This document shows positions 1 through 64,000 of a DNA stretch of 64,000 bases, in pieces; within the stretch, counting starts at the first letter, position 1, and the number at the start of each line of letters is the position of its first letter. Below the pieces are notes generated by a model that worked only from the letters and a program-made list of their open reading frames with translations, ran no database searches and had not been told where the DNA came from. This DNA is from an uncultured Gammaproteobacteria bacterium (lineage in GTDB: Bacteria; Patescibacteriota; Microgenomatia; Levybacterales; UBA12049), in the NCBI GenBank assembly GCA_964490105.1, contig CAZAZU010000001.1:306361-370360 (forward strand), in the 5' to 3' direction. Both the position numbers and the translations under genes were made by a program.

Positions 1-521
1 GTAAGAATTTTATCTGCTGATTTTATGTTTAATATATCTAAATTTTTTCTAACAAATCTATTTGTTTTTTCGTAAAATTTTCTAACTGGATCAAGATTCT
101 TTGGAATTCCTAAAATCGGCTCGTAAATAAATCTGTAATTCGTGTTATGACAATAAAGAATTTTATTCTTGTTCTTAAATAAAAGTAAAAATGGAGCTTC
201 TATGTATTTTGAACCGTTTACAAAAAGGATATCATACTCTTTTTCTCTGATGTCATTAGCAATTTTTTTGTGAAGTAAAAATAACTTAAATAACTCTACG
301 GAATCTTTGTAAATTTTTGCTTTCCAATTATTTCCTTTCCACTTTTTTGATTTAAATTTGTAAACAAAAGTTTTTGTGTAATATTTTTCATAGTTAAATT
401 TGTTATTTTCCTGCGTCGTATATAAATCAACTATATGATCTTTTTTAAGTCGAATCGCCATCTCGTTGATGACTTTTAACGCTCCCCCTTCCGGAAGCTC
501 ATGAAACACAGCGATTTTCAT
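1..521 (-). CDS. Glycosyltransferase family 4-like, N-terminal part. The gene continues beyond the window start, so the C-terminus is outside.
   Basis: My own minus-strand translation starts at ATG 521-519 and reads MKIAVFHELPEGGALKVINEMAIRLKKDHIVDLYT... This looks like a GT4 (group 1) N-domain. It is absent from the ORF track because it runs off the edge. Confidence 0.45.
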   Translation of the reverse strand, partial: MKIAVFHELPEGGALKVINEMAIRLKKDHIVDLYTTQENNKFNYEKYYTKTFVYKFKSKKWKGNNWKAKIYKDSVELFKLFLLHKKIANDIREKEYDILFVNGSKYIEAPFLLLFKNKNKILYCHNTNYRFIYEPILGIPKNLDPVRKFYEKTNRFVRKNLDILNIKSADKIL

Positions 522-1274
522 AAAAATTATTACCTGAACTATACAAGACGTCGACTATTTAGGTCAATCACAATTTTTAATTTTGTTGCTATAATACTTG
601 AAATTATTATGATGCTAACAGTAGTTGTATTAATCAGAAATAAAAAAAGTCTTTCCATTCATACACATAAATCAATCAAATTTTCCAATGATTTAATATT
701 CACGGAAAATAAAAACCAGGCGATAAAGAATGCTAAAAATGAATGGATTTTATTCTTAGAAAATGGCGACAAAATTTCTCCTGCTCTTCTTCGGGAATTA
801 AAAAACAAGACAAAACAAAAAACTTTCGATGGATATTTTATTAAGAAAAAAGTTATCTATGAAAATTCAATGCATTTAAATAATAATTCCTTAATTTCGC
901 AAAATTTAATACTTGGTAATAAAAATAAAGGAAATTGGGATAACGAATCGTGGAACATAGAAGGAGAAATTGGAATTATCTCTTCTCCTGTTATTTCATT
1001 TCGCAGGCCAACCTTGTCAGACTTTATTTCAGAAATAAATGAGTACACAACTGTGCGATCAAAGGAATTATTCTACGAAGATGAAAATGTAAATTATTTA
1101 AAAATTATTTATCCTACTTTTAGAAGATTTATAAAAGAATTTGTAATAAATAAAAAAATATTAAATGGATTTGAAGGATTTATCGTATCTGTTTTATTAA
1201 GCTTTAGTGTATTTATTCTTTTTGTAAAACTTTTGTATATTAAAAAAAATAATTCTAGTCCTGATAATTTTTAA
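501..1274 (+). CDS. GT2-like protein with degenerate motifs. The start is uncertain and it may be a pseudogene or non-catalytic remnant.
   Basis: The segment ...NAKNEWILFLENGDKISPALL resembles the GT2 region around the DxD motif (xxGEYIxFLDxDD), but the acidic motif is degraded. The ORF start overlaps the start of the minus-strand GT4. Confidence 0.25.
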   Translation: MKHSDFHKNYYLNYTRRRLFRSITIFNFVAIILEIIMMLTVVVLIRNKKSLSIHTHKSIKFSNDLIFTENKNQAIKNAKNEWILFLENGDKISPALLRELKNKTKQKTFDGYFIKKKVIYENSMHLNNNSLISQNLILGNKNKGNWDNESWNIEGEIGIISSPVISFRRPTLSDFISEINEYTTVRSKELFYEDENVNYLKIIYPTFRRFIKEFVINKKILNGFEGFIVSVLLSFSVFILFVKLLYIKKNNSSPDNF

Positions 1275-1977
1275 TTTTTTTTAGATCCTCTGCCATTTTT
1301 TCTTTTTTCCAAACATCAAATACGTTTTTATCATGATCATGGATTTTTTTATTATTTACTCTTAAATATGAATCGTCCGCCATGGACTTACCCACTTTAT
1401 AATGCATATGTTCGATAATTACCTCAGGGAAGTAGTATAGCTTTTTAAGCTGTTTCCCTATCTCCATCCAGGATTTATCAACCCACATATGATAAAGCCC
1501 AGGTATTGCTATAAACCCTAGTGCACGAAAAATATTTCCCGAAACAAAAGCAGCAGTTGAAAGTTTTTCTCCATACATTAAATCATTACCGTAACACACC
1601 CCCTTACCTCCGTTTTCCTCAATTTTTTTTATAAATTTTTCTTCCCAACCCTTAGTTCTTATTCTGTGGTCATCGCTAACTATAAAATAATATTTATAAT
1701 TTGGATATTTCTTAAATGCTCTATTTATGGAATCACACATATATTTACCACTCCCAATATCAAACATAATATCCTTGTGTCTGATGTATTCATTAAGCGT
1801 AATGTCATCATCGTCTAGACAAGTTACAACGTCAGACAGACCGCTTGTTGTTTGTCTCCATGATTTATAAAATCCTTCAATTTTCTGAGGTCTTGCTTTT
1901 GAGGATAATTGTATTAATATTGGTTTCACGAAAGTATTATAACATTTACTTTTATCAATAGATTTATTCTTAATCAC
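1255..1977 (-). CDS. Hypothetical protein, possibly a nucleotide-diphospho-sugar transferase-like enzyme
   Basis: 240 aa ORF with acidic DDDD and SDDH motifs. It sits in a glycan locus and has no secure family assignment. Confidence 0.3.
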   Translation of the reverse strand: MIKNKSIDKSKCYNTFVKPILIQLSSKARPQKIEGFYKSWRQTTSGLSDVVTCLDDDDITLNEYIRHKDIMFDIGSGKYMCDSINRAFKKYPNYKYYFIVSDDHRIRTKGWEEKFIKKIEENGGKGVCYGNDLMYGEKLSTAAFVSGNIFRALGFIAIPGLYHMWVDKSWMEIGKQLKKLYYFPEVIIEHMHYKVGKSMADDSYLRVNNKKIHDHDKNVFDVWKKEKMAEDLKKIKNYQD

Positions 1978-1995
1978 ATATAATAATATTTTGAA

Positions 1996-3603
1996 TTGAT
2001 GAAAAATATAATAAACAAAAATAAAAAAACACTAAAATCTTTTCATATTTTTTTTATTCTACTTATTGTCACCCTGATTATTCCAAGACTTATTGTTTTT
2101 ATATCGAGACAGGAATACATGGAAGGGTTTGCTTACTACTACTTCTTTGCAAGATCAATAATTATTGATCACAATTTTCCTTTAATTGGCCCTGTCGTGG
2201 GAGATGTTGGTGGATTTGCTCAGGGAGCAGGATGGTTCTATTTGCTCACTATCCCCTTTTTTATTTTTAATGGAAACCCATTCGGAATGTCAGTGCTAAT
2301 TTTTTGTATTAGTATTGTCACTTTATTGCTAGGGTCCATCATCGGATACACTATTATTGGCAAACGAGAGGGAGTATTAATATCTATTCTACTTGGCACC
2401 TCCCCGTATTTAATTAGTTGGTCCAATGATATTTGGCCACCATATGTTGTCCCCTTTATCGCTGTTCTTTACATTTTAGGATTATTACTTTTTCTTAAAA
2501 TAAATAAAAAAAGGTATTTTTTTATCATGCCTATTTGCCTCGGTGCAATGGCTCATTTTGAAATTGCATCTCTTGGACTATTATTTCCGAGTTTTATTTC
2601 TTTGACAGTATTTTTATTCATAAAAAATAAAATTATAAAAAAAGACATATTAATATCAGCAATATTTTTTGGGTCTTTTTTTATCCCACATCTAATTTAC
2701 GACCTAAAAAATAATTTCTACAACTTAAAAGGCATATTAGATTTAATATTATTTAAATCATCATCAGATAGATCGATTACACTCTCTGCAACTCTTGCTG
2801 ACAGGACACATTTACTAATAACTGATTTCATCAAAGTTTTTCCTACACCAGAAACTGGCACATTGTTATTATTTATTCTAATCTTACTTTTTGGCTACCT
2901 AAAATTAATAGGAGATAAAAAAATTAAAAACTGGCAAAAGATTTTTACTTCTTATTTACTAACCTCAATTTTATTAACCTTTATAAGCGTGTGTATTTTA
3001 CCTGTAGAAAGAGCTTCCTTCTGGTGGTTGACGTATTTAACAATATTTTATATTTTCTTTTCTGGCTTAATCACTTCATATATTTATTCAACTAACTATA
3101 GATTGCTTAAAATTATTTTGACAGTCATACTCAGCATTTTTGCATATTCATTTTTTAACAACTTTCTTATTATTTTAAATAATGAAAAACAATTACGATC
3201 AGTAAAGTATGTAATTAGTAAACAGTCACCTATTGAATTTATCTACAAAGATTCTCAAGATAAACCATTTAGAACATTATTTATAACTGGCGAGAAGGAC
3301 GTGGTAGACTATAAATACATGCTATGGTATGTTGGAAAAACTGATTTTCCCAACTCTCAGGCGATTAAGTTACTTGATTTAAACTACACACTTAAAGGCG
3401 GTGTGTTATTTAGCTACGATGAATCTACTCAATTTAGTAATTTAAAAAATGGATTATATTATTTAATTATTTCTAAAAACTCAGTAGAAAATGGTCACAT
3501 TGACAAAATATTAAAAAATGTAAATCTCGACTTAAAAGATACTAACTACATTGATCCATCTGGTTATTTTGAGGTTAAAAAATTTAATATTGATAAAAAT
3601 TAA
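1996..3603 (+). CDS. Polytopic membrane protein, putative GT-C fold glycosyltransferase
   Basis: 535 aa. The N-terminal about 400 aa are highly hydrophobic with multiple TM segments, followed by a soluble C-terminal domain. This architecture and the locus context fit ArnT/PMT/YfhO-like proteins. Confidence 0.4.
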   Translation: MMKNIINKNKKTLKSFHIFFILLIVTLIIPRLIVFISRQEYMEGFAYYYFFARSIIIDHNFPLIGPVVGDVGGFAQGAGWFYLLTIPFFIFNGNPFGMSVLIFCISIVTLLLGSIIGYTIIGKREGVLISILLGTSPYLISWSNDIWPPYVVPFIAVLYILGLLLFLKINKKRYFFIMPICLGAMAHFEIASLGLLFPSFISLTVFLFIKNKIIKKDILISAIFFGSFFIPHLIYDLKNNFYNLKGILDLILFKSSSDRSITLSATLADRTHLLITDFIKVFPTPETGTLLLFILILLFGYLKLIGDKKIKNWQKIFTSYLLTSILLTFISVCILPVERASFWWLTYLTIFYIFFSGLITSYIYSTNYRLLKIILTVILSIFAYSFFNNFLIILNNEKQLRSVKYVISKQSPIEFIYKDSQDKPFRTLFITGEKDVVDYKYMLWYVGKTDFPNSQAIKLLDLNYTLKGGVLFSYDESTQFSNLKNGLYYLIISKNSVENGHIDKILKNVNLDLKDTNYIDPSGYFEVKKFNIDKN

Positions 3604-3616
3604 ATGCAATAATTAC

Positions 3617-4255
3617 CTAACTGATTTTTTTTGTTTTGACTGCGAAAATATGAAAAGCTATTCTCGGAAAAAACCTGGTAATCTGTTGAGATAAATGCGA
3701 AATATAAAGCCAAACGTACCAAGGCTTATACTTAATGCTTGCCTCTTTACCTCTAATAATTTTTAATCCATGCATTCCCATGACGCGATAACCTCTTTTT
3801 TTAAATTCATGACTCTTCCATCCGGAAAGATGCTTCATATAAGGATTGCCATTGACGATTCCTTGTTTATGAAAACCCTCAGGAGTGAGTATGATAATTT
3901 TTTTTCTCGCAATCCATTCCATATCCTCCATCAATTTAATTCCATCTTTTTTATTCAAATGTTCAATTACATCAATAGCTACTACTGCGTCAAATGAATT
4001 TTTTTTATAAAACTTTCTAAGAAATCTTACATCTCCTTTTTTGTAAGCATCGTGTATCCAGAGTTTTTTATTTTTATTAATAGGCAATAAATCAATTCCC
4101 TCTAGATAATAATCTCTAGTAATTTTCCCAAACTGAGAATGTATCCCGGAACCGACTTCTAAAACAGACTTAAGACCTTTAAGTTCTTTTTTTAACTCGG
4201 AAAGAAGAGGTTCCTCCGCACTTCGTATGATCCTTGATTTAATTTCCTTTTTCAT
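3617..4255 (-). CDS. Class I SAM-dependent methyltransferase
   Basis: Motif I LEVGSGIH and post-motif II AIDVIEHL are typical of the Methyltransf_11/23 fold. Confidence 0.6.
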   Translation of the reverse strand: MKKEIKSRIIRSAEEPLLSELKKELKGLKSVLEVGSGIHSQFGKITRDYYLEGIDLLPINKNKKLWIHDAYKKGDVRFLRKFYKKNSFDAVVAIDVIEHLNKKDGIKLMEDMEWIARKKIIILTPEGFHKQGIVNGNPYMKHLSGWKSHEFKKRGYRVMGMHGLKIIRGKEASIKYKPWYVWLYISHLSQQITRFFPRIAFHIFAVKTKKIS

Positions 4256-5139
4256 TAGAAACTATTCCTAAACTTATTAATTTTCCTGAATAACTTTATT
4301 CTTAAAAAATGATTTATATCAAGTAAAAATAATTCTATTTTAAAAAATGTTTTTCCCCGGGAATCTTCAACAAGTATTAAGTCTTTAAATTTATTTTGAT
4401 TTCTTGCAACGTATAGTGGCAACATATCTATCCCGCCTATCTTAAACTTCCATCCGAATCCAAATGGATCATTGCCCAATAATATCGCTTTTCGAATTTT
4501 TTCAGGAGTATTATATTTGTCGTTATTCAATTCCTGATGCGCAAATGAAGATAGCTTTTGTTGAATTTTTTTAATTCCTCCCATATATGAAAAGTGCCAG
4601 CCACCATCGGAAATTTCAACATCCGGAGGTAAATATGAAGTTAAATATATATCTTTAAAAATTTTCTTGAGATCTTTATATTTAAACATTCTAGTTGTGT
4701 GCTCTGAATGCTTAATGCTTTCCGTATAAAAATTTAGGTAATAAAAACAAAGAGTTTGACTAAAAGCTTTAAGCCTCCCTGGCTTATCTTTCCACTCAAG
4801 AATCTTATCTGGTCTCGGAATTTCATCAACACATGAGTAAAGAATTACGTCCTCAGGTTTGCAATTCTTTAATCCTCTTTCTACCGCAGTGAGCTGATGT
4901 CTTTCAATAATCCATGTCATTCCTACATTCGGACTATCCTCAACGACCACATGAATTATCTTATCTTTAAATTTTTTAAATCTTTTTTTGTTTTCGTTAT
5001 AAAAAAGTTTTTTTGGCTTATTGGTATGTGAAACTGTTCCTTCCACAAGAACAAATTTATCCACCACATCCTTTAGTTCATTTAATCTTATTTCTAAAAG
5101 ATCAAGTTCGTTATAGAAAAGAAAGGTATCGTAAATCAT
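4255..5139 (-). CDS. Glycosyltransferase family 17-like (MGAT3-like beta-1,4-GlcNAc transferase family)
   Basis: The N-terminus MIYDTFLFYNELDLLEIRLNEL...VDKFVLVEG matches the characteristic GT17 start (xIYDCFxFxNELDLLElRLnxL..VDyFViVE). Confidence 0.55.
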   Translation of the reverse strand: MIYDTFLFYNELDLLEIRLNELKDVVDKFVLVEGTVSHTNKPKKLFYNENKKRFKKFKDKIIHVVVEDSPNVGMTWIIERHQLTAVERGLKNCKPEDVILYSCVDEIPRPDKILEWKDKPGRLKAFSQTLCFYYLNFYTESIKHSEHTTRMFKYKDLKKIFKDIYLTSYLPPDVEISDGGWHFSYMGGIKKIQQKLSSFAHQELNNDKYNTPEKIRKAILLGNDPFGFGWKFKIGGIDMLPLYVARNQNKFKDLILVEDSRGKTFFKIELFLLDINHFLRIKLFRKINKFRNSF

Positions 5140-6035
5140 ATTTTTTTATCAGAAATTAATTTTGATCTATGAGCTTTATTTTTAATTAATGATTCGACTA
5201 TACTTTTCGTGCTTTCTTTAAATTCGAAATTAAATGTTTTTTCAAACTTATGAGTATCAATTACTGTATTCATGTTTGATAGACTTTGTTTATTAATCTC
5301 TAAATCAATTTTTAATAAATCGGATATTGTTTTCCCAATTTCATAAATCGTACTGTTATAGCTAGCTAGATTATAAGTGCCTCTTTCTGCTTCGTTTTCA
5401 ATTATAGACTTTATAGATCTTGAAAAATCATTTATTCCTAAAATTGATCTGCGATCTTTAGGATTATAAATTACAATTTTTTTATTATTAATTCCGTTCA
5501 TATACAATTGATTTATCATTTGATTTATACGAAAGTTTTTTGCATATCCATTCATAGTTGCCATTCTTAAACTAAAATAATTAACTTTACTTAACGCAGC
5601 TATATCGTCAATTGCTTTTTTAGTTATGTCATAGTGCTTTAATAATCGACCCTTAACATCTTTTTCAGAAGCACTTTTTTTACCTGTGTCTCCGTAGACT
5701 CTAAAACTGCTTGCATATATAAATTTCTGATTTGATAATTTTTCTAATAAATCTACGAAATTTATAAGGTTATTTTTTAAAGAACCAGAAACATCAGATT
5801 CACACATTGAGACAGTTGAATGCCCAGCCAGAAGAATTACAACACCATAATTATTTAGAAATCTTTTTGATAATTTACCATAATTCATTTTTATATTTTT
5901 AGGATTTGTTACATTCCCGAACATTTCTGAATCAACCGTATCAACACTATATTTTTTTTGCTTTAAATATGGGAAAAGACTGCTTCCAATATATCCACAA
6001 CCACCAATAATTAGGATTTTTTTCATATCTGACAA
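5136..6035 (-). CDS. NAD-dependent epimerase/dehydratase family protein (short-chain dehydrogenase fold)
   Basis: N-terminal Rossmann motif ILIIGGCGYIGSSL, then SSFRVYG and YDITKK (YxxxK). Confidence 0.65.
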   Translation of the reverse strand: MSDMKKILIIGGCGYIGSSLFPYLKQKKYSVDTVDSEMFGNVTNPKNIKMNYGKLSKRFLNNYGVVILLAGHSTVSMCESDVSGSLKNNLINFVDLLEKLSNQKFIYASSFRVYGDTGKKSASEKDVKGRLLKHYDITKKAIDDIAALSKVNYFSLRMATMNGYAKNFRINQMINQLYMNGINNKKIVIYNPKDRRSILGINDFSRSIKSIIENEAERGTYNLASYNSTIYEIGKTISDLLKIDLEINKQSLSNMNTVIDTHKFEKTFNFEFKESTKSIVESLIKNKAHRSKLISDKKI

Positions 6036-6091
6036 AATTATAATATCGGTATAATATCAGCTAGGAACATTTGAGTAAAGAAACTTGAAAA

Positions 6092-7342
6092 TTAGATAAT
6101 TTTAGGTTTTGGGAAGGGTATAATAAATTTTCCTCCTGTGTCAGAAAAACTCTTGTTCTTCTTAATTATGGCTTCTGAAAAATTCCACGCCAATATTAAC
6201 ATATAGTCTATTTTTTTATTATTTAAAAAGGAGGAAGGAACAATTGGTATTCTTTTTCCCGGCGTAAACCTTCCCTGCTTCCAGGAACTGTCGTCAATAA
6301 TAAAGTCTATAGTTTCAGTTCCAATATTAAAATAATTTAAAAGTGTGTTACCTTTTGCTGGTGCTCCATACCCTGCAATTGTTTTATTTTTTCCTTTAAT
6401 ATTTATCAGTAGTTTTAATAAGCTTAATCTAACATGTTGTATATCATTAAAAAAATTAATATATGTTTGAGCATTATCAAGCTTAAGCTTTTTTTCTAGA
6501 TTAAGATGTTTTTGTACGGATCCGGAAAGTAAGTGTTTTGCGTTTTTATTTTTTACAAATATGCGGACTGTTCCACCATGCACTGGCAGACCCTCAACGT
6601 CAAATATTTCCATGCCAAAACGATTAAAAAGCGTTTGCAACGGCTTAATCGCAGGGAAAGAATGATGCTCATGATAAATCAGATCGAAATATTTATTCTT
6701 TAACATAACCGGTAAATATGGCACCTCAATGATAAATACCCCATCTTTTGCAAGTAAGTATTTTACGCCCTCTAACAACTGGTCTAAATTACTAATTTGT
6801 GCAAATGTATTGTTAGCGCAAATTATCTGGGCTTTACCGTATTTTCTCTCAATATTCTTTGCAACCTTAATTGAAAAAAAATCTTTAATAGTCTTAATCC
6901 CGTCTTTTTCTGCAACTGCTGCAATCTCCTTCACAGGGTCTACGCCGATCACACTTGCTCCTAAATTCTTAAATCCTTTCAGTAAAATGCCATCATTACT
7001 TCCGACATCAACAACTAATGACTTTTTTTGTAAATCAAACTTTTTATGAATATGAGCTGCATACTCTAGAAAATGCTTAACAAAAATAGGCGAAGTTGAT
7101 GAAACGTAAACATAATCATCAAATAATATTTCCGGCTTAATCTCATGTCCTAACTGAAGAAAATTGCAATTTGTACAGAAATAAACATCAAGAGGATAGT
7201 AAATTTCTTCTTTTTCTAAATTTTCTTTTAAAACGTATGAATTAGCATTTGGCTGAGGTCCGAGGGAAATTATTTTCCTAAGAGTATCTTTTTTACATGC
7301 CCTACAAAGAGATATCTTAATAACGCGATCATTTATCTTCAT
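6092..7342 (-). CDS. NDP-hexose C-methyltransferase family protein (TcaB9/TylC3-like), paralog 1
   Basis: N-terminal 4-Cys zinc ribbon (CRAC...CTNC), central SAM-MT fold (VVDVGSNDGILL, DGVFIIE) and the YHEHHSF motif of the C-methyltransferase C-terminal domain. Confidence 0.7.
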   Translation of the reverse strand: MKINDRVIKISLCRACKKDTLRKIISLGPQPNANSYVLKENLEKEEIYYPLDVYFCTNCNFLQLGHEIKPEILFDDYVYVSSTSPIFVKHFLEYAAHIHKKFDLQKKSLVVDVGSNDGILLKGFKNLGASVIGVDPVKEIAAVAEKDGIKTIKDFFSIKVAKNIERKYGKAQIICANNTFAQISNLDQLLEGVKYLLAKDGVFIIEVPYLPVMLKNKYFDLIYHEHHSFPAIKPLQTLFNRFGMEIFDVEGLPVHGGTVRIFVKNKNAKHLLSGSVQKHLNLEKKLKLDNAQTYINFFNDIQHVRLSLLKLLINIKGKNKTIAGYGAPAKGNTLLNYFNIGTETIDFIIDDSSWKQGRFTPGKRIPIVPSSFLNNKKIDYMLILAWNFSEAIIKKNKSFSDTGGKFIIPFPKPKII

Positions 7343-8571
7343 TTTCGGGAGAAAAAATCCTCAAAACTATCAAGAATAAATCTAATCATTTCTTTCGTAA
7401 TTGATGGATGAACAGACACAAAAAAACTGTCATTTAGTACCTTGTCTGAATTCGTAAGCGGTTTATAAATTCTGAAATCTGAATCTTCATAAGCAGGCTG
7501 TTTAATTATATTTCCTGCGAAAATTACCCTTGTCTCGATATTTCTATCTTCTAAAAATTTTCTAATTTCTCCTCTTATATTCTTACTTTTTAGTGTTAAT
7601 GGAAATGCGAACCAGCTTATGTCAGTGTCTTTGGGAGGAGCAGAAATTAAAAATGGAAGGTTCTTCTCCTCAACCCCTTTAACAAGCTCCAGATAATTTT
7701 CAAGACGGGCTTTTTTTATTTTCTTTATTTTCTTAAGCTGAACTCTACCCATGGCCGCTTGCAATTCAATCGGCTTAAGATTAAATCCCTTTGTTACATA
7801 CGTATATCGCGCAGGATAATCAGCCGGCAGACCTGCTTTTTTTGCTACTTTTACAGCATCTGTTTCATCTGCTCTGCCCCACTCCCTAATAGACTTGGCA
7901 TTTTTGTAATAAATATTTGAATTCGTAAACATTGCTCCGCCTTCTCCCGTGGTGATAATATGCGCTGCATGAAAAGATGTCGCTGAAATGTCAAAATAAC
8001 TTTCAACATATTTATTTTTATATGTTGAGCCAAACCCGTCACAGTTGTCCAAAATTGTTATAAGGCCTAGTTTTTTAAATTTCTCAAGCTTTGTCAGCTC
8101 TACAGTATTCCCGGCAATATTTACTACAATTATGGCTTTTGTTTTTTTTGTAATTGCCTTCTCTGCCTTTTCCAAATCAATACATAGATTATTTATATCA
8201 ACGTCTACATAAACAGGGGTTAACCCATTATATAGACATGCGCTTGCTACAGTTGGGAAATTTACAGCTGGAATAATTACTTCTGATCCTTTTGGAAGCA
8301 TTAACGAGGAAATTGCTAGCAACAGTGCTGATGACCCGGAGTTAGTAAACAAAGCATGTTTAACGCTGGCTTCTTTGGCAAGTTCATTTTCAAAAAGTCT
8401 GCCTTCCTCATCTAGTGTCCACCAATTGCGATCAAGTACTTTTTGTATTGCCCTATGCTCTCTTTCATCAACGACTGCTCCCCCGTATTTAATTCTTGTT
8501 TTACCTGGAATAAATTTTGATTTTATGTCCTGCTGCATCAATATCACCTTTTTGCTTAGGTATAATAACAA
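7339..8571 (-). CDS. DegT/DnrJ/EryC1/StrS family PLP/PMP-dependent enzyme with the active-site Lys replaced by His, putative sugar 3-dehydratase (ColD/E1-like)
   Basis: The fold-type I sugar aminotransferase motif region SFHAAHIITTGEGG aligns to ArnB SFHAIKNITCAEGG with the Schiff-base K at position 6 replaced by H. This is the signature of ColD/E1 3-dehydratases. Confidence 0.65.
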   Translation of the reverse strand: MLLYLSKKVILMQQDIKSKFIPGKTRIKYGGAVVDEREHRAIQKVLDRNWWTLDEEGRLFENELAKEASVKHALFTNSGSSALLLAISSLMLPKGSEVIIPAVNFPTVASACLYNGLTPVYVDVDINNLCIDLEKAEKAITKKTKAIIVVNIAGNTVELTKLEKFKKLGLITILDNCDGFGSTYKNKYVESYFDISATSFHAAHIITTGEGGAMFTNSNIYYKNAKSIREWGRADETDAVKVAKKAGLPADYPARYTYVTKGFNLKPIELQAAMGRVQLKKIKKIKKARLENYLELVKGVEEKNLPFLISAPPKDTDISWFAFPLTLKSKNIRGEIRKFLEDRNIETRVIFAGNIIKQPAYEDSDFRIYKPLTNSDKVLNDSFFVSVHPSITKEMIRFILDSFEDFFSRK

Positions 8572-8592
8572 TTAAACATTTACTTGTAAAGT

Positions 8593-9834
8593 TTACTTGT
8601 GAGGTGTTTGGGGCGCCTGTTTAAATACCTTATATAGAAAGTAAAAGATGAACGGAAGAGGCGACACAGCTCCGACTGTTGCAGCAATTACAGCTCCTGA
8701 TAATCCCCACATTAATATCATTGGGTAAATTAAAGCTATCATAACAGTAAAAGCTGTAAGCATAATTACTAAATTATATTCTTGCTTTTTTACAGCGTAA
8801 AAAACCGACCCAACCGGACTGAATACTGCGACTATAAATGCAAAAAGAGACATAAGTTTAAGTATTTGCGAAGCCTCCATCCAACTATCACCAAGAAAAA
8901 TCTGAATCAGTTGTGATGGGAAAAGAAAGAATATGACCGCAATAGGCAAAGTAACAATTGCAATCATGGATGTAGTTTTTATGTAAGCTCTTAGTAGTCT
9001 TCTTCTATCATCTGAAATCTTAACATAAACCGGAAAAGTTACTTTAGCGATTATCTCAGCGAGCTCCGTTGTTGGAAGTAGAGCGATAGTGTATGCCATA
9101 TCATAAATTCCTAAAGAAGTTGTACCCAGCACGCGTCCTACAACTATATTATCTCCATTTGAAAATAGGTATCCAAATGCTCCGGATGAGGTAATCCATT
9201 TACTGTGAGTAATAATATCTTTAAAAATATTTTTTTGAAATATAAATTTAGGCCTTGGTTTTACTATATAAAAAGATAGGATTACTTCAAAAATAGCGCC
9301 GCCCACTAACCCCCAAACTAGTGAGATTGGATTCTTTGTAACCAAAACCAAAATTAATGAGATCATGGTTTCGACCAAAACTATGCTAATTCTGTAATAA
9401 AATTCTTTTTTAAATTTTAATTCTTTCTGGAATTTCGCAACTGAAGGATTGATAAATCCTCTGACTAGTGGCACAAAAGAAATTAAGATTAGAAGACTCT
9501 TAGCTTCCTCGGATTTAAAAAAACTAGAAACAAATCCTGCAGATAGAAAAATTATTAAGAATATTATTAATCCCCTGCCAATTGAAATAATCCATGCTGT
9601 GTTTATGAACTCGTCAATTTTTTCTTTTTTTTGAACCAGAACTACATTAATTCCTGTTTCCGTTAATGTCTCTATGAGAGCAAGCATTAATGCAGCAATG
9701 CCAAAAATTCCAAACTGTGAAGGAGATAGAATTCTGGCAATTACTAAAGTTCTTAAAATAGAAGAACCTCTTGAAAAAAACTTTAAAGCACCTAGCCATG
9801 ACGCTCCGACAACTGCAGTTCTTAAATAACCCAC
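8593..9834 (-). CDS. wzx: Polysaccharide/oligosaccharide flippase (Wzx-like, MOP superfamily)
   Basis: 413 aa with about 12 predicted TM helices, the typical length and hydropathy of an O-unit flippase, and it sits in a glycan locus. Confidence 0.6.
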   Translation of the reverse strand: MGYLRTAVVGASWLGALKFFSRGSSILRTLVIARILSPSQFGIFGIAALMLALIETLTETGINVVLVQKKEKIDEFINTAWIISIGRGLIIFLIIFLSAGFVSSFFKSEEAKSLLILISFVPLVRGFINPSVAKFQKELKFKKEFYYRISIVLVETMISLILVLVTKNPISLVWGLVGGAIFEVILSFYIVKPRPKFIFQKNIFKDIITHSKWITSSGAFGYLFSNGDNIVVGRVLGTTSLGIYDMAYTIALLPTTELAEIIAKVTFPVYVKISDDRRRLLRAYIKTTSMIAIVTLPIAVIFFLFPSQLIQIFLGDSWMEASQILKLMSLFAFIVAVFSPVGSVFYAVKKQEYNLVIMLTAFTVMIALIYPMILMWGLSGAVIAATVGAVSPLPFIFYFLYKVFKQAPQTPHK

Positions 9835-9854
9835 AGAATAATTATATCAGGCAA

Positions 9855-12404
9855 TTATTTTTTATACACTGTAATCGTTAGTGGTGAGGCATCAAGACCC
9901 GCAATTGTATAATCTTTATCATTCAGAAATAGCATGCTTGTATCTTTTTTAAATTCTTTTATGACTTTGTAATTTTCTTTATTGAGTCGTCTGGTCAGAT
10001 CTTTTTTTGGAGAATTGTATTGAATTTCTCCCTCAACTTCATGATTCGTAATGACAATTACCTCAGGGAGCATCTTAGTGTTTGCGTCAACTATTTCATA
10101 CTTAAACTTGTTTTTGCTTCCAATACCATACTCTTTAAAATAAAATTCTTTTTGTAATTTATCTGGTATGTTTTGATAAATTGGTATATTTTCAAGTCCA
10201 ATTACCCAACCAGCTGGAATATTTTCTACTATCCAGTCGGAAGATTCTGACTGTAGGCTCTTAGTATATTTTGTTCCGATCCACGCTAGAGAAAAACAAA
10301 TCTGCGTTAGTATAATGGAAATTAAAATTAAATTTGACAGAATCTTAAATTTACTTTTCTTATCCCACAATCTCCATGCAATTGAAATTATTAATACAAA
10401 AAAAGGAAGGAGAACTAACGCCCTATTCCCACCTGCGTAAGCCTTAAGAGTTACTAAGCTTGATAGAAAAAGCATGAAAGAAAAAATAGTAAATATTTCC
10501 TGCTTATAATTCTTAAGTGATTTATTTAATCCGGATTTAAAAATTGAAGTAATTAAAAAAGCTAAAGACAAAATGAATAATGCTAATAATCCAGCTCCGA
10601 ATACCACTAAATAGTGTTTTAAGAAAACATAAATAATAAGATTTTCTCCACCTCTTATATTTTCAGAAGCTTTGGGGAATATAACCAGGTTTTCATATAA
10701 ATATCTGTAAATATTTCCAGTTCCGAATAATGTATCAGGAAAACCAAAAAGAATAGCGGTAAATAAAATCACAAAAAAACCAAACACCAGAAACCTTATG
10801 TTTTTTATTTTTTCTTTCTGAAACATTAGGTATGAGAGCAAATAAATTGGGATTAAAGACAGTACGCTGATCTTTACTGAAAGGGCCATTCCGACTGGAA
10901 TTCCTGCAATAATATAATTAATTCCTGTTGGGTTTTTCGAAAATTTGATGAAGAAGTAAATGCTCAGAAGTATAAAAAACATTAATGCGACATCGTACTT
11001 AAAGTATCCGCTTAACATTAGCCAGAGCGGATTAAAAGTGAATAATGTTATAGCAATTCTCTTTGGAATTTTTAGTAAATCAGATATTTTATAAACTAAA
11101 ATAATTGATAGGATTCCCCATATAACTGTGGTAAGTCTTAGCAGGATAAAAATATTCTGTCTTGCCATAAGATCATCTATCTTTAACTCAAAAGGATTAA
11201 CTATTCCTAAAAGTGTAAAAGGGATTAGGTAAAGACCGGATAATACAAAATGAAGCATAGTCCCATTTGCTGAACCCTCTATATTTGGCGTCCCGTATGC
11301 GTAGGTTGATCTTACAGCTTGAAGCTGATGCCACTCATCCATATGATATGGAAACGGATGGGAAATATTTGGAATTCCATAATTAACCGTTAGAAGCATT
11401 AAAAAAATGTATACTAACAAAACAAAAATCAAAAACTTACTTTTAATCAAAATGGAAACAAATTTTTTATAGCTAAACCTCTTGGCTATTCCAAGAGTAG
11501 TTCCTAATAAAACGGCTACGTCAGATGTAATTTGAAGTAGAGGAAGAATTAATAATGCCTTTTTATCATCTACGTATTTATAATTTTTCTTTACTACCCA
11601 GATAAAATATAAAACAATTGCTGCTGGAAAAATCAATAATCCGCTCCATGATCTTTCTAGAAAACACAAGAATAAAAAATAAAATCCGATAAAATATCTC
11701 AGGTAAATTAATGGAACCTGAGGCCTAATAAATAATGCTCTCCCATCTCCTTTTGCATAACCTAGAAATTGAAAAAATGCTTCTTTCAAATTATTTTTTT
11801 GCTCCCAATAAACAACTGCATTTTTTACAAAGATAAATTTGGAACCTTTTTCTTTTAATCTTTTAGCAAATACCAGATCCTCACATGTATCAAGCCACTC
11901 AGGGTATTTATTTTTATGCCAAACTTTTTTTCTGAAAGCGACCGAACGGGAAGAAGGTAAGAAGTCGTTTTCATTTACTTTGTCAGGCATTACGCAAGTA
12001 TATGCAGCCAAACATTTTTTAAATATATTTCCTGTAACTGGTTTATAAAATCCGGATACAGTGTCAATCTCCAAATCTTCAAACGGTTTAGAAATATTTT
12101 TAACCCAATTTTTATCGAGGCTGCAGCCAAAATCCGTTACAAGAATTATTTCATTTGAGGAATTCTTAATAGCAAAGTTACGGCCCACTGACCTGTTTCC
12201 TTTTTTTTGAAGAATTTTAATTTTCAACCTTTTTTTACTTCTTTTTACTATTTTTTCTTTTAATTTTTCTACAGTTTTATCTATACTTCCTCCATCTACT
12301 ATTATTAATTCATCGGGAAGAAGCGTTTGAGAAAATAATGATTTGAAAAATCTATCTACGTTATTTTCTTCATTTATGACGGTAGCTATAAGAGATAATC
12401 TCAT
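9855..12404 (-). CDS. Fusion of a GT2 glycosyltransferase to a large polytopic membrane domain (GT-C-like)
   Basis: The N-terminus has the GT2 motif LIATVINEENNV...LIIVDGGSIDKT, followed by about 600 aa of multi-TM domain. Confidence 0.6.
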   Translation of the reverse strand: MRLSLIATVINEENNVDRFFKSLFSQTLLPDELIIVDGGSIDKTVEKLKEKIVKRSKKRLKIKILQKKGNRSVGRNFAIKNSSNEIILVTDFGCSLDKNWVKNISKPFEDLEIDTVSGFYKPVTGNIFKKCLAAYTCVMPDKVNENDFLPSSRSVAFRKKVWHKNKYPEWLDTCEDLVFAKRLKEKGSKFIFVKNAVVYWEQKNNLKEAFFQFLGYAKGDGRALFIRPQVPLIYLRYFIGFYFLFLCFLERSWSGLLIFPAAIVLYFIWVVKKNYKYVDDKKALLILPLLQITSDVAVLLGTTLGIAKRFSYKKFVSILIKSKFLIFVLLVYIFLMLLTVNYGIPNISHPFPYHMDEWHQLQAVRSTYAYGTPNIEGSANGTMLHFVLSGLYLIPFTLLGIVNPFELKIDDLMARQNIFILLRLTTVIWGILSIILVYKISDLLKIPKRIAITLFTFNPLWLMLSGYFKYDVALMFFILLSIYFFIKFSKNPTGINYIIAGIPVGMALSVKISVLSLIPIYLLSYLMFQKEKIKNIRFLVFGFFVILFTAILFGFPDTLFGTGNIYRYLYENLVIFPKASENIRGGENLIIYVFLKHYLVVFGAGLLALFILSLAFLITSIFKSGLNKSLKNYKQEIFTIFSFMLFLSSLVTLKAYAGGNRALVLLPFFVLIISIAWRLWDKKSKFKILSNLILISIILTQICFSLAWIGTKYTKSLQSESSDWIVENIPAGWVIGLENIPIYQNIPDKLQKEFYFKEYGIGSKNKFKYEIVDANTKMLPEVIVITNHEVEGEIQYNSPKKDLTRRLNKENYKVIKEFKKDTSMLFLNDKDYTIAGLDASPLTITVYKK

Positions 12405-12445
12405 AATTTTTTATGATTATACCTGAATTAGTCGTCAAGGCAAGC

Positions 12446-12473
12446 TTGTTAAATAGCAATTTTTTGTTAGAAT
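12446..12473 (+). promoter_or_regulatory. Putative promoter TTGTTA-16-TAGAAT with the -10 ending 6 nt before the ATG of the nucleotide-sugar dehydrogenase (leaderless-type)
   Basis: TTGTTA is at 12446-12451 and TAGAAT at 12468-12473. The ATG is at 12480. Confidence 0.3.
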
Positions 12474-12479
12474 ATACGA

Positions 12480-13823
12480 ATGCAAAAGATAGTTACGGTA
12501 ATTGGAATTGGGAGAGTCGGACTACCTCTTGCATTATTAATCTCCAGCAAAGGCTATACCGTATACGGAATAGGAAGAAACGAGAGTAAGATTGATCTCT
12601 TAAAGAAAGGCATCATGCCATTCAAAGAAGAAGGCGGAAATTTACTTAAAAAAAATATTAATAAAACTTTTATACCAACCACTAACTACGAGTTCGCTAA
12701 AAAATCAAACATTATCATATTAACACTAGGAACCCCGATCGACGAGAACATGAATCCAGTTCTTAGTCAAATTGACAGCGCTATTAATAAATTAATTCCA
12801 TTCTTACAAAAAAAACAGTTAATAATTTTAAGAAGCACAGTTTCCCCCCAAACAACAGAATATGTAAAAGAAAAAATAGAAATGTCTACAAAATTAAAAG
12901 TGGGCCATGATATCTTCCTTTCTTATTGTCCCGAAAGAATTGCGCAAGGAAAAGCAATTACTGAAACTAAAAGTATTCCTCAAATAATTGGGGGCATTAA
13001 TGAAATTTCTTCCGAAAAATCAAAAATCTTTTTCGAATCAATTGGAATAAAGTGTATTTTAACCGATGACGTTAGCGCAGAACTTGCAAAGCTATTTACC
13101 AATATGTACAGATACATATCCTTTGCAATCTCAAACGAATTTATGGTTATTGCGGAAAATTACAACAAAAACATCCATGAAATAATAAATCTTATAAATA
13201 AGGATTATAAAAGAGGCGGGCTGGCATTACCCGGACTGACAGCAGGTCCATGCTTATTTAAAGATGGCTTTTTCTTGATCAATGATAACCCCTACTTAGA
13301 TCTAATTACAGCCTCCTGGAAAATCAATGAATCACTACCATTGTTTTTAATTAAGAAAATGAAAGAAAAAACACCCCTTAAAGGTAAAAGAGTTTTGATC
13401 CTGGGTGTTGCGTTCAAACCGCAAATTGATGACATCAGGGAATCATTAAGCTTTAAATTACGCAAAGCATTACTTAGAGAACACGCAGAAGTGATCCTGC
13501 ACGACCCCTTCGTAAAAAATTATCACTCTCAAGAAGTTCTAAAAAATCTGGATGATGCGCTAAAAAATGTCGATATGGTTTTCGTAGCTACGAGGCATAA
13601 TGTTTATTCTAGAGAAAAGAAAAAAATAATTTCTAAGCTTTCTAAGGAAACATATATTTGCGATGTTTGGAACGTATTTGATTTCAACAAATTAGTATTT
13701 AAGGCTGGAGAGATTAATTCTAAAAAAGTCAAAGGAAAACTTCTAAAAACATCAATAAATCATTCAAAAAGAAAAACAGCTGGAATCAGAGCTACGTCAA
13801 ATAACCTTACCAACATTAATTAA
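12480..13823 (+). CDS. Nucleotide-sugar 6-dehydrogenase (UDP-glucose/GDP-mannose dehydrogenase family)
   Basis: N-terminal NAD-binding motif VIGIGRVGLPLA and the catalytic Cys motif GPCLFKD (compare GGxCFPKD). Confidence 0.7.
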   Translation: MQKIVTVIGIGRVGLPLALLISSKGYTVYGIGRNESKIDLLKKGIMPFKEEGGNLLKKNINKTFIPTTNYEFAKKSNIIILTLGTPIDENMNPVLSQIDSAINKLIPFLQKKQLIILRSTVSPQTTEYVKEKIEMSTKLKVGHDIFLSYCPERIAQGKAITETKSIPQIIGGINEISSEKSKIFFESIGIKCILTDDVSAELAKLFTNMYRYISFAISNEFMVIAENYNKNIHEIINLINKDYKRGGLALPGLTAGPCLFKDGFFLINDNPYLDLITASWKINESLPLFLIKKMKEKTPLKGKRVLILGVAFKPQIDDIRESLSFKLRKALLREHAEVILHDPFVKNYHSQEVLKNLDDALKNVDMVFVATRHNVYSREKKKIISKLSKETYICDVWNVFDFNKLVFKAGEINSKKVKGKLLKTSINHSKRKTAGIRATSNNLTNIN

Positions 13824-14773
13824 CTTGGGTTTGCTATATACCACTGCGCAGTCTTCTTAACTCCGTCCCTAAGACTTACCCTAGGCCTGAAACCTAATTT
13901 AGTAATCTTAGCTACATCAGGACACCTTCTTTGAGGGCTCCCGGGATTAATTTTTCCGGGTACCAATTCAACCTCATATTCCATTGCCCTACTGCACAGC
14001 TTAACTAAATCCTTAATAAGAACTTCATCCTGTCTTCCTATGTTGTACGTTTGAAGTGTTTTTGCATTACTTAGAAGAAGCATGAATGCGTCAGTAAAAT
14101 CGTCAATATATATAAATGAACGAGACTGATCTCCATTTCCCTGGATCTTAAATTCAGTTTTATTATGTTTTTTTAATTTATTAATTCCTAAAATAAATTG
14201 AGGAATAACATGCTCAAATCCCATTGCGGGGCCGTAAACATTATGCGGACGGAAAATCACCATTTTTTTAAATTTATTACCATTATTAATTGCCAATAAC
14301 TCCCCTATTATCTTACCTCCAGAATAAGAATAACGGGGATTATAAGGGTCAGGAACAATTAAGGGCGTACTTTCAGGCGTGGGTATTAATGAAGGCTCAT
14401 TATAGACCTCAGAGCTTGATGCAAAGAAGAATTCCTGTACGTTATTCTTGATAGAAGCGTCAAGAATATTTACCATTCCCTTAACTGCAACGTCTAGTAC
14501 GAGATCGGGTTTTTCGTAAAAAGTCTGGGTTCCATTTATATACGCCAGATGAATTACTGTACTAATCCCCTGGCATGCATCATCAACTATTTTTATATCT
14601 CGAATATCCCCCTTTATGAATTCAATTTTTTCGGAAAGCTTACCGAATTTATCAAATGATCCTCTTGACTCATTATCTAGTACTCTAACTGATTCACCTT
14701 TTTTCAAAAGAGAAAGAACTATAGATCTTCCAATAAATCCGCTCCCCCCAGTAACTAGATAGTTTTTTTTCAT
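13820..14773 (-). CDS. NAD-dependent epimerase/dehydratase, UDP-glucuronate decarboxylase (UXS)-like
   Basis: VTGGSGFIGRSIV, SSSEVY (compare TSEVYG in UXS) and YSGGK (YxxxK). It is divergent from, and adjacent to, the nucleotide-sugar dehydrogenase. Confidence 0.55.
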   Translation of the reverse strand: MKKNYLVTGGSGFIGRSIVLSLLKKGESVRVLDNESRGSFDKFGKLSEKIEFIKGDIRDIKIVDDACQGISTVIHLAYINGTQTFYEKPDLVLDVAVKGMVNILDASIKNNVQEFFFASSSEVYNEPSLIPTPESTPLIVPDPYNPRYSYSGGKIIGELLAINNGNKFKKMVIFRPHNVYGPAMGFEHVIPQFILGINKLKKHNKTEFKIQGNGDQSRSFIYIDDFTDAFMLLLSNAKTLQTYNIGRQDEVLIKDLVKLCSRAMEYEVELVPGKINPGSPQRRCPDVAKITKLGFRPRVSLRDGVKKTAQWYIANPS

Positions 14774-14829
14774 TTATAGTTTGCATTATACCGCACTTAT
14801 CTAACAGATAATTTGCGAATGTTTTTTTT

Positions 14830-15705
14830 ATGATTATAATAAGCATGATGAAAAAAAGGAAGACAATTATTTTTGGGGGAAGCGGTTTTCTGGGAACATA
14901 TCTATACAAAAATAGTCTATCTGATCATTTCCTTGCTCCAATACATAAAGAGGTTGACCTCTTGGATCAAGAAAAAGTCTTGAAATTCATTGATAAAAAC
15001 GAACCTTCGCAAATCATATATTTAGCCGGCGTTACAAAAATTGAAATAGCAGAATCTAATAAAGATCTAGCTGACATGCTAAATCACAAAATACCAAAAA
15101 TAATTGCGAAATACGCTTCTAAAAACGGGGTTCCTGTCTTATACACCTCAACTGATGCTGTTTTTGATGGATACAAATCTAAATTTCTATTTAGTGAAAC
15201 AGATAAACCATTACCAAAAAGTGATTACGGAAAAAGTAAATACTTGGGAGAAACTGCAATCATGAATTCCTCAAATAAAAACTGCGTCCTTCGGCTGATT
15301 ACACTCTTTGGAGAAAATAGAAAAAATTTTGCCACTATTCTTATCGACAGGTTAAAAAACAACTTAGAATTTGCGGGTATGATTGACCAAACTCAAAACC
15401 CCTTACTTGTAAACATAGCTGCGAAAGGAATAAATTTCAGCATTAATAATGAGATTAAAGGAATCTACCACATGGGTTCTCTTGATTATTTAACGAATTA
15501 TGATTTACTGATAAAAATTGCTAAAAAAAATAACCTAGAGACAGATTTAATAAAAAAAATAACATTTAAGGATTTTTACGGCGACAAAGCAAACTACAGA
15601 AAAAGGAATAGCGTTTTGATAGCTGAAAAATTTAATGAAATTTCAAACAGGGAAATTCTAAAAAACACAGATGAATCCATAGAAATATTTACTAAATCTA
15701 AGTGA
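14830..15705 (+). CDS. dTDP-4-dehydrorhamnose reductase-like (RmlD substrate-binding family), second paralog
   Basis: IIFGGSGFLG at the N-terminus, STDAVFDG and YGKSKYLGE (RmlD has STDYVFDG and YGKTKLAGE). Confidence 0.55.
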   Translation: MIIISMMKKRKTIIFGGSGFLGTYLYKNSLSDHFLAPIHKEVDLLDQEKVLKFIDKNEPSQIIYLAGVTKIEIAESNKDLADMLNHKIPKIIAKYASKNGVPVLYTSTDAVFDGYKSKFLFSETDKPLPKSDYGKSKYLGETAIMNSSNKNCVLRLITLFGENRKNFATILIDRLKNNLEFAGMIDQTQNPLLVNIAAKGINFSINNEIKGIYHMGSLDYLTNYDLLIKIAKKNNLETDLIKKITFKDFYGDKANYRKRNSVLIAEKFNEISNREILKNTDESIEIFTKSK

Positions 15706-16963
15706 TTATTCTTGGCTTAGGTAATGGTTTTATGAATTTACCCTTAAAGCCTTTTTTTCTAAGATTTGAAATTAACTCATTTGATATGTGCCATGATAAT
15801 AGAAGCGCATAATCCGGCTGGTCTTTAAAAAGTCTTTCCTCATCAACGATCGGAATCAGAGTACCTGGAACATAATGGTTTATTTTATGTGACCCTTTTA
15901 TCTCAACAATTTTTTCAATTATTCCATCCTGAAGACCCAAATAATTAATGAGAGTTGTACCTCTTGATGGGGCACTTATCCCGTAAATTCTCCGTTTTTC
16001 ATTTTTTATACTACTTATAATTTTATACAGCTCTATTTTTGAACTAATTACATCGTTTTTAAATTTCTTAAATGAAGCTTGAGTGGTTACGGTTTCTTTT
16101 TCTTTTCTTAACTGTCTGGAAACCGATGCTTGTATCTTATGATTTCCTTTTAAAGAGGCATATACTCGAATTGACCCTCCATGAGAAGGTATTTCCTTAG
16201 CATGGAATATTTCGAGTCCGTGCATTTGTAATAAATTTCTTAAACTATGCAATGAATAATATCTTAAATGTTCGTGATAAATAGTGTCGTACTGTACTCC
16301 TTTTATTAACGAATATAAATAATGGGATTCACTTATGAATACTCCATCCTGCGTAAGAAGACTTTTAATATTATTAATAACCTCATGGGGCCTTTCGATA
16401 TGAGCAAAAACGTTTGCAGCTGTGACCAGTTTTGCTTTTCCATACTTCTTTATAATTTTATTAACGCTTTCTTTATTAAAATATTCTAAAATAGTAGGAA
16501 TTCCGTTTTTTATGGCAATCTTTCCGATATCTTCTGGCGTCACGCCAACTACCCGATGATTATCTTTAAAATTATTGAGAAGAGTTCCATCATTTGATCC
16601 AACGTCTACCACCAAATCATCCATTTCAATAATTTTTAATCGTGAGACTTCATTATATAGATCAAAAAAATTGTCCCGCAAAACCTTAGTTGTTCCGCTT
16701 GTATACGGGTAACTTTTAGGAAATAAAATTGTAGAATCAACTACTAACCCGATCTGAACCAGATGGCAGTTACTACAATACAATAGCTCTGCGGGATAAC
16801 TAGGCTGTTCAACAGGCGTAGCGCCAACTAAGGGCATCGAATTTACAGGCGGCATGTATCCCAGGAAAATTATAGATTTTAAATTTTTACTATGGCAAGT
16901 TTGACACGTCGTAACTGCAACACTTGAATTAGTTTTAAATGCTCTTGGAAGAACATCCTTCAT
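15698..16963 (-). CDS. NDP-hexose C-methyltransferase family protein, paralog 2
   Basis: Zinc ribbon CQTCHS...CSNCHLVQ, plus VVDVGSNDGTLL, DGVFISE and YHEHLRYYS. It is clearly homologous to the 6092-7342 gene. Confidence 0.7.
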   Translation of the reverse strand: MKDVLPRAFKTNSSVAVTTCQTCHSKNLKSIIFLGYMPPVNSMPLVGATPVEQPSYPAELLYCSNCHLVQIGLVVDSTILFPKSYPYTSGTTKVLRDNFFDLYNEVSRLKIIEMDDLVVDVGSNDGTLLNNFKDNHRVVGVTPEDIGKIAIKNGIPTILEYFNKESVNKIIKKYGKAKLVTAANVFAHIERPHEVINNIKSLLTQDGVFISESHYLYSLIKGVQYDTIYHEHLRYYSLHSLRNLLQMHGLEIFHAKEIPSHGGSIRVYASLKGNHKIQASVSRQLRKEKETVTTQASFKKFKNDVISSKIELYKIISSIKNEKRRIYGISAPSRGTTLINYLGLQDGIIEKIVEIKGSHKINHYVPGTLIPIVDEERLFKDQPDYALLLSWHISNELISNLRKKGFKGKFIKPLPKPRIIT

Positions 16964-17052
16964 AACAAGTATTTATACATCATTAACTTTTTTTTGTCTA
17001 CAATTTATTGCTATGACGATCTAATTCTTTTTGCTACAATACTTCCTATTAA

Positions 17053-17919
17053 ATGAAACGCGTAGAAATACAAAGCTGTGTAATTTGTAAAAAAAAACAA
17101 TATTTAATTTTTAAATATCAAAGTTTCGAATTTTATAAGTGTAGTAATTGCCAATTAGTATCTACCTACCCTTTTCCTTCTGATCTTCAAATTAAAAAAC
17201 ATTATCAAGATGGATTTAGTAAAAGAAATTATAAAATTAAAAGAGAATATGCCATACAATATATTGAGGTTTATAAGCAAATTGCGAATATATTAGACAA
17301 AGAACTAGATGGAAAATTAAAATCTAAAAAAGTTTTAGATGTAGGCTGCTTCACCGGTGAATTTCTGGAAATATTAAATAAAAGAGGAGCGGATGTTCGA
17401 GGAATTGAACTCCAGGAAGAAGCTGTAAAAATAGCCAATCGTAAACTTCCAGGAAAAATCATCCAAGCTGATTTAAATAATTATAAAATTAAAAAAGAAA
17501 AATTTGACGTTATTACACTTTTAGGCATTATCGAACACATTAAGGATCCACTATCCTTACTCAAACAATGCCACGATCTGCTTAATAAAGATGGGATTAT
17601 ATTAATTCAAACTCCTAATAGCTCATCCTTAATAGCTAAAACATTTAGACAGTTTTGGCCTCCATATTCTCCAGTGGAACACATTCATTTATTTGGCAGG
17701 AAGAGCATGCTTAAAGCATTTGAACTTTCCGGATTTAATGAAACCAGCTTCAAAAATCATTGGAAAAAACTACCAGTTGGATATGTTTATCAAATGCTTG
17801 AAGTTTTTGGTCCGGAATTTAAGAAAGCTTTAAATCCTGTAGCCAAAGTGATAAATAAATCAAAGATTTCTCTACCTTTCTATGTAGGTGAGATGATTAT
17901 CATTGGACGTAAAAAATAA
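17053..17919 (+). CDS. Class I SAM-dependent methyltransferase with an N-terminal zinc ribbon
   Basis: CVICKK...CSNCQLV ribbon, motif I VLDVGCFTGEF and DVITLLGIIEHI. It lacks the C-MT C-terminal domain. Confidence 0.6.
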   Translation: MKRVEIQSCVICKKKQYLIFKYQSFEFYKCSNCQLVSTYPFPSDLQIKKHYQDGFSKRNYKIKREYAIQYIEVYKQIANILDKELDGKLKSKKVLDVGCFTGEFLEILNKRGADVRGIELQEEAVKIANRKLPGKIIQADLNNYKIKKEKFDVITLLGIIEHIKDPLSLLKQCHDLLNKDGIILIQTPNSSSLIAKTFRQFWPPYSPVEHIHLFGRKSMLKAFELSGFNETSFKNHWKKLPVGYVYQMLEVFGPEFKKALNPVAKVINKSKISLPFYVGEMIIIGRKK

Positions 17920-17953
17920 ATTTCCAAATATGTCCATTTAATACATATTTATT

Positions 17954-19192
17954 ATGAAAAAAACAATTAACGTTATTAAAAGAAAAAATTGCAGAATCTG
18001 TAATAGTAAAAATTTATTCCAGATTCTTGATTTAGGAGTTTCTCCTCTTGCCGATTTATTTATTAAAAATCCCAGGATAAAAGAAAAAAAATTTCCACTC
18101 GTTGTATCTGTCTGTAAATCCTGTTTTTTAGTTCAGCTAATGCACGATGTTGATGATACCCTTTTATTCGGAAATAATTATGCATTTCATACAGGGGGAT
18201 CACCCTCATCTATTCCTTATTTTGAAAAATATGCAAATGATGTACTGGAAAAATATCCAAAGGAAGCAAAATCATTTACACTAGAAATCGCCAGCAATGA
18301 CGGAACTCTCCTTGAACATTTTCAAAAAGCTGGCTGCCGGATTTTAGGAGTTGATCCGGCTAAAAACGTAGTCGATATTGCGAATAATAGAAATATTGAA
18401 ACACTACCTTATTTTTTTAATAGTAATATAGCTAAGAAACTTTCTGAAGAAAAAGGCAAAGCCGGAATAATTATTGCAAATAATGTCATCGCCCATGTGA
18501 GTGACCCAAAAGATTTTATTAATGGAATCAAGCAAATGCTTTCAAAAAATGGTGTTGCCATAATCGAATGTCAGTATTTTCCATTCCTATTATTCAACAA
18601 TCAATTTGATAACGTTTACCATGAACATCGATCATTCTTTTCCCTGTCTCCATTGAATAAATTAATAAAAAAAGCGGGGTTAAAAATTATTGACGTTGAA
18701 GAACACGACACACAAGGAGGATCCATCAGATTTTTCTTAACTCATTCCAACAGCAAAAGAAAAGTAAAAAAAAGCGTAGCTGAAGTGTTAAAAAATGAAA
18801 AAGAAATTGGATTATTTAAAATAGAAACCTATGTGGGCATGGAGAGCAGAGTAAATTATACTAGAAATAAGCTTATTAGTATTCTAAAAGATTTAAAAAA
18901 AGATGGTTACTCAATTGCAGGATATGGAGCATCAGCTAAATCCACGACGCTTTTAAACTACTGCGGAATAGATTCAAGTTATTTAGATTACATATTCGAC
19001 AAGACTCCATATAAATTTGGTCTTTTTACACCAGGAACACATATACCCGTTGTTGGAGTGGAAGAAAAAAGACCGGATTTTTATCTGTTGTTAGTCTGGA
19101 ATTATACTTATGGTATTTTACAAAGGGAGCAAAAATTTAGAAAAAATGGAGGGAAATTTATATTAGCAATCCCAACTCCTAGAATTGTTTAG
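17954..19192 (+). CDS. NDP-hexose C-methyltransferase family protein, paralog 3
   Basis: Zinc ribbon CRICNS...CKSCFLVQL, plus LEIASNDGTLL and VYHEHRSF. Confidence 0.7.
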   Translation: MKKTINVIKRKNCRICNSKNLFQILDLGVSPLADLFIKNPRIKEKKFPLVVSVCKSCFLVQLMHDVDDTLLFGNNYAFHTGGSPSSIPYFEKYANDVLEKYPKEAKSFTLEIASNDGTLLEHFQKAGCRILGVDPAKNVVDIANNRNIETLPYFFNSNIAKKLSEEKGKAGIIIANNVIAHVSDPKDFINGIKQMLSKNGVAIIECQYFPFLLFNNQFDNVYHEHRSFFSLSPLNKLIKKAGLKIIDVEEHDTQGGSIRFFLTHSNSKRKVKKSVAEVLKNEKEIGLFKIETYVGMESRVNYTRNKLISILKDLKKDGYSIAGYGASAKSTTLLNYCGIDSSYLDYIFDKTPYKFGLFTPGTHIPVVGVEEKRPDFYLLLVWNYTYGILQREQKFRKNGGKFILAIPTPRIV

Positions 19193-19925
19193 ATAATTTT
19201 ACTAAATATTCTTCTTCTATTTTCATTCTTATTATAAAGATAAGAGAAACCATAAGCTCATGAATTCCCATCGTAGACTTACCATACTTTCTTGTGGTAA
19301 TTGTTACCGGTACTTCTCCAAACCTAAAACCCTTTCTGTTTAACTTATATGTTATTTCAGATAATGTGATGAATCCTGAAGATTTCATTTCTATACTGGA
19401 AAGATATTCAACCGCTTTCCTATCATAGAGCCTATAACCGGAAGTATAATCAGATAGTTTTATATCTAGCATTACATGAAGAAATTTATTAATTAATTTA
19501 CTTAATATTTTTCTTTTCGCTGATACCCTAACAGTTTTTCCGCCTTTGATGTATCTTGATCCTATCACCATTCCTAATTTATCTTTTTGAATTTTGTCTA
19601 AAAATCTTTTTAGGTGAGTTGTGTCATGGGAAAAATCAGCATCTATTTCATAGAAATATTTTGCATTTTTATACTTGAGTCCGTACTTAAAACCCTCTAA
19701 TACAGCACTTCCCCTTCCAAGCTTCCTACCCCGTGTTAAAAGGTCAATATTTTTAAATCTTTTTATTGCTTGCTTGGTTTTAAAACTTTCTCCTTTGTTG
19801 GAATCATCAACTATTATAATCCTAGAATTTGGAAACTCTTTCCTTATTCCTTTTATAACCATCGGAATATTTTTTGATTCATTATATGCAGGAATAATTA
19901 AATTAATGCTTGCTAGCTTTACCAT
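19179..19925 (-). CDS. GT2 polyprenyl-phosphate glycosyltransferase (DPM1/GtrB/ArnC-like)
   Basis: LIIPAYNESKNI...IIVDDSNKGES is the typical N-terminal GT2 DxD region. About 250 aa. Confidence 0.6.
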   Translation of the reverse strand: MVKLASINLIIPAYNESKNIPMVIKGIRKEFPNSRIIIVDDSNKGESFKTKQAIKRFKNIDLLTRGRKLGRGSAVLEGFKYGLKYKNAKYFYEIDADFSHDTTHLKRFLDKIQKDKLGMVIGSRYIKGGKTVRVSAKRKILSKLINKFLHVMLDIKLSDYTSGYRLYDRKAVEYLSSIEMKSSGFITLSEITYKLNRKGFRFGEVPVTITTRKYGKSTMGIHELMVSLIFIIRMKIEEEYLVKLSKQF

Positions 19926-21919
19926 AATCTTTCAATATTACCATCTGAGACCTTCAAAATGCTGACTAGAATTTTATCATTAAACTCAAAATTTTTTATT
20001 TGTCGTAAATTATAAAATAAGGGGACATTTGATAAATTTATAACACAGTAAGACTCTTTGCAGGATTTCATTTTAATATTTGTCGTTCGATTATCTTTTG
20101 TGATTATTTTTAAAGTAAAATAATCATCAGTTACATTTCCACTATTCACCAGCAATATTATCTTATCTGAGCTTACATTATTATTTTCTAAATATTTGTT
20201 AATTTTTTTCTGATTGAAATCTTTTGTTAAAAATTTATTGTCTGCATTTATGATATATCTCTCTTTATTTCTTCCTTCAGATAAAGGTATGGATTCTAAG
20301 TTAATATCTAAAAGATGTTTTTTATACTCACTTGCAAGTTTGTAGTTATTATTCAAAAAGAAATCGGAGTTTTGGTGTCTTTCGAGTATTAGAAAATTCC
20401 CCGCAGAATCCTTAACTGAATAATTACCAAGAATGTATTTCAGTTCATAAACACCTCTAATATAATTTGGAACTTCATCTTGAATCGCTTTATTTCGTGT
20501 ATTAACTACGACATAATTTATATTATTTTTAAGATAATTAATATTCATGATCTGGGAAGTTTTAGAAGAAGCTTCATATATGCTAGTAAAATAGGGTTGT
20601 TTTTGTTTTAAAAGTACATAGAAAATAGGATCACCTGGATAGCTTAAAATTTTATTATTAAAATTTTCATATTTCATCAGCTTCTGGATAACTAATTTAT
20701 ATTCATCAGAATTCGCAACACTACCCATATTTAAATTATGGCAATTTTTTCGTGTCGGGTTAGAAAAGTTTGATTTAGTTATTCCGGAGTTATTTCCATA
20801 TGCAAGATAAAAAATACCAATTATTAACATCACTACAATTAAACAGGTTATTCTTATTAATGTATTATTTTCTAATCTTTTCTTGGACTGGGTAATAATT
20901 TCCCAAAAAATTATTGCAAATAAAACAAATGCGATGAAAGATATATTATTTTCCATTAGCCTGACTATGTTTTTCTGTTCAAGTAAAATAATTGTAAAAA
21001 TTAAACCAATTTCAAAGTATGTATAAAGGGATTTTTTCCTTTTCTGAACAAATTTATAAGTTATAAAAAGAATGGCAAAACTTAAAACTCCTACAGAAAA
21101 TAAATTATTTAGTGAAATAAACAGATTAAACAAAGGTGTTTTTGATAATAATGGAAATTCAGGAAGACTTACTGTTAAATAGTACCAAAACATTTCTAAG
21201 GCATTATTTTTAGTTAGATAATATACAAAAGGTAGTAGACCCAAAAAGCTCCCAAAAACGAAATAGCTTAATCTTATAAATATCGGCCTTAGAAATAATT
21301 TTGTTTTTACCTTTCTAAAATTTGAGAGAACTTCCACAAATTGAAAAAGGAAGAAAATTATAAAACCAAATATTCCTTGATCATGAAAAAGCCAGAATAT
21401 GATAGATAAAATAAAACCTGAAAGAAAATAAAATCTACTGCTATCTCTATTCGCGTAAAAACAATAAGACAAAACAGTTGATATTGCTAAGGAAATCCCA
21501 TATCTATTAAAAGTTCCAGTATTTGCGATAAAAATTATAAAAAATAAAAATGGAACAAAAATAATATAGGTAATTTGCTTTAATTTAAAAATTTTTCTAA
21601 AGAAGAAAATAAGTGTATTTAAAACTAAGAGAGAAAATATTAAATAAAGAATTAAAAATAATGTATTTCCATCTCTAAAATATGGCAATAGTCCGTAAGG
21701 ATAATATAGATCTCTATAAGGGATGAAATTGTTTGAAGCCGAATAGTTCCATGTTAAAAAAGTTTGAAAATCAAAATCTGAAAATCTTAAATATCCCGTA
21801 CAAAGGCTAAAATAATTAACTACTAATAATGTGATATTTAAAAATATTACTAAAAATAATTCATCTAAATTTTTTTTTAAATATCCTGAGTAAATTTTTA
21901 TTTTTTTCTTATATACCAT
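19919..21919 (-). CDS. Large polytopic membrane protein with a soluble C-terminal domain (possible GT-C glycosyltransferase)
   Basis: 666 aa. The first about 400 aa are very hydrophobic and F/L/I-rich, and the C-terminal about 250 aa are hydrophilic. Confidence 0.35.
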   Translation of the reverse strand: MVYKKKIKIYSGYLKKNLDELFLVIFLNITLLVVNYFSLCTGYLRFSDFDFQTFLTWNYSASNNFIPYRDLYYPYGLLPYFRDGNTLFLILYLIFSLLVLNTLIFFFRKIFKLKQITYIIFVPFLFFIIFIANTGTFNRYGISLAISTVLSYCFYANRDSSRFYFLSGFILSIIFWLFHDQGIFGFIIFFLFQFVEVLSNFRKVKTKLFLRPIFIRLSYFVFGSFLGLLPFVYYLTKNNALEMFWYYLTVSLPEFPLLSKTPLFNLFISLNNLFSVGVLSFAILFITYKFVQKRKKSLYTYFEIGLIFTIILLEQKNIVRLMENNISFIAFVLFAIIFWEIITQSKKRLENNTLIRITCLIVVMLIIGIFYLAYGNNSGITKSNFSNPTRKNCHNLNMGSVANSDEYKLVIQKLMKYENFNNKILSYPGDPIFYVLLKQKQPYFTSIYEASSKTSQIMNINYLKNNINYVVVNTRNKAIQDEVPNYIRGVYELKYILGNYSVKDSAGNFLILERHQNSDFFLNNNYKLASEYKKHLLDINLESIPLSEGRNKERYIINADNKFLTKDFNQKKINKYLENNNVSSDKIILLVNSGNVTDDYFTLKIITKDNRTTNIKMKSCKESYCVINLSNVPLFYNLRQIKNFEFNDKILVSILKVSDGNIERLW

Positions 21920-22134
21920 AGAATAATGAATATGAAACTTGGGAAAAAGATAAGTATAAAAAACATCACAGTATCAAAATAATATGGATAACCATAATAC
22001 TGTGAATAACCCACTATCTTGTAGTCTGATATTTCAGGCGGCGGAAAAAATACCCTGATTCGCCTAAAAGATAACAAAAAAATGACGAGGAAAATTGCGT
22101 AAATAATTCCTGCTTTTATAAAAATCTTAGTCAT
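21898..22134 (-). CDS. Small membrane protein (2 TM)
   Basis: 78 aa hydrophobic ORF that overlaps neighbouring genes in the same orientation. Confidence 0.25.
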   Translation of the reverse strand: MTKIFIKAGIIYAIFLVIFLLSFRRIRVFFPPPEISDYKIVGYSQYYGYPYYFDTVMFFILIFFPSFIFIILWYIRKK

Positions 22135-23009
22135 ATCTCATTTAAATATCTTACTAATCCAGAATTTATATCAGGTAACGATATCCCCAATTTTTTCGCT
22201 TTTATATTCTTTAACACTGAATAAGTAGGCCTTCTATAGCCCGCATTTTCCTCTTCCTCACTCAATGGGACCACCTTTGAGGTTAACTTTTTATATTTAA
22301 TGATCTGTTTTGTAAAATCATACCAACTCATACCTCCTTCATTAACTAAGTGATATATTCCCGGTTTGGGCTTAAGGTTTACTAAATTAATACTAGACTC
22401 TGCTAAATCACCGGCGTATGTAGGACTAACGATTTGCTGATTACTAGCTTTAATAACCTTCTCGTTTTTTGACTCATTTAATATCCTGAGTACAAAGTTT
22501 CCTTTTTTACTCCTACTCCCCTTTCTACCCCTTCCGTAAATTCCGCAAGTTCTAATTACATAGGTACCCTGACTATATTCATTTAATGAATTAATTTCTC
22601 CCGCGTATTTACTTAGACCATAAATTTGTAATGGGTTTGGCATATCATTTTCCAGATATGGGGATGCCTGTTCCCCATCGAATACATAATTAGTACTATA
22701 TGTCACAAATAATGCTCCTGCTTCTTTCGATAGCCTGGCCAAGCTTCCTACGCTAATACAATTTATATTCATAGCTTTTAATGGATTTTTTTCGCATTTA
22801 CCTATTACATGATATGCGGAGGTGTTAAGAATTACCTTAGGTTTTGTTTTTCTTATAATTCTCTCAAGTGTTTTATGATCAGATACATCAAGTTCCTTTC
22901 TTGAATAGGCTTTAAATTTTATTTTACGGGATAATAAATTTTTTACTAAAGCATCTCCAAGCTGCCCATCTTTACCGATTACCAAAAAGTCAGTCATACC
23001 AGTGGCCAA
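22131..23009 (-). CDS. rfbD: dTDP-4-dehydrorhamnose reductase
   Basis: FLVIGKDGQLG, STNYVFDGE and YGLSKYAGE are RmlD family signatures. It is translationally coupled to rfbC upstream. Confidence 0.7.
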   Translation of the reverse strand: MATGMTDFLVIGKDGQLGDALVKNLLSRKIKFKAYSRKELDVSDHKTLERIIRKTKPKVILNTSAYHVIGKCEKNPLKAMNINCISVGSLARLSKEAGALFVTYSTNYVFDGEQASPYLENDMPNPLQIYGLSKYAGEINSLNEYSQGTYVIRTCGIYGRGRKGSRSKKGNFVLRILNESKNEKVIKASNQQIVSPTYAGDLAESSINLVNLKPKPGIYHLVNEGGMSWYDFTKQIIKYKKLTSKVVPLSEEEENAGYRRPTYSVLKNIKAKKLGISLPDINSGLVRYLNEI

Positions 23010-23518
23010 TTTTTATCTTTTTTTGCCATTACAGTTGGTTTTAATGGCCATGAGATACTAAACGAGGGATCATTCCACCTATATCCGATATTATGTGGCA
23101 AAGAAAATTCTCCAGACATTAGATAAAGAACTTCGCAGTTATTAATAAGAGCTTGGTAACCATGAGCAAACCCTTTCGGTATATACAAACATTGATTATC
23201 ATTTTCAGAAAATTCTTTTCCAAACCACTTACCGTATGTTTTAGATTGTGATCTCATATCTAAGACAACTTCAAAAATTTTCCCCCGTACGCATCTTACT
23301 AATTTCGCTTCCTCAAAAGGCTTTGATTGCATATGAAGTCCTCTTATGGTTCCTCTTTTTTTTGTGAAGGTGTATTTTACCTGTGTTAATTTAAATTTAA
23401 TATTATTCTCTTTATAAAAATCTTCATCATAATATTTTGCCAAATATCCTCTGTCATCATCAAATCTTTCTGATTCAACTATATACAAATCGCTAATCTT
23501 TGTCTTTATTAATTTCAT
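22994..23518 (-). CDS. rfbC: dTDP-4-dehydrorhamnose 3,5-epimerase
   Basis: Cupin motifs RGLHMQ, RGYLAKYY and AHGY. I chose the start at MKLIKTKISDLYIVE by analogy to RmlC N-termini. The ORF-track start is 23566. Confidence 0.7.
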   Translation of the reverse strand: MKLIKTKISDLYIVESERFDDDRGYLAKYYDEDFYKENNIKFKLTQVKYTFTKKRGTIRGLHMQSKPFEEAKLVRCVRGKIFEVVLDMRSQSKTYGKWFGKEFSENDNQCLYIPKGFAHGYQALINNCEVLYLMSGEFSLPHNIGYRWNDPSFSISWPLKPTVMAKKDKNWPLV

Positions 23519-23639
23519 AGAACGATCGTATATTAGCAAACTATTTATGCATAGTCTACTTTTCAAAAATATTCCAAAAGTAATAATTAAATTAAAAAAT
23601 ATTTAAAATATATCCAGTTTCAATCTTGTCATTTAATAT

Positions 23640-24917
23640 GTGTTTGTATATTATATCTGCATGCAAAAAAATAAGATAAACAAGAGTAGTAATAAAAAAA
23701 CAATATCTATTAAAAAATGCAGATCCTGTAACTCTACAAATCTTGAGGAAATAATTACTCTTGGAAATCTATATCTTTCAGATTTTTTACAAAAAAATGT
23801 AAAACCTAAGTCATTTCCCTTAACACTAGTTCTTTGCAATAAGTGTTTTCTCCTACAATTAAGACACACTTCTCCGCCCTCGTCTCTTTACACAGAAAGA
23901 TATGGGTATAAATCAGGAATAAACAAAACTATGAAATCAGAACTTGAAGAAATTGCTAAAGATGCATTAGTTAAGTTAAATAAAAAACCTAAGGAGATAA
24001 CAGTAGTGGATATTGGAGCAAATGATGGAACTTTATTAAGCTTTTATCCCAAGGAAGTATATAGAATCGCCGTAGAACCTATTAAGAAGTTTGCTAAAGA
24101 GAGTAAAAAACACGCAGATGAAGTAATAAATGATTTTTTTTCATATGAAACATTTACCAAAAAAATAAAAAACAAAAATGCAGATGTTGTAACTGCAATC
24201 TCCTGCTTTTATGACATGCCGGATCCAAATAAATTCGTAATGGATGTTAAAAAAATAATGAAAGATGATGGTATTTTTATTATCCAGCAAAACTATCTTG
24301 TTGGCATGCTTGAACAAAACGCATTCGATAACATAGTACATGAGCATTTGGAATATTACTCACTTCTTTCCCTTTCAAATCTTTTGAAAAAATATGATTT
24401 GGAAATTTTTGATGTAAAACTCAGGGATTTAAATGGCGGGAGTTTTAAAACATATATTGCTCATACCGGTAAAAGGACAATCTCGAAAAATGTTTTAAAA
24501 ATGCAACTAACTGAAAAAAAATTAAAACTCAATAATAAGAAAATTTATAAAGATTTTGGAAAAAGAATTAATGAAAATAAAAAAGAGCTATCTGAATTAA
24601 TTAAAAAAATATTAAAAGAAAAGAAATCAATCTACATTTATGGGGCGTCAACAAGAGGAAATACATTGCTACAGTTTTATAAATTAAACAATAAGCATAT
24701 TAAATATGCAGTTGAAAGAAATTCAGAAAAACATGGAAAAATAATAGCGTCTGTCGGAATACCAATAATATCTGAGGAGCAAGCAAGAATTGATCACCCT
24801 GATTACATGCTAATTCTACCGTGGTTTTTTAAATCAGAATTTCTTGAAAGAGAAAAAACTTATCTAAAAAAAGGCGGACATTTTATATTTCCTCTTCCTA
24901 AGCTGGAAGTTATTTAA
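23640..24917 (+). CDS. NDP-hexose C-methyltransferase family protein, paralog 4
   Basis: Zinc ribbon CRSCNS...CNKCFLLQL, plus VVDIGANDGTLL, DGIFIIQ and VHEHLEYYS. The alternative start MQKNK is at 23661. Confidence 0.7.
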   Translation: MFVYYICMQKNKINKSSNKKTISIKKCRSCNSTNLEEIITLGNLYLSDFLQKNVKPKSFPLTLVLCNKCFLLQLRHTSPPSSLYTERYGYKSGINKTMKSELEEIAKDALVKLNKKPKEITVVDIGANDGTLLSFYPKEVYRIAVEPIKKFAKESKKHADEVINDFFSYETFTKKIKNKNADVVTAISCFYDMPDPNKFVMDVKKIMKDDGIFIIQQNYLVGMLEQNAFDNIVHEHLEYYSLLSLSNLLKKYDLEIFDVKLRDLNGGSFKTYIAHTGKRTISKNVLKMQLTEKKLKLNNKKIYKDFGKRINENKKELSELIKKILKEKKSIYIYGASTRGNTLLQFYKLNNKHIKYAVERNSEKHGKIIASVGIPIISEEQARIDHPDYMLILPWFFKSEFLEREKTYLKKGGHFIFPLPKLEVI

Positions 24918-24931
24918 CAATATCGCATATA

Positions 24932-26707
24932 ATGTGGGCAGTAATGTTTTCAGATCCATACAGAACCGTCATTTTAAGTATCTTAGGAAGCATACTCTTG
25001 CTTTCATTTTTATTAATTAACAAATATTTTTACCCCAAAAAAGAAATTTCCTTTTTTAAATTATTAATCCTAATATCACTTCTTCCCCTATTAAGTCTTC
25101 TTAGGCCAGGAGTTTACGAAAGCGGAGATTTTAGTATCCATATATATAGAAGCATGGAATTCTACCAATCTCTTCAAGAAGGCCACCTGATGCCTTCTTG
25201 GGCAGGAAATTTAAACGCAACCTATGGATATCCGTTATTTAAATTTAATTATGTTTTCCCATACTACATAATAAGCTTTTTTCATTTTATCGGGTTTTCT
25301 TTCGTAACAAGCATGAAGCTTTTCTTTGCCTTTTGTTTTATCTTTTCGGGAATATCAATGTATTATTTAGGGAAAACATTATTTAAAAACGATCTTTCTG
25401 CATTTACTTCATCTATTTTTTATTTATTTGCCCCATACCATCTCATTTCGGTTCATTTTAAAAATACAATTGGCGAAATATTTGTTTTTGTAACAATTCC
25501 ATTGATTTTTGTTTTTATTGAAAAGTTTAAGCAAGATAAAAAACTTTCATATTTATTGCTATCAGGTCTTTTCCTGGGTATTACAGCATTGGGTCATATG
25601 TTCATAGCCATGGCCTTGATTCCCGTGATTTTTACATATACCCTAATTTGCCTTAGGAAAATTATATATTCTGGTATCTATTCAACATGCATAATTTTAA
25701 TAGCCGGATTAATCTCACTTTATCAATGGGGAGCTATTTTAATATATTCAAATAGTCTATATACCAGCCTATACCCAATCGACATTAATAACCTGTATTA
25801 CCCCACCTTAAGAGATCTTCTTTATTCACCATGGAAACTAGGTTTTTTATTTCAAGGAAGTTATGGAGAAATTTCCAATCTTTTGGGGTATGTGCAGATA
25901 TTTATACTCGTGAGCATAGTATATTTTCTACTTAAAGGAAGGGTTTCAAAAAAGCTACAAACAAATTTAATATTTCTGTTATTCATAGTTTCCATAACAA
26001 TTTTTATGGTAAACCGTGCTTCGATTGATATTTGGAGTTTGTTTCCTTTTATTAATGCTGCTGGTCCTCATAGACTTTTAATTCTTACAACATTTTCAAT
26101 ATCACTTATTGCTGGTTATTATGTACTTATTAAAAATAAGAACAAAAAGTTAATTTATATATTAATTTTTTTATGCATTGGAACCACTATTTTAAACTGG
26201 GGAAATAGAAGGGTAATTTCCAGTTTTAATGACAAAACACTAAGAGATTTTATTCCGTACAGTACTTATCGTACCGAAAGGCATTTTTATGCGAATACTA
26301 AGTGGGTTAATCCAGATTATCTGTGGTTTTCAAATCCTCCGAAAACTAAAATTGAAATTCTAGAAGGAAATGCGAAAATAATAGGAATTAAAAGAAACTC
26401 AACAGAACACACTTATATAATTGACGCAAAAAGCCCATTAACAGTAAGGGAAAATACCTTATACTTTCCTGATTGGTCGCTAAAGAGTAATGGAAAAAAT
26501 ATTTCCATATATCCTGATAAGAACGGTGTAATTTCCGCCAAACTTCCCGCAGGGCTTCAAATAGTTAAACTTAAATATGATGATTTATTAATTTTTAAAA
26601 TTTATAAACTAATCAGTGCTGTTACATTATTTTCATTAATTTTGTTTGTGAGTTATAAATTTATCCGTCAGCGTACTACTAAAAGCCTGATTTTCAAACA
26701 CCATTAG
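24932..26707 (+). CDS. Polytopic membrane protein, putative GT-C fold glycosyltransferase (ArnT/YfhO-like)
   Basis: 591 aa with more than 10 TM helices, an extracytoplasmic loop motif GDFSIHIYRSMEFYQSLQEGHLMP near the N-terminus, and a C-terminal soluble domain. Confidence 0.4.
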   Translation: MWAVMFSDPYRTVILSILGSILLLSFLLINKYFYPKKEISFFKLLILISLLPLLSLLRPGVYESGDFSIHIYRSMEFYQSLQEGHLMPSWAGNLNATYGYPLFKFNYVFPYYIISFFHFIGFSFVTSMKLFFAFCFIFSGISMYYLGKTLFKNDLSAFTSSIFYLFAPYHLISVHFKNTIGEIFVFVTIPLIFVFIEKFKQDKKLSYLLLSGLFLGITALGHMFIAMALIPVIFTYTLICLRKIIYSGIYSTCIILIAGLISLYQWGAILIYSNSLYTSLYPIDINNLYYPTLRDLLYSPWKLGFLFQGSYGEISNLLGYVQIFILVSIVYFLLKGRVSKKLQTNLIFLLFIVSITIFMVNRASIDIWSLFPFINAAGPHRLLILTTFSISLIAGYYVLIKNKNKKLIYILIFLCIGTTILNWGNRRVISSFNDKTLRDFIPYSTYRTERHFYANTKWVNPDYLWFSNPPKTKIEILEGNAKIIGIKRNSTEHTYIIDAKSPLTVRENTLYFPDWSLKSNGKNISIYPDKNGVISAKLPAGLQIVKLKYDDLLIFKIYKLISAVTLFSLILFVSYKFIRQRTTKSLIFKHH

Positions 26708-26757
26708 ATATCTAAAGTAACATCTGATAAAATCAACAAAACTGCCTCCGGTTATTA

Positions 26758-28182
26758 ATGAATAATATTCTTATTGCCATTCCAACATATAACGAAGTTG
26801 ATAACGTTGAACAAATTTACAGGAAAATTAAATCTTCAAGATTAAATTCAGATATATTATTCGTTGATGATAATTCAAAGGATGGAACTTCAGGAATTAT
26901 CAAAGAAATACTTACAAAAGATAAATCAGTATTTTTAATTTCCAGAAAAAGAAAGATGGGAATTGGCAGCGCTCATCAGGAAGCAATTAGCTACGCATAC
27001 TCCAAAAAATATAAAAACCTAATAACTATGGATTCAGATTTCACGCACAAACCTGAGGACATAAAAAAATTTTTAAAAAAGAAAAAGTCAGGAGACGTAA
27101 TAGTTGGATCTCGATATATTTCCAAAGGAAGTCTTTCAGAATGGAATATAATCAGAAAAACGTTAACCTTAACAGCTCATTTTTTAACAAAAAATTTATT
27201 AAAGATGCCATATGACGCTACAAGTGCGTTTAGATTATATAATCTGGAAAAAATTCCAAAAGACATATTTTCAAAAGCAGAATCAGATAGCTACTCTTTT
27301 TTCTTTGAAAGTATGTTCATTCTTCATGTTAATAAATTTAAAATAAAAGAAGTTTCAATTGAGCTACCCGCAAGAACATATGGAAATTCAAAAATGACTT
27401 TTAAAGATATCTACACCAGCTTATCCTTACTAATGAAAACTTTTTTTCTTTATAAAACATATAAAGATTTATTTATATACACCCCGCAAGTATTATTACC
27501 CAGCAAAACACAGACTGATGAAGAAATTGAATGGGATAATTATTGGAAGTTTCAAAGAAAAAACAGAAAAATCCTTTATGACACTATTGCAATTTTTTAT
27601 CGTAAATATATTATTAGGCAAAACCTAAACAGGCAAATTAAATCTAATTTTAAAAAGAATTCAATCATTCTCCATGCAGGTTCAGGCGGAGGACAAGTAG
27701 ATTCAGATATCATAAAATATGTAAAGATAACAGCATTAGATATCTCCACCGGAGCATTAAATCTATACAAGAGGATATATGGCCAAGATTGTAAGGTAGT
27801 TCACGGAAGTATATTTAAAATTCCTGCAAAAAAAGAAAGCTTTGATGGCATTTACAACCTGGGAGTCATGGAGCACTTCAACGAAAAAGAAATCAGCAAA
27901 ATACTTAAAGAATTTAATAGGATACTTAAAAAGAACGGGAAAATTATTTTATTTTGGCCGCCTGCATTTGGAATAAGCGTTCTATTTCTTAACTCAATGC
28001 ATTTTATTTTAAATAATTTACTGGGAAAAAAGATCAGACTCCATCCAGAAGAAATTACAAAAGTTAAATCAAAAAAACAAATAATAAAGTTTCTTTCTCA
28101 GGCTGGATTTGAATTAGAAAAATTCAACTTCGGCCCAAGAGATCTTTTTACCTATGTGGTAATTGTCGCTGTAAAAAAATAA
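26758..28182 (+). CDS. Bifunctional GT2 polyprenyl-phosphate glycosyltransferase and class I SAM methyltransferase fusion
   Basis: The N-terminus IAIPTYNEVDNV...LFVDDNSKDGT is DPM1-like. The C-terminus ILHAGSGGGQ...LGVMEHF is a Methyltransf_11-like domain. Confidence 0.6.
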   Translation: MNNILIAIPTYNEVDNVEQIYRKIKSSRLNSDILFVDDNSKDGTSGIIKEILTKDKSVFLISRKRKMGIGSAHQEAISYAYSKKYKNLITMDSDFTHKPEDIKKFLKKKKSGDVIVGSRYISKGSLSEWNIIRKTLTLTAHFLTKNLLKMPYDATSAFRLYNLEKIPKDIFSKAESDSYSFFFESMFILHVNKFKIKEVSIELPARTYGNSKMTFKDIYTSLSLLMKTFFLYKTYKDLFIYTPQVLLPSKTQTDEEIEWDNYWKFQRKNRKILYDTIAIFYRKYIIRQNLNRQIKSNFKKNSIILHAGSGGGQVDSDIIKYVKITALDISTGALNLYKRIYGQDCKVVHGSIFKIPAKKESFDGIYNLGVMEHFNEKEISKILKEFNRILKKNGKIILFWPPAFGISVLFLNSMHFILNNLLGKKIRLHPEEITKVKSKKQIIKFLSQAGFELEKFNFGPRDLFTYVVIVAVKK

Positions 28183-29187
28183 CTATTTATGTTTTCTCCA
28201 AAGCTTTAAATAAGCATCAGTAACATTTTCCCAGGTCTGATTTTTTACCCACTTGTATGCACTGTCTACAAACATTTTTGCTTGCTTTGGATTTTTCTGG
28301 AAATACATAACTTTTCTAGCTAACTTTTCTGGCGTATCTGCAGTAATTAGATACTTTATAAACGGTGTCATCTCTAAATAATCCTTTTTAACCGGGTTAT
28401 CATATAAAGCGAATACCATCCTTTTACTTGCAAAAGCCTCTAGGATTGAAAGGTAACGGCTTACAAAAGCGAAATTATATCTAGCTAAATATTCCATTGG
28501 TTCATTTTTAAACCCCAATGGTTTATATTTTTTTAATTTATTAAAGTATGGACCCTCACCTATGATTTTGAATTCAAAATTAGGTTTTATTTTTTGTATT
28601 CTCGAAACTGCTTTTGCGTAATCGATTATACCAGTGTGTTCGTCAAGCCTTCCTATAAAAACCGCAGAATTTACTTTATTAGGACTACGATTCTTATCTG
28701 GAATTCTAACTCCGCCATAAATTGTATAATCAGATTTAGTTTGGTACCACTTTTTCATAAACTCGCCAACTATAATATTTCCATCGGCCAGTTTTTCAGA
28801 TACTTTCCTTATTAAAAATGCCTTTTTAGAAATTGGGTAAGTTTCGTATCCATGAAATGTAATAAAACTTTTTTTACTCAAAAATAAGAATTTAAGCGGA
28901 AAATACTGATAATAAACATCATGCGCGTGCACTACATCTGCGTTTTTAAAAAGATTTCTATTTCTTAAAATCCATATCCAAATATAAAATTTTCTTCTTT
29001 TGCCTTGCGGAAGATTAGGAATTCTTTCTGTTTTTATTCCCTCAATCTCATGTAAATCGCCCTCTGATTCAGTAATAACTGTAACCTTATGCCCCTTTTT
29101 TATTAGAATCTTCGAAATCTCATACACGTGCTTCTCTACTCCGCCTTTATCCGGCCAAAATCTTCTTGTTAAGAAAACAATCTTCAT
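28183..29187 (-). CDS. Glycosyltransferase family 4 (group 1)
   Basis: MKIVFLTRRFWPDKGGVEKHVYEIS is a typical GT4 N-terminus. It has a C-terminal Rossmann domain. Confidence 0.6.
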   Translation of the reverse strand: MKIVFLTRRFWPDKGGVEKHVYEISKILIKKGHKVTVITESEGDLHEIEGIKTERIPNLPQGKRRKFYIWIWILRNRNLFKNADVVHAHDVYYQYFPLKFLFLSKKSFITFHGYETYPISKKAFLIRKVSEKLADGNIIVGEFMKKWYQTKSDYTIYGGVRIPDKNRSPNKVNSAVFIGRLDEHTGIIDYAKAVSRIQKIKPNFEFKIIGEGPYFNKLKKYKPLGFKNEPMEYLARYNFAFVSRYLSILEAFASKRMVFALYDNPVKKDYLEMTPFIKYLITADTPEKLARKVMYFQKNPKQAKMFVDSAYKWVKNQTWENVTDAYLKLWRKHK

Positions 29188-30014
29188 ATATATTTAGCAG
29201 GCAGATTTATAAACCTTATGATTCCCTCAGTTAAACTACCAACAATAAATCCATTATATTTTCTTAGAAATTCAAGCCTACTTTTTTCATAAGTTTTCTT
29301 AATCCATTCCAAATTCTGTGAACTTCTACCAACAAAATGAGTTACGCGTGCATTTGGAAAATAGACAATTCTTAATCCTGTCTTGCTGACTCTTTGACAA
29401 ATATCAGCTTCTTCGAAATACATAAAAAATCTCCTATCAAACCCTTTTATTGTTCTAAATATTTCGCTTCTTACCATCATACACGCACCACACAAAACCG
29501 GTATATCTTTTTCTTTTTCTCTATCAAAGTCTTTTAAAAAATATTTATTTGAAAAATAATTATTCGGAAACAGATTATTTATAGATGACAATGCAAAGAT
29601 AACATCAGGAATTTCTGGCAGATTGTTCCCTACTTTTCTTATTCTTTTTTTCTCATCTAAGAATGCAGGGCCAATTATTCCTATTGTTAAATCCGTTTCC
29701 ATTTTATTCACTAAGATTTCAATTGAGTTTCTTTCAAAGGTTAAATCGGGATTAGCTAATAAGAGATATTTGCCTTGAGCATCTTCTGCTCCCTTATTTA
29801 AACCCAGTCCGTATCCAACATTTTTATTTTTAATATATTTTATTTTTTTAATTTTAAATATTTTTTCAGGAAGTTTTTCAGTTGAAGCATTATCCACAAT
29901 GATAATTTCATAAGATAATTTATTGATAGCTTTTTTTATCGAGCTTACGGCGTCCAATATTTCAGATGGTGTATTATAATATACAAAAATTACGGAAACA
30001 TCGACTCGCTTCAT
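29184..30014 (-). CDS. Glycosyltransferase family 2
   Basis: VSVIFVYYNTPSEIL...IIVDNAST is GT2 motif 1. Confidence 0.65.
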   Translation of the reverse strand: MKRVDVSVIFVYYNTPSEILDAVSSIKKAINKLSYEIIIVDNASTEKLPEKIFKIKKIKYIKNKNVGYGLGLNKGAEDAQGKYLLLANPDLTFERNSIEILVNKMETDLTIGIIGPAFLDEKKRIRKVGNNLPEIPDVIFALSSINNLFPNNYFSNKYFLKDFDREKEKDIPVLCGACMMVRSEIFRTIKGFDRRFFMYFEEADICQRVSKTGLRIVYFPNARVTHFVGRSSQNLEWIKKTYEKSRLEFLRKYNGFIVGSLTEGIIRFINLPAKYI

Positions 30015-30038
30015 TTGAGTGTAATTTTACCACAATAA

Positions 30039-31379
30039 TCATAGCTGTAAGTATCTAGAAATAATTTCTAGAATTTGATTTTTTAATTGACCAGAACTTG
30101 ATAATTCGTCACCGACAAAAGTAGGATCTTGCCAGAATAATTTAAAAGATATAATACTTAACCCCTGATGAACAATAAAAATTCCAGTCAATAAATAAAG
30201 TAAAAAACTGGAATACTTTTTTTTAACAAAAATAATGATCTCAGCTATCCCAAAAATTAAAATTGGAAAAATACTAATAAAATACCTCGCAGTATATCCT
30301 GCTACATTCCATCCATCATAGCTAGAAATTAATAAAAAAACTAAAAGAGAAATCATAATAAATACGAATCCAATGTCTTTATTTTTTTTTCTAAACATAA
30401 ATAACCCAAGCATTGAAATGAGCATTAACGGCATATAAATGGCTATTCCTTGCTTTGGATCAAATAATACGTCCGTAAAATGAGAAAACGGCAAAAAATC
30501 ATTTTCTGCTTTTGATAAATGCGGAATTAATAAAATTTTACCTTGTCCCAAATACATAATGAGTAGCTGAGGTAGGTATGATATCAATATTCCTGCTGCT
30601 AAAATAAAAAGTTTAATATAATTTTTCCTAAGCTTAAATTTTTTAAAATTAAAATTATTTATTATGGTTAATATTGGAATTAAAATAAGAAGAGCATCTT
30701 GCATTCTGCTTGCAGTCATTAATCCTAAAATTATTCCCTGCATAAAAATTATTTTAAATTTCTTATTTTCTTTAAATTTAAAATATAAATATATCAATAA
30801 TGAAGTCCCAAAAAATGAAAACGGATGAGTATTAACTACATCAATTGCACTGTAATAAAAAAGATTAGTAGAGAATAAAATTAAAATAATTGAAAGCGCA
30901 GTAATTTCTTTTGAGAAAAATTTTAAAAGAATTTTAGAAAGCAAAAATAGCCCACTAACAACAAAAAAAATATTTCCAATTCCTAATACTATCTGATAAA
31001 TATCGCTATAACCGTTTCTAATGATACTAGAATCAAACTTTGAAAAAATGATAGCTAAAATATCAGCGACAAAATATATCGGTATCCATATGATCGAGAT
31101 TCCCAATGAGAAATTATGAGTTGTTACATCAATATACTTTTGAAGCTCAGGAACAGAATTAGAATTTGAAGGCCTGTTATTTCCCTCCGGACTCCAGTCG
31201 TGAGCCATCTCATCAGTTATATCAATGTTTTGAGAATAATAGATGGATCTAGTATATGAGAGGTAATATCTTGCATCTCCATATACACTTTGTCCTACTA
31301 TTTTAAATTCTAAAATAAAAACAAAAATTAAAATGAATGCAATTATTAGATGAAAAAGAAGCCAGTGCTTGATAAACAT
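30039..31379 (-). CDS. Polytopic membrane protein (possible GT-C or polymerase-like)
   Basis: 446 aa with about 11 TM helices in a glycan locus. Confidence 0.35.
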   Translation of the reverse strand: MFIKHWLLFHLIIAFILIFVFILEFKIVGQSVYGDARYYLSYTRSIYYSQNIDITDEMAHDWSPEGNNRPSNSNSVPELQKYIDVTTHNFSLGISIIWIPIYFVADILAIIFSKFDSSIIRNGYSDIYQIVLGIGNIFFVVSGLFLLSKILLKFFSKEITALSIILILFSTNLFYYSAIDVVNTHPFSFFGTSLLIYLYFKFKENKKFKIIFMQGIILGLMTASRMQDALLILIPILTIINNFNFKKFKLRKNYIKLFILAAGILISYLPQLLIMYLGQGKILLIPHLSKAENDFLPFSHFTDVLFDPKQGIAIYMPLMLISMLGLFMFRKKNKDIGFVFIMISLLVFLLISSYDGWNVAGYTARYFISIFPILIFGIAEIIIFVKKKYSSFLLYLLTGIFIVHQGLSIISFKLFWQDPTFVGDELSSSGQLKNQILEIISRYLQL

Positions 31380-31433
31380 TTAAATAAAACTTAACTTAGA
31401 ATACCTTTTTCTATTTGACAAAGCAAGGCTAGA

Positions 31434-32009
31434 ATGGGAGAATTAGTTGATATGGAAGCCCTTCGAAAGGCCTATTTTTTTCTCTTAGACATTCTTCAAA
31501 CCCTAATACTCGCAGCTGCAGCTTTTGTAGTTGTATACATGTTTCTTTTTCGGCCATTTGAAGTTAACGGTGAATCCATGTATCCAAATCTTCACAACCA
31601 TCAATACCTGATAACCGACATCATTAGCTTAAAACTGGGTAATCCAAAATTAGGAGAGGTGGTCGTTTTCAAAGCTCCAAATGACCCAGATAAAGATTTT
31701 ATAAAAAGAGTAATTGGAGTCAAGGGAGATCGAGTTTCAGTGAGGGAAGGGAAAGTATATCTGAATGATAAGCTGCTTGATGAAAGTAAATATCTTGATG
31801 CTTCTGTAAAAACGTATGGCGGATCATATCTCAAAGAGGGACAAACAGCGACTGTTCCTGAAGGCTATTTTTTCGTACTCGGTGATAATCGTTCATATAG
31901 TTCGGATTCCAGAGAATGGGGATTTGTTCCTAAGAAAAATATAATTGGTATTTCTAAATTTATCTATTGGCCTATTAATGATGCGGGTTTTATAAAAAAT
32001 CCCTACTAA
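31434..32009 (+). CDS. lepB: Signal peptidase I (S26 family)
   Basis: Catalytic Ser box GESMYPNL, Lys box KRVIGVKGD and GDNRSYSSDSREWG. Confidence 0.75.
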   Translation: MGELVDMEALRKAYFFLLDILQTLILAAAAFVVVYMFLFRPFEVNGESMYPNLHNHQYLITDIISLKLGNPKLGEVVVFKAPNDPDKDFIKRVIGVKGDRVSVREGKVYLNDKLLDESKYLDASVKTYGGSYLKEGQTATVPEGYFFVLGDNRSYSSDSREWGFVPKKNIIGISKFIYWPINDAGFIKNPY

Positions 32010-32824
32010 GCTGTTAGAAGTGAAACAATTTCCTGAACCTTAGGCCCTGTAACCTCTACGTCTCCACCAATTTCAATTACAACTCTTGCTTTTGATCTAG
32101 ACTGGAAAATTGAAACTTTATCTACTGATCTTTTCTCTTTAATATTCTTTGCCATCTCATCTAATTCCGGAACCCATAGCTTATCTGTTTTCTTTGGAGC
32201 TCGTTGCTCTACCTCACCTTTTACCTGGCGTGCCATATCCTCTGTTTGTCTTACAGTACTATTATCCTTAAGGATCTTCTTAAATAGCTCAAGCATCATT
32301 TTACTATCTCCCACTGAAATAAGAGGTCTAACGTGTCCCTCAGTAATCACTCCTGCGACCAGCGCATCTTTAATCGCATCTGGTAATGAGAGTAAGCGAA
32401 TCGTATTTGACACAGTTGGAGCACTTTTTCCAACTTTTCTAGCTACCTCATTTGTTCCAAGACCGAACTCATCAATTAATCTTTTATATGCCTGTGCTCT
32501 CTCAATTGGATTAAGATCTTCTCTTTGAACGTTTTCTACAATTGCCATCTCAAGCATTTGCTGTGGAGACGTTTTCTTAATAACAACTGGCACTTTCGTG
32601 AGACCTATTAATTTAGATGCTCTCCATCTTCTTTCTCCTGCAATAATTTGATATCCCGCTGGGGTACTTGCAACGACAATTGGCTCGAGTACTCCTTGTT
32701 CTCTAATTGAGTCTGCTAGCTCGGTGAGGGAATCGGGGGAAATAATACCTCTTGGCTGTAGAGGGTTACTCTGAAGCATTCCTACTTCGAGTTCTGTTAT
32801 TACTGCTTCCTGCTGTGTATCCAT
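32006..32824 (-). CDS. parB: ParB/Spo0J family chromosome partitioning protein
   Basis: ParB box GERRWRAS and an HTH region. No parA adjacent. Confidence 0.7.
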   Translation of the reverse strand: MDTQQEAVITELEVGMLQSNPLQPRGIISPDSLTELADSIREQGVLEPIVVASTPAGYQIIAGERRWRASKLIGLTKVPVVIKKTSPQQMLEMAIVENVQREDLNPIERAQAYKRLIDEFGLGTNEVARKVGKSAPTVSNTIRLLSLPDAIKDALVAGVITEGHVRPLISVGDSKMMLELFKKILKDNSTVRQTEDMARQVKGEVEQRAPKKTDKLWVPELDEMAKNIKEKRSVDKVSIFQSRSKARVVIEIGGDVEVTGPKVQEIVSLLTA

Positions 32825-33079
32825 TTATTTCTGTGAGATAACTTGAACTAACTTCTTTCCTCTTTTTGTTATGAACTCAACTGTTCCATTAGCCACTGAA
32901 AAAAGCGTGTAATCTTTTCCCATCTGAACTCCGGTTCCTGGATAAACCTTTGATCCGCGCTGTCTTATTAAAATATTTCCCGGAGCTGCATTCTGCCCAG
33001 CATATAACTTCACGCCTAAACGCTTTGATTTCGAATCTCTATTTCCTTTTACCGATCCTTGTGCTTTTGTATGTGCCAT
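32825..33079 (-). CDS. rpmA: 50S ribosomal protein L27
   Basis: MAHTKAQGSVKGNRDSKSKRLGVK... matches the canonical L27 N-terminus. Confidence 0.9.
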   Translation of the reverse strand: MAHTKAQGSVKGNRDSKSKRLGVKLYAGQNAAPGNILIRQRGSKVYPGTGVQMGKDYTLFSVANGTVEFITKRGKKLVQVISQK

Positions 33080-33160
33080 ATAGGTTTATAGTCCTGTGAA
33101 AACTTATAAGATTTTAGCTTTAATTTTCACAAAGGTCAATAAGTCAAAGTAGATCTTTCT

Positions 33161-33541
33161 CTACTTTTTTGATTCAGTTGTGGCAGTTTTAGTTGTTCTC
33201 TCAGCTTTTTCAGTTATTTTAGTGCTACCAACTTCAATTTTTTCAATTTTAAATACTGTATGCTGTGGTCTAAAGCCCATAACTTTTCTGTATCTGGATT
33301 TTGCTTTAAATTTAGCTACCCTTATTTTATCTCCTTTAACTTGATCTACTAATGCAGCTGTTACAACTGCACCTTTTATACTTGGCTTTCCCAGAGTTAC
33401 TTTTCCTTCATTAACAAATAATAAAACTTCTTCAAAAGTATAATTTTTCTTACCATTTAGGTCGATTTTATCAACTGTTAAAGTATCTCCTGCTGAAACT
33501 TTATATTGTTTTCCTCCAGATTTAATCACTGCGTATTGCAT
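33161..33541 (-). CDS. rplU: 50S ribosomal protein L21 with a lysine/threonine-rich C-terminal extension of about 25 aa
   Basis: MQYAVIKSGGKQYKV...FKAKSRYRKVMGFRPQ matches L21. The extra tail is EKAERTTKTATTESKK. Confidence 0.85.
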   Translation of the reverse strand: MQYAVIKSGGKQYKVSAGDTLTVDKIDLNGKKNYTFEEVLLFVNEGKVTLGKPSIKGAVVTAALVDQVKGDKIRVAKFKAKSRYRKVMGFRPQHTVFKIEKIEVGSTKITEKAERTTKTATTESKK

Positions 33542-33563
33542 AGCTTTAAATTATACCAAAAAA

Positions 33564-34643
33564 CTAACGTATTTCCAATACTTCTCGCCTTTTTCCCTTA
33601 TTTAATGCAAATAGAAGTCCAAGTAAAATGAAATTTGATAAAAGTGAGCTTCCGCCGTATGAGACAAACGGCAGAGTTACTCCCACAATAGGCACGATTC
33701 CTATGTTCATTCCTACATTTACGAAAAAGTGGACGAAGATTATAAAGAATGCGGTAATAGAGAACATCTTGGAAAACTTATCTTCAGAATTTTTTATGAT
33801 TAAATAAAGTCTGAAAAAAATAAAAGAGAACGCAAGAATTATTATTACAGAACCCACAAAACCTAACTCTTCGGAGATTGTTGCGAAAATAAAATCAGTA
33901 TGACGTTCCGGAAGAAATCTAAGCTCTACTTGTGTCCCCTGTCCAAGCCCTCTTCCAATTAACATACCGGACCCCACTGCGATAACAGCTTGAATTGCGT
34001 TATATGAGGTACCCAGCGGATCACGCGACGGATTTAAAAACGTAAGCACCCTTTGTCTTTGGTATTCATGTAAAAGTACCCATAGAAAAGGAACGCTCGC
34101 AAGCCACATTAAAAATCCAGCAAAGAACCATTTAAATGGATATCCGTAAATAAGAAGAAGCCCCATCGTTACAAACACATAAATTAAAGCATTTCCGAGG
34201 TCTGGCTGAAAGAAAATTAAAAGCGCAATTGGAAACATAAAAGCTAGAGAAATAAGAAATGATTTAAACGAGTAAGATTTTAGGTTCGATAAATATGATG
34301 CTATGGAAATTGCCAGGAATGGTTTTAAGAGCTCAGAGAATTGTATTCCAACTCCAAAAATAGTAAACCATCTGACGCTACCCCTGCTCTCTACCCCTAA
34401 AAACAAAACTGCTATTAAAAGAATGAGTGACCCGACATAAATAGGAATCGTATAGTTTTTTAAAACAGAAGGATTAAGTTGAGAAAAAATAAAAAATATG
34501 ATTAACGAAAGAATGCTGAAAATTAATTGGCTTTTAAAAACTGCAAAATCTATGGAGTAAAGAGATACGAGACTAAAAGTGACCAGAACTCCAACAGCGA
34601 TCATGAGAAGCCAGTCAATTGAGGACAGAGAGATAAACTTCAT
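33564..34643 (-). CDS. SEDS family peptidoglycan glycosyltransferase (FtsW/RodA)
   Basis: 359 aa with 10 TM helices and the conserved RGLGQGTQ and PERHTDFIF motifs. Confidence 0.75.
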   Translation of the reverse strand: MKFISLSSIDWLLMIAVGVLVTFSLVSLYSIDFAVFKSQLIFSILSLIIFFIFSQLNPSVLKNYTIPIYVGSLILLIAVLFLGVESRGSVRWFTIFGVGIQFSELLKPFLAISIASYLSNLKSYSFKSFLISLAFMFPIALLIFFQPDLGNALIYVFVTMGLLLIYGYPFKWFFAGFLMWLASVPFLWVLLHEYQRQRVLTFLNPSRDPLGTSYNAIQAVIAVGSGMLIGRGLGQGTQVELRFLPERHTDFIFATISEELGFVGSVIIILAFSFIFFRLYLIIKNSEDKFSKMFSITAFFIIFVHFFVNVGMNIGIVPIVGVTLPFVSYGGSSLLSNFILLGLLFALNKGKRREVLEIR

Positions 34644-37546
34644 TACACCTTTGTAACTTTAAATTCTCCCTTTGTCAAATTATTTATAAGCGCTTTTCTT
34701 TTTATTTCTTCTTCAAACTTCTCTGGCCAATCAGGAAGACTAACATTTACTTTTTCAGACAGTGTTGTTCCAATAACTTTTCTCTCAGCCTGAATTTGCC
34801 TAACAATATCCCTTGCATCTCCCTCAGCCTTGAGCTCCTGCGTAATATTTATGTCTAAAAATAAACTCATTCGCTTTTTATAATTTTCATTGTCAGTTGC
34901 ATCAATAATTCCTTCTCCTTTTGGAATATCTGAGTAATTCATATAATCAATGCTTTTTATATTTAGTTCAGACAAAATGATTTTTTCGTATAACTTTAAA
35001 TTTCCTTTTTCCTTTAATGGCTCACCGAAAAATCCAATTCTACTTAGGGGCTGTCTTACTTTAATTCCTTTTTCTTTTCTAATTGCATGAATTCGCTCAA
35101 CAATTTGCCTAACAATATTCATGTCATTTATTAGTCTTGAATCAAAATCTTTTTCTTCTGGCCAACTCGCAAGGTGAACTGATTCCTCTCCGGTAAGATT
35201 TTTATACATCTCCTCCGCCATAAATGGAGCAATTGGCGAGATCAACTTACAAATAGTAGTAAGCACAGCATAAGTTGTTGAATAAAAAGCATTTTTATCT
35301 GACTCATCCTCTACACTTGCTCCTACTCTGTCTCTACTTCTTCTTATGTACCACGTAGAAAAATCATTTACAAAATTTCCTATTTTTGAAATCGCCGAAA
35401 CAGTGTCATACTTATCAAGATCTTTTGTCACATCTTCCGTAAGCTTACGGAGAAGAGTGATTATCCATTTATCTAATACATTTTCTGAGTTTTCCTTATA
35501 ACTTTCTTTATTCCATCCATCAACCAATGCGTAGCTTACAAAAAAGTTATAGGTATTCCAAAGTATTAACATCATACCCTTAACTTGCTGACGGTACTGA
35601 TCTTCAGAAATAATTATGTCTTCTCCGTTCATAATTGGAGAACTCATTAAATAAAACCTTAGCGCGTCTCCTCCGTATTTCCCAAGCAGTTCTTTCGGAT
35701 CTGGATAGTTTCCTAAGTTTTTACTCATCTTTCTTCCGTCAGTGCCAAGTATTACTCCCTCAACTCCTACATTTTTAAATGCTTTTGACTTATATAAGGC
35801 CCCGCCAATAACATGGAGCACATAAAACCACGCCCTAATTTGACCTGTATATTCCGCGATAAAATCCGGTGGGAAAAAATCTTCTAATTTTTGTGACACG
35901 TCAAAAGGATAATGGCGCTCTGCAAAACTAGCTGATCCTGCTTCAATCCAACTGTCGAGCACCTCCGGAACTCTTTTTGCTTTTTTTCCGCATTTACGAC
36001 AATTAACTTCTACGCCGTCGATCTCAGGCTTATGTAAGTCTTTTACTTCTGCGCCACTTGCTTCTTCTAACTCTCTTATAGAACCTGGCACAAACCGTTC
36101 TCCGCATTCGCACTCCCAAACAGGAACTGGGCTTCCCCAATACCTATTTCTTGAAATATTCCAATCTGGTGCATTCTCAAGACTCTTTAAAAACCTTCCG
36201 TGCTTAAAATGTTTTGGATACCAATTAATCTCTTCGTTAGTTTTTATAAGCTGAGCTTTTATGTTTTGGACATTCACATACCATGCATCAATTGGTGCAT
36301 AATAAAGGCGTGTGTGACATCTCCAGCACAACGGAACTGAGTGAGTAATCTCTTCATCCTTATAAATTAAATTTCGGCTCGAAAGATCTTCATTTACTGC
36401 CTTATTGGCTTTTAAATAATACATCCCCGAGAATTTAGGAACATGTTCTTTCACATTTCCTTCTTCATCCAGATGAATTTCTATATGAATATTATTTTCA
36501 CTCATCGCTTTCAAATCTTCTTCTCCATATGCTGCAATAGTAACTACACCAGTTCCCTCTTCAGCTGTTACAAAGTTTCCTTCGATTATTTCGAAAGCTT
36601 TTTCTCCTTCTTTAATTTTGTCTTTGTAGAAATCGTAATGAGGAATAAACTTTTTACCAATCAATTCGCTACCATTAAACTCATCAACAATCTTATAAGT
36701 GTCTTGATCTCCTAAAATTTTAATTGTTGTTTTTGCCAGAATATAACTCTCTTCATTTTGGATAACTTTTACATATTTAAGTTTTGGATTTACCGCAAGA
36801 GCCGGAGTAACAATTTTATTCCAAGGAGTCGTAGACCATGCCAAAACAAACGTATTAGGATCATCTTTTAATTCATACTTATATGTTGTTCCTTGATCTT
36901 TTGTGTCCTTATAATTATCAGCATCCATTGCAACTTCAAAGTTTGAAATAGGAGTTGAACAGTGAGGGCAAAAAAGTGTAACTTTAATTCCCTTATAGAT
37001 ATGCCTTCTCACATACATTTGTTTAAATACCCACATGACAGATTCCATGTAGGGCATGTCCCATGTTTTATACGCATTTTTAAAATCAACCCACCTGCCG
37101 ATATGATCCACATACCACTCCCATTCTCCTGAAATTTGTTCTACGTATTTCTTACATTCATCTATAAATTTCTTAACCCCAACTACGTCTTCTATATCTT
37201 TTTTTCTTTTTATTTCTAACTGGTTCTCTACTTTATTCTCAACAGGAAGTCCGTGACCATCCCATCCCCAAACACGCTTCACCCTATAACCTCGCATAGT
37301 TTTATATCTTCCGAAAACGTCTTTGTGAATACTCCCCAACAAGTGGCCATAGTGAGGCATACCGGTTACAAAAGGAGGTCCGTCTAAAAAGGTCCAGTCA
37401 CCAAGTGGTGCTTCTTTTTCAACTGACTTTTCAAATATTTTATTTTCTTTCCAAAATTTAAGAATATCTTCTTCAACTTGCGGAAAATTAACAGACGGAT
37501 CTACAGGCTTAAACCCCGCAGTTTTTGTTTTATTATTATCTAACAT
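34643..37546 (-). CDS. ileS: Isoleucine--tRNA ligase, eukaryote-like type 2
   Basis: HIGH-region PPFVTGMPHYGHLLGS is type-2 IleRS-like (compare PPFATGxPHYGHIL). KMSKNLGN, a CP1 editing domain and a zinc-binding CWRCHT are present. The start is placed at MLDNNK by N-terminal homology (NFPQVEEDILKFWKENKIF). The ORF-track start is 37618. Confidence 0.85.
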   Translation of the reverse strand: MLDNNKTKTAGFKPVDPSVNFPQVEEDILKFWKENKIFEKSVEKEAPLGDWTFLDGPPFVTGMPHYGHLLGSIHKDVFGRYKTMRGYRVKRVWGWDGHGLPVENKVENQLEIKRKKDIEDVVGVKKFIDECKKYVEQISGEWEWYVDHIGRWVDFKNAYKTWDMPYMESVMWVFKQMYVRRHIYKGIKVTLFCPHCSTPISNFEVAMDADNYKDTKDQGTTYKYELKDDPNTFVLAWSTTPWNKIVTPALAVNPKLKYVKVIQNEESYILAKTTIKILGDQDTYKIVDEFNGSELIGKKFIPHYDFYKDKIKEGEKAFEIIEGNFVTAEEGTGVVTIAAYGEEDLKAMSENNIHIEIHLDEEGNVKEHVPKFSGMYYLKANKAVNEDLSSRNLIYKDEEITHSVPLCWRCHTRLYYAPIDAWYVNVQNIKAQLIKTNEEINWYPKHFKHGRFLKSLENAPDWNISRNRYWGSPVPVWECECGERFVPGSIRELEEASGAEVKDLHKPEIDGVEVNCRKCGKKAKRVPEVLDSWIEAGSASFAERHYPFDVSQKLEDFFPPDFIAEYTGQIRAWFYVLHVIGGALYKSKAFKNVGVEGVILGTDGRKMSKNLGNYPDPKELLGKYGGDALRFYLMSSPIMNGEDIIISEDQYRQQVKGMMLILWNTYNFFVSYALVDGWNKESYKENSENVLDKWIITLLRKLTEDVTKDLDKYDTVSAISKIGNFVNDFSTWYIRRSRDRVGASVEDESDKNAFYSTTYAVLTTICKLISPIAPFMAEEMYKNLTGEESVHLASWPEEKDFDSRLINDMNIVRQIVERIHAIRKEKGIKVRQPLSRIGFFGEPLKEKGNLKLYEKIILSELNIKSIDYMNYSDIPKGEGIIDATDNENYKKRMSLFLDINITQELKAEGDARDIVRQIQAERKVIGTTLSEKVNVSLPDWPEKFEEEIKRKALINNLTKGEFKVTKV

Positions 37547-37668
37547 ATACAAATCGCCTACCACAAAAAGCGGGGCGAACATAAAGCTAATTGTACCCGA
37601 AAATGAGGCTCGCATCAATAAGTTCCCTTTACAAAAAAAGCAAGTCGTGAGATATTTGCTTAAATAAA

Positions 37669-38670
37669 ATGAACAACAGAGAATCTTGGGCAGATTTGGC
37701 TAGAATTCTTGCTACTTTTCTAATAATTTTAGTTCACACTTCAGGAATTAATCAGATTTCAAACCTTAACTACTACTCTTCACTTCTATACTCTTCCTTA
37801 GGGTATTTAGGAGCTCCTTTATTTTTTATTCTAAGCGGATATTTTTTACTCCCCAAAAAAGAGAGTGCGAAAACCTTTTATAAAAAACGCTTAAATAGAA
37901 TACTTTTACCTTGGATCTCCTGGTCTTTAATCTTGTCTTTTATTCAAATTTATCCATCAAGCAATTATTCCGTTTTTATATTTGTTTCTAAATTTAAAGA
38001 AAGCCTACAGGCATTTTGGTTTTTACCTCTTCTCGTTTGTCTTTATTTACTTACTCCATTTCTTAGAAATCTTTTAAATAATTCTTCGAAAAAAGAAATC
38101 CTTCTTATGCTAACTCTTTGGTTTTTAGCATTTTCTTTTTTCCCATATTCTTTAAATTCGCAGGCTTTTCCCTATGCCGCAGACAACGGACTAGTAAGAC
38201 AGACTTTTGGATTTATCGGATTTTATATTTTCGGATTTTATTTATTTTTAAATTCGAAAGAAAAAATAAATAAATATTTTCATTTGCTTTCATTTTTAGT
38301 GTTAATAATTTCTACAATAACGCTTTCTGTATTAATCCAATCAAAAAACATAAATCTTCAAATAATTCATTATTTATCTCCCACTATTGTACTAGCATCA
38401 ATTTCATTTTCCTTTTTTCTCTTATCCATGTTTAAAAAAATTAAACTTTCTAAAAAAGCTGTGTCATTAATCGCAAACATAAGCGGGATGAGTTTGGGAA
38501 TTTACCTACTGCATGATGTAATTCTTTCTAGAGTGATCACGGGTTACATTTTTGTAAGCCCAGTTAAATTCTATGCCGGATTTATGAACGCAATACTAGT
38601 TATGTTAATTAGCATTATTATTCTTTTTGTCGTAAGTAAAATTCCTGTTCTTAAAAAACTGCTTATTTAG
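37669..38670 (+). CDS. Acyltransferase family 3 membrane protein (OatA/OafA-like O-acyltransferase)
   Basis: N-terminus RESWADLARILATFLIILVHTSG, with about 10 TM helices. Confidence 0.6.
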   Translation: MNNRESWADLARILATFLIILVHTSGINQISNLNYYSSLLYSSLGYLGAPLFFILSGYFLLPKKESAKTFYKKRLNRILLPWISWSLILSFIQIYPSSNYSVFIFVSKFKESLQAFWFLPLLVCLYLLTPFLRNLLNNSSKKEILLMLTLWFLAFSFFPYSLNSQAFPYAADNGLVRQTFGFIGFYIFGFYLFLNSKEKINKYFHLLSFLVLIISTITLSVLIQSKNINLQIIHYLSPTIVLASISFSFFLLSMFKKIKLSKKAVSLIANISGMSLGIYLLHDVILSRVITGYIFVSPVKFYAGFMNAILVMLISIIILFVVSKIPVLKKLLI

Positions 38671-39268
38671 TTCCAAAAATAAAAACTGCATAGTATCCTG
38701 CAACCCCTCCGCATCCATGATTCCACCCAGCATCCTGAATAGCTTCTTTGTGTCCTGTTAAAGACCTATCCCATCCATACTCAACAATATGCACTCCATA
38801 CTGCGGCTGTACTCCGCCAAAAAGAACCTCACCCATTTTATAAAATTCATTTTGATTATTTGCGTATTTATCAAATCCGGCATGTCCATCAAGGCCTCCA
38901 TTTGCTAATTGCTCCTCAGCTCTTTTTTGGGCTATATCACACAGTAAATCATTCTTAGTAACTAATTGGACGTTATGCGCTCTTCTGTAATCATTCATGG
39001 CCGTATTTAGCTCATCTTGAGTTGTCATTCTGGGGTCCGGGGGTAAATTAATTTTAGTTACATGTTCATCAACTTTTTCAACTGACCAGTCAAATGGAGG
39101 CTGAGTCGGACCAATTTTTATATTTTTCTCAATAATCGACCCGTCGTTTTTAAGATAAAATTTTTTGGAAATATTAGTATTGCTTGCATTAAACATGAAG
39201 AACAAGAAAAGAAAAAACAAAATGAAAAACTTGGAAAGGTAAGGAGTACTTACGCGTATTTTTTTCAT
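38663..39268 (-). CDS. Secreted protein, possibly CAP (SCP/PR-1, YkwD-like) domain
   Basis: Signal peptide MKKIRVSTPYLSKFFILFFLF.... The C-terminus GHKEAIQDAGWNHGCGGVAGYYAVFIF resembles the CAP signature. Confidence 0.35.
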   Translation of the reverse strand: MKKIRVSTPYLSKFFILFFLFLFFMFNASNTNISKKFYLKNDGSIIEKNIKIGPTQPPFDWSVEKVDEHVTKINLPPDPRMTTQDELNTAMNDYRRAHNVQLVTKNDLLCDIAQKRAEEQLANGGLDGHAGFDKYANNQNEFYKMGEVLFGGVQPQYGVHIVEYGWDRSLTGHKEAIQDAGWNHGCGGVAGYYAVFIFGTK

Positions 39269-39270
39269 AA

Positions 39271-39720
39271 TTAAAAAACTACTACGCGGGTATTCATCGG
39301 AGCCCATTCATAAAGCCACTTCGAAAAAGCAACTGGTTGATTTACGCACCCATGACTTACCCTTGTACCAAATTTATTGTGCCAAAAAGCACCATGAAGA
39401 GCATAGGCTCCATGAAAATACATTATGTATGGAACATCTTTTAAGAAATATCTGGGATAAGGCGGGTAATACCCGCTCATATTTCCTTTTTCCAGTTTTT
39501 TATAAATCCTAAAGTCTCCTTTTACAGTAGGCGTATAAACCATTCCAGTACTCACGGGGCTTTGATTAACTAGACGACCGCCATCCCATGCATAGAGCAT
39601 TTGCTTAGCTGTGTCCACTGTAATTAATTTTTCTGACGTGATTATTTGAGCATTAACCGGAACTACAGCCGTTAAGAGAAAAAACAAAACCGTGAAGAGC
39701 AATAGAATTATCCTTTTCAC
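39271..39720 (-). CDS. L,D-transpeptidase (YkuD domain)
   Basis: Signal peptide, then the catalytic motif HGAFWHNKFGTRVSHGCVN (His...SHGC). Confidence 0.75.
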   Translation of the reverse strand: MKRIILLLFTVLFFLLTAVVPVNAQIITSEKLITVDTAKQMLYAWDGGRLVNQSPVSTGMVYTPTVKGDFRIYKKLEKGNMSGYYPPYPRYFLKDVPYIMYFHGAYALHGAFWHNKFGTRVSHGCVNQPVAFSKWLYEWAPMNTRVVVF

Positions 39721-39760
39721 TAGATAATCGTATCAAAAAAATTGGCCGGGAAAAAGAAGA

Positions 39761-40321
39761 CTATTTTATGCTGATGAGTTCTATCTCAAAGGCTAAGGGT
39801 GTATTGGGTGGAATTGGTCCCGATCCATTTGGTCCGTATGCCAAATCAGAAGGAATTAACAATTTTCGTTTACCGCCTACTTTCATTCCTACCAGACCCT
39901 GGTCCCAACCGGCAATAACTTCTCCAGCTCCTACATTAAAACTAAAAGTCTGATTTCTATCATAAGAGCTATCAAATTTTCGACCGTCTAGAAAAGTTCC
40001 GAGATAATTAACTTCAGCTGTATCTCCGGATTTCACCTCTTCCCCCTGTCCTACTTGTATATCTTGAATTGTAAGTTGTGTTACATTTTGCATAGCTTGT
40101 GGCGCCTGAGTTGGAGCAATTGTCGCTTTCTGGGATTGCATTCCTATTGGACTTTCGCTTTGAGACACAACTGCCTCAGGGTTTCCAAAATTTGAAAGCT
40201 CCTGTTTTGCTTTTTCGCTCTCGCTCGGCTTTATATTATTCTTTGTGTATACTATCACACCGCCGACAATTAAAAAACATATAATTCCAAATATTATAAT
40301 CCGCGGGTTTAGCATATTCAT
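39761..40321 (-). CDS. FKBP-type peptidyl-prolyl cis-trans isomerase, membrane-anchored
   Basis: C-terminal FKBP domain ...GAGEVIAGWDQGLVGMKVGGKRKLLIPSDLAYGPNG...LAFEIELISIK. N-terminal TM helix. Confidence 0.75.
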   Translation of the reverse strand: MNMLNPRIIIFGIICFLIVGGVIVYTKNNIKPSESEKAKQELSNFGNPEAVVSQSESPIGMQSQKATIAPTQAPQAMQNVTQLTIQDIQVGQGEEVKSGDTAEVNYLGTFLDGRKFDSSYDRNQTFSFNVGAGEVIAGWDQGLVGMKVGGKRKLLIPSDLAYGPNGSGPIPPNTPLAFEIELISIK

Positions 40322-40379
40322 AAAAAAAGATTATATTAAAAAATTTACCTGTTGCATAGTGTGTTATAATAATTTTCCA

Positions 40380-40820
40380 ATGATTAAGATTCCTCTATTT
40401 CTTCTTCTCTTTCTACTATCTGCTATTCCTGCTTTTGCCGAAAGCTCAAGTAAGGTTGAGATTAATAACCGGGTAAATGTGAACTCGGATTCATCAACTA
40501 ATACTAATTGCCAGACCAAGATAAGAACAGAAACAAATGGAAATGTTACCGAATTTGAGTCAGATGATTGTGCTGATATATCTACAAAAACTACAAATGG
40601 TAAATCTGAAATAAAAGTAAACGGTGAAGTAATAGTTATAACTGGTACTTATCAAAATCCAAACACCTCAGGAACTCCAACCCCCACAATAAATGAGGAC
40701 AAAGATAATGACAATATTAATGATAAACTAGAAGAGTCAATTAAGTTTGTGGAGGAAGAAAAAAGCCTTATTGAAACAATTGAGAATTTAATTAAGAAAG
40801 TTTTTTCCGTTTTTGACTAG
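40380..40820 (+). CDS. Secreted Thr/Asn-rich protein of unknown function
   Basis: Signal peptide MIKIPLFLLLFLLSAIPAFA with a predicted cleavage site after AFA. The internal ATG was chosen because the upstream part of the ORF is non-coding-like. Confidence 0.4.
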   Translation: MIKIPLFLLLFLLSAIPAFAESSSKVEINNRVNVNSDSSTNTNCQTKIRTETNGNVTEFESDDCADISTKTTNGKSEIKVNGEVIVITGTYQNPNTSGTPTPTINEDKDNDNINDKLEESIKFVEEEKSLIETIENLIKKVFSVFD

Positions 40821-43800
40821 ACCTAAAGGTTAAGTAATAAACTACCGGTATAAAGAAAAGCATTATAGTTCCCGAGAAAGTAAGACCTGCGATAATTGCT
40901 CCTCCCAGACCTCTCCACAATGGATCAGATAAGGTAATTGGCGTCAAACCTAAGATAGCTGTTAAAGACGTTAATGCGATCGCTTCAAGCCTGCTTGCTG
41001 CCCCCTCCGCAATTCCCTCAATGAAAGACATCTTTGTTTTTTCATTGGCCTGAATCTTATCTACGATTAAAATTGAATTCTTAACTACAATTCCGAATAA
41101 CGCTAGAACTCCGATTAACGCAGGGAAAGAAAGCGGTGTATTTGATAAAGCAAAAATAATAAATACTCCAGAAATTGAAAGCGGAATAACTAAAAGGACT
41201 ATAAAGGCTTTTCTAAATGATGAGAATTGTAAGACCATTGTAACTAGAATAAGTAAAAATGAAAGTATCATCGCAATTAAAATCGAATTAACAGATTCCT
41301 GATTTTCTTCGTTAACTCCACCTGTTTTCCATGAGTATCCTGATGGCAGATCCAGAGTATCCGCATATTGTTCAAGTTCTTTGTTCACATCTTGAATTGA
41401 GTAACCTTGTGTAACAGAAGCCGTCACAGAGATTGACCTCTTGGCATTTTCTCTAGTTATTAAAGTCGGACTGGTTGCCAACTCAAGTCTTCCAAGTGAA
41501 GTTAAAGGAATCTGTTCGCCGGTAACAGGGTTTGCTATCAATAGTTCATTAATGTTCTCGACAAATTGAGTGTCATCTGAAAATCTTAGCGTTATATCCT
41601 CCTCCGAGGAATCTTGGGCGTCAAATTTTACGCTTGATAGTTCAAGTCCGCTCGCATAAGTCCTTAGCGTTAATCCGATTTGCGAAGAAGATATAGAATT
41701 CTCAGCTAACTTTTGTTTATCCGGAATAAATGTGATCTTACTTGTTCCTGGCTTTATAGATTTATTTACATTAGCAGCTCCAGGCTTCGACTCTAAATAT
41801 GATGCGACCTCATCTGCGTATTTATCTAAAAGCGCTAAATCGTTTCCTAGTAATTTTATTTGGATGTCTGCTCCAGCTGGCGGTCCTCCGCTGGCTTCAT
41901 TTACGGAAAACTTCCCCTTGGAATAATCTGAGAATTGCTTTCTTATGTCCTCAGCTATTTCAAACGAACTTCTGTCCTTATCTTCTTCAAATACTAAAGT
42001 AAACAGAAAACTATTTGCTTCTGCCCCTCCTGCACCGCCAAATTCATCAGGAGCCTGACCTAGATTAAGTGAAACTGTTTCTACATCATCCTGTTTTTGA
42101 AGCTGAGAAAAAATATTAAGGGCCTCTTTTTTGGAAGTTTCAACATTTGTTCCAGGAGGAAGCTCTACGGAAACACTTAACTGATCAGCATCAGTCTTTG
42201 GGAAAAATTCATTCTTAACAAATCCTAATGGCACTAAAAGATATGAAAAAATTGAAAAAATCACTACTATTATTACAGTTGTTTTTAGCCATCTTTTTGA
42301 CGAAAGGATTTTAGTAATGAGTGCCTGATATCTGATGGATACGACTTCAAAACTAATAATACCTTGATCGAAGTATTTTCTATATTTTCTAGATGGTTTT
42401 GAAATTCTATTATCAAGTCCCTTAAAAGCAATGCTGCGAAGCTTATATAAAAGAAATAGAAATAATCCAAAGATTATGAATTCAACGAGTAACAATGGTG
42501 TTCTTCCTGAAATGGCAACTAGTGCTCCAGCTAAACCAACGGTAAAAAGAATTCCGAGTAATACTATTACTCTTTTTGGAGCTCTTGGCTTTAATAGATA
42601 GGCAATTATTGGAAGGGTAATAAACATTGCCACAAAGAATGATGCTATTAGGGTCGCTGATACTACAATTGGAATTGGTTTAATGAATTCCCCGATTATA
42701 CCTCCTGAAAGAAGTAACGGGATAAAAGCCCAAACTGTGGTTAAAGTCGTAGTGAAAATTGGGATGATGAAATCGCGCCAAACTAAAAGCCCTGTCTCTT
42801 GCGGAGTAAATTTTCCGGATCTATAGTAAGCAGTCATCGCTGAAATAACCACAATCGTGTCATCAACCAATAATCCCAAGGCTAAAAGAAGTGAAAAGAA
42901 AGAAATAAACGAAAGAGCAACTCCAAAAAAATTCATTATTCCAAAAGTGATTAAGAACGTTAAGGGGATCGAAATAGAAGCGACAACCGCCTGTCTTATT
43001 CCTAAGAAAATAAATAAAGCTATAAACACCAACGTAATAGTTAAAATAAAGTCACGAATTAATTCGTTAAATTGATCATCAATTTCCTTGGATACATCTG
43101 AAGTTGTAAAAATACTAAATTGACCATCGTACAACCCTAAAACCTCATCCGTTACTTCTTTCGCATCCTCTGCGGTAGCGCTTATATTGGCGTTCTCTGT
43201 TTTATAAATAGAAAAACTAACTGCTTGACCTGCCGGCTCCTTATGATCTGCTACAAAACTTTGAAGCTGTGAAGGCTTGGACCTTTTAGATACTGTCGCT
43301 ATATCGGAAAGATTTACAATGGCACTTCCCGAGTTAACTTTTATGTTTCTGATATCATCAATGTTAGTAAGTGCAGGATCTATGCTAAGAGTAAAACTTG
43401 ATGAATCAGTCTTTAACGTTCCTGCCGGGAAAGACTTAGACGCATTTGATAGTGCACCCATTAAAGTCTGGGGATTAAACCCATAAGTGGAAATAGCCTC
43501 TGGCTTTAAAACAATTTGAATCTCCTGCTCCTCAAGCCCCGAAATCCTAACCTGATCCACAGTGGAAATTGCCTCAAGCCTGTCTCTTAGAGTCTTTGAG
43601 AGCGTAATAAGAGATGCTGCATCACCCGTTTTACTTGTTAATGAAAACGACCAAACAGGAAATTGCTCAAAATCCACCTTGGTGGTGTTTGGTTTTTGAG
43701 CGTCAGCGGGTAAAGTTACAGAATCTACTGCTGCCTTTGTGTCACTCGCGGCTTTATCTGCATCTACCCCGGTGTTAAATTCAATCTGAATTAGAGAAAC

Positions 43801-44112
43801 AGAATCTCGGGAAGTAGAAGTAAAGGTTTTAATGTTCGAAACTCCGCCAATCTCATCCTCTAATGGATCTGTAACAAGCGATTCAACATCTGCAGGATTT
43901 GCTCCCGGTAGAACTGTACTGACAACTACATAAGGGATTTTTATTTCAGGATTAAGTCTCCTAGGAATACTCTTATAACTAAAAGCTCCGAAAGTTATGA
44001 TTATGATAAGGAGTAATACTAAAAGTCTTGGATTGGCTAAATACTTAGCTTGTATAGATGTAGCTAATTTTTTATCAAAGTGAAGATGTTTAAGATATGA
44101 CGCATGTTTCAT
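40792..44112 (-). CDS. RND family efflux transporter permease (AcrB/AcrD/AcrF-like)
   Basis: 1106 aa with a 12-TM architecture and two large periplasmic loops. It is translationally coupled to the adaptor gene upstream. Confidence 0.8.
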   Translation of the reverse strand: MKHASYLKHLHFDKKLATSIQAKYLANPRLLVLLLIIIITFGAFSYKSIPRRLNPEIKIPYVVVSTVLPGANPADVESLVTDPLEDEIGGVSNIKTFTSTSRDSVSLIQIEFNTGVDADKAASDTKAAVDSVTLPADAQKPNTTKVDFEQFPVWSFSLTSKTGDAASLITLSKTLRDRLEAISTVDQVRISGLEEQEIQIVLKPEAISTYGFNPQTLMGALSNASKSFPAGTLKTDSSSFTLSIDPALTNIDDIRNIKVNSGSAIVNLSDIATVSKRSKPSQLQSFVADHKEPAGQAVSFSIYKTENANISATAEDAKEVTDEVLGLYDGQFSIFTTSDVSKEIDDQFNELIRDFILTITLVFIALFIFLGIRQAVVASISIPLTFLITFGIMNFFGVALSFISFFSLLLALGLLVDDTIVVISAMTAYYRSGKFTPQETGLLVWRDFIIPIFTTTLTTVWAFIPLLLSGGIIGEFIKPIPIVVSATLIASFFVAMFITLPIIAYLLKPRAPKRVIVLLGILFTVGLAGALVAISGRTPLLLVEFIIFGLFLFLLYKLRSIAFKGLDNRISKPSRKYRKYFDQGIISFEVVSIRYQALITKILSSKRWLKTTVIIVVIFSIFSYLLVPLGFVKNEFFPKTDADQLSVSVELPPGTNVETSKKEALNIFSQLQKQDDVETVSLNLGQAPDEFGGAGGAEANSFLFTLVFEEDKDRSSFEIAEDIRKQFSDYSKGKFSVNEASGGPPAGADIQIKLLGNDLALLDKYADEVASYLESKPGAANVNKSIKPGTSKITFIPDKQKLAENSISSSQIGLTLRTYASGLELSSVKFDAQDSSEEDITLRFSDDTQFVENINELLIANPVTGEQIPLTSLGRLELATSPTLITRENAKRSISVTASVTQGYSIQDVNKELEQYADTLDLPSGYSWKTGGVNEENQESVNSILIAMILSFLLILVTMVLQFSSFRKAFIVLLVIPLSISGVFIIFALSNTPLSFPALIGVLALFGIVVKNSILIVDKIQANEKTKMSFIEGIAEGAASRLEAIALTSLTAILGLTPITLSDPLWRGLGGAIIAGLTFSGTIMLFFIPVVYYLTFRSSQKRKKLS

Positions 44113-44116
44113 TCAG

Positions 44117-45616
44117 TTAATTAATTGGCTTTACCGGATCTCCCTGGATCACATTTCTATTAAGAATAACTTGATCAGATTCCGATAATCCTTTTGTCAC
44201 CTCAACAAAGCGTCCTACAACTTGTCCAAGGCTTACTTTTCTACTTTCCGCTTTTCCATTCTTAACTACAAACAAATATGCCTGATCTTGAGTCTGGAAA
44301 ACTGAATCAATTGGCACAAATGGAATAACACTTCCCGTATTTGGGAAATCTACTGGAATCTCGATTGTGATATATCCTTTGTCGGTTACGAACGAAGCAT
44401 ATTCAGCGGGAATTGCGTATTGAGCTGTGTAAAGTGAACCATCAGTCGCTTCTTTGGAAACATAAAACGGCACCGACTCAAATGACTCGCTTCCTACATG
44501 AAGAGTTGATGCGCTGGCTCTGCCGACCCCTTGAGCAACTTCTCGATTTAGAAAAGCTACAGCGATCAGACTTTCAGATGCGCCTGAAACTTGAGCTATT
44601 GGCATTCCAGGAGAAAGAACCTGTCCTTCTCTCACAAAAATTCTCTCCACCACACCCGCAACTGGACTTGCTGGATACATAAGAGCTTCATTAATTTGAG
44701 CTAGTGTAAGACTAAGGCGTGTTACCTCCAGATTAAGACCAAGGGCTTTTTTCTGAATTTCCAGCTGCTTTACAGCAATGTCTTTTGATAGATTAGAGAT
44801 TTCTGCTGGAATCTTATCAGACGACCCGCTGTATTCAGAAGCTCTAAGACCTGCTTCTAACTGACTGTTTCCAGACATGAGCTGACTTCTCAATTGTTTT
44901 GTTTGTAGAATCGCCGAATCATTTGCTCCGCCCACATTTGTAGCCTCCAGTTCATTCTGTTGCGCCTCAAGGGTAGTTAGTATTTCATTGTTAAGCCCGA
45001 TTAAACTTCTGGTAGACTCAAGCGATTGATTACTAATACTTCGAAGTTCATCCGCATTTTGATCTGATTTTTCTGCTAATTCTTTCTGCTTATCAATTAA
45101 TTCAACATTTGTTTTATACGTATCTTTTGCATTTTTATATTGGGCTCCCGCCAACTGCCTTTGAACCGAAAAAGCATTTCCCCCCTGATAATTCGTAGAC
45201 ATTGATATTAAGTTTGTACCCGCTCCTATTTCTTGGCCTACTTCAACATTTATACTTTGTACTACTCCAGCCCCAAGAGATACTACTCTAATAACTCCTG
45301 ATTTTTCGACCTGCGCTTGAACTGTAATCTTCGGAGACTGACCTATCGTATACACCTCTACCTCTTTTGTTGGGAGAGAAGTCTCAGTGGCTTCTGGTTT
45401 TGGTTTATTAATAACGTTACTGATTATGATCAAACCTAGAAGCATTAATAGAAGTCCAAGAAATGTAGCAACCGGTCGCTTTTCTGCGTGACCTATAAAT
45501 TTTTTGTAGTAAACTTTTCTTTTTTTATTTGCGATTTCCAAACGAGGACTTAATGTTTTTCGCGCTTTAAGATAATTTTTTCTAACAGACTTATATAAGT
45601 TATTTAATAAATTCAT
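44117..45616 (-). CDS. Efflux RND periplasmic adaptor subunit (HlyD/MFP family)
   Basis: N-terminal TM anchor, coiled-coil-rich middle and beta-barrel C-terminus. Operonic with the RND permease. Confidence 0.65.
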   Translation of the reverse strand: MNLLNNLYKSVRKNYLKARKTLSPRLEIANKKRKVYYKKFIGHAEKRPVATFLGLLLMLLGLIIISNVINKPKPEATETSLPTKEVEVYTIGQSPKITVQAQVEKSGVIRVVSLGAGVVQSINVEVGQEIGAGTNLISMSTNYQGGNAFSVQRQLAGAQYKNAKDTYKTNVELIDKQKELAEKSDQNADELRSISNQSLESTRSLIGLNNEILTTLEAQQNELEATNVGGANDSAILQTKQLRSQLMSGNSQLEAGLRASEYSGSSDKIPAEISNLSKDIAVKQLEIQKKALGLNLEVTRLSLTLAQINEALMYPASPVAGVVERIFVREGQVLSPGMPIAQVSGASESLIAVAFLNREVAQGVGRASASTLHVGSESFESVPFYVSKEATDGSLYTAQYAIPAEYASFVTDKGYITIEIPVDFPNTGSVIPFVPIDSVFQTQDQAYLFVVKNGKAESRKVSLGQVVGRFVEVTKGLSESDQVILNRNVIQGDPVKPIN

Positions 45617-45721
45617 TTTTGAGGGTTTAGCCTGAATTATTTAGGCACACCCTGAAGGGCAAGTCGAGGCAGATTGAGGCAGGAGAAGATTATATTAAAG
45701 CTTAAGCCTAAAGTCAATTAA

Positions 45722-46204
45722 TTAGTGTACCCTTGACTGAGGCCTCATCGGAAAATCTACATTTGCACTCGCATGCTGCAAATTTTCAGATACAGGTGAT
45801 ACGCTCAATTGTCCTAATGCAGCGATTACCAAAGGATCTAATTCCATTTCTTTTGTCCTTTGACCAAATAGTCTAATGTCAGCTACTTTTGGCGAGCTGC
45901 CTTCCCAGTTAGCACTTGCCATTCCAGCCATAACAATATCATCATTTCTTAAAACAACAATAGTTAAAAAGTGTGGCTTCAAAGATACTGTTCCAAGGGG
46001 CATAACTTGCGCAATGTAATCGATGGGGCCGTCTTCATTAAATCGAAAACTTCCTTCAAAACTTGTGGCACTTCTACCAGCTATGCGATTTTTTACATAT
46101 ACAAGGCTAAAAAGCGATTCCCATTGTCTCTCTGCTTGACTGGCAAGCTCAAGCTGAAGAATTCCGATTCTTTCTCCCTTAGGACCATTTTCTCTGCTAC
46201 CCAT
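45722..46204 (-). CDS. Hypothetical protein (160 aa, no signal peptide) in the GC-rich island
   Basis: ORF with coding-like composition and no recognisable family. Confidence 0.4.
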   Translation of the reverse strand: MGSRENGPKGERIGILQLELASQAERQWESLFSLVYVKNRIAGRSATSFEGSFRFNEDGPIDYIAQVMPLGTVSLKPHFLTIVVLRNDDIVMAGMASANWEGSSPKVADIRLFGQRTKEMELDPLVIAALGQLSVSPVSENLQHASANVDFPMRPQSRVH

Positions 46205-46235
46205 AGGCTGGGATTATAACACAACTAAATTCTGG

Positions 46236-46260
46236 CCTCGCAAGGGGACGCCTTGCGAGG
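46236..46260. promoter_or_regulatory. Perfect 10-bp GC-rich inverted repeat (cctcgcaagg ggacg ccttgcgagg) between divergent island genes
   Basis: Seen directly: a 10-bp stem and 5-nt loop. It lies 32 nt upstream of the minus-strand ORF start and 36 nt upstream of the plus-strand -35 element. Confidence 0.5.
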
Positions 46261-46295
46261 CTAACTCATCAAGATCAGATAATATTACGAGGCTG

Positions 46296-46324
46296 TTGAT
46301 TTACTACGGGGCGTCCTGTATAAT
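46296..46324 (+). promoter_or_regulatory. Near-consensus sigma70-type promoter (TTGATT-17-TATAAT) abutting the ATG of the Tat-signal ORF. This implies a leaderless transcript.
   Basis: TTGATT is at 46296-46301 and TATAAT at 46319-46324, with a 17-nt spacer. The ATG at 46333 is 8 nt downstream of the -10. Confidence 0.45.
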
Positions 46325-46332
46325 TGCGCCTT

Positions 46333-47358
46333 ATGCAAATTAGAGAACAAGGTGTCACACAAGCACAATATTCTAGAAGAGAAGTCCTAGAAAAATCTGC
46401 AAGAACCGCAGCTGTAATGGTAATGATGCCACTTGCCGCAGGCGCTATAGAAGGCTGCGGCCAAACAGGCACTTCAAGTGAAGTTTATCGTGGGCCTTTC
46501 AACGAACTCGAAGGAAGACCTCTTATAACCGATGAAAGATTTAAAGCTTTAAAAGATGCCCTAGTGGGTTCAGGTGATCCGCTCCTTGGAAAAATCGGAA
46601 AAGATGCAGCTAACTTAAAAAGCGGTAATGTAGATCTTAGCGAATTCCCCGACTTCGTAAATCCATCAACCTTTCCAATGGTTATCACTAGAGATATGTC
46701 AGGCCAATCTCTTGCTGCACTAAACTCTGATGGCGAAGAAAGCGATGGATTTTTACTCGGTAATGAATCAGGTATGAGAGAAATTAAGTTTATTAAGCCA
46801 CTTTCAGTTGCAGTAAATGTAGGATCTGATTCAGTGCTAGATAAATCTGATCCTATTGAAGAATCATTATTTCTAGCAAAAGAGACTTTAAATTTAATGC
46901 TAGATACTCAAGTATTTGCAGAAGTTGATCAGCTTCTTATTCCCGTAGATCAAGCACTTTATAATTCTAACGGCACTCCTATTACAGATAGGGACACTGT
47001 TGAGCGAGCTGGATATTCTGTAGGATTCCGCGAAATGTCAGCAAAAGATTCTCAGTTATCAGCAGTTTTAGATATTGCTCCAGCTTTAATTATGGCTCCT
47101 TCAATTATAAGGCTCCTTGATTCAGGGAAAATTTCACTGGGAAGTGAACCTCTTGGTAACTTCTTTACTGTTGCGGATTATGTAATGAGTAATCCAGCTC
47201 TTTATGAACTTTGCATTAGACTTAACGAAACCTGGGCAAATTCTGATAGAGTAACTGGACCCGAGGCATTTGTTTTTGAGCTTGTTCAACCAGCAATTCT
47301 AGATGCCATAACTGCAATTCAAGGAAGATTATACACCGGCCAGCCTCAATCCAACTAA
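46333..47358 (+). CDS. Hypothetical exported protein with a Tat-like signal peptide
   Basis: N-terminus ...YSRREVLEKSARTAAVMVMMPLAAGAIEG. The RR-x-hydrophobic motif, then a hydrophobic stretch and an AxA-like site, fit a Tat signal. Confidence 0.45.
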   Translation: MQIREQGVTQAQYSRREVLEKSARTAAVMVMMPLAAGAIEGCGQTGTSSEVYRGPFNELEGRPLITDERFKALKDALVGSGDPLLGKIGKDAANLKSGNVDLSEFPDFVNPSTFPMVITRDMSGQSLAALNSDGEESDGFLLGNESGMREIKFIKPLSVAVNVGSDSVLDKSDPIEESLFLAKETLNLMLDTQVFAEVDQLLIPVDQALYNSNGTPITDRDTVERAGYSVGFREMSAKDSQLSAVLDIAPALIMAPSIIRLLDSGKISLGSEPLGNFFTVADYVMSNPALYELCIRLNETWANSDRVTGPEAFVFELVQPAILDAITAIQGRLYTGQPQSN

Positions 47359-47373
47359 CTTTTAAATGGGCAA

Positions 47374-47402
47374 AAGCCTACCGGTTAAAGTAGGCTTTTT
47401 TA
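47374..47402 (+). terminator. Rho-independent terminator downstream of ORF 46333-47358
   Basis: Stem aagcctac (47374-47381)/gtaggctt (47390-47397), loop cggttaaa, followed by TTTTTT. Confidence 0.55.
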
Positions 47403-47418
47403 AGAAACAAGACTAAGC

Positions 47419-48474
47419 TTAGAAAATCATACTTTGATCGTGTCCGTTATTCTTTTCTGGCTTATCTTTTTTATCCTTTTTATCAGGCTTACTATTATCC
47501 TTATGTTTTTCTACATAAGAAACACAAGCTCCCTGATTTTTGAATGATGGATTATTAAATTTCTCCCATCCACCGTTCTTGCACTCATTTTTAGAAGTTG
47601 GCGGTCCAACTAAAACAGGTCCGCTTAATAAACTTAAATTGTCGATTAAGAAACCATTTCCTAATGTAGCAGGAGCAGCTGTTCCTCCAGTTCTAAATAA
47701 AAGTGAGTCAACTGGGCGTGTTGGATTCCCTTCACAATATCTAAAGTAATCTTCCCAGCTTGTTCCTGTGTGCTTTAACACTCCGTCTACGTAGATTTTT
47801 ACAACGTCATTTCTTTCTCCGTCTACAAAATCTACTGAGAACTTAATAGAGTGTGGAGCTGATCTAGATATTGTTGCTATATCGGTCTCTATGAAATCAT
47901 CACCGACTCCGCAACCATTCGTGCTGTCTCCAACTGATCCGCCGAATGGCGCTATATCTTGATAATCATCGAAGAAAACATGTATTCCGTCAGCTTGATC
48001 CTCAAATCTTAAATAGCTCATTCTTGCTCCGTCTCCCCTATCAGGAGATACGGACATTACGAGTCCTACTTGTTGAGATCCTGGAACTGCTGAAGCTATA
48101 GAAAATTCACTTTCGAAGTGTCCTTGTCTTACTCCTCCGCTCATACCGTTATTTACTGCTGAAGTTTCTCCAGCCTCATTACTTAGAGACTTTGAAAATG
48201 TTTGATCACCAAAACATCCGCTTGTAACTCCATTTGAAATTCTAAATGATTGTGCTCCAAAAGCGGCATATCCATAAGAATTTACAGAGACAGAGTGATC
48301 GTAAATTGCACATCCAGACCCTGCAGCTCCTGTACTGCTCCATCCATCTTGAGCGTTAATTACACCGAGATTGTATGGTGGATTTTCGAAATTAACTGAA
48401 AGAGAGTCAGCCGAAGCGGATCTTGCTAGAAGGAAAAATGACAAAACAAAGAAAACTGAAATAATTTTTTTCAT
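47419..48474 (-). CDS. Secreted protein of unknown function with a Lys/Asp-rich C-terminal tail
   Basis: Sec signal MKKIISVFFVLSFFLLARSASA. A strong SD (AAGGGGGTG) lies 8 nt upstream of this ATG. The ORF-track GTG at 48483 is less likely. Confidence 0.5.
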   Translation of the reverse strand: MKKIISVFFVLSFFLLARSASADSLSVNFENPPYNLGVINAQDGWSSTGAAGSGCAIYDHSVSVNSYGYAAFGAQSFRISNGVTSGCFGDQTFSKSLSNEAGETSAVNNGMSGGVRQGHFESEFSIASAVPGSQQVGLVMSVSPDRGDGARMSYLRFEDQADGIHVFFDDYQDIAPFGGSVGDSTNGCGVGDDFIETDIATISRSAPHSIKFSVDFVDGERNDVVKIYVDGVLKHTGTSWEDYFRYCEGNPTRPVDSLLFRTGGTAAPATLGNGFLIDNLSLLSGPVLVGPPTSKNECKNGGWEKFNNPSFKNQGACVSYVEKHKDNSKPDKKDKKDKPEKNNGHDQSMIF

Positions 48475-48566
48475 TATATTCACCCCCTTTCTTATGATTG
48501 GACTATAACAGATTGCTATATCAAGATAAATAGCACAATATGATCTAAATAGGATCAGTATTCTGA

Positions 48567-49958
48567 TTAATTTTTCGTTAGTATTTTTATCTTTTTTTCG
48601 TTACGGGGGTCCATTATGAATTTATTTAATATTCTATAGGTATCATAATCAAATCTATATTCTTTTCGAAGTGACTCTAAATCAAACGATTCATCTTTAA
48701 TACTTCCCAAATAACACCATTTATCTATCACATGCGACTCCTCCCTCTCCCCAAGTTCTTTTATAATGATTGGATTATCAAACCTCCAAGGTCTAATTTT
48801 TTTATTATAAAAACCCTCATCAAAACGAATATTATATTTCAAATTATTCTCCAATCCATTACATGCCCCTTTACATTGTCCTAAATGAAAATAAAAACAA
48901 AGTCCCTTGCCTTTTTCAAGACCGAGCAAACGAGGACATAAAGAATATTCCTTAGCGACTTTATGCAAAAATTCTTTTGTTTGTTTTATAGATTTGAAAA
49001 CTCCCAAAATATTTTCAATTTCACTGATATCGATTTCATCTAGTATTTTTATATCCACGCCGTTAAATCCATTCTCATTTGTAGTTCTTAAAAGAATAGG
49101 AAGCTTTCTGGACTCACGAAGAAGTCTATTAAACAAAGGCTTTTGCTCTTTAATAAGAGTCGACTCTAAAAGAAGCGCCCCAAGTTCCCCTGCAGTCTCG
49201 ATAAACTCTATGCTTCTTACTTCTCTACTTATTTTCATGTCAGTAGTTGAAAGATGATCATTTGAAAAATGCGATAAAACTCTATCTCTTATATTTATAC
49301 TTTTGCCGATATAGAGAACTGATCCATTTTCTCCATAAAAAATGTAGACTCCGGGATTTTCTGGAATTGTATCGAAAAATGCAGGGTCTATATTTGCGGG
49401 AAGTGTTGGCTTCTTCATAACAATCCCAATCGCCTGTTCGAAAAGATCCGGCTTTATAGAACCTTGAGCTTTCTGATAAAACTCCCATAAAACTTTTGCG
49501 TCATCAAATGCTCTGTGACGGTTCTCACATTTAATGTTAAAGTTTTGAATGATCGCATCAAGGTTATATCTTTTCTGATTTGGATAAAGAAGACGAGCGA
49601 GTTTTACTGTGCAAAAATGTTTGGAGGAGAATTTAACACCATATCTTTTAAATTCATTTCTAATAAATCCATAATCAAACCGCACGTTATGTGCGACAAA
49701 TATGGAATCTTCAAGAAGCGCAGAAAGCTCATCTTTTATTTCTTCAAATGTAGGCGCTTTCTCAAGAGCAGTTGCACTAATACCAGTCATAGATTGAATA
49801 AAAGGATCTACGTAAGTTTGGGGATTAACTAAAGTTTTAAACTCTTTTACTAATTCTCCTTCAACTACTTTTAAAACTCCGACTTCAATTATTCTATTAT
49901 ATGAAGCATTCAGGCCTGTGGTTTCTGTATCTATAAAACAGATGGACTTTGGCAGCAT
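48567..49958 (-). CDS. DEDDh 3-prime-5-prime exonuclease (DnaQ-like) fused to a GIY-YIG nuclease domain (Cho/UvrC-like)
   Basis: N-terminus FIDTETTGL (Exo I), HNVRFDY and HRAFDDA motifs. C-terminus GIY-YIG: PGVYIFYGENGSVLYIGKSINIRDRVLSHF. Confidence 0.7.
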   Translation of the reverse strand: MLPKSICFIDTETTGLNASYNRIIEVGVLKVVEGELVKEFKTLVNPQTYVDPFIQSMTGISATALEKAPTFEEIKDELSALLEDSIFVAHNVRFDYGFIRNEFKRYGVKFSSKHFCTVKLARLLYPNQKRYNLDAIIQNFNIKCENRHRAFDDAKVLWEFYQKAQGSIKPDLFEQAIGIVMKKPTLPANIDPAFFDTIPENPGVYIFYGENGSVLYIGKSINIRDRVLSHFSNDHLSTTDMKISREVRSIEFIETAGELGALLLESTLIKEQKPLFNRLLRESRKLPILLRTTNENGFNGVDIKILDEIDISEIENILGVFKSIKQTKEFLHKVAKEYSLCPRLLGLEKGKGLCFYFHLGQCKGACNGLENNLKYNIRFDEGFYNKKIRPWRFDNPIIIKELGEREESHVIDKWCYLGSIKDESFDLESLRKEYRFDYDTYRILNKFIMDPRNEKKIKILTKN

Positions 49959-49997
49959 AGGAACTATACTTTAGCATTTCGCGACTTTTGCTTCAAG

Positions 49998-51158
49998 CTA
50001 TTTATCTTTATGCTTTAGGAGGTGCGGAAGATCAGTTCTATAATTCATGACATATGAGGGATAGTTATTCCATGGCGTAGATTCTCTCTCAATTTGCCTG
50101 ATATGAAAATGGCTCTCCTTTTCTTTATCTTTTTTATTTAGAATTTTTTCATAAAGCTCTTCATATCTGTCCACCATAGTTTCCACGCTAAAATTTTCTA
50201 GTGCAAAACTGCGTGTATATTTCCTGTCAATTTTTCCAATTTTTTTAATTGCATTTTTCATTTCATTTTTTGTGCGCGCCATATATCCTGTCTTTCCATT
50301 TTGAATTACCTCAGGAACAGAACCTTTATTAAACGAGACAACTGGGCAACCTGTAGCCATCGCTTCAATCATGGTTAACCCGAATGGTTCTCTCCAAGTA
50401 ATCGGGTTAATTAAACAAAGTGCCTGACTCATCAACTTATTTCGTTCAGATGTCGTTACCTCACCTATCCATTTAATCTTAGAATTAAGATTTTTCTTTA
50501 TAAATTTATCGAAATAATCCTGATCAGAGACATCTAGTTTTGCTGCAATAATTAATGGCATGTTTAATTCACGAGCTATTTCAATCGCAATATGTGTTCC
50601 CTTAATTTTTGTTATTCTCCCAACATATAAAAGATATCCTCTCGGTTCTGCCCCGAATGGATATCCCTTGAAATTTATTCCATGCGGAATGCACGTAACT
50701 TTTTTGAGATTTACATCTTTTACTTGATCCTTTGAAATTGAAACATAATATGGATTTTTATGCTGCTCCAATAGTTTTTTTGTTCCGGGTCTTATTCGCC
50801 CATGAAGAGTAAGCACTGTCGGAGTCTTTGAATTATTTGCGCTTTGGACTCCAAAGGTACTGTTATGTTCATGAATAATGTCAAATTTATCATTATGTTT
50901 GTATGCGCTCTCTATATGAAACATGCTCCAATCTAGTGCTTCTGTTTTTGCAAGATTTGATTGCCTGATTGATTTTGGGTAGACAGAACTAAGCTTTGCG
51001 GATGTTCTAGAGTCCCCTGTTGCAAAAAGAGTTACATCATGACCTCGTTTTACTAACTCCTCTGTTATTTCGCTGACAACTCTTTCTGTTCCGCCATATT
51101 TTCTAGGAGGAACTCTTTCTATAATAGGAGCGATTTGGGCGATTTTTAGTTTTCTCAT
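49998..51158 (-). CDS. Glycosyltransferase family 4
   Basis: MRKLKIAQIAPIIERVPPRKYGGTERVV is a GT4 N-terminus. There is a C-terminal E-x7-E-like region. Confidence 0.65.
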   Translation of the reverse strand: MRKLKIAQIAPIIERVPPRKYGGTERVVSEITEELVKRGHDVTLFATGDSRTSAKLSSVYPKSIRQSNLAKTEALDWSMFHIESAYKHNDKFDIIHEHNSTFGVQSANNSKTPTVLTLHGRIRPGTKKLLEQHKNPYYVSISKDQVKDVNLKKVTCIPHGINFKGYPFGAEPRGYLLYVGRITKIKGTHIAIEIARELNMPLIIAAKLDVSDQDYFDKFIKKNLNSKIKWIGEVTTSERNKLMSQALCLINPITWREPFGLTMIEAMATGCPVVSFNKGSVPEVIQNGKTGYMARTKNEMKNAIKKIGKIDRKYTRSFALENFSVETMVDRYEELYEKILNKKDKEKESHFHIRQIERESTPWNNYPSYVMNYRTDLPHLLKHKDK

Positions 51159-51243
51159 ATTGCAATCTTTCTGCTAACAATATAATTGCAAGGGATAATA
51201 GAAGTATTAGATAAGTGTTAGAAATGGATAAGTAAAAAGGTGA

Positions 51244-52554
51244 CTAGTCGTGCTTTACGAAGTCAAGAAGAGCTGCGGCACTCCATGCTTGAACTCTGCA
51301 GCTTTCCTGTCCTCTAAAATTTTTGTATAAGAAATATTGACCTTCTAAGTCCTTCATATATAATTCAATTGGTGTACCAAAATAGGCTATCGGCTTTAAG
51401 GAAGCAATTCTTAATCTTTCTGCTTCATTCACAAAATCCCATTTTTCTAACCCCTCATAAACCATTCCATTTAATTTCGGCCAGAATGACCCGTTATGAT
51501 AAGAATTATTATTTGGATTAAAAGTTGGAGAAAGAGCACTCATGGTTCTAATTCCTGCGTCCGGATCAAACATATCAGAAAGAAATGATCTTTTTACGAT
51601 ATCAAATATATACTTATCTTCCAGAATTGTTTCCCTACTTTCACCCTCTGAATATGTTGCCCAAAGAATTAAAAGTGCATTTCCTGTAATGGTCTTAATT
51701 TGATTTTTATGACCGTCAAGCGCTTGAGACAAAAAATAATGATCAGAATCTTTAAAAATAAATTTCTCGTTAAATGCTTTTTTAAGATTTTTGGCAAAGT
51801 CTAAAAGCTCAGTGCCAAATCTACTGTTTTCTCCTTCCATTGGATTATCTTTAAAAAATTCTCCCCACTGCTTCAGAGCAAGCCATGCATAACCCTGAAC
51901 CTCAACTGGAGCGATCGGGTACAAAGGAAATTTTCCTAAAGTGTCTTCAAGGGACTCTGCTGAATCTGTCCATGATTGAACACGAAGTCCTCCGTGAACT
52001 CTATCAACAGACAATTCGTATTCAAGTAAAAAGTCTTTATCCATATCGCCATAATTTTTTATCCACACAAGTCCTTTTTCTACAAAAGGCAAAACAGTTA
52101 ATAGAAATTCGCGGTCTCCGGTTAATTTCCAATAATTATAAATTGCGATAAGAGTAAGAGGTGTCGAATCGATCGAATCATAGTTTCTTAAAATTTTATC
52201 AGGATAAACATACCAAGGTTTTGGGCGGTTTACTAATCTGTCGTATTTTTCTTTTCTAAATTCGTGAATGAATTTTCCTGGCTCCTCACCACTTTCTTTA
52301 TTAATACTTGTCCCCTGAAGAGCAGTAAGTTTTATTAAAGAGTTTCTAACAATTTCCCGAAGCTTTATCACATCAATCTCGCTATCCCCTTTATATGTGT
52401 CTAAAACTCTTAAAATCTTTAGGCAAGTAACAGCTGAATCTCTTCCAAAGATACATCCAAAGCATCCCTCTTTACTTGATGCGTAAATTCCTTCCTCTGA
52501 GGCTAGTTCTAATAGTGATTGGTATGCTATGTCTTTTAGTTTTGGCAGTGTCAT
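51244..52554 (-). CDS. GH63/GDE_C-like six-hairpin glycoside hydrolase (glucosyl- or mannosyl-glycerate hydrolase-like, or amylo-1,6-glucosidase family)
   Basis: 436 aa. The W- and G-rich motifs (GYAWLAL, NGSFWP, LNGMVYEGL) are reminiscent of the GH63/MGH family. The assignment is tentative. Confidence 0.4.
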   Translation of the reverse strand: MTLPKLKDIAYQSLLELASEEGIYASSKEGCFGCIFGRDSAVTCLKILRVLDTYKGDSEIDVIKLREIVRNSLIKLTALQGTSINKESGEEPGKFIHEFRKEKYDRLVNRPKPWYVYPDKILRNYDSIDSTPLTLIAIYNYWKLTGDREFLLTVLPFVEKGLVWIKNYGDMDKDFLLEYELSVDRVHGGLRVQSWTDSAESLEDTLGKFPLYPIAPVEVQGYAWLALKQWGEFFKDNPMEGENSRFGTELLDFAKNLKKAFNEKFIFKDSDHYFLSQALDGHKNQIKTITGNALLILWATYSEGESRETILEDKYIFDIVKRSFLSDMFDPDAGIRTMSALSPTFNPNNNSYHNGSFWPKLNGMVYEGLEKWDFVNEAERLRIASLKPIAYFGTPIELYMKDLEGQYFLYKNFRGQESCRVQAWSAAALLDFVKHD

Positions 52555-52719
52555 AAATTTCCTTTTTCCGATGAAGTTTTTAATTTTTGCGGATTTCTAT
52601 CAGTATACTTACACGATTTTTACATTTCAAGCAATTCAGCCCAGAATTCGTGTTTTCTTACATTTCTTATAGAAAATTAGCCTCGATTTTTCAAATTTTA
52701 ATAAATTTTAAAAAGGCCT

Positions 52720-53709
52720 CTAGTGGTTGGTCTTGCAATTTTTTAATACTTCTCGCATCTCCTGAGTAGTAACACATTCCATAATTTTTTCTCGGGTTGT
52801 AGCAGCATCAGAAAAATTATTTAAATATGTTTTACAAAACTTTTTCAAAAATGCTGGATTCTTCTCCGACCACGTAGCATCAAATAAATCTATGTGTCTT
52901 AAAAACAAATCAAGCCTTTCCTTTGTAGTTATTTTTTCAATATTTATTTTTCTATTAAACACCCAAGGATTCTGGAATATTCCCCGCCCTATCATGAATC
53001 CGTCACATTTATATATTTCGAACTTTTCATCAATCTCTTCATAAGTTTTTAAATCTCCATTTCCAATAATTAAAGTGTTTGGCGCTATTTCATCCCGAAG
53101 CTTGATAATTTCAGTCATCAAATCCCAATGAGCTGGAACTTTTGATAACTCTGCAACAGTTCTTAAATGAACGGTTAAAACGTTAATATTTTGGGTTAAG
53201 ACAAACTTAATCCAGCTTAAATCAAATTCATTAAAACCAATTCTAGTTTTTACACTTACTGGCAAATCTCCTGCGCCTTTTTTCGTAGCTTCTATTATTT
53301 CTCCAGCGAGCTTCGGATTTTTGATAAGAGCAGCGCAGCTTCCTCTATTTACAATTACCCTGTCAGGACAACCCATATTTATATCAATTCCAGAAAAACC
53401 TTTTTCCTGACACAACTTAGCAGATTTAGTGAACGCGCCGATATCCTTTCCCCAAAGCTGAGCGACGATTGGTGCTTCATGCGGATCAAATCTTAGAGAT
53501 TCTTCAACTTTTTCTGCGCCTTTTGAATTCAATCCTTCTACATTTGTAAATTCTGTAAAAAAGACATCCGGCCTGCCGATTTCATTTATGATTTCGCGAA
53601 AAACGTAGTCAGTTACTCCCTCCATAGGAGCTAAAACTGTAAAAGGACGCTTTAAATCTTTCCAAAAATTAGACATGAGGCTAATTATACCTAAAAACTT
53701 GACAAACAC
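52720..53709 (-). CDS. tRNA-dihydrouridine synthase
   Basis: FTVLAPMEGVTDYVFREI, DINMGCP and catalytic-loop motifs of the Dus family. Confidence 0.75.
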   Translation of the reverse strand: MFVKFLGIISLMSNFWKDLKRPFTVLAPMEGVTDYVFREIINEIGRPDVFFTEFTNVEGLNSKGAEKVEESLRFDPHEAPIVAQLWGKDIGAFTKSAKLCQEKGFSGIDINMGCPDRVIVNRGSCAALIKNPKLAGEIIEATKKGAGDLPVSVKTRIGFNEFDLSWIKFVLTQNINVLTVHLRTVAELSKVPAHWDLMTEIIKLRDEIAPNTLIIGNGDLKTYEEIDEKFEIYKCDGFMIGRGIFQNPWVFNRKINIEKITTKERLDLFLRHIDLFDATWSEKNPAFLKKFCKTYLNNFSDAATTREKIMECVTTQEMREVLKNCKTNH

Positions 53710-53867
53710 CTAAAAAGGGGTTTATTCTAATATTGTCTGTGTTAATGCATGAATATGGACTTGCCGAAGAGAAAACTAGTGCTCGGAGGGACAAGAAGCG
53801 GAGTATTTTGCTACAAAATAGCAGAATAGCCAAAAAGTAAGAAGACCTACTCACAAAGCGGGTCTTT

Positions 53868-54647
53868 TTACTTTTTACCCCCAATTTCCTGAGAAGATCT
53901 TTTTCTGAATCGCTTTAAGACTCCTAATTTAACCAGCGCATTAGTTTCATATTGCTGAACAGCCTGACGAGATATACCTCCCAAAGCTTGAGCTACTTGC
54001 TCAAGAGTTAATGCTGGTCCTCCGTCTGTTCTAAATCTGAGTTCAATTACCTGCCTTTGTCGTGGACTTAAAGTATTAAATTCCGGCCTTCTCAACAATC
54101 TACGAGCAAACCGAGCCTCTTTTTCTCTTTCTATTCTTATCTGCTCATTAACTTGATCTACTCTATCTGCTCTCCTTTTCTCACCAGCTACTCTACTCGC
54201 TGCCCAGGCTTTCTCTAAAACACCAATCTGTCTTGTTTTAAACTGCGTATCCGTCTCATATCTTTGTCTCAATGAATCAGCTTGCTTTCTTCTTGCTTCT
54301 GGAGTATGAACCCTGGCATTCTTCTCCGCAACTCTAACAGGATCTGTATAAAAATCTTTGATTCCTGCAATTCTTCGATCTGTATAAACTGGGTCACTTG
54401 AACTTCTCATTACAATTCCTTGTCTTATCATTACTTGTCTAGCATGATCCCTAGAAAAACCTACCGCTCTTCCTACACCTTTCGAAGACATGCCTAAATC
54501 TTCGTAAAGAACTTTCATATTTGCATTTCTAAAATTTACGATCGGAGGAGTTTCTGAGGCTATTTCTACTCGCGATCTTACATCAGAATATCTAATTGCT
54601 TCTGCGGGAATTTCTGCTCTGGGGATACTTACTAGTCTTCTTTCCAT
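53868..54647 (-). CDS. Sigma-70 region 4 (HTH) domain-containing protein lacking sigma region 2. Higher GC than its surroundings.
   Basis: C-terminus LSPRQRQVIELRFRTDGGPALTLEQVAQALGGISRQAVQQYETNALVKL closely matches sigma region 4.2 (LTPRExxVLxLRFG...TLEEVG...TRERIRQIEAKALRKL). The N-terminal 150 aa are unassignable. Confidence 0.5.
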   Translation of the reverse strand: MERRLVSIPRAEIPAEAIRYSDVRSRVEIASETPPIVNFRNANMKVLYEDLGMSSKGVGRAVGFSRDHARQVMIRQGIVMRSSSDPVYTDRRIAGIKDFYTDPVRVAEKNARVHTPEARRKQADSLRQRYETDTQFKTRQIGVLEKAWAASRVAGEKRRADRVDQVNEQIRIEREKEARFARRLLRRPEFNTLSPRQRQVIELRFRTDGGPALTLEQVAQALGGISRQAVQQYETNALVKLGVLKRFRKRSSQEIGGKK

Positions 54648-54695
54648 CGCGAAATTATATCAAAGAGGCATTAAACTTTCAACTATAGGACTATA

Positions 54696-56042
54696 TTAAA
54701 GCGTGAATTCTTCGTTGTGGGTTGGAAGACTAATATCTGAAAGATTCAAATCACTTTTAAGCTTTTCCCTAAATGCTTTTCTGGAATCCTCATCCCCATG
54801 CACTAAGAAAACCTTCTTAACTCCTTTAATGTGTCCTACCCATTTCATAAGCTTTTCTTGATCGGCATGCGAGCTTAAAGATTCAATCTGACTCACCCTA
54901 GCATTTACACTTATGTTCTTTTTTTCAATCGTTATATTTCTAGCTCCTTCTAAAATCTTTCGGCCGAGTGTTTCATCTGCCTGGTAACCCACAAATAAAA
55001 TAGTGGTACTTGGTCTATTTAAATAGTTTTGTGCGTGATGTAATATGCGTCCTCCAGTCATCATTCCAGACCCCGCAATTATAACTTTTGGATCCATAGC
55101 TTCAATTATCCGCCTGCTCTCTTTCTGATCCTCAGTCACTACTAATCCTTCAAAATTAAACGGACCTGTTTTATGCGCTTTTAACTCATCATTAAAAAAT
55201 TCTCTGAAATCTCTAAAAATAGTAGTGACCCGAATTCCCATAGGCGCATCTAAAAATACCGGAATGCTTTGTGAAATTTTCCCGTCTTTTTTTAAATGCT
55301 TTATCTTATGGAGTAAATCCTGAGTTCTTTCGATTGAAAATGCAGGAATGAGTAAAACTCCACCGCTTTTGTCAGTATTATTAATTTCTTCTTCAATTAT
55401 TTTTAATGAGTCTTCTTTTTTATGAAGCCTATCTCCATAAGTAGTTTCCATTACTACAAAATCAGCTTCATCTATTAACTCAGTTGGCGGAACTAAATCC
55501 TCAGGACTATTTCCTAAGTCTCCGCTAAATATAATCTTTTTTGAATTTCCATCTTCATTTATTACGACTTCTATAGTTGAGGAACCTAAAATATGCCCGG
55601 CATCCTTAAAATTAAAGGTAAAACTTCCAATCTTAAGCGGCCTATTATAGTCAATAATTTCTACCATATTTAGGATTTTTTCTACCTCTTCACCGCTATA
55701 AAGAGGGAATCTGTCCTTCTTTTCCATGGAAATCTTGGCAGAATCATTTAGAATAATTTCAATCAGTGAAAGCGTGGGGGCAGTCATATATATTTTTCCT
55801 TTAAATCCTCCGTATGCTAAGAGGGGCAATCTTCCACAGTGGTCCAAATGAGCATGAGTTAAAAGAATGGCGCTTAAATCTGAGGCTTTAAAATCCAGTT
55901 TTTCATAATTTAAATCTTCTAAGAGTTTTCCGCCCTGAAACATTCCAAAGTCCACCATTATTTGTTCATTTGCATCAGTTGTCAGAAGAAAAGAAGAACC
56001 GGTCACTTGACCGGCCGAACCCATGAATTTAATTTTTGCCAT
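54696..56042 (-). CDS. MBL-fold metallo-hydrolase, beta-CASP family (putative RNA-processing nuclease)
   Basis: HAHLDHCG metal-binding motif and beta-CASP spacing. 448 aa. Confidence 0.65.
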   Translation of the reverse strand: MAKIKFMGSAGQVTGSSFLLTTDANEQIMVDFGMFQGGKLLEDLNYEKLDFKASDLSAILLTHAHLDHCGRLPLLAYGGFKGKIYMTAPTLSLIEIILNDSAKISMEKKDRFPLYSGEEVEKILNMVEIIDYNRPLKIGSFTFNFKDAGHILGSSTIEVVINEDGNSKKIIFSGDLGNSPEDLVPPTELIDEADFVVMETTYGDRLHKKEDSLKIIEEEINNTDKSGGVLLIPAFSIERTQDLLHKIKHLKKDGKISQSIPVFLDAPMGIRVTTIFRDFREFFNDELKAHKTGPFNFEGLVVTEDQKESRRIIEAMDPKVIIAGSGMMTGGRILHHAQNYLNRPSTTILFVGYQADETLGRKILEGARNITIEKKNISVNARVSQIESLSSHADQEKLMKWVGHIKGVKKVFLVHGDEDSRKAFREKLKSDLNLSDISLPTHNEEFTL

Positions 56043-56086
56043 CTTTAAAATTATATGTGGAAGGAGGAACTTTTACCAGAAGCTAA

Positions 56087-57211
56087 TTAACTTTTAAGTC
56101 TTGAGACGACTTCTTTCATGAGTTTTTCCAAACCAATATTATTTTTTACCGAAATAAAAATAGGTGTATACTGCCTATAATCTTCCTCTAACCTAGATAA
56201 GTCTTCTTTTGAAATTTTATCTATTTTATTAAAGACATATATTACCTTAGACTCGTCGATTTTAAGATCATTTAAAATTTCTTCAACTACTTTTAATTTT
56301 TCAAAGCTTTCATGATCTGATGCATCAATCAAATGCAAAATTACATCCGCATGAATGGACTCTAGAAGTGTCGATTTAAAAGCCTGAATAAGACGAGGCG
56401 GTAAATTTCTTATAAAACCAATCGTATCCGTAAATAATACTTTTCGAGAAAGCTCCTTAACATAAACTTCTCCAACCACACTATCAAGGGTCGCAAACAG
56501 AGCGTTTTCTACCAAAACATCTCTTCCTGTGAGCTTATTAAATAAATTACTTTTGCCGGCATTCGTATAACCCACAATTGAAACTGTTTTATAGCCTTCT
56601 TTTTTTCTTCTCTCAATTCTCTTTTCTCGTTCATCGGTTAATTTATCCAGCTGATCATTAACTTTTTTTATCTCATTTCTCCAGTGCCTTTTCATGAGCT
56701 CTGTATTAGTTTCCCCAACTCCAGATGTCCCAATTCCTCCGCCCTGGCGAGACATCACAAATCCCATTCCATAAATTCGAGGACCCATATATCGCATACG
56801 AGCCAGTTCAATCTGAAGCTTCGCTTCTTTGGTTACAGCATGTTTATCAAAAATGTGAAGTATGAGATCCACTCGATCAAATACCTCAATGTTAGGATTT
56901 ACTTTCTGAAGTGCAGATTTAAGGTTAAAAACTTGCTTGGGTTTAGCAGTTTTATTTAAAACGACTACGTCAATATTTTTCTCTTTTACAATTTCAGCGA
57001 TCTCCTGTACTTTACCTTTCCCGACAAATGTAGCCATGTCTGGATTATTTAACTTCTGAATTACCCGATCGATTATTTTTCCACCTAATGTGTCGATCAA
57101 TGATTCGAGCTCTTCACCAGAATCGATTGATCTTTCTTTATTTGCTCTAGGATTTATGACGTGAATAGGTAAAAATCTAAGAAGCAGATTATTTTCTTTC
57201 ATGCCCCTCAT
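56087..57211 (-). CDS. hflX: GTPase HflX
   Basis: G1 GYTNAGKS, G3 DTIGF and G4 NKID, plus the HflX N-domain. Confidence 0.8.
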   Translation of the reverse strand: MRGMKENNLLLRFLPIHVINPRANKERSIDSGEELESLIDTLGGKIIDRVIQKLNNPDMATFVGKGKVQEIAEIVKEKNIDVVVLNKTAKPKQVFNLKSALQKVNPNIEVFDRVDLILHIFDKHAVTKEAKLQIELARMRYMGPRIYGMGFVMSRQGGGIGTSGVGETNTELMKRHWRNEIKKVNDQLDKLTDEREKRIERRKKEGYKTVSIVGYTNAGKSNLFNKLTGRDVLVENALFATLDSVVGEVYVKELSRKVLFTDTIGFIRNLPPRLIQAFKSTLLESIHADVILHLIDASDHESFEKLKVVEEILNDLKIDESKVIYVFNKIDKISKEDLSRLEEDYRQYTPIFISVKNNIGLEKLMKEVVSRLKS

Positions 57212-57243
57212 TATAACAGCATGCGTATGTCAGAAGTTAGTTT

Positions 57244-57282
57244 CTAATTCTTCTGCCTAAGAAATGCTGGTATGTCCCAAAC
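57244..57282 (-). repeat. att-like direct repeat: displaced 3-prime fragment of ftsZ (12 codons plus stop), 40 bp upstream of hflX
   Basis: The minus strand reads gtt tgg gac ata cca gca ttt ctt agg cag aag aat tag, which is [12 protein letters not shown]. The identical 14-bp core is agaaatgctggtat. Confidence 0.65.
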
Positions 57283-57360
57283 AGCTTTAATTTTTAGCTT
57301 CATTTCTTACTAAAAACACCTAAGAAGAATGTATAACTTTTATGAAATGGAGTCAAGCGA

Positions 57361-57858
57361 TTACTTTACAGTTCTAGTTTCAGAATTCGGTAGGGTAATT
57401 GACCAATATATAACTTGTGACCAAGAGTTAAGATTTTTACTTTTTAAATTTAAATACCAGGTTCCTGCTTTAACATGATTAAATCTAGAAACGGTTTTAT
57501 ATGTGTCTACTAATGGTCCTGGATTGGAGCCTGGATATTTAGAGATTGAAACGCTATATCCAAGGCTATCCTGTATGTTTTCCCAGTCAAATTTAATACT
57601 GTATTCATTTTTCTGACTATTATAATCATTAGTAATTGTAGCACTAACTGGTATTGGCGATGGGGTAGGAGTCGCTATATAACGCATTACTGGAAGTTGA
57701 ACAGGAGCACTCCCGCCATTGTGATAATGATATGTACCAGCACATGCACCTACATTACAATTATGTCCTCCCGATGAATCTGTTCTACCAGAATGTGCGT
57801 AAACACCAGAAACAGATACGAGCAAGAGAATATATACCATCACTAATGTTTTTTTCAT
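57361..57858 (-). CDS. Secreted YHYH-motif protein (putative metal-binding; compare Pfam YHYH protein family)
   Basis: Signal peptide, then AHSGRTDSSGGHNCNVGACAGTYHYHNGG. Confidence 0.45.
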   Translation of the reverse strand: MKKTLVMVYILLLVSVSGVYAHSGRTDSSGGHNCNVGACAGTYHYHNGGSAPVQLPVMRYIATPTPSPIPVSATITNDYNSQKNEYSIKFDWENIQDSLGYSVSISKYPGSNPGPLVDTYKTVSRFNHVKAGTWYLNLKSKNLNSWSQVIYWSITLPNSETRTVK

Positions 57859-58022
57859 TAACCTTGCTTATACTTCATTTAGGTTGAGAAATCAACCTTT
57901 ATTAAAGGTGCTGTTATTATTTAGTGGGAGAAATACCCATAGGGATTTATTGATAGCTTCATTATTTACCAAAAACTCCGGTAAATTTATAAGATTATTA
58001 ATGACAGAGGATCATGGGGCTA

Positions 58023-58337
58023 TTAGTAAGGTTCCGACACACTCTCTATCTCTTCAAGACTTTCAAGAGCATATCCCATATCATCGTAAGGTTCCCAGGC
58101 GTATGATTTTGCAGAATTTATCGTATAATTAGCTTCTTCAATATTGCTATTTGCCTCTTCTAAGGCATTTTGAAGTTCTTCTGTTCTTCCAGTCTCCTCA
58201 TCGTAGGCATTAAACCACTCTTCTGAAGTTCGACCTTCATATTTTCCAGATCCCTCGAAAATAAAATAAACAATTAATGCTCCGATTACAATGCCACTTA
58301 CTGTACCGATCCAGCCGCCTTTATTTTCTTCTTCCAT
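58023..58337 (-). CDS. Small single-TM acidic protein
   Basis: 104 aa with one TM helix (WIGTVSGIVIGALIVYFIF) and an acidic C-terminus. Confidence 0.3.
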   Translation of the reverse strand: MEEENKGGWIGTVSGIVIGALIVYFIFEGSGKYEGRTSEEWFNAYDEETGRTEELQNALEEANSNIEEANYTINSAKSYAWEPYDDMGYALESLEEIESVSEPY

Positions 58338-58394
58338 ATTTTGCTTATACTCCTAAATTAGGAAAAAAGCAATTTAAATTGTATTTCATGAAAT

Positions 58395-59090
58395 TTGGAG
58401 AGAACCTGCTATCATATTACTGTGGAAAGTCCTTATAGTGTATATAAATGGTTTACTCCACGCTTTGCATTAAACTACTTTGCACGTTTAGCTGTCGAAA
58501 AAGGTGAGCAAGCATATAAGGACAATAAATATAAAAAGGCAAGAGAAGCATGGATCTTGGGATTAGCATTACTGGGAATAAACAAACTTACAAATTTACA
58601 ATGGTGGCTTCAAGTTCCCAAAGACGACCCACCGGATATGCGAGCAATGACACTTGTATCAAATGAGCAAAAGAACCAAAATGAGATGAATCATCGTGAA
58701 ATAGAAATTACTCAGATTACAAAATATTCAAAAGCAGAGATAGAAGATGAGATATTAAAGAAATTAAAAAATAAATATTACACTAAAGAAACTTGTCTAT
58801 TAGTTTACATAAACAGAAATCAGTATATTAGTGATATGAGAAAAATTGCAAAAAAACTAGAGGGAAAAATAAATATTTCTGACATCTGGATTGTTGCATC
58901 TACATCAGTGGATTCGTCTAAGCATATCCTTTTTTGTCTACATCCACATATTCAAGTTCAAAATTTTGACTTATTCGAAGAAGCAAATAAAATCCCTCCC
59001 GGAGATTTAATTGAATTAAAACCTCTTTCTAAAGGAGTTAAAATGACTTTAGTTAAAAAAGTTCCTATATCTAAATTTATTCCTGAATAA
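58395..59090 (+). CDS. Hypothetical protein (element cargo)
   Basis: 231 aa ORF with no recognised family. Confidence 0.3.
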   Translation: MERTCYHITVESPYSVYKWFTPRFALNYFARLAVEKGEQAYKDNKYKKAREAWILGLALLGINKLTNLQWWLQVPKDDPPDMRAMTLVSNEQKNQNEMNHREIEITQITKYSKAEIEDEILKKLKNKYYTKETCLLVYINRNQYISDMRKIAKKLEGKINISDIWIVASTSVDSSKHILFCLHPHIQVQNFDLFEEANKIPPGDLIELKPLSKGVKMTLVKKVPISKFIPE

Positions 59091-59136
59091 CAGAATAAAA
59101 GTAACTTAAAAATATCCGCGTCGCATTTCAGTAATT

Positions 59137-59200
59137 GTACGACATAACTTTGAGGCTAGTTCACATTCTGTATTAGGTCATTGAGGCTAAGTACATAACT
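59137..59200. repeat. Pair of short direct repeats in swapped order (gtacGAcataact + ttgaggcta ... ttgaggcta + gtacataact) in the intergenic region between convergent cargo genes
   Basis: ttgaggcta is at 59150-59158 and 59181-59189. gtac(ga)cataact is at 59137-59149 and 59191-59200. Confidence 0.3.
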
Positions 59201-59206
59201 ATAAGA

Positions 59207-59653
59207 TTAATTACAGGGGAAGTTTTTGCTTTCTTTTTCTCCTTCCCACATCTGACATTTTATCTTTCCCGTACACTTATCAACCATATAAAAATTGCTT
59301 GCTGAATTAATGATTCCATTATTATTTGCTAATTTAATTGTCCAAACTTTACTTTTTTCAGGATCTTCATTCCATTCCATACCAACTAAATTAGGATTGC
59401 CCTCCTCTACTTTTCGCATCTCAATGAAGTATTCCTTAACTTCATCCAATTCATTAACAATATCAAGTGCTTGATTAAATGATATATTCTTACAAAAAGG
59501 TGTAGGGGTAACCATATTTTGCTTAACTTCCAAGAAAGGCATAGCAACTTTCCTTTTGCCAGCTTCAAATGAAATGAATATTAGAAAAACTGCTAAGAAC
59601 ATGAGCAACGATCCACCAATTAAATTTTTCATTTTTCTTATAGCACTAAACAA
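59207..59653 (-). CDS. Hypothetical membrane-anchored or secreted protein (element cargo)
   Basis: N-terminal hydrophobic helix LLMFLAVFLIFISF. 148 aa. Confidence 0.3.
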   Translation of the reverse strand: MFSAIRKMKNLIGGSLLMFLAVFLIFISFEAGKRKVAMPFLEVKQNMVTPTPFCKNISFNQALDIVNELDEVKEYFIEMRKVEEGNPNLVGMEWNEDPEKSKVWTIKLANNNGIINSASNFYMVDKCTGKIKCQMWEGEKESKNFPCN

Positions 59654-60330
59654 TCACTATAAATCTTAATATATAGTTTTTGTCCTTCATTTTTAATACC
59701 AGAAGTCATGAGCGAGATTTGATTATTACTATCCTTTGCCCACTGCTTCATTAATTCTCCATCGTACTCAGGTGCAGACTCGGAGGTGTAGCGGCCAGGG
59801 TATTTACTCTTTGCTATTTCAAAAGAGAATAACTCTGGATAATCAATTCTTAATTTATTTTGGGCATTTTGTTCAAATTCTATTTGCTTTGATGATGCCA
59901 AATCCTTACAAAAAGCATCCCAGTTCGCAGGCCTATTGCTTGTAGGAACTACAATTGTATTTGAAGTTTTCGATGGCATATAAACGAATGGCTTAGGCCT
60001 TGGTGATTGAGTTGGACTAGGTGTTGGTGAAGATTGATAAATTGCTTTAGTCGTAGGCTCAGAGATCACTTGCTTATAATTTGTTTCATAATTTATTGAG
60101 GTAGTTATTGTTGGTGTTGGTGTACTTGTAATGTAACTGTCTTCTTTCGTTTCTTGGACAGGAAATTGATAGGTATCTGTTCCCAACACAAGAGCTTGCG
60201 ATCTTCCATACACATATGAAGATCCAAGAATTAAGAAAAATATAATAACTAATAAAGGTTTATTTGTCAGAATAGCGTTTAACTTGCTTGCATGAGCTTT
60301 TTTCCTTACCATGGCTTGTTTATATACCAT
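59638..60330 (-). CDS. Hypothetical membrane-anchored protein with a Pro/Thr/Ser-rich linker (element cargo)
   Basis: N-terminal TM helix, a TPTPTITTS...SPTPSPTQSPRP linker, and a C-terminal globular domain. Confidence 0.3.
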   Translation of the reverse strand: MVYKQAMVRKKAHASKLNAILTNKPLLVIIFFLILGSSYVYGRSQALVLGTDTYQFPVQETKEDSYITSTPTPTITTSINYETNYKQVISEPTTKAIYQSSPTPSPTQSPRPKPFVYMPSKTSNTIVVPTSNRPANWDAFCKDLASSKQIEFEQNAQNKLRIDYPELFSFEIAKSKYPGRYTSESAPEYDGELMKQWAKDSNNQISLMTSGIKNEGQKLYIKIYSDCLVL

Positions 60331-60374
60331 ACCCTATAGGAAATCAAGTAAACCCAAGGACGTATAATGTATAT

Positions 60375-60665
60375 ATGACATTAAAACAAAAAGCATTTAT
60401 TAAGAAATATATCGAACACAACGGAAATGCTACCAAAGCTGTTAAGGATATCTATAACGTGAGAAATGATAACTCTGCATCAGTTATAGGATCTAGATTG
60501 TTAAGAAATGTTAAGGTATCAAGGGAAATTGATAGAATAATTGAGGCTGATAAGACTTTCCTTCCCTACATACTTAATGAGTTAAAATATTCGATCGAGA
60601 ATGGATCAGAAGTAAGTAAATACAAAGCTCTCATGTTTGCATTTAAGTTGCATGGCATCAGTTAA
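60375..60665 (+). CDS. Phage terminase small subunit-like protein (Terminase_2/P27-type TerS N-terminal HTH)
   Basis: MTLKQKAFIKKYIEHNGNATKAVKDIYNV...SVIGSRLLRNVKVSREIDRI matches the typical TerS start (LTPKQEAFCxEYxxxxNATQAAIRAGYSxKTA...SRLLRNVKVQERI). Confidence 0.55.
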   Translation: MTLKQKAFIKKYIEHNGNATKAVKDIYNVRNDNSASVIGSRLLRNVKVSREIDRIIEADKTFLPYILNELKYSIENGSEVSKYKALMFAFKLHGIS

Positions 60666-60814
60666 GATCATTCTTCATCTTCTTGATTAACAGTTTTATA
60701 TGATGCTGCAGTGTCAATTAAAAGTAATATTATAAAAATCACCCAGCTAAATGTCCAATCTGTGAACAAAACTATCAGTGAATAAATTATACTCATTGTT
60801 TTTTCTTAAAAAGC

Positions 60815-60832
60815 CTATACCCCCTATACCCC
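60815..60832. repeat. Tandem 9-bp direct repeat ctatacccc x2 in the long non-coding stretch of the element
   Basis: Seen directly. The repeat is C-rich in an AT-rich background. Confidence 0.3.
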
Positions 60833-60930
60833 TGCTTTAGTCTAATTATATTATCTCAATTAACCTTATAAATACACAATAAAATTTTACTACATTAAGC
60901 AAAAAAAACGACCCATGATATAATATAAGT

Positions 60931-61046
60931 ACAATAAAAATAGGGTTCAAAAGCCTGACTTTCGGCTTAGAATCCATAACCGAAGCCGTGTAAACGGTGA
61001 CTCAGGAAGCCTAATCGTTGAAAAATACGAAGAGGCTTCTTTTTTG
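60931..61046 (+). ncRNA. Candidate structured small RNA of about 115 nt, with an extended -10 promoter and an intrinsic terminator
   Basis: TGATATAAT lies at 60916-60924. Hairpins include aagcc/ggctt (60951-60968). The terminator stem gaagcct (61006-61012)/aggcttc (61033-61039) is followed by TTTTTT (61040-61045). The region contains no credible ORF. Confidence 0.3.
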
Positions 61047-61073
61047 TTGGAAAAATTCGGGTACTGATAAAAG

Positions 61074-61110
61074 CTCCTGTTTGGGCCAGTACCCGAGACA
61101 GGAGTTTTTA
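61074..61110 (+). terminator. Rho-independent terminator-like hairpin immediately upstream of the next start codon
   Basis: Stem ctcctgt (61074-61080)/acaggag (61098-61104), a 17-nt loop, then TTTTTATTTT. Confidence 0.4.
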
Positions 61111-61115
61111 TTTTA

Positions 61116-61466
61116 ATGGACCATATAAGCAAAATTTTAAATAAAAAGACAAATATTAACGATATTAACGTTAATAATAAGATTTTAAATAACGATACTA
61201 ACGATACTTCTAGTAAATATTCGTTAAAAGATACTTTTATTCCTAATACTCCTAAAACACAATTGGCTCAGGAAATAGCATCGTTTTTAAATGATACTGA
61301 CAACTATGCATGTTTTTTGGATATTGTAAACAAGATTGGCGTTGATAACGCAAAACGATTACTGAAAGTCGTTAAAGAAGACATTAAAGATAAAGAATCC
61401 ACAAGCACACCTGTAAGAATCCCTGCAAAGTATTTCGTATGGAAATATAGAAAGGGATTGTATTGA
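61116..61466 (+). CDS. Hypothetical protein (element cargo, Asn-rich N-terminus)
   Basis: 116 aa ORF located upstream of the RHH gene and the integrase. Confidence 0.3.
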   Translation: MDHISKILNKKTNINDINVNNKILNNDTNDTSSKYSLKDTFIPNTPKTQLAQEIASFLNDTDNYACFLDIVNKIGVDNAKRLLKVVKEDIKDKESTSTPVRIPAKYFVWKYRKGLY

Positions 61467-61467
61467 G

Positions 61468-61632
61468 ATGAAAAATCGACAAGTCGACAAAAAGTTAACA
61501 ATGCAAGTACGTATAGATTCTGAGTTACATAGAAGGATCAAAATTAAAGCATCGACGCTTTCTGTAAGTGTTAAAACGCTCCTAGAGGGGTTAATTATTG
61601 AAGACCTAAAAGAAGAAACGTCTCAAAATTAA
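61468..61632 (+). CDS. Ribbon-helix-helix (Arc/CopG/MetJ-like) small DNA-binding protein. Candidate element regulator or excisionase.
   Basis: My own translation gives a 54 aa ORF: MKNRQVDKKLTMQVRIDSELHRRIKIKASTLSVSVKTLLEGLIIEDLKEETSQN. The pattern of a beta-strand (MQVRID) followed by two helices is typical of RHH proteins. It is shorter than the ORF-track cutoff. Confidence 0.4.
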   Translation: MKNRQVDKKLTMQVRIDSELHRRIKIKASTLSVSVKTLLEGLIIEDLKEETSQN

Positions 61633-61650
61633 TACTTGCAATATATTTAA

Positions 61651-62739
61651 TTGAAAACTAATATGGAAACAGGTTTCTTACATCCTCAAATACTCTCAAG
61701 TCGCTTCCAGAAAGGAAGCATTTCTCTGTTACAAGAAGAATTTGTCAAATATCTTACAATTAAAGGATTATCTGCCAAATCTATAAAAACATATTCAGCT
61801 AGATTTCGAATATTTAATCAATGGCTAATTGACAGAAATTTTACATTAAATCGAACCTCAATTGAAGAATTCTTGTTTGAAAAAAAGAAAGCTGGATATT
61901 CAAATTCTGGTATAAATAGCTACATTCAATCGTTAAATTATTTACAAAAATATTTCAAATCACATGGTAGCGAGATACTCTTCATGGTAGATATTGAAAC
62001 TCTCCCAAAGGAAAAATCAAAAGTAATTGCACTATCATTATCAGAATCATATAAGCTAATAGACACACCTTTAGTATATAAAAATAGGAATGGGGTGGAT
62101 TGCAATAAGTTAGATTTAACTTATTTGACACTTACAGAATTTATTTTATTTACAGGTTGCAGATATCACGAAGCTTCATCCTTGAAAATTTCCCAATTAG
62201 ACATTGATGAAGGAACGTCATTCTTAACAGATACAAAAACTAAAGAACCCAGATATTTATTGTTTGATGGCATAGTTAAAGAACACCTTAGACAACTCAC
62301 AAAAAATAAATCAATAGATGATCTTGTGTTCACTAATAGCAAAGGGAATGAGATTCATTCTGGAGACTTTTGGTCTAATCTTAAAAAAAGAGCAAAGAAA
62401 GCAGGTATAACCAAGAAAGTTCATCCTCACATTTTAAGACACACTTATGCAACGCTTTATTACAAAAAAACCCACGATATTTCAATGGTTGCTAGATTAT
62501 TAGGTCATAAGGACTTCAAAACTACACATGATACATATGTCCACACAGATTTTGAAGAAATACAACTAGCAAGCAGACAACATCCACTTCTTTCTCGCTA
62601 TACATCTACAAATGAGGTTTTACAAGATTATAAAAATTCTTTTGAAAAGATTTATACTAAGGAGGATGATAGATTTGAATATATTCCAAGTCTTAGTGAC
62701 AATGAATTAATAATTAAAGTTAAATTAAAAGGGGCATAG
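61651..62739 (+). CDS. int: Tyrosine-type site-specific recombinase/integrase
   Basis: C-terminal catalytic region HPHILRHTYATLYY...LLGHKDFKTTHDTYVHTD (R...HxxR...H...Y). The N-terminus has a SAM-like core-binding domain. Confidence 0.85.
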   Translation: MKTNMETGFLHPQILSSRFQKGSISLLQEEFVKYLTIKGLSAKSIKTYSARFRIFNQWLIDRNFTLNRTSIEEFLFEKKKAGYSNSGINSYIQSLNYLQKYFKSHGSEILFMVDIETLPKEKSKVIALSLSESYKLIDTPLVYKNRNGVDCNKLDLTYLTLTEFILFTGCRYHEASSLKISQLDIDEGTSFLTDTKTKEPRYLLFDGIVKEHLRQLTKNKSIDDLVFTNSKGNEIHSGDFWSNLKKRAKKAGITKKVHPHILRHTYATLYYKKTHDISMVARLLGHKDFKTTHDTYVHTDFEEIQLASRQHPLLSRYTSTNEVLQDYKNSFEKIYTKEDDRFEYIPSLSDNELIIKVKLKGA

Positions 62740-62797
62740 ATAAAACTACACCCCCTCCTCAAGTCGCTTCCTATTAGGCTTCTCACATCCAATAAAA

Positions 62798-62815
62798 AAG
62801 CACCTTGTTAGGTGC
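62798..62815 (-). terminator. Weak intrinsic terminator for ftsZ on the minus strand, carried by the element
   Basis: On the minus strand, ggcacc taacaa ggtgc is followed by ttttttatt. The stem is 5 bp. Confidence 0.3.
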
Positions 62816-62841
62816 CATAGTAAAATTATGAAGCTAATTCT

Positions 62842-62880
62842 TTAATTTTTCTGTCTTAGAAATGCTGGTATATCCCAGAC
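62842..62880 (-). repeat. att-like direct repeat forming the current 3-prime end of ftsZ (12 codons plus TAA)
   Basis: The minus strand reads gtc tgg gat ata cca gca ttt cta aga cag aaa aat taa, which is [12 protein letters not shown]. Confidence 0.65.
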
Positions 62881-64000
62881 CTCCTCGTCGTTTTCTGGGA
62901 CTGGGGTTTGGGGATTTGAAGGTTGATTCCCTGTATTTTGATCCTGCTGATTTTGATCCATTGGCTGCTGTTGATTATTATTAATCGTATTTGACTGAGG
63001 AGTTACGTTATAATTTTGCTGAATAGGGGGAGCTACAAATTCTCTTAAAGTTTGCCTTGCACTATCAAAACCTGTTGCAATAACGGTAATTTTCATCTGA
63101 TCTCTCATGGTCTCATCGATTGTCGCACCAAAAATGATATTTGCGTCACTATCTGCAGCTTGGGCAATAATTTTAGCTGCCTCATCAACTTCATTCATTG
63201 TTAGGTCTGGACCTCCGATTACATTAAAGAGTACTCCGCGAGCGCCTTCCATGGTAATTTCTAAAAGAGGAGAAGCGATAGCGGACCTGGCTGCAGCTTG
63301 GGCTCTATTCTCTCCAACTCCAGTTCCAATACCCATAAGAGAGGAGCCTGCATTTTGCATAATAGTTCTTACATCTGCAAAGTCGACATTGATAAGTCCC
63401 GGCATAGTGATGAGGTCTGAGATTCCCTGCACGCCTTGAGTAAGAACTGAATCTGCTACTTTAAAAGCTTCAAGAAGAGAAAGTTTCTTATCTACTACGT
63501 CTAGTATTCTCTGGTTGGGAATGACAATAAGAGTATCAACTTTATCTTTAAGAAGTTCTATTCCCTCTTCAGCTGCTACCATTCTTCGGGTTCCTTCAAA
63601 AGTAAAAGGCTTTGTAACGACTGCTACAGTTAGCGCGCCTACTTCCTTAGCTGCTCTAGCAATAACAGGTGTTGCGCCGGTTCCAGTTCCTCCACCCATT
63701 CCAGCTGTAAGAAAAACCATGTCAGTACCATCTAAAATATCTTTTAATTTTTCATAAGATTCCTCTGCTGCATTTGCTCCTACCTCAGGATTTCCGCCAG
63801 ACCCCAAACCCTTGGTGAAATCTTCACCGATTTGAACTTTTGTGGCCGCTTGATTGAGAAGAAGACTCTGAGCATCGGTGTTAACAGCTATAAAATCTAC
63901 TCCTTGGATTGAGGATTGGGAGATCATGGAATTAAGAGCATTACTACCTCCGCCTCCAATTCCCATGACACGAATCTTAGCGAAATTTGTTGTTTGAGGC
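62842..64000 (-). CDS. ftsZ: Cell division protein FtsZ. The N-terminus lies beyond the window end.
   Basis: [14 protein letters not shown] and the tubulin signature [10 protein letters not shown]. The C-terminal conserved peptide is [10 protein letters not shown]. The reading frame stays open to the window edge. Confidence 0.85.

Follow-up and report, generated by a model that had tools for sequence, protein, structure and literature searches.

The window analysed here, i.e. a stretch of 64,000 nucleotides, contains an open reading frame (7339-8571) for a DegT-family protein in which the catalytic Lys of the sugar aminotransferases is replaced by His. The question raised by this locus is which reaction such a protein would catalyse and how its cofactor would be recycled. 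A sequence-only reading had proposed a sugar 3-dehydratase of the ColD/E1 type and had left the strand unstated; the ORF lies on the minus strand.

The gene and its active-site histidine

Read to its full extent, the ORF starts with a TTG at 8571 and encodes 410 amino acids. The true start is likely the ATG at 8538, which gives a protein of 399 amino acids (7339..8538, minus strand). A Shine-Dalgarno-like AAGGTGAT was read from the sequence 4 nt 5' of this ATG (8543..8550, minus strand). The public gene calls use the same start, and the exact 399-residue product is on record. The protein matches the Pfam family DegT_DnrJ_EryC1 (1.9e-78), and its AF2 model has a pLDDT of 93.6. We predict it to be a 3-dehydratase of NDP-4-keto sugars that depends on PMP and has no Fe-S cluster.

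The active-site motif SFHAAHIITTGEGG was obtained by translation of 7936..7977 (minus strand). The codon of the catalytic His is at 7960-7962 (minus strand), i.e. the residue is H193 in the 399-residue protein and H204 in the 410-residue ORF. In a direct alignment with ArnB of E. coli K-12 (SFHAAHII-TTGEGG versus SFHAIKNI-TCAEGG) this His falls into the column of the ArnB Lys. The same column holds His220 in E1 (3BCX) and His188 in ColD, and it holds Lys in the E1 H220K mutant (3BB8) as well as in two Lys-type DegT aminotransferases that occur naturally in related loci. The ArnB, E1 and ColD columns thus confirm the replacement of the catalytic Lys, and the error of register that the sequence-only reading had allowed for does not account for it. 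Lys-type DegT aminotransferases such as ArnB, PseC, QdtB and perosamine synthase share with the query the fold, the Pfam family and the SFHxx(K/H)..GEGG pattern, including the His at position -3. They differ from it in that their Schiff-base Lys (S-x-x-x-x-K) is a His in the query, and they are matched more weakly than E1 and ColD. The change from Lys to His is a stated hallmark of the sugar 3-dehydratases (PMC8987622; bioRxiv 10.1101/2021.09.04.459008).

It is conspicuous how strictly this His is kept. The H193 column is His in all 123 of the 123 sequences aligned as close homologues, and of the 150 most similar cluster representatives at 50% identity 148 have it as well, so neither chance nor faulty sequencing explains it. 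The SGSS loop, Asp164, Ser188 and the GEGG motif, all belonging to the cofactor site, are invariant in the query clade, a pattern of conservation which indicates an active enzyme under selection. One might take the missing canonical Lys as the mark of a catalytically dead DegT relic, but the His and the cofactor residues are invariant among 45-120 homologues down to 45% identity, the model is confident and the operon context is conserved. We find a pseudoenzyme hardly credible and reject it on conservation grounds. The query combines the DegT fold and the conserved PMP/PLP residues with the Lys-to-His change of the E1/ColD/SpnQ group, and these sequence features support its prediction as a ColD/E1-type sugar 3-dehydratase in the broad sense.

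Relatedness to E1 and ColD, and the iron-sulfur site

In sequence as well as in fold the closest known system is E1 (RfbH/DdhC/AscC), the CDP-6-deoxy-L-threo-D-glycero-4-hexulose 3-dehydrase of Yersinia and Salmonella. The best PDB match found with phmmer was E1 (3BCX, 7.7e-72), followed by ColD (1e-46). Foldseek searches with the model gave TM values of 0.92 for E1 and 0.87 for ColD, and in both kinds of search the two proteins rank above all aminotransferases. The identity to the query is ~34% for E1 (structural alignment) and ~28% for ColD. An NJ tree, calculated without support values, places the query clade on the E1 side and ColD in a separate clade. Moreover, the query keeps the equivalents of Asp194 and Phe345 of E1 and shares with it a Lys in the GxNxK motif.

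Nevertheless, the query differs from E1 at the iron-sulfur site. The cluster ligands of E1 were checked as Cys at positions 193, 251, 253 and 261, i.e. as the motif C193-X57-C251-X1-C253-X7-C261. Three of the four (C251, C253 and C261) are absent from the query, where the loop that carries them is deleted. The Cys-rich [2Fe-2S] loop of E1, WGRDCYCAPGCDNTCKK, is replaced by the short loop REWGRADETDAVKVAKKAGLP (7825..7887, minus strand), which contains no cysteine, has a 7-residue gap relative to E1 in the phmmer alignment and reaches a pLDDT of just 67-86 in the model. The equivalent of Cys193 is the sole ligand that is kept, and it is conserved in ColD too; the query has three Cys in total, one of them conserved. 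All 120 closest homologues share the His and lack the loop cysteines of E1, and in the diverse sample of the family that was examined the cluster cysteines are missing in ~40%.

The same separation is seen with the NCBIfam equivalog model for RfbH (NF011936): the query scores 339.1 bits, below the cut-off of 423, and a true Fe-S RfbH in the related locus L001 scores 644.8 bits. Since this RfbH coexists in L001 with a paralogue of the query clade, the two belong to distinct lineages. The members of the query clade come from Patescibacteria and from further uncultured bacteria, and the only name given to it in the sources is the automated JGI annotation 'CDP-6-deoxy-D-xylo-4-hexulose-3-dehydrase'. 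No characterised cluster-less E1-like enzyme was found in the literature searched.

To look for the reductase partner, Pfam was run on nearly every ORF of the window with 110 aa or more, and the ORFs of 80 aa or more from the window and from 22 related loci were scanned for plant-type ferredoxin and FNR signatures. Proteins with Fer2, FAD_binding_6 or NAD_binding_1 domains were found neither among the window ORFs nor in the 6.4 kb to the left of the window, and there are no ferredoxin or FNR motifs in the ORFs of the window or of the 22 related loci. An E3 (DdhD/AscD)-type reductase, for which the sequence-only reading had suggested a search, is accordingly not found in any of these regions, and none of the examined loci and representatives has one linked or fused to the dehydratase. 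Lacking both this partner and Cys251, Cys253 and Cys261, the query cannot be of the E1 type mechanistically.

The relationship to E1 in sequence and fold, together with the E1-like Lys of GxNxK, would also suit a reductive dehydratase of the E1/SpnQ type that has no cluster of its own and is fed by a general ferredoxin, flavodoxin or flavoprotein encoded elsewhere; ~70 kb were inspected, and the contig is at least 465 kb long. SpnQ, the His-type dTDP-4-keto-2,6-dideoxyglucose 3-dehydratase of the spinosyn forosamine pathway, has no dedicated E3 gene and uses general ferredoxin/flavodoxin reductase systems (PMC8987622). However, the two reductive enzymes that are known each depend on a [2Fe-2S] cluster of their own (PMC8987622), whereas the query, which was compared with SpnQ by description, lacks three of the four cluster ligands, has one conserved Cys and comes with no linked or fused reductase. 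We consider such a reductive enzyme very unlikely.

The only characterised mechanism that is compatible with the cofactor make-up of the query is that of the ColD type. ColD (GDP-4-keto-6-deoxy-D-mannose 3-dehydratase) and the C3-dehydratases of C. jejuni HS:5/HS:11 are His-type enzymes that have no cluster and use no reductase, and the query shares with ColD the His-type active site without an Fe-S cluster. It is not a ColD orthologue, however: it falls outside the ColD clade of the NJ tree, the identity is low, and the motifs are different, i.e. SFYSHH, an AHGW loop and GYNVR in ColD, and an EWGR loop and GFNLK in the query. In other words, the ColD/E1-type assignment holds in so far as the protein is of the His type and has E1 and ColD as its best matches, but it is neither an E1 in mechanism nor an orthologue of ColD. 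A further difference concerns the G-x-N-x-(R/K) motif: Lys stands there in the query clade as it does in E1, but ColD has Arg, and so do two of the three Lys-type aminotransferases in the alignment. If this Arg is required for glutamate binding, ColD-like recycling of the cofactor may not apply unchanged.

Gene neighbourhood and candidate substrates

The dehydratase gene is part of a co-directional chain on the minus strand. The first gene encodes a GT2 + PMT_2 fusion glycosyltransferase of 849 aa (9855..12404, minus strand; Pfam Glycos_transf_2 and PMT_2). It is followed by a Wzx-type MOP flippase (8593..9834, minus strand; Pfam Polysacc_synt_3, 3.2e-71; NCBIfam MOP flippase, 2.8e-53), separated from the dehydratase start by 54 nt. 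Immediately downstream of the dehydratase lies the gene of an NDP-sugar C-methyltransferase with zinc-binding, SAM and C-terminal domains (6092..7342, minus strand; Pfam Methyltransf_13/14/23). Its ATG overlaps the dehydratase stop (ATGA), i.e. the two genes are translationally coupled. The product is a homologue of dTDP-sugar 3-C-methyltransferases, with PDB matches to MtmC (4RV9, 3.3e-93), TcaB9 (3.6e-69) and the sugar 3-C-methyltransferase 5T64 (7.9e-68). The next gene encodes a short extended SDR (5136..6035, minus strand; 296 aa in the public gene call, which starts at 6026) with the Pfam domain Epimerase (4.4e-19) and the motifs GGCGYIG and YDITK; its similarity to PDB entries is weak and it has no close characterised relative. 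A GT17-family glycosyltransferase (4255..5139, minus strand; Pfam Glyco_transf_17, 5.3e-30) overlaps the SDR stop, and the chain ends with a small methyltransferase-like protein of 212 aa (3617..4255, minus strand; weak Pfam Methyltransf_23). The neighbours named in the sequence-only reading, i.e. the Wzx upstream, the C-methyltransferase with its ATGA overlap and the SDR after it, are all real.

Two observations concern the surroundings of the chain and its first gene. Another SDR of the window, SDR317 (13820-14773), is a generic epimerase/UXS-like protein beside a nucleotide-sugar dehydrogenase. An Arn-like route in which the fused GT2 would act as ArnC was considered and rejected, the GT2 domain having no similarity to ArnC (E 0.31).

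Parts of the cassette recur in related loci. Similar GT2-PMT_2 fusions are kept in L001, L084 and L085, where orthologues of the GT17 protein are also found (62-63% identity; adjacent to the dehydratase in relatives), and the small methyltransferase-like protein has orthologues in L002 and L084 (62-63% identity). In the latter two loci the dehydratase is followed by an orthologue of the SDR (48-49% identity). It is also conspicuous that among relatives the dehydratase nearly always has an SDR as its immediate neighbour, namely in 14 loci (L002-L009, L011, L013-L016 and L084); in the window the C-methyltransferase alone separates the two. The adjoining SDRs belong to at least five lineages, and there are family members that are naturally fused to an SDR. 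The SDR at 5136..6035 is the probable C4 ketoreductase partner of the dehydratase.

This partnership bears on the suggestion that the protein is mainly a sugar 4-aminotransferase, or a dehydratase-aminotransferase that leads to a 4-amino-3,4,6-trideoxy sugar, with His in the place of Lys as in SpnQ without its reductase. SpnQ, although of the His type, transaminates with PLP and glutamate when no reductase is present (PMC8987622), and the -3 position of the query clade is a His (SFHAAH) as in ArnB (SFHAIK), where E1 has Tyr217. Under comparable conditions, however, ColD and E1 do not transaminate (PMC8987622), and an SDR that is so regularly adjacent, or even fused, speaks for a keto product that has to be reduced. 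Moreover, the window has neither an N-acyltransferase nor an N-methyltransferase gene coupled to that of the dehydratase, and several loci also encode a separate Lys-type aminotransferase. Transamination as the main function is unlikely in our view.

As to the nucleotide carrier, neither a nucleotidyltransferase nor a clear 4,6-dehydratase was found in the 70 kb around the gene (the window and the 6.4 kb to its left). The window contains no CDP-glucose pathway context (DdhA cytidylyltransferase, DdhB 4,6-dehydratase) and no GDP-mannose pathway context (homologues of ManC, Gmd or ColC/Fcl). A BLAST comparison of E. coli RmlA, RmlB, ManC, Gmd, GalF, Fcl and ArnA with all loci gave mixed signals: among the relatives, L001 and L007 alone had cytidylyltransferase-like genes, L014 had Gmd, L012 and L016 had Fcl, and RmlB-like SDRs turned up in several loci. 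RmlC and RmlD are present in the window, and given these two and the 3-C-methyltransferase homologue, a dTDP-sugar context is plausible for the query.

The lack of a clear 4,6-dehydratase in the window is consistent with a 3-dehydratase whose 4-keto substrate is something other than a 6-deoxyhexose, e.g. a sugar supplied by a C4-oxidising SDR or a decarboxylase, and whose product would then be no 3,6-dideoxyhexose. The generic epimerase/UXS-like character of SDR317, next to the dehydrogenase, and the fact that the SDR beside the dehydratase gene lacks a close characterised relative would agree with this. On the other hand, the characterised 3-dehydratases all use 6-deoxy-4-keto sugars (PMC8987622 among sources), RmlB-like SDRs are often found just upstream of the dehydratase in relatives (immediately so in L006, L010 and L018), and RmlC and RmlD imply that the genome makes dTDP-4-keto-6-deoxyglucose. 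A substrate other than a 6-deoxy sugar is improbable on this evidence.

A proposed reaction sequence and its meaning

Taking the active site, the missing cluster and the gene context together, we favour the view that the query is probably an NDP-4-keto-sugar 3-dehydratase that depends on PMP, manages without a reductase and releases its product in the manner of ColD. The C4 keto group of the NDP-4-keto sugar would form a ketimine with PMP, His193 would remove a proton from C4' of PMP, and the hydroxyl at C3 would be expelled. Since there is no [2Fe-2S] site and no E3-like partner, the sugar-ene intermediate could not be reduced by E1/E3 electron transfer; it would most likely be released by hydrolysis as a 3-deoxy-4-keto sugar, as in ColD. 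PMP would be regenerated from PLP via an amino-acid donor; the cluster-less His-type enzymes, i.e. ColD and the C. jejuni C3-dehydratases, run on PLP and L-glutamate (PMC8987622 among sources). The coupled 3-C-methyltransferase homologue may next add a C-methyl group to the 3-deoxy-4-keto product and the downstream SDR may reduce it at C4, giving a branched dideoxy sugar that the GT17 protein and other glycosyltransferases of this Wzx/Wzy-type locus would build into a surface glycan.

A C-methylated 3,6-dideoxyhexose, the product put forward in the sequence-only reading, is plausible because the dehydratase is translationally coupled to the dTDP-sugar 3-C-methyltransferase homologue. The C-methyltransferase and the SDR lineage of the window are absent from some close relatives (L001 and L085), so a methylated product would not be general to the clade. 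More speculatively, and with a low probability, one may suppose that the query, in its Patescibacteria-like genome, is a 3-dehydratase of the E1 lineage that lost its dependence on cluster and reductase independently of ColD and that, coupled to a 3-C-methyltransferase and a novel SDR, provides a 3-deoxy-3-C-methyl branched sugar for the Wzx/Wzy glycan, with PMP recycling unlike that of E1 or ColD. The Lys, instead of Arg, in GxNx(R/K) hints at such a different turnover. We know of no branched sugar of this 3-deoxy-3-C-methyl type from characterised pathways.

To our knowledge, just three kinds of sugar 3-dehydratases have been studied: E1 and SpnQ, which have an iron-sulfur cluster, and ColD, which has none. 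Judged by its residues and relatives, the query represents a large, uncharacterised lineage, mostly of uncultured bacteria, that is E1-like in sequence and cannot hold the cluster. Characterisation of one member would correct the automated annotation of the clade as CDP-sugar E1 dehydrases. It would also tell us whether loss of the cluster always means a switch to ColD-type chemistry, by which route PMP is recycled, and what deoxy or branched sugars the bacteria of the candidate phyla radiation carry on their surfaces.

The catalytic histidine and the nearest relatives

The predicted dehydratase belongs to the DegT/DnrJ/EryC1/StrS family (Pfam 1.9e-78). Its mechanical open reading frame, 7339..8571(-), begins with TTG, and an ATG at 8538 has the Shine-Dalgarno-like sequence AAGGTGAT 4 nt upstream; public gene calls also start at this ATG, which gives a protein of 399 aa (7339..8538(-)). 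The frame named in the sequence-only reading is a real DegT-family gene, but its strand is minus and its start is probably ATG 8538, not TTG 8571. Because the Shine-Dalgarno-like site and the public calls favour the ATG, the catalytic residue is numbered His193 (codon 7960-7962(-), within the active-site motif SFHAAHIITTGEGG, 7936-7977(-)).

Aligned directly with ArnB of E. coli K-12, SFHAAHII-TTGEGG lies opposite SFHAIKNI-TCAEGG. The ArnB motif quoted in that reading was thus correct and so was its register, i.e. His193 occupies the column of the Schiff-base lysine. Lysine stands in this column in two DegT aminotransferases of the natural Lys type that come from related loci. A PDB search, checked with MAFFT, showed the column as His220 in E1 (3BCX), lysine in the E1 H220K mutant (3BB8) and His188 in ColD. 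Since all 123 sequences in the alignment of close homologues keep the histidine, as do 148 of the best 150 of 764 cluster representatives (50% identity), this is a fixed trait and not noise.

E1 was the best match in a sequence search of the PDB (7.7e-72), followed by ColD (1e-46) and, at 1e-37 or weaker, by Lys-type aminotransferases. The AlphaFold model (pLDDT 93.6) is also closest to E1 (TM 0.92) and then to ColD (TM 0.87). Among NCBIfam models RfbH (E1) scores best, but its 339 bits lie below the equivalog cut-off of 423. The analysis supports a putative PMP-dependent 3-dehydratase; judged from its sequence, the protein would work like a 3-dehydratase but fall outside the E1 family. An RfbH equivalog score, the cluster motif, an E3 partner and a CDP context were each looked for in the protein or the window, and none was found. 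In comparison to ColD, the protein belongs to a separate clade, its motifs differ and the GDP-mannose context is absent from the window; having no cluster, it cannot be of the SpnQ type. The proposal of a ColD/E1-type sugar 3-dehydratase is therefore borne out as to the His-type active site and the best matches, but the protein is neither a member of the E1 family nor a ColD orthologue. We file it as a variant within the His-type DegT sugar 3-dehydratases.

The [2Fe-2S] site, the reductase and the position of the clade

The decisive departure from E1 concerns its unusual [2Fe-2S] motif, which we take to be C193-X57-C251-X1-C253-X7-C261; the cysteine numbering and spacing were confirmed on the 3BCX sequence. 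The E1 cluster with its four cysteines is described in a review (PMC8987622). The predicted dehydratase has three cysteines, only one of them conserved: it retains the equivalent of Cys193, which ColD has too, and the loop that bears C251, C253 and C261 in E1 is shortened to REWGRADETDAV, with zero cysteines. The Cys193 column corresponds to Cys166 (codon about 8041-8043(-)) and holds cysteine in 119/123 sequences, ColD and every cluster-less form among them, so its conservation is not due to cluster binding alone. The E3-like partner reductase that an E1-type enzyme needs was found neither among the window ORFs nor in the 6.4 kb that adjoin the window on its left, and the ORFs of 22 related loci showed no ferredoxin/FNR signatures.

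The 120 closest homologues range from 45 to 97% in identity and mostly from 385 to 415 aa in length; all have the histidine, the SFHAAH motif and a cysteine-free short loop. An exhaustive search covered 1.84 billion representatives, of which 764 matched at E ≤ 1e-30; among the 148 His-type proteins of the best 150, the loop is of the Fe-S type in 79, has zero cysteines in 62 and has one or two in 7. In a neighbour-joining tree without support values, Lys-type aminotransferases fall outside, ColD-like proteins make up a separate cluster-less clade close to the base, and the SFHAAH group is coherent and lies on the E1 side, where Fe-S forms branch deeper. This arrangement suggests that the cluster was lost in the SFHAAH group independently of ColD.

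Relatives at 40% identity or more occur, within the genome collections, only in metagenome-assembled genomes. These include several lineages of Patescibacteria (Daviesbacteria, Zambryskibacteria, Saccharibacteria, Yanofskybacteria), uncultured Gammaproteobacteria, Gallionella, a Coxiella sp. and Verrucomicrobiota. The G+C content of the window is 33%; its contig measures 465 kb in ENA, and the same dehydratase is encoded on an NCBI contig of 785 kb. These values would fit an organism with a small genome.

In one related locus (L001), a gene of the SFHAAH group and a true Fe-S RfbH (645 bits, loop WGRDCWCDTGSDNTC) are about 9 kb apart, so the two lineages are paralogues, presumably with different jobs. 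The same locus (155-1441(-), 2332-4073(-), 5998-6777(-)) brings together the Fe-S RfbH, a split transketolase pair, a glucose-1-phosphate cytidylyltransferase-like gene and the SFHAAH paralogue. Split transketolases are also present in L002, L013, L019 and L084; they may serve to attach a two-carbon branch to a keto sugar. A second cluster-less His-type DegT class shares loci with SFHAAH genes in three genomes (L014:3699-5054, L019:18427-19773, L003:14195-15430), which means that two distinct cluster-less paralogues can coexist. Its motif is SFYASH.ITAAGGGG in L014 and L019, and its loop is DWGRFGDDNE..ERFN in these two and DWGRVGDDRE..DRFN in L003. An intein-like insertion is found in many family representatives of 640-890 aa (P0145, P0160, P0174, P0181, P0189, P0191, P0209, P0211, P0231, P0242) and also in P0212, P0122, P0123 and P0107, the last with Pfam Hint_2/Intein_splicing matches. 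The insertion often sits exactly within the Fe-S motif (e.g. DWGRDC|F...HN|CWC) or right after the catalytic His motif.

Gene neighbourhood, cassette and nucleotide carrier

Seven minus-strand genes form a tight co-directional chain: a GT2-PMT_2 fusion (9855-12404(-)), Wzx (8593-9834(-)), the dehydratase, a C-methyltransferase (6092-7342(-)), an SDR (5136-6035(-)), GT17 (4255-5139(-)) and a small methyltransferase-like protein (3617-4255(-)). The C-methyltransferase, Wzx and epimerase-type neighbours already noticed from the sequence are all part of it. The dehydratase stop and the C-methyltransferase start overlap in ATGA, and the SDR/GT17 and GT17/small methyltransferase junctions overlap as well. 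By its PDB matches (MtmC 3.3e-93, TcaB9 3.6e-69, sugar 3-C-methyltransferase 5T64 7.9e-68) the predicted C-methyltransferase is closely homologous to dTDP-sugar 3-C-methyltransferases that have been characterised structurally. Three paralogous NDP-sugar C-methyltransferases (Methyltransf_13/14; 15698-16963(-), 17954-19192(+), 23640-24917(+)) are 32-37% identical to it; all four lie within ~19 kb of one glycan locus in an apparently small genome, and suggest several C-branched sugars or multiple C-methylations.

Beyond the left edge of the window the locus continues with more glycosyltransferases and a Wzy_C protein. The fusion of GT2 with an ArnT/PMT-like PMT_2 membrane glycosyltransferase is conserved in L001:15375-17642, L084:16416-18662 and L085:8826-11084; its GT2 part is not ArnC-like (E 0.31), and its locus holds several further PMT_2 proteins besides the Wzy_C protein. 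Towards the right end of the window, a recombinase gene of the phage integrase family (61651-62739(+)) lies beside FtsZ.

The cassette [C-MTase]-dehydratase-[SDR]-GT17-Wzx-(225-aa protein)-GT4-GT2/PMT_2 recurs in related loci; its C-MTase and SDR are present in L002 and L084 and absent from L001 and L085. An SDR directly adjoins the dehydratase in 14 related loci; in the window only the C-methyltransferase separates them. The SDRs fall into at least five unrelated lineages, all with YxxxK and all but one with the Gly-rich NAD motif, a pattern that would be expected for 4-ketoreductases differing in stereochemistry. A Rosetta-stone test on the domain make-up of long family representatives revealed fusions of His-type and SDR domains in Fe-S and cluster-less types alike, and none to an E3-type reductase. 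The SDR of these fusions is RmlD-like or extended and sits at either terminus (P0129, P0135, P0142, P0143, P0149, P0190, P0202, P0233); in P0197 the His-type domain is fused to a GT2 glycosyltransferase.

The C-methyltransferase homologues, together with RmlC, RmlD and a second RmlD-like gene in the locus, suggest dTDP as the nucleotide carrier; CDP is suggested by the automated JGI name and by the cytidylyltransferase-like genes of L001 and L007, and GDP by homologues of Gmd or Fcl in L012, L014 and L016. Within ~70 kb around the dehydratase there is no nucleotidyltransferase or clear 4,6-dehydratase.

Proposed reaction and significance

By analogy to E1 and ColD, PMP would form a ketimine at sugar C4 and His193 would act as the base for elimination of the 3-OH. 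Reductive completion of the E1/E3 kind appears excluded, because the cluster ligands are absent and no reductase was found in the window or the related loci. Of the alternatives, only the ColD route has been characterised: in ColD and C. jejuni enzymes the enamine is hydrolysed to a 3-deoxy-4-keto sugar and ammonia, and PMP is regenerated from PLP via L-glutamate (PMC8987622 and a second source). Turnover by this route is most likely here. The G-x-N-x-(R/K) motif has lysine in the predicted dehydratase and in 109/123 sequences of the close-homologue alignment, as in E1, and arginine in ColD-like proteins and two of three aligned aminotransferases. If the arginine of G-x-N-x-R serves to bind the amino-acid co-substrate, the SFHAAH group, with lysine in its place, may recycle PMP differently from the ColD route. 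Gene coupling points to 3-C-methylation and then C4 reduction downstream, and dehydration before or after methylation would in either order give a 3-deoxy-3-C-methyl sugar.

We note that automated pipelines already name such proteins E1 dehydrases, so the functional guess as such has been made before, and a His-type DegT protein acting as a dehydratase would be little surprise to a specialist. What is new is the recognition of a distinct, abundant and uncharacterised cluster-less lineage. Its position on the E1 side, together with its coupling to a C-methyltransferase, poses a directly testable question.

Follow-up and report, generated by a model that had tools for sequence, protein, structure and literature searches.

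Three open reading frames, A, B and C, adjoin an MFP-RND efflux pair in a 64-kb window (the whole stretch of DNA analysed here, 64,000 nucleotides) from a genome of ca. 785 kb. Did they reach this genome together and recently, as a foreign module, or do they belong to it? A preliminary description, prepared from the sequence, took them for a self-contained, horizontally acquired module, for example a toxin/effector with its delivery or immunity partners. The total GC content of the three genes (0.39-0.41, against a window average of 0.33), the lack of annotation for all three, and their compact arrangement with signals of its own all speak for such a recent arrival.

Layout of the locus

The features of the region are as follows.

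40792..45616, minus strand: MFP-RND efflux pair (MFP, 44117-45616; RND permease, 40792-44112), a conserved flank
45689..45717, minus strand: promoter-like site of the MFP-RND operon, TTGACT-17-TATAAT (11/12), between the A stop codon and the MFP start
45722..46204, minus strand: gene A, ORF for a 160-aa soluble protein of a clade-restricted family
46213..46221, minus strand: putative extended -10 element of A, TGTTATAAT, read from the sequence 8 nt upstream of the A ATG
46235..46261, unstranded: in the spacer of the divergent genes A and B, a perfect GC-rich inverted repeat (arms of 11 bp, loop of 5 nt), GCCTCGCAAGG-GGACG-CCTTGCGAGGC
46296..46324, plus strand: promoter-like site of B, TTGATT-17-TATAAT, of leaderless type, its end 8 nt ahead of the ATG at 46333
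46333..47358, plus strand: gene B, coding for a precursor of 341 aa, in an ORF that starts with the TTG at 46324
47372..47399, unstranded: inverted repeat AAAAGCCTAC-N8-GTAGGCTTTT between the convergent genes B and C (I8, 100% complementary)
47419..48474, minus strand: gene C, coding for a precursor of 351 aa, in an ORF that starts with the GTG at 48483; the ATG at 48474 is preceded by an SD-like AAGGGGG
48567..49958, minus strand: DEDD exonuclease fused to a GIY-YIG/Cho-like nuclease, the other conserved flank; syntenic in the related loci L001 and L025

The preliminary reading of the individual proteins holds. A is a 160-aa ORF with neither a signal peptide nor a TM segment, in B, SRREVL precedes a hydrophobic stretch and a cysteine, C has both a Sec signal and a lysine-rich tail, and none of them has a Pfam or NCBIfam match. 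Searches against PADLOC and PHROGs likewise gave no match for A, B or C, and no toxin, immunity, defence or phage domain was found in them with any of the four collections, which argues against a toxin/effector with delivery or immunity partners. Those accessory proteins of related loci that were scanned against Pfam, PADLOC and PHROGs also gave no match. Neither an integrase nor a tRNA nor an Rfam match lies within the block or flanks it, the neighbouring genes are housekeeping genes, and the only direct repeats around the block are AT-rich 13-nt chance repeats, with no att repeats among them; a recently mobile module sits badly with this context.

Base composition and codon usage

The three genes had been described as more GC-rich than a background of roughly 30%, with GC-rich third codon positions. 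Measured against the 55 ORFs of the window, the total GC content of A (0.412), B (0.401) and C (0.389) does lie above the mean of 0.335 (sd 0.043; z = +1.3 to +1.8), but not above that of other genes of the window, namely FtsZ (0.421), ParB (0.405), FKBP (0.401) and MFP (0.393). The 30% background is due to a low-GC glycosylation cluster located within the first 31 kb; in the second half, the average is ca. 0.35. The third positions are not GC-rich: GC3 is 0.292, 0.235 and 0.248 for A, B and C, respectively, versus a window mean of 0.260 (sd 0.035; z = +0.9, -0.7 and -0.3). The excess resides in GC1 and GC2 and follows from amino-acid composition (more Gly, Ala, Pro, Arg and Ser, less Lys, Ile and Asn) rather than from foreign codon usage. 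In synonymous codon-usage deviation (chi2/df), A, B and C take ranks 24, 48 and 54 among the 55 ORFs; the highest of the three values, 1.82 for C, is the second highest in the window (maximum 1.98) and is matched by the RND gene (1.81).

GC3 and codon usage of the block are thus inside the distribution of the window, and native core genes are equally GC-rich, which argues against recent acquisition. An old transfer of the block, fully ameliorated since, is conceivable. The locus is a cautionary case: a local rise in GC within an AT-rich genome may stem wholly from amino-acid composition, with no horizontal transfer, where exported and membrane proteins are poor in Lys, Ile and Asn.

Gene content in related genomes

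Loci of relatives (denoted by L numbers) differ in what stands between the pump and the nuclease. In L001, the only relative that covers all of the stretch from Cho to the pump, the whole of it is syntenic, with the order Cho-C-B-acc246-A-MFP-RND. The order in L002/L013 is PMT-C-B-acc246-A-acc169-acc197-MFP, and L004/L015 and L024 have still other orders. A is missing from L016, and both A and C from L025. Identities to the window are 89-93% for RND, 85-90% for MFP, 66-94% for A, 74-90% for C and 25-80% for B. They are discordant from gene to gene: in L002, A is 94% and B 37% identical, while in L001 it is B that reaches 80%, with A and C at 74%. The discordance points to independent recombination of the three genes, and each of them is found without the others elsewhere. 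Together with five accessory families absent from the window, A, B and C make up a pool of at least eight gene families, which combine differently in L001, L002, L004, L007, L016, L024 and L025. All close relatives whose sequence reaches upstream of the pump draw on this pool. Values of dN/dS are 0.09-0.24 and thus indicate purifying selection.

In relatives whose MFP is 61% identical, the block is absent and Dus or PheS adjoins the pump (Cho-Dus-MFP in L018, where the Cho-like nuclease is also near the pump, and PheS-MFP in L017). In L022/L023 (MFP 73%, B 34% identical), the pump is adjoined by bPH_2-B. Absence of the genes is seen only where the pump is no more than 73% identical, and L022/L023 retain B all the same. 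Several contigs break at the slot: three (L011, L012 and L014) stop on the upstream side of MFP, 60-183 bp away from it, and two (L015 and L016) stop within B.

The absence of the block at 61% MFP identity is what a recently acquired module would predict. The genes nevertheless recur, with gaps, in relatives whose pumps are 85-93% identical, are syntenic in L001, and assort independently, each with its own signals. A self-contained module of recent arrival is, in our judgement, hardly credible. What stands of the original proposal is its accessory side. Judged from these comparisons, the block is accessory and lineage-restricted, with gain, loss and replacement of genes, and is "island-like" in the population-genomic sense; the notion of a self-contained import does not stand, since composition is host-like, signs of mobility are lacking and the genes move separately.

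By the same comparisons, the region is a flexible chromosomal slot, in which conserved flanks enclose a content, an order and a degree of allele similarity that vary among close relatives. We conclude that A, B and C are probably native, lineage-restricted genes in a flexible slot of ca. 3 kb of a Patescibacteria (Microgenomatia/Levybacteria-like) genome. The slot would be bounded by the gene for the Cho-like nuclease and by the MFP-RND efflux operon. Its genes would be turned over one at a time as related strains recombine, a process for which the conserved flanks, and perhaps the GC-rich hairpins at the junctions, would supply homology.

Flexible islands that carry envelope or surface genes between core genes are known as the metagenomic islands of Pelagibacter, Prochlorococcus and Haloquadratum. 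The slot resembles such islands of streamlined bacteria in its fixed place between core genes, its variable content and order, its deeply divergent alleles of exported proteins, its lack of mobility genes, and the breaking of MAG contigs at its position. It differs from them in its small size (ca. 3-6 kb) and host-like GC3, and in holding mostly tiny unannotated cytoplasmic proteins plus two exported ones, rather than glycosyltransferases or O-antigen genes. The locus thus adds a small hypervariable slot from an uncultured, host-dependent lineage.

Intergenic elements and transcription

The 11-bp hairpin in the A/B spacer is the sole strong GC-rich hairpin in the 64 kb (z = -3.0; expected count, 0). 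Near-identical hairpins occur at gene junctions of the block in relatives, three in L002 and three in L004, and some of the relatives' junction hairpins run into T-runs. In L001, the acc246 gene stands where the window has the A/B hairpin. The hairpin of the window is most probably a terminator left behind by a cassette since lost; it could conceivably be an operator.

Short genes parted by repeated hairpin-forming junction elements are also a feature of integron cassette arrays. An integron-type array was nevertheless rejected: no integrase was found among the Pfam-scanned neighbours or the called genes of related loci, the stems (27-31 nt, GC-rich, often with T-runs) are terminator-like, and gene orientations are mixed.

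The B promoter-like site lies in a 45-nt stretch, start codon included, that is identical in L001, where it directly follows the acc246 stop codon. The arrangement TATAAT-8 nt-ATG, which suggests that the A transcript is leaderless, is identical before A in L001. Both A and B begin in this way, as do many other genes of the window; promoters of a leaderless type so typical of the host are a further point against recent import. C is among the few window genes with a strong SD. The inverted repeat between B and C has T-runs on both strands and looks like a bidirectional intrinsic terminator, although a consensus terminator scan made no call there. A, B and C would accordingly read as separate transcription units, with leaderless-type promoters for A and B, a Shine-Dalgarno sequence for C, and a terminator common to B and C. 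Of the strong promoter, hairpin operator and terminator initially ascribed to the block, a B promoter-like site, an 11-bp hairpin and a B/C repeat with T-runs can all be pointed to.

The promoter-like site of the MFP-RND operon is kept in seven of nine relatives regardless of the gene upstream, and the pump therefore need not rely on transcription from A.

Gene A and the efflux pump

A appears to be a clade-specific cytoplasmic protein. Its homologs form six clusters at 66-99% identity, its dN/dS against L001 is 0.089, and no match was found in Pfam, NCBIfam, PADLOC, PHROG or the sequences of the PDB. A comparison with the accessory proteins of 164-205 aa (hhalign, E = 0.047) makes a distant paralogy possible. 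In relatives, A is in every case on the pump-proximal side of the slot, and it would be one among several small soluble proteins that populate this side.

The proximity to the pump raises another explanation, namely that B, possibly with small proteins of the A type, is a dedicated accessory of a single-membrane MFP-RND exporter, with B as a Tat-exported lipoprotein acting on the outside of the pump and A as its partner or regulator in the cytoplasm. A, acc164, acc169 and acc205 are indeed always immediately upstream of the pump and on the same strand, B and MFP-RND are divergently oriented in L022/L023 as well as in the window clade, and in the Levybacteria relative L029 another MFP-RND pair has C 1 kb downstream of it. 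However, in L021 and L026/L027 the 8 kb of flank examined around the B homologs holds no pump, the pumps of L017, L018 and L020 are without A, B and C, A is replaceable or missing (L016, L025), and a pump was found in the flanks of none of 80 metagenomic C loci. A conserved promoter of its own serves the pump, whichever gene precedes it, and B falls to 25% identity while the pump stays at ca. 90%, which ill suits a tight physical partner. A dedicated pump accessory is thus quite improbable, and the genes are better placed among the contents of a flexible slot. Some functional link to the pump is conceivable, as B adjoins an MFP-RND pair in two lineages and C does so in one further lineage.

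Gene B

The B precursor consists of a twin-arginine signal (SRREVLEK; signal region, SRREVLEKSARTAAVMVMMPLAAGA), a hydrophobic region, Cys42 and an alpha/beta domain of ca. 300 aa. The RR pair and the cysteine are invariant in four orthologs, and RR is nearly invariant in 41 family members. Sixty-two remote relatives, of 300-400 aa each, were found. Residues K183, E184 and D247 are invariant in the family. Three family members match PF10518; B of the window itself stays below PF10518. The lipobox site reads I-E-G-C, with Glu at -2, versus the consensus [LVI][ASTVI][GAS]C; the orthologs and many relatives share its cysteine. B is probably a Tat-exported lipoprotein anchored at Cys42, as far as its signal region tells. 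It would be exported folded via Tat and then held by its lipid anchor as a surface protein. PMC9166423 reports TatA and TatC from Microgenomatia. No TatA-like motif was seen in the sequence examined.

The structure of B was predicted with high confidence (pLDDT 87.8, pTM 0.83). Comparison of the model with the PDB and BFVD gave no structural match (best PDB E = 0.13, TM ca. 0.1), and B contains no cofactor-binding Cys/His motif. B represents a Patescibacteria-restricted family, probably of Tat lipoproteins, whose structure is predicted confidently yet lacks any solved relative.

Tat-exported lipoproteins are known from Streptomyces and haloarchaea. B is like them in its S-R-R-x-[FVL]-L motif, hydrophobic stretch and conserved cysteine, and unlike them in its atypical lipobox and in a mature domain that has neither a PDB or BFVD match nor a cofactor Cys/His motif.

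At one and the same locus, B alleles are deeply divergent (25-80% identity, versus 85-93% for the flanks), which may reflect diversifying pressure from hosts or phages. A bolder extension of the flexible-slot reading can be formulated: B would found a new fold, as a Tat-exported, lipid-anchored surface protein that works with the neighbouring single-membrane MFP-RND exporter or serves as a variable contact point for hosts or phages, and the slot would be a cassette array, marked by a conserved hairpin, in which recombination exchanges such proteins among strains. In this full form, the proposal is decidedly unlikely.

Gene C

The length given by gene callers is 351 aa. The protein comprises a Sec signal peptide, a concanavalin-A-like jelly-roll, a two-Cys C-terminal module (CKNGGW...NQGxC) and a disordered Lys-rich C-terminal tail, and carries MKKIISVFFVLSFFLLARSASA/DS. 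Invariant motifs include DRGDGxRM and WEDY. The AF2 model (pLDDT 82.8, pTM 0.77), compared with the PDB by Foldseek, had 66 matches at E<=1e-3, and the top matches listed are ConA-like folds (probability 1.0, E from 6e-7 to 1e-4). The best of these are the PL36 alginate lyase Aly36B (6kcv), the calreticulin globular domain (3pos), legume lectins (1f9k, 2pel), GH16, PL7 and LamG/neurexin; a weak profile match to the neurexin LNS domain was also found. According to the model, C is a secreted ConA-like beta-jelly-roll exoprotein. It thus resembles the ConA-like lectin/glucanase superfamily in being secreted and in its predicted beta-jelly-roll sandwich, but stands apart from its structural matches by TM-scores of 0.3-0.5, identities of 10-17%, its own motifs and the distinctive two-Cys module. 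No sequence-level match to PL36/PL7 lyases or GH16 hydrolases was found, the likeness being one of predicted fold, and no Pfam family was found in 57 members of the C family. Most likely, C would bind or cleave a glycan at the cell surface, and its Lys-rich tail would hold it on an anionic wall.

The homologs of C fall into more than 2000 clusters at 55-90% identity and occur in single copy, the GC of their loci ranging over 0.32-0.71. The family is unusually conserved and very widespread, with ca. 57-60% identity across genomes of 32-71% GC. C alone could be an old inter-phylum transfer, fully ameliorated, that landed in the slot, with A and B as native inventions of the lineage. Genome GC hardly divides the family (identity averages 0.60 inside either class, low-GC or high-GC, and 0.57 from one class to the other), its labels include Chloroflexi, Anaerolineales and Patescibacteria, and C is more conserved against L029 than the adjacent pump (75% identical, versus 54% for RND and 42% for MFP); the codon deviation of C and its atypical SD fit the same idea. 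Its nearest neighbours, however, are those of its own clade (91-92%), followed by other low-GC loci (70-77%), its GC3 is host-like, the uniform identity of ca. 60% may simply mirror strong constraint, and no donor can be named. We consider such a transfer possible, though unlikely, and place C with A and B among the native genes of the slot.

B and C represent two unannotated exported envelope families for which Pfam-type models would be worth building; such surface proteins rank as leading candidates for contact between episymbiont and host. Some members of the C family are fused to beta-helix or RTX domains.

Three unannotated genes between an efflux operon and a nuclease gene

Three ORFs, designated A, B, and C, occupy a variable slot of ca. 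3 kb (~45.7-48.5 kb) between the genes of an MFP-RND efflux pair and a Cho-like nuclease gene.

Features of the slot and its flanks (window coordinates)
40792-44112, minus strand, RND pump gene (PF00873, 551 bits)
44117-45616, minus strand, MFP gene, HlyD/YknX-type adaptor
45717-45689, promoter-like site of the pump, TTGACT-17-TATAAT, between A and MFP
45722-46204, minus strand, A, ORF of 160 aa
46235-46261, perfect hairpin
46324-47358, plus strand, B; ATG 46333 is the probable start, giving 341 aa
47372-47399, inverted repeat between the convergent B and C
47419-48483, minus strand, C; the probable start is ATG 48474 behind AAGGGGG, giving 351 aa and matching gene callers
48567-49958, DEDD-exonuclease/GIY-YIG Cho-like nuclease gene, on the opposite flank from the pump

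The three ORFs are real, unannotated genes, as had been proposed: scans of their products against Pfam, NCBIfam, PADLOC, and PHROGs yielded no usable match. The signal features first noticed in them were also recovered by reading the protein sequences. The N-terminus of B contains, in this order, SRREVLEK (twin-arginine-type), a hydrophobic stretch, and Cys42; C has a classic Sec signal ending in ASA/DS and a Lys-rich tail, while A has none of these.

Base composition and codon usage

The preliminary description took the genes for a GC-rich, horizontally acquired island. The overall GC content of the window is 33.1%, and its 55 ORFs have a mean GC of 0.335 (s.d. 0.043) and a mean GC3 of 0.260 (s.d. 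0.035). The total GC of A, B, and C (0.412, 0.401, and 0.389, respectively) is indeed in modest excess, but core genes are just as high (FtsZ, 0.421; ParB, 0.405; FKBP, 0.401; sigma-70-like, 0.399; MFP, 0.393). The GC3 values of the three genes (0.292, 0.235, and 0.248) are near the window mean; their third codon positions are therefore not GC-rich, contrary to the original claim. The surplus lies in codon positions 1 and 2 (GC1 0.49-0.56, GC2 0.41-0.43), and is due to amino-acid composition, with Gly, Ala, Pro, Arg, and Ser increased and Lys, Ile, and Asn decreased. By deviation of synonymous codon usage, A, B, and C rank 24th, 48th, and 54th among the 55 ORFs; the value for C, 1.82, matches that of RND (1.81), the window maximum being 1.98. 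The 30% GC background against which the island had been judged reflects a low-GC glycosylation cluster that takes up the first 31 kb; mean GC in the second half is about 0.35.

The low-GC cluster (window positions 1-31000, GC 0.25-0.31) consists of glycan-synthesis genes, including those for GT2, several PMT_2-type glycosyltransferases, C-methyltransferases, and an epimerase, together with unannotated ORFs at 501-1274, 1996-3603, and 19919-21919 (GC 0.25-0.28). Its downward departure from the window mean is at least about as large as the upward departure of the slot.

Gene order in relatives

Homologous loci (L numbers) were compared with the window. Among relatives and named homologs, the labels Levybacteria, Woesebacteria, and Patescibacteria are found. 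Where RND and MFP have 85-93% identity to the window proteins, a shared gene pool, including accessory families (acc, named by length in amino acids), fills the upstream side of the pump wherever the contig covers it.

Gene order in relatives
L001: Cho-C-B-acc246-A-MFP-RND
L002/L013: PMT_2-C-B-acc246-A-acc169-acc197-MFP
L004/L015: B-acc246'-C-acc246-A-acc171-acc197-MFP
L024: similar to L004/L015, with an acc205-like gene replacing A
L016: B-acc246-acc164-(acc169 fragment)-MFP, without A
L025: acc164-like, acc246, acc197, 135-aa ORF, then B and Cho, without C and A

The window slot is the minimal version among these arrangements, and no remnants of accessory genes were found in it. Allele identities to the window form a mosaic. 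Compared with L002, window A is 94% identical but B just 37%; compared with L001, B is 80% identical and A and C are 74%. Window C is ~90% identical to the L002, L004, and L024 copies. The B protein of L025 is only 25% identical to that of the window, yet the neighbouring Cho, GT4, and GDE are 87-90% identical. Farther out, the pump has other neighbours: RND-MFP is divergent from bPH_2-B-MFS in L022/L023 (MFP 73% identical), Cho-Dus-MFP is found in L018 (MFP 61%), PheS-MFP is found in L017, and A, B, and C are all missing from a Woesebacteria locus. Given the shared pool in close relatives and other genes further out, the block is clade-restricted and flexible, yet inherited inside the clade. 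Several MAG contigs break inside B or within 60-183 bp of the MFP start, a pattern expected of assemblies when strains differ at a variable slot.

No tRNA, Rfam family, integrase, or att-like or otherwise meaningful flanking repeat was found around the block. With host-like GC3, genes shared by relatives of the clade, and no mobility signature, the notion of a self-contained, horizontally acquired module is not supported. An integron-like cassette array was rejected, since no integrase turned up among the Pfam-scanned genes beside the slot or those called in related loci, and the hairpins at gene junctions resemble terminators. We conclude that the locus is a small native, probably recombining slot of independent genes beside an efflux operon; two of the genes, B and C, encode envelope proteins from unannotated families. 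Slots of this type are a known genome feature, of which this is a further example.

The acc246 family comprises cytoplasmic proteins of 246-256 aa. Relatives carry one or two copies, which are divergent at 35-58% identity (L001 9220-9960; L002 12285-13028; L004 1065-1814 and 3236-3997; L024 5198-6728), and the window carries none. It has no match in Pfam or PADLOC, nor, for the L001 copy scanned, in PHROGs. The acc169-172, acc197, acc164, and acc205 families are equally unannotated, and the accessory proteins scanned gave no usable match in Pfam, PADLOC, or PHROGs.

MAGs L011-L018, titled 'uncultured Gammaproteobacteria bacterium', bear the Patescibacteria-type locus at 61-93% protein identity; as taxonomic labels, these titles appear generic or wrong.

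Proteins A and B

Homologs of A form six clusters (66-99% identity) in a single clade and occupy the pump-proximal side of the slot in every case. No family or defence match was obtained for A, and its matches to PDB sequences were noise only. The A family weakly resembles the accessory proteins of 164-205 aa in hhalign (E=0.047), a score too weak for paralogy to be claimed.

A word-indexed search for B found a single relative; against 1.8 billion representatives, HMMER retrieved 62 proteins, all full-length (300-400 aa). The RR motif is kept across the family, and many members have a Cys after the hydrophobic stretch. Invariant residues are K183, E184, and D247. The sole Pfam match is PF10518 (TAT_signal), in three members; TatA and TatC are reported from Microgenomatia (PMC9166423), and no TatA-like motif turned up in the 64-kb window, which is only part of the genome. 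The B profile found only noise among PDB sequences. The family merits attention for a fold that seems to be unrepresented. MFP-RND adjoins B in two lineages; elsewhere B lies near Peptidase_M73-like and NUDIX genes (L021) or near sortase and PBP genes (L026/L027).

That the B alleles of a syntenic locus diverge so deeply suggests either allele replacement or diversifying pressure on a surface protein. As a test of diversifying selection, dN/dS was calculated for the window-L001 pair, in which dS is saturated. The values for A (0.089) and B (0.105) correspond to net purifying selection, as do those of every gene in this pair, and positive selection was not detected. The case for diversification therefore leans on the deeply divergent B allele classes.

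Protein C

Homologs of C form more than 2000 clusters at 55-90% identity and lack Pfam domains; the exceptions are a small number of longer proteins with a fusion to beta-helix or RTX repeats. From 57 sequences, AF2 predicted a beta-sandwich, then a small helical module in which two Cys are conserved, and a Lys-rich tail that is disordered (pLDDT 82.8, pTM 0.77). Foldseek against PDB matched concanavalin-A-like folds, with PL36 alginate lyase 6kcv at E=6e-7, as well as calreticulin, legume lectins, GH16, PL7, LamG, and botulinum HC/NTNH domains. Since TM-scores are just 0.3-0.5 and identities 10-17%, the predicted ConA-like fold class is secure but membership in any matched family is not. The C profile found noise among PDB sequences, apart from a weak neurexin LNS match consistent with this fold. 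We infer that C is an exoprotein that binds or cleaves glycans and is very strongly constrained; the extreme conservation and breadth of its family merit attention.

The most conserved motif of the family, SPDRGDGARMSY (residues 147-155, with an invariant RGD inside), is probably a structural or metal-binding loop.

A metagenome scan yielded more than 533 C loci, of which 80 were kept (GC 0.32-0.71, a single copy each); none of the 80 has RND/MFP genes in its available flanks. Mean identity is 0.60 inside either GC class (low or high) and 0.57 across the two, and the nearest proteins to window C are from its own clade, followed by other low-GC loci. In L029, a Levybacteria relative, C lies 1 kb downstream of a different MFP-RND pair and is followed by Peptidase_M73, S26, LTD, RTX, and sortase genes; identities to the window are 75% for C, 54% for RND, and 42% for MFP. 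A less likely possibility is that an old transfer brought C into the lineage.

In other Patescibacteria (L029 7192-10653; L021 5143-5751), C and B homologs adjoin Peptidase_M73 (camelysin/TasA-like), S26 signal-peptidase, LTD, RTX-repeat, and sortase genes, and thus sit in neighbourhoods for cell-surface assembly.

Promoters, hairpins, and terminators

The promoter-like site of the pump is kept in seven of nine relatives regardless of the upstream gene. A promoter-like TTGATT-17-TATAAT ends 8 nt ahead of the B ATG, and the entire stretch is identical in L001, where it lies directly 3' of the acc246 stop codon. Upstream of A, TGTTATAAT is found 8 nt from the ATG in the window and L001 alike. 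Because starts lacking a Shine-Dalgarno (SD) sequence, with TATAAT near the start codon, are common across the window, the signals of A and B are host-typical; C (AAGGGGG) is among the few window genes with a strong SD.

Many window genes lack an SD and carry a TATAAT-like box 6-12 nt ahead of the start codon (e.g., those starting at 9834, 12404, 12480, 14773, 33541, 40321, 54647, and 56042), which suggests that leaderless or near-leaderless mRNAs are widespread in this genome.

The hairpin at 46235-46261 is the sole strong GC-rich hairpin in the 64 kb. L002 and L004 each carry three near-identical hairpins (GCCTCGCAAGGCC-N-GGCCTTGCG...), placed where genes of this block adjoin, and T-runs follow some of them. 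Since the window hairpin is located exactly where acc246 sits in L001, we read it as a putative terminator left behind by a lost cassette. It borders on the -35 position of the A promoter as well, and so might act as an operator. The inverted repeat at 47372-47399 resembles a terminator acting in both directions; a consensus terminator scan made no call there.

A repeated GC-rich palindrome of ~30-45 nt (TTAGCCTCGCAAGGCC[AT]GGCCTTGCG...) marks cassette junctions in the variable block of relatives (L002 12244-12254, 14115-14126, and 14797-14808; L004 1019-1029, 1864-1874, and 3194-3204; L007 2798-2820). The L004 copies are nearly identical across ~45 nt, and the palindrome might serve as a common terminator or as a substrate for recombination.

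On the far side of the pump, a 191-aa ORF (40245-40820, plus strand) lies opposite to the RND and FKBP genes, overlapping the RND 3' end by 29 nt and the FKBP 5' end by 77 nt. Its only domain matches are weak ones to Trp_ring and PepSY. It looks like a real gene, since every relative, even the distant L018 and L022, has it with the same overlapping placement (37-63% identity).

Follow-up and report, generated by a model that had tools for sequence, protein, structure and literature searches.

The 64,000-nt stretch of DNA analysed here (the window), which comes from an uncultured member of the Levybacteria (CPR), carries the end of ftsZ twice, and this raises the question of how a second FtsZ tail came to lie beside hflX, at a distance from the gene to which it belongs. 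The most satisfactory answer is that positions 57283-62841 are very probably a ~5.6-kb site-specific integrative element, which resides in the ftsZ tail and restores the end of the gene with its own DNA. A preliminary description of the locus had proposed such an element with a replacement FtsZ tail, and support for it now comes from 16/16 loci of the integrase clade, from the breakpoints in the closest relative (L009), and from a junction in another relative (L006).

The two direct repeats of 39 nt lie at 57244-57282 and 62842-62880 and are identical at 33 of the 39 positions; on the minus strand, both encode the same 12-codon FtsZ tail peptide followed by a stop codon, and direct reading of the sequence agrees with the preliminary description on these points. 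The distal repeat reads GTTTGGGACATACCAGCATTTCTTAGGCAGAAGAATTAG (57282..57244, stop TAG) and the ftsZ-proximal repeat reads GTCTGGGATATACCAGCATTTCTAAGACAGAAAAATTAA (62880..62842, stop TAA). All six differences are synonymous, as had been claimed, and all six fall at codon position 3; six random changes would spare both peptide and stop with P = 2.2e-5, or with P = 1.4e-4 if transition bias is taken into account. In a repeat search, the pair was the longest direct repeat within 55-64 kb, and the 14-nt block AGAAATGCTGGTAT, previously singled out as an identical core, occurs at two sites only in the 64-kb window, i.e., in both repeats (chance expectation 0.04). The right copy is the true end of ftsZ, since the ORF that it closes matches Pfam Tubulin and FtsZ_C; on a longer contig (L249) this gene encodes 389 aa, with ftsA and murG upstream. 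The left copy is indeed an orphan, its tail being preceded by stop codons, but the 40 bp formerly given as its distance from hflX has to be revised to 32 nt from the longest start (57211), as 40 fits the next ATG. The GC content of the island differs only mildly from that of its flanks, and no tRNA genes or Rfam families were found when the neighbourhood of the site was scanned. The features of the locus are listed in Table 1.

Table 1. Features of the proposed element and its host flanks, in window coordinates
Feature	Position	Strand	Evidence or remarks
hflX, host gene past the distal att (far host flank)	56087..57211	-	Pfam GTP-bdg_N, GTP-bdg_M, MMR_HSR1; syntenic with L009
Distal att (P-O-B' type), orphan FtsZ tail, TAG	57244..57282	-	TAG and downstream flank common to the decayed L009 remnant
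Proposed 28-bp core, distal att	57282-57255		Central ACCAGC at 57271-57266
P arm, element-side flank of distal att	57283..57360	-	80% identity to L006 5705-5779, 83% to L008 46-97
P-arm motif GAAGCTAAAA	57292-57301 (plus-strand)		Minus-strand motif
P-arm motif TTAGGTGTTTTTAGTA	57308-57323		Minus-strand motif
P-arm promoter-like TTGACT-17-TACATT	57356-57328	-	Promoter scan; points outward through att
Variable cargo, five small proteins	57361..60330	both	
YHYH-domain secreted protein	57361-57858	-	
104-aa protein	58023-58337	-	
231-aa protein	58395-59090	+	
148-aa membrane-anchored protein	59207-59653	-	
230-aa membrane-anchored protein	59638-60330	-	
Small protein with terminase-small-subunit (TerS) N-terminal (HTH) domain	60288..60665	+	PF03592 4.8e-11; phrog_51
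116-aa protein upstream of RHH-integrase pair	61116..61466	+	ORF
RHH (Arc/Omega-like) protein, 54 aa, in operon with integrase	61468..61632	+	PHROG Arc-like and HicB-like matches
Xer-like tyrosine integrase, convergent with ftsZ	61651-62739	+	PF00589 3.8e-28; SAM-like N-terminal domain; phrog_1 integrase
P' arm	62780..62841	-	Bears the TTAGCTTC motif and hairpin + T-run
P'-arm hairpin + T-run	62816-62799		Reads as intrinsic terminator for ftsZ
P'-arm motif TTAGCTTC	62830-62837 (plus-strand GAAGCTAA)		Inverted partner of P-arm motif
ftsZ-proximal att (B-O-P' type)	62842..62880	-	Last 12 codons + TAA of functional ftsZ; element-type motifs next to it, also in the L006 junction
Proposed 28-bp core, proximal att	62880-62853		Proposed 6-bp central region ACCAGC at 62869-62864
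ftsZ, target gene	62842..64000	-	Pfam Tubulin 2.5e-47, FtsZ_C 1.3e-34; N-terminus beyond window end

A tyrosine integrase had been noted just inside the right repeat, and its gene does end 102 nt from it (the start in the public gene call is 61663, for a protein of 358 aa). The protein is full length with a complete set of catalytic residues, namely R171, K196, H260, R263, H286, and Y296, which are invariant across 31 clade members. These members form a clade of Xer-like tyrosine integrases with identities of 29-67%, which was sharply bounded in the first metagenome and viral scans (members at least 316 bits, next best at most 126 bits); the integrase of L250, a locus found later through its att core, scores 150 bits. 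A look at integrase homologs beside ftsZ, also suggested beforehand, was informative: an FtsZ-tail att lies ~100-320 nt from the integrase in 16/16 independent clade loci, all with flanking sequence (the window, L001, L003, L005, L006, L007, L008, L010, L011, L040, L089-L092, L251, and L261), and seven of these loci sit directly on a full ftsZ. An integron was considered as well and rejected: the scores are 52 and 46.5 bits where the integron-integrase models require 265 and 435, respectively, and instead of attC hairpins the repeats represent duplicates of the end of a coding sequence, with a dyad core.

Comparison with relatives shows that occupancy of the site varies, the interval between ftsZ and hflX spanning 0.58 to 5.6 kb among the compared genomes. 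In L009, homology to the window ends exactly at the ftsZ stop (62841) and restarts inside the left repeat (57255). The DNA between these breakpoints consists of another insert, 0.54 kb long, and the remnant of a decayed tail, 'FLRQ*N*'. This remnant keeps the TAG stop but shows 5/21 differences, among them an in-frame stop, and has decayed about as fast as its flanks, at a roughly neutral rate. With a different insert between breakpoints at the repeat edges, the cargo of the window is therefore not ancestral synteny, a point that the preliminary description had left to such a comparison. The empty site that it had expected, with ftsZ followed directly by hflX, was not found: 3/3 contigs with an identical HflX carry the element, and no clean empty attB (ftsZ-TAG and then hflX) was seen in the window species or a sister species, L009 being otherwise occupied. 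In L001 and L005, other cargo (11.1 kb and 7.6 kb, respectively) is delimited by a second copy of the tail. Among 38 loci of GTDB species representatives that have a window-type FtsZ tail followed by 2 kb or more of sequence, same-orientation orphan copies are present at 13 and absent from 25; orphans of the relatives L009, L044, and L045 are clearly decayed.

Further evidence comes from P-O-P' junctions, in which the integrase arm is joined to the far-end arm. These occur in L006, L261, and L251, where they contain the full tail and stop without ftsZ, and they also form between tandem elements (L011 att2, L251 att2). In L006, the integrase arm meets a homolog of the far-end interior of the window element at a junction that still encodes a 15-residue tail, followed by the same downstream motif, and that is collinear with the reconstructed window attP across five motifs at a constant 22-nt offset. 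The attP of the window element itself is thus predicted from sequence to bear an FtsZ-tail fragment. Such a tail-encoding junction explains the two stop codons, TAA being element-derived and TAG host-derived. No closed circular contig was found, and L006 and L261 are without terminal overlap.

For the recombination site, a dif-like 11-6-11 core is proposed, with a 6-bp centre that is identical in both window copies. The element-side (orphan) consensus core is a perfect 11-6-11 dyad, GTCTTAGAAAT-CCCCGC-ATTTCTAAGAC, and the centre of the consensus dyad scores best in the region (0.59 vs 0.43 for the runner-up). Orphan copies in numerous genomes have the P-arm motifs upstream, with counts of 11/22 for orphan copies vs 0/47 for ftsZ-attached copies; the promoter-like sequence in this arm may act as a promoter. 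The P'-arm arrangement is repeated in L006, L261, and L250, and partially in L007 and L032.

Taken together, the following course of events is proposed. The element's own integrase would insert it into an attB within the last 10-12 codons of ftsZ, using an attP that would hold a synonymous copy of these codons, a stop codon, the short TTAGCTTC motif, and the terminator hairpin. Crossover, presumably within the Ile-Pro-Ala-Phe codons, would complete ftsZ with element DNA (TAA, element terminator) and displace the host's own tail (TAG), which would become the orphan beside hflX at the opposite end. FtsZ would stay intact because the element brings its own copy of the tail codons, and the element may still be mobile.

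Concerning the genes inside the element, the RHH gene is conserved and immediately precedes that of the integrase in L001, L006, L007, and L011 as well (identity 50-62%), and its product is a candidate regulator or directionality factor. The 116-aa protein has no family match in Pfam, PHROGs, or NCBIfam, and among the five proteins of the variable cargo the 230-aa one alone is homologous to a protein of a related element (L008). The TerS-like protein is 125 aa long in the window and 96 aa in the gene call on L249; it has a homolog in L008 (55% identity), and L001 contains a Terminase_2 gene. Apart from its HTH domain, no replication, conjugation, or packaging genes were recognisable in the element with Pfam, PHROGs, and NCBIfam.

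The TerS-like gene, conserved in L008 and L001, might serve the packaging of the island by a helper phage with an ftsZ-targeting integrase of the same clade, which would make the island a PICI-like phage satellite. The size of 5.6 kb, the integrase, and the small RHH regulator are consistent with such a satellite, and more distant members of the integrase clade are located on 33-38 kb IMG/VR viral contigs and beside virion-protein or exonuclease/HNH genes. Nevertheless, this origin is judged unlikely: the Terminase_2 profile (PF03592) is matched by the N-terminal HTH only (55 of 141 profile positions), no helper phage was identified, and searches of Pfam, PHROGs, and NCBIfam recognised no primase/replicase, capsid-remodelling gene, or master repressor, i.e., neither the replication module nor the packaging-redirection genes of PICI/SaPI-like elements. 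It is conceivable, if rather doubtful, that an element which arrived site-specifically at ftsZ has since become fixed as an immobile relic (a grounded island), with the repeats as scars. The occupancy of all contigs with an identical HflX, the negative search for a circular form, and the lack of transfer or replication genes in the same three databases would fit this fate, and the orphans of L009, L044, and L045 illustrate that decay in place does occur. However, the integrase has retained its full length and all catalytic residues, the orphan tail still forms a perfect 12-codon frame with third-position differences only, whereas the L009 remnant has decayed about neutrally, and both arms (P and P') have intact motifs in collinear arrangement with L006.

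Much less credible, and in fact highly improbable, is the view that the ftsZ 3' end was duplicated or rearranged locally, with no connection to the integrase, or that a housekeeping Xer recombinase is kept beside ftsZ. The Xer-like architecture, the best family matches (XerA, XerD, and XerC), and the dif-like core layout could be read in this way, but the scores remain far below the Xer equivalog cut-offs (XerA 149 vs 220, XerD 106 vs 330, XerC 102 vs 335), the architecture of repeat and integrase recurs with unrelated cargo in many lineages, and the element-side arms are conserved between elements. Moreover, a clade member is present in 3/80 GTDB species representatives and absent from the closest relative, L009; because of this patchy distribution, this alternative is effectively refuted. 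An integrative element in the ftsZ tail accordingly remains the preferred explanation.

The family to which this element belongs spans Levybacteria, Gottesmanbacteria, and related Microgenomates, and ranges from integrase-less cassettes of 0.5-3 kb via islands of 5-11 kb to probable prophages. Its members pile up in tandem at the site, with up to five extra tail copies (L015). The integrase-less cassettes, bounded by FtsZ-tail copies in L011, L012, L014, L015, L022, L043, and L251, are often single toxin-antitoxin or enzyme genes. As a tentative wider reading, the FtsZ-tail site could be a cassette-accretion platform in Microgenomates. The codons for the C-terminal docking peptide of FtsZ would then contain a dif-like 28-bp recombination site, at which the Xer-like integrases of co-resident islands or phages would act in trans on single-gene cassettes that keep the conserved P arm but have no integrase of their own (Doc/Fic toxin-antitoxin pairs, enzymes, defence genes), capturing, shuffling, and exporting them. 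If this were true, transcription of the cassettes would be coupled to the expression of ftsZ by their terminal position in the division operon, the platform would be a functional analogue of integrons and CIMEs in CPR bacteria, and a ready-made integrase/attB pair would be at hand for genetics in a CPR phylum. The cassette-like arrays resemble integrons by analogy only.

With respect to known systems, the cassettes are comparable to the CIMEs beside ICESt1/ICESt3 at the 3' end of fda in Streptococcus thermophilus, which are att-flanked, lack an integrase, and lie in tandem with an integrase-bearing element. Unlike CIMEs, the FtsZ-tail cassettes, which are putatively mobilised in cis or in trans, often consist of one toxin-antitoxin or enzyme gene. 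Xer/dif recombination offers another parallel, as in IMEX elements, e.g., the CTX phage at dif, which borrow the XerCD of the host. The recombinase of the ftsZ island likewise has a simple Xer-type fold, and its proposed core consists of 11-bp inverted half-sites around a 6-bp centre; in contrast to IMEX, the element encodes its own recombinase, and it uses a site within a coding sequence, distinct from the one for chromosome dimer resolution.

The mechanism is of a textbook kind, exemplified by e14/phage 21 in icd and by tRNA islands, and ftsZ appears to be previously unreported as an integration target. In Escherichia coli, the tyrosine integrase of e14/phage 21 targets the 3' end of the conserved coding gene icd; the element provides an alternative 3' end that keeps icd functional, and the host fragment becomes a far-end pseudo-copy with mainly silent or conservative differences (PMC6379469). 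Direct-repeat blocks and tandem behaviour have also been described for icd (PMC7192596). The ftsZ island shares with these elements the targeting of a coding-gene 3' end, its replacement by the element, and the displacement of the host fragment to the far end, but it differs in the target gene, in the length of the duplicated block (30-39 nt vs ~160 nt for icd), in its short, Xer-like integrase, in its CPR hosts, and in that its excision is a prediction. In tRNA/tmRNA islands, the target fragment in attP restores the gene, the integrase lies at one end between flanking direct repeats, and tandem arrays arise as restored sites are used again for integration (PMC7192596). The restoring fragment, the one-end integrase, the direct repeats at both ends, and the tandem arrays in the family are all found with the ftsZ island; unlike those islands, its target is a coding sequence, and therefore the repeat evolves under codon constraint, with all differences at the third position. 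Lastly, Farrugia et al. 2015 (PMC4482086) describe dusA-specific integrases as a clade with a single protein-coding target, whose members occur in numerous genomes and come with island and prophage cargo of various kinds. The ftsZ-tail integrase clade is similar in combining one coding target with diverse cargo; the dusA elements are proteobacterial and enter a non-essential gene at its 5' end, whereas the ftsZ islands are found in Patescibacteria, at the very 3' end of a division gene that is essential.

The 5.6-kb block between ftsZ and hflX is bounded by two 39-bp copies of the ftsZ 3' end, the longest direct repeat of the region, which on the minus strand translate to the same 12-residue FtsZ tail followed by a stop codon. 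The 14-nt block that is identical between the repeats occurs only twice in the 64 kb, against 0.04 occurrences expected by chance. All six differences between the repeats lie at third codon positions, and the probability that six random substitutions keep both the peptide and the stop is P = 2e-5 to 1.4e-4, which indicates that selection on the FtsZ reading frame has acted on both repeats. Re-reading of the sequence thus agrees with the preliminary description, which had reported 39-bp repeats with a common peptide, only synonymous differences, and TAG versus TAA as stop codons. It had also taken the right copy as the actual end of ftsZ and the left copy as an orphan (a tail copy without ftsZ attached), and this assignment holds: the right repeat terminates a real ftsZ with Tubulin and FtsZ_C domains (its N-terminus lies just outside the window; the product is 389 aa on L249, a longer contig with the same locus from ENA ERZ27284378), and stop codons precede the left copy. 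The orphan does lie upstream of hflX, at a distance of 32 nt and not the 40 bp given before. A tRNA or other RNA gene as the true target is ruled out, since neither tRNA genes nor known RNA families are present near the repeats.

Features of the block (window 57283-62841) and its bounding repeats, in order from the ftsZ side
Feature	Window position	Strand	Remark
Right repeat	62880..62842	minus	GTCTGGGATATACCAGCATTTCTAAGACAGAAAAATTAA
TTAGCTTC motif, after the tail copy	ftsZ end of block	ftsZ strand	
Hairpin and T-run	62816-62799	ftsZ strand	in P' arm
Tyrosine integrase	61651-62739	plus	convergent with ftsZ
Ribbon-helix-helix (RHH) protein	abuts integrase gene		54 aa
Protein of unassigned function	beside RHH gene		116 aa
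Small TerS-like protein			N-terminal match to the HTH portion of terminase small subunits
Five small proteins			secreted or membrane-anchored in most cases; YHYH domain in one
Conserved stretch (P arm)	57283-57360		about 75 nt; adjoins orphan copy
Left repeat	57282..57244	minus	GTTTGGGACATACCAGCATTTCTTAGGCAGAAGAATTAG

The GC content of the block is slightly below that of its flanks. The integrase ORF comprises 362 aa, with the public gene call beginning at M5. A conserved RHH gene also precedes the integrase in four convergent elements of other genomes (L001, L006, L007, and L011), and its product is a candidate regulator or excision factor.

A protein search with the integrase yielded about 38 homologs with 43-67% identity, and an HMM built from these delimited a clade whose members score at least 316 bits in metagenome and IMG/VR scans, versus 126 bits for the next best match. 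The catalytic R-K-H-R-H-Y set is invariant in this clade; the fold is Xer-like, and all Xer and integron-integrase models fall far under their cut-offs. When integrase homologs adjoining ftsZ were sought, as had been proposed earlier, a DNA copy of the FtsZ tail was found about 100-320 nt from the integrase gene in 16 of 16 independent members with flanking DNA. This copy is either the end of a full ftsZ located after ftsA, murG, and ftsW (the window, L001, L003, L005, L007, L010, and L040) or an orphan (L006, L008, L011, L089-L092, L251, and L261). Three geometries are known for these loci, namely, I) an integrase convergent with ftsZ, as in the window; II) an integrase co-directional with ftsZ (L003, L005, L040); and III) an integrase divergent from an orphan copy (L089-L092, L250). 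The divergent group occurs in phage-like contexts, e.g., L092 has a virion-protein match, and L169 and L170 stem from 33-38 kb IMG/VR contigs, the former with exonuclease and HNH matches. The metagenome orphans beside clade integrases end in QGR or QRS, which are the FtsZ tail endings of the Microgenomates lineages L050, L052, and L076 and of L033, respectively. No related element was found among deposited phages (best match at most 30% identity) or plasmids.

Comparison with GTDB species representatives places the host among Levybacteria-type CPR bacteria. The closest relative, L009, is syntenic with the window on both sides; its homology stops at window position 62841, i.e., at the ftsZ stop, and restarts at 57255 inside the left repeat. 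Between these breakpoints, L009 contains only a 138-aa ORF and a decayed tail remnant, TTTTTACGACAGTAGAATTAG ('FLRQ*N*'). As this remnant lies at the exact place of the window orphan and shares its TAG stop and downstream flank, the hflX-proximal copy is the ancestral end of ftsZ, now displaced. On the window ftsZ, the tail that ends in TAA matches the element-type tail of L006 (TAA, then AGA(A/T)TTAGCTTC), so the two stop codons differ because one belongs to the displaced host end and the other to an element-type tail. The ftsZ-hflX interval measures 0.58, 2.1, 2.8, 4.4, and 5.6 kb in five related genomes. Relatives lacking the element had been expected to reveal an empty site; L009 provides the breakpoints at the repeats and is itself differently occupied, the three contigs with identical HflX are all occupied by the element, and neither these contigs nor L009 contain a strictly empty ftsZ-hflX junction. 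At two other loci, a second tail copy lies 11.1 kb (L001) or 7.6 kb (L005) away, and the cargo in between is unrelated to that of the window (SIR2-like and TerS-like in L001; kinase, NUDIX, and McrB-N in L005).

In L006, whose integrase is 67% identical to that of the window, a complete FtsZ-tail copy connects the integrase arm with a homolog of window 57283-57357, the element interior beside the far repeat. Swapping the arms of the window element at the 14-nt block gave a reconstructed attP that is collinear with L006, with TTGAC, TTAGGTG, AAGCTAA, TTAGCTT, and CACCTA at a constant 22-nt offset; the reconstructed attB reads ...GTCTGGGATATACCAGCATTTCTTAGGCAGAAGAATTAGAAACTAAC.... L261 and L251 have the same topology, and these attP-type junctions, in which both element arms (P and P') flank one tail copy, prove that the elements themselves carry the FtsZ tail. 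They are no proof of circles, since tandem elements give the same junction (L011 att2, L251 att2). Among contigs of 5.5-6.6 kb tested for terminal overlap, none closes on itself: as candidate circles, L006 and L261 were rejected for want of such overlap, their junctions possibly being tandem ones, L007 is no more than a piece of chromosome, and L008 has the layout of the integrated form.

In the orphan, i.e., element-side, consensus, GTCTTAGAAAT-CCCCGC-ATTTCTAAGAC, two 11-bp half-sites form a perfect inverted pair with a 6-bp spacer, and no other position comes near the middle of CCCCGC as a dyad centre. The left half-site is a poorer match in ftsZ, where the x-W/F-D/E-I codons constrain it. 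Both window copies contain the same unusual central ACCAGC (ATA-CCA codons), as a strand exchange that depends on identical central regions would predict, and in each of the remaining repeat pairs the identity block covers the Pro-Ala-Phe codons. Together, these features point to recombination of Xer style, in which a 28-bp site would be the core and the arms would hold accessory sequences. The P' arm would then supply the stop codon and terminator of ftsZ; its hairpin stems vary between elements with pairing kept (CACCT/AGGTG vs CACCC/GGGTG). The P arm contains an outward-pointing putative promoter (TTGACT-17-TACATT), and L006 has one at the same position. It is probably not required by hflX, because this gene retains a conserved upstream region of its own, with TATAAT, that L009 shares. 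Downstream of the promoter-like site, the orphan tail and P arm form a 19-codon ORF with an ATG (window 57226-57300, minus strand) that would encode a free copy of the FtsZ docking peptide; a decoy peptide was rejected as a family feature, since other orphans carry stops or no start codon there.

To assess the site family-wide, 80 ftsZ loci of GTDB species representatives were surveyed, of which 47 have the IPAFLRQ[KR]N tail and 38 of these have at least 2 kb downstream. One or two extra tail copies, nearly all in the same orientation, are present in 13 of the 38, and L015, whose own ftsZ tail lies inside a scaffold gap, has five. No extra copies were found in lineages with other FtsZ tails (Saccharibacteria, Pacebacteria, Actinomycetota). 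Roughly half of the orphans are peptide-perfect and the rest are decaying; the P-arm motif GAAGCTA lies upstream of 11 of 22 orphans versus none of 47 ftsZ-attached copies. Copy-bounded segments are often 0.5-3 kb cassettes without an integrase, which resemble the CIMEs at the fda site of Streptococcus thermophilus. L011, L015, and L044 have related antitoxin and Doc/Fic pairs at differing places in their arrays, L015 and L022 share related Fic genes, and other cassettes carry NUDIX-like, MBL, deformylase-like, or dehydrogenase genes. A less likely reading of the feature is that of a platform at ftsZ on which cassettes accrete. The feature itself is real, and its reading as a site-specific integrative element in the ftsZ 3' end that brings its own replacement tail, as put forward in the preliminary description, is supported by the integrase-clade loci, the L009 breakpoints, and the P-O-P' junctions. 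The element may be an island, a satellite, or a degraded prophage.

In these genomes, the DNA that follows ftsZ acts as a hotspot for defence and toxin-antitoxin genes. Cargo in related ftsZ-site islands (L001 2435-6218, L005 13416-18182, L251 780-3057, and a 52-kb contig) includes SIR2_2 beside a 976-aa protein, Mrr_cat with SLFN/AlbA_2, GmrSD_N with HEPN, McrB-N, Zeta toxin, Fic/Doc, and HicA.

Several further observations concern the att copies and their surroundings. Short 'ccttcg...ctcagga' units next to several att copies (L015 11820-11890, 14690-14760, and ~13170-13235; L025 ~12790-12856) resemble a small repeat or hairpin element that has entered the P arm. In L017 (11095 and 12522), a degenerate tail copy lies 47 nt past the ftsZ stop, and an intact, inverted orphan with a typical P arm is also present, which suggests inversion between att copies. 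In L074, FtsZ ends in QRN (11054) and the orphan, presumably the former host end, in QKN (12172); it thus seems that integration replaced K by R at the penultimate position of FtsZ, a small evolutionary point that parallels the conservative change made by e14 in icd. The ftsZ tail of the published Levybacteria MAG L015 lies in a run of N (~11040-11090), and several Logan/ENA contigs of related elements stop on or close to att copies (L008, L255, L259, L261). Assemblies are evidently broken by the repeat, and misassembled or truncated ftsZ 3' ends may therefore be frequent in CPR MAGs. The MAGs of many of the closest FtsZ loci (L009, L010, L012, L014, and others) are titled 'uncultured Gammaproteobacteria' or 'Pseudomonadales'; as their ftsZ and synteny are plainly Levybacteria/Patescibacteria-like, these record names look wrong. 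On the far side of hflX, the adjoining host MBL/beta-CASP (RNase J-like) gene (window 54696-56042) has a Pfam match to Anti-Pycsar_Apyc1 on L249, most likely just common metallo-beta-lactamase fold similarity. After this gene, L009 contains ~2.3 kb of extra DNA relative to the window (12515-14786), part of which is an incomplete duplicate of the segment that corresponds to window 54690-54362; this makes a second variable spot, close to the sigma70_r4-domain gene.

With these results, ftsZ, an essential division gene, becomes one of the known chromosomal landing sites of mobile elements. Insertion falls inside the codons of the C-terminal peptide by which FtsZ docks FtsA and other partners, and the element must copy this coding sequence very precisely for safe insertion, because only silent differences are tolerated. 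Mobile elements of CPR/Patescibacteria are poorly described, and an integrase clade, a 28-bp candidate core site, and a hotspot directly after ftsZ are defined here. This hotspot, where defence and toxin-antitoxin genes gather, is of help in MAG annotation, and assemblies often break there. In organisms that have this FtsZ tail, the integrase/attB pair could in principle be used as a tool for site-specific integration. Full-text literature searches returned no report of integration at ftsZ, and 'ftsZ' is absent from those TIGER/Islander survey supplements that were examined. What is new is ftsZ as attachment site, the CPR host group, and the scale of the hotspot. Elements that target coding sequences usually preserve the gene by an attP-borne fragment, with tandem arrays arising from repeated integration (PMC7192596); e14 in icd is the classic case (PMC6379469), and dusA-specific integrases are a clade defined by its protein-gene target (PMC4482086). 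The ftsZ-site element uses this standard strategy of integrative elements.
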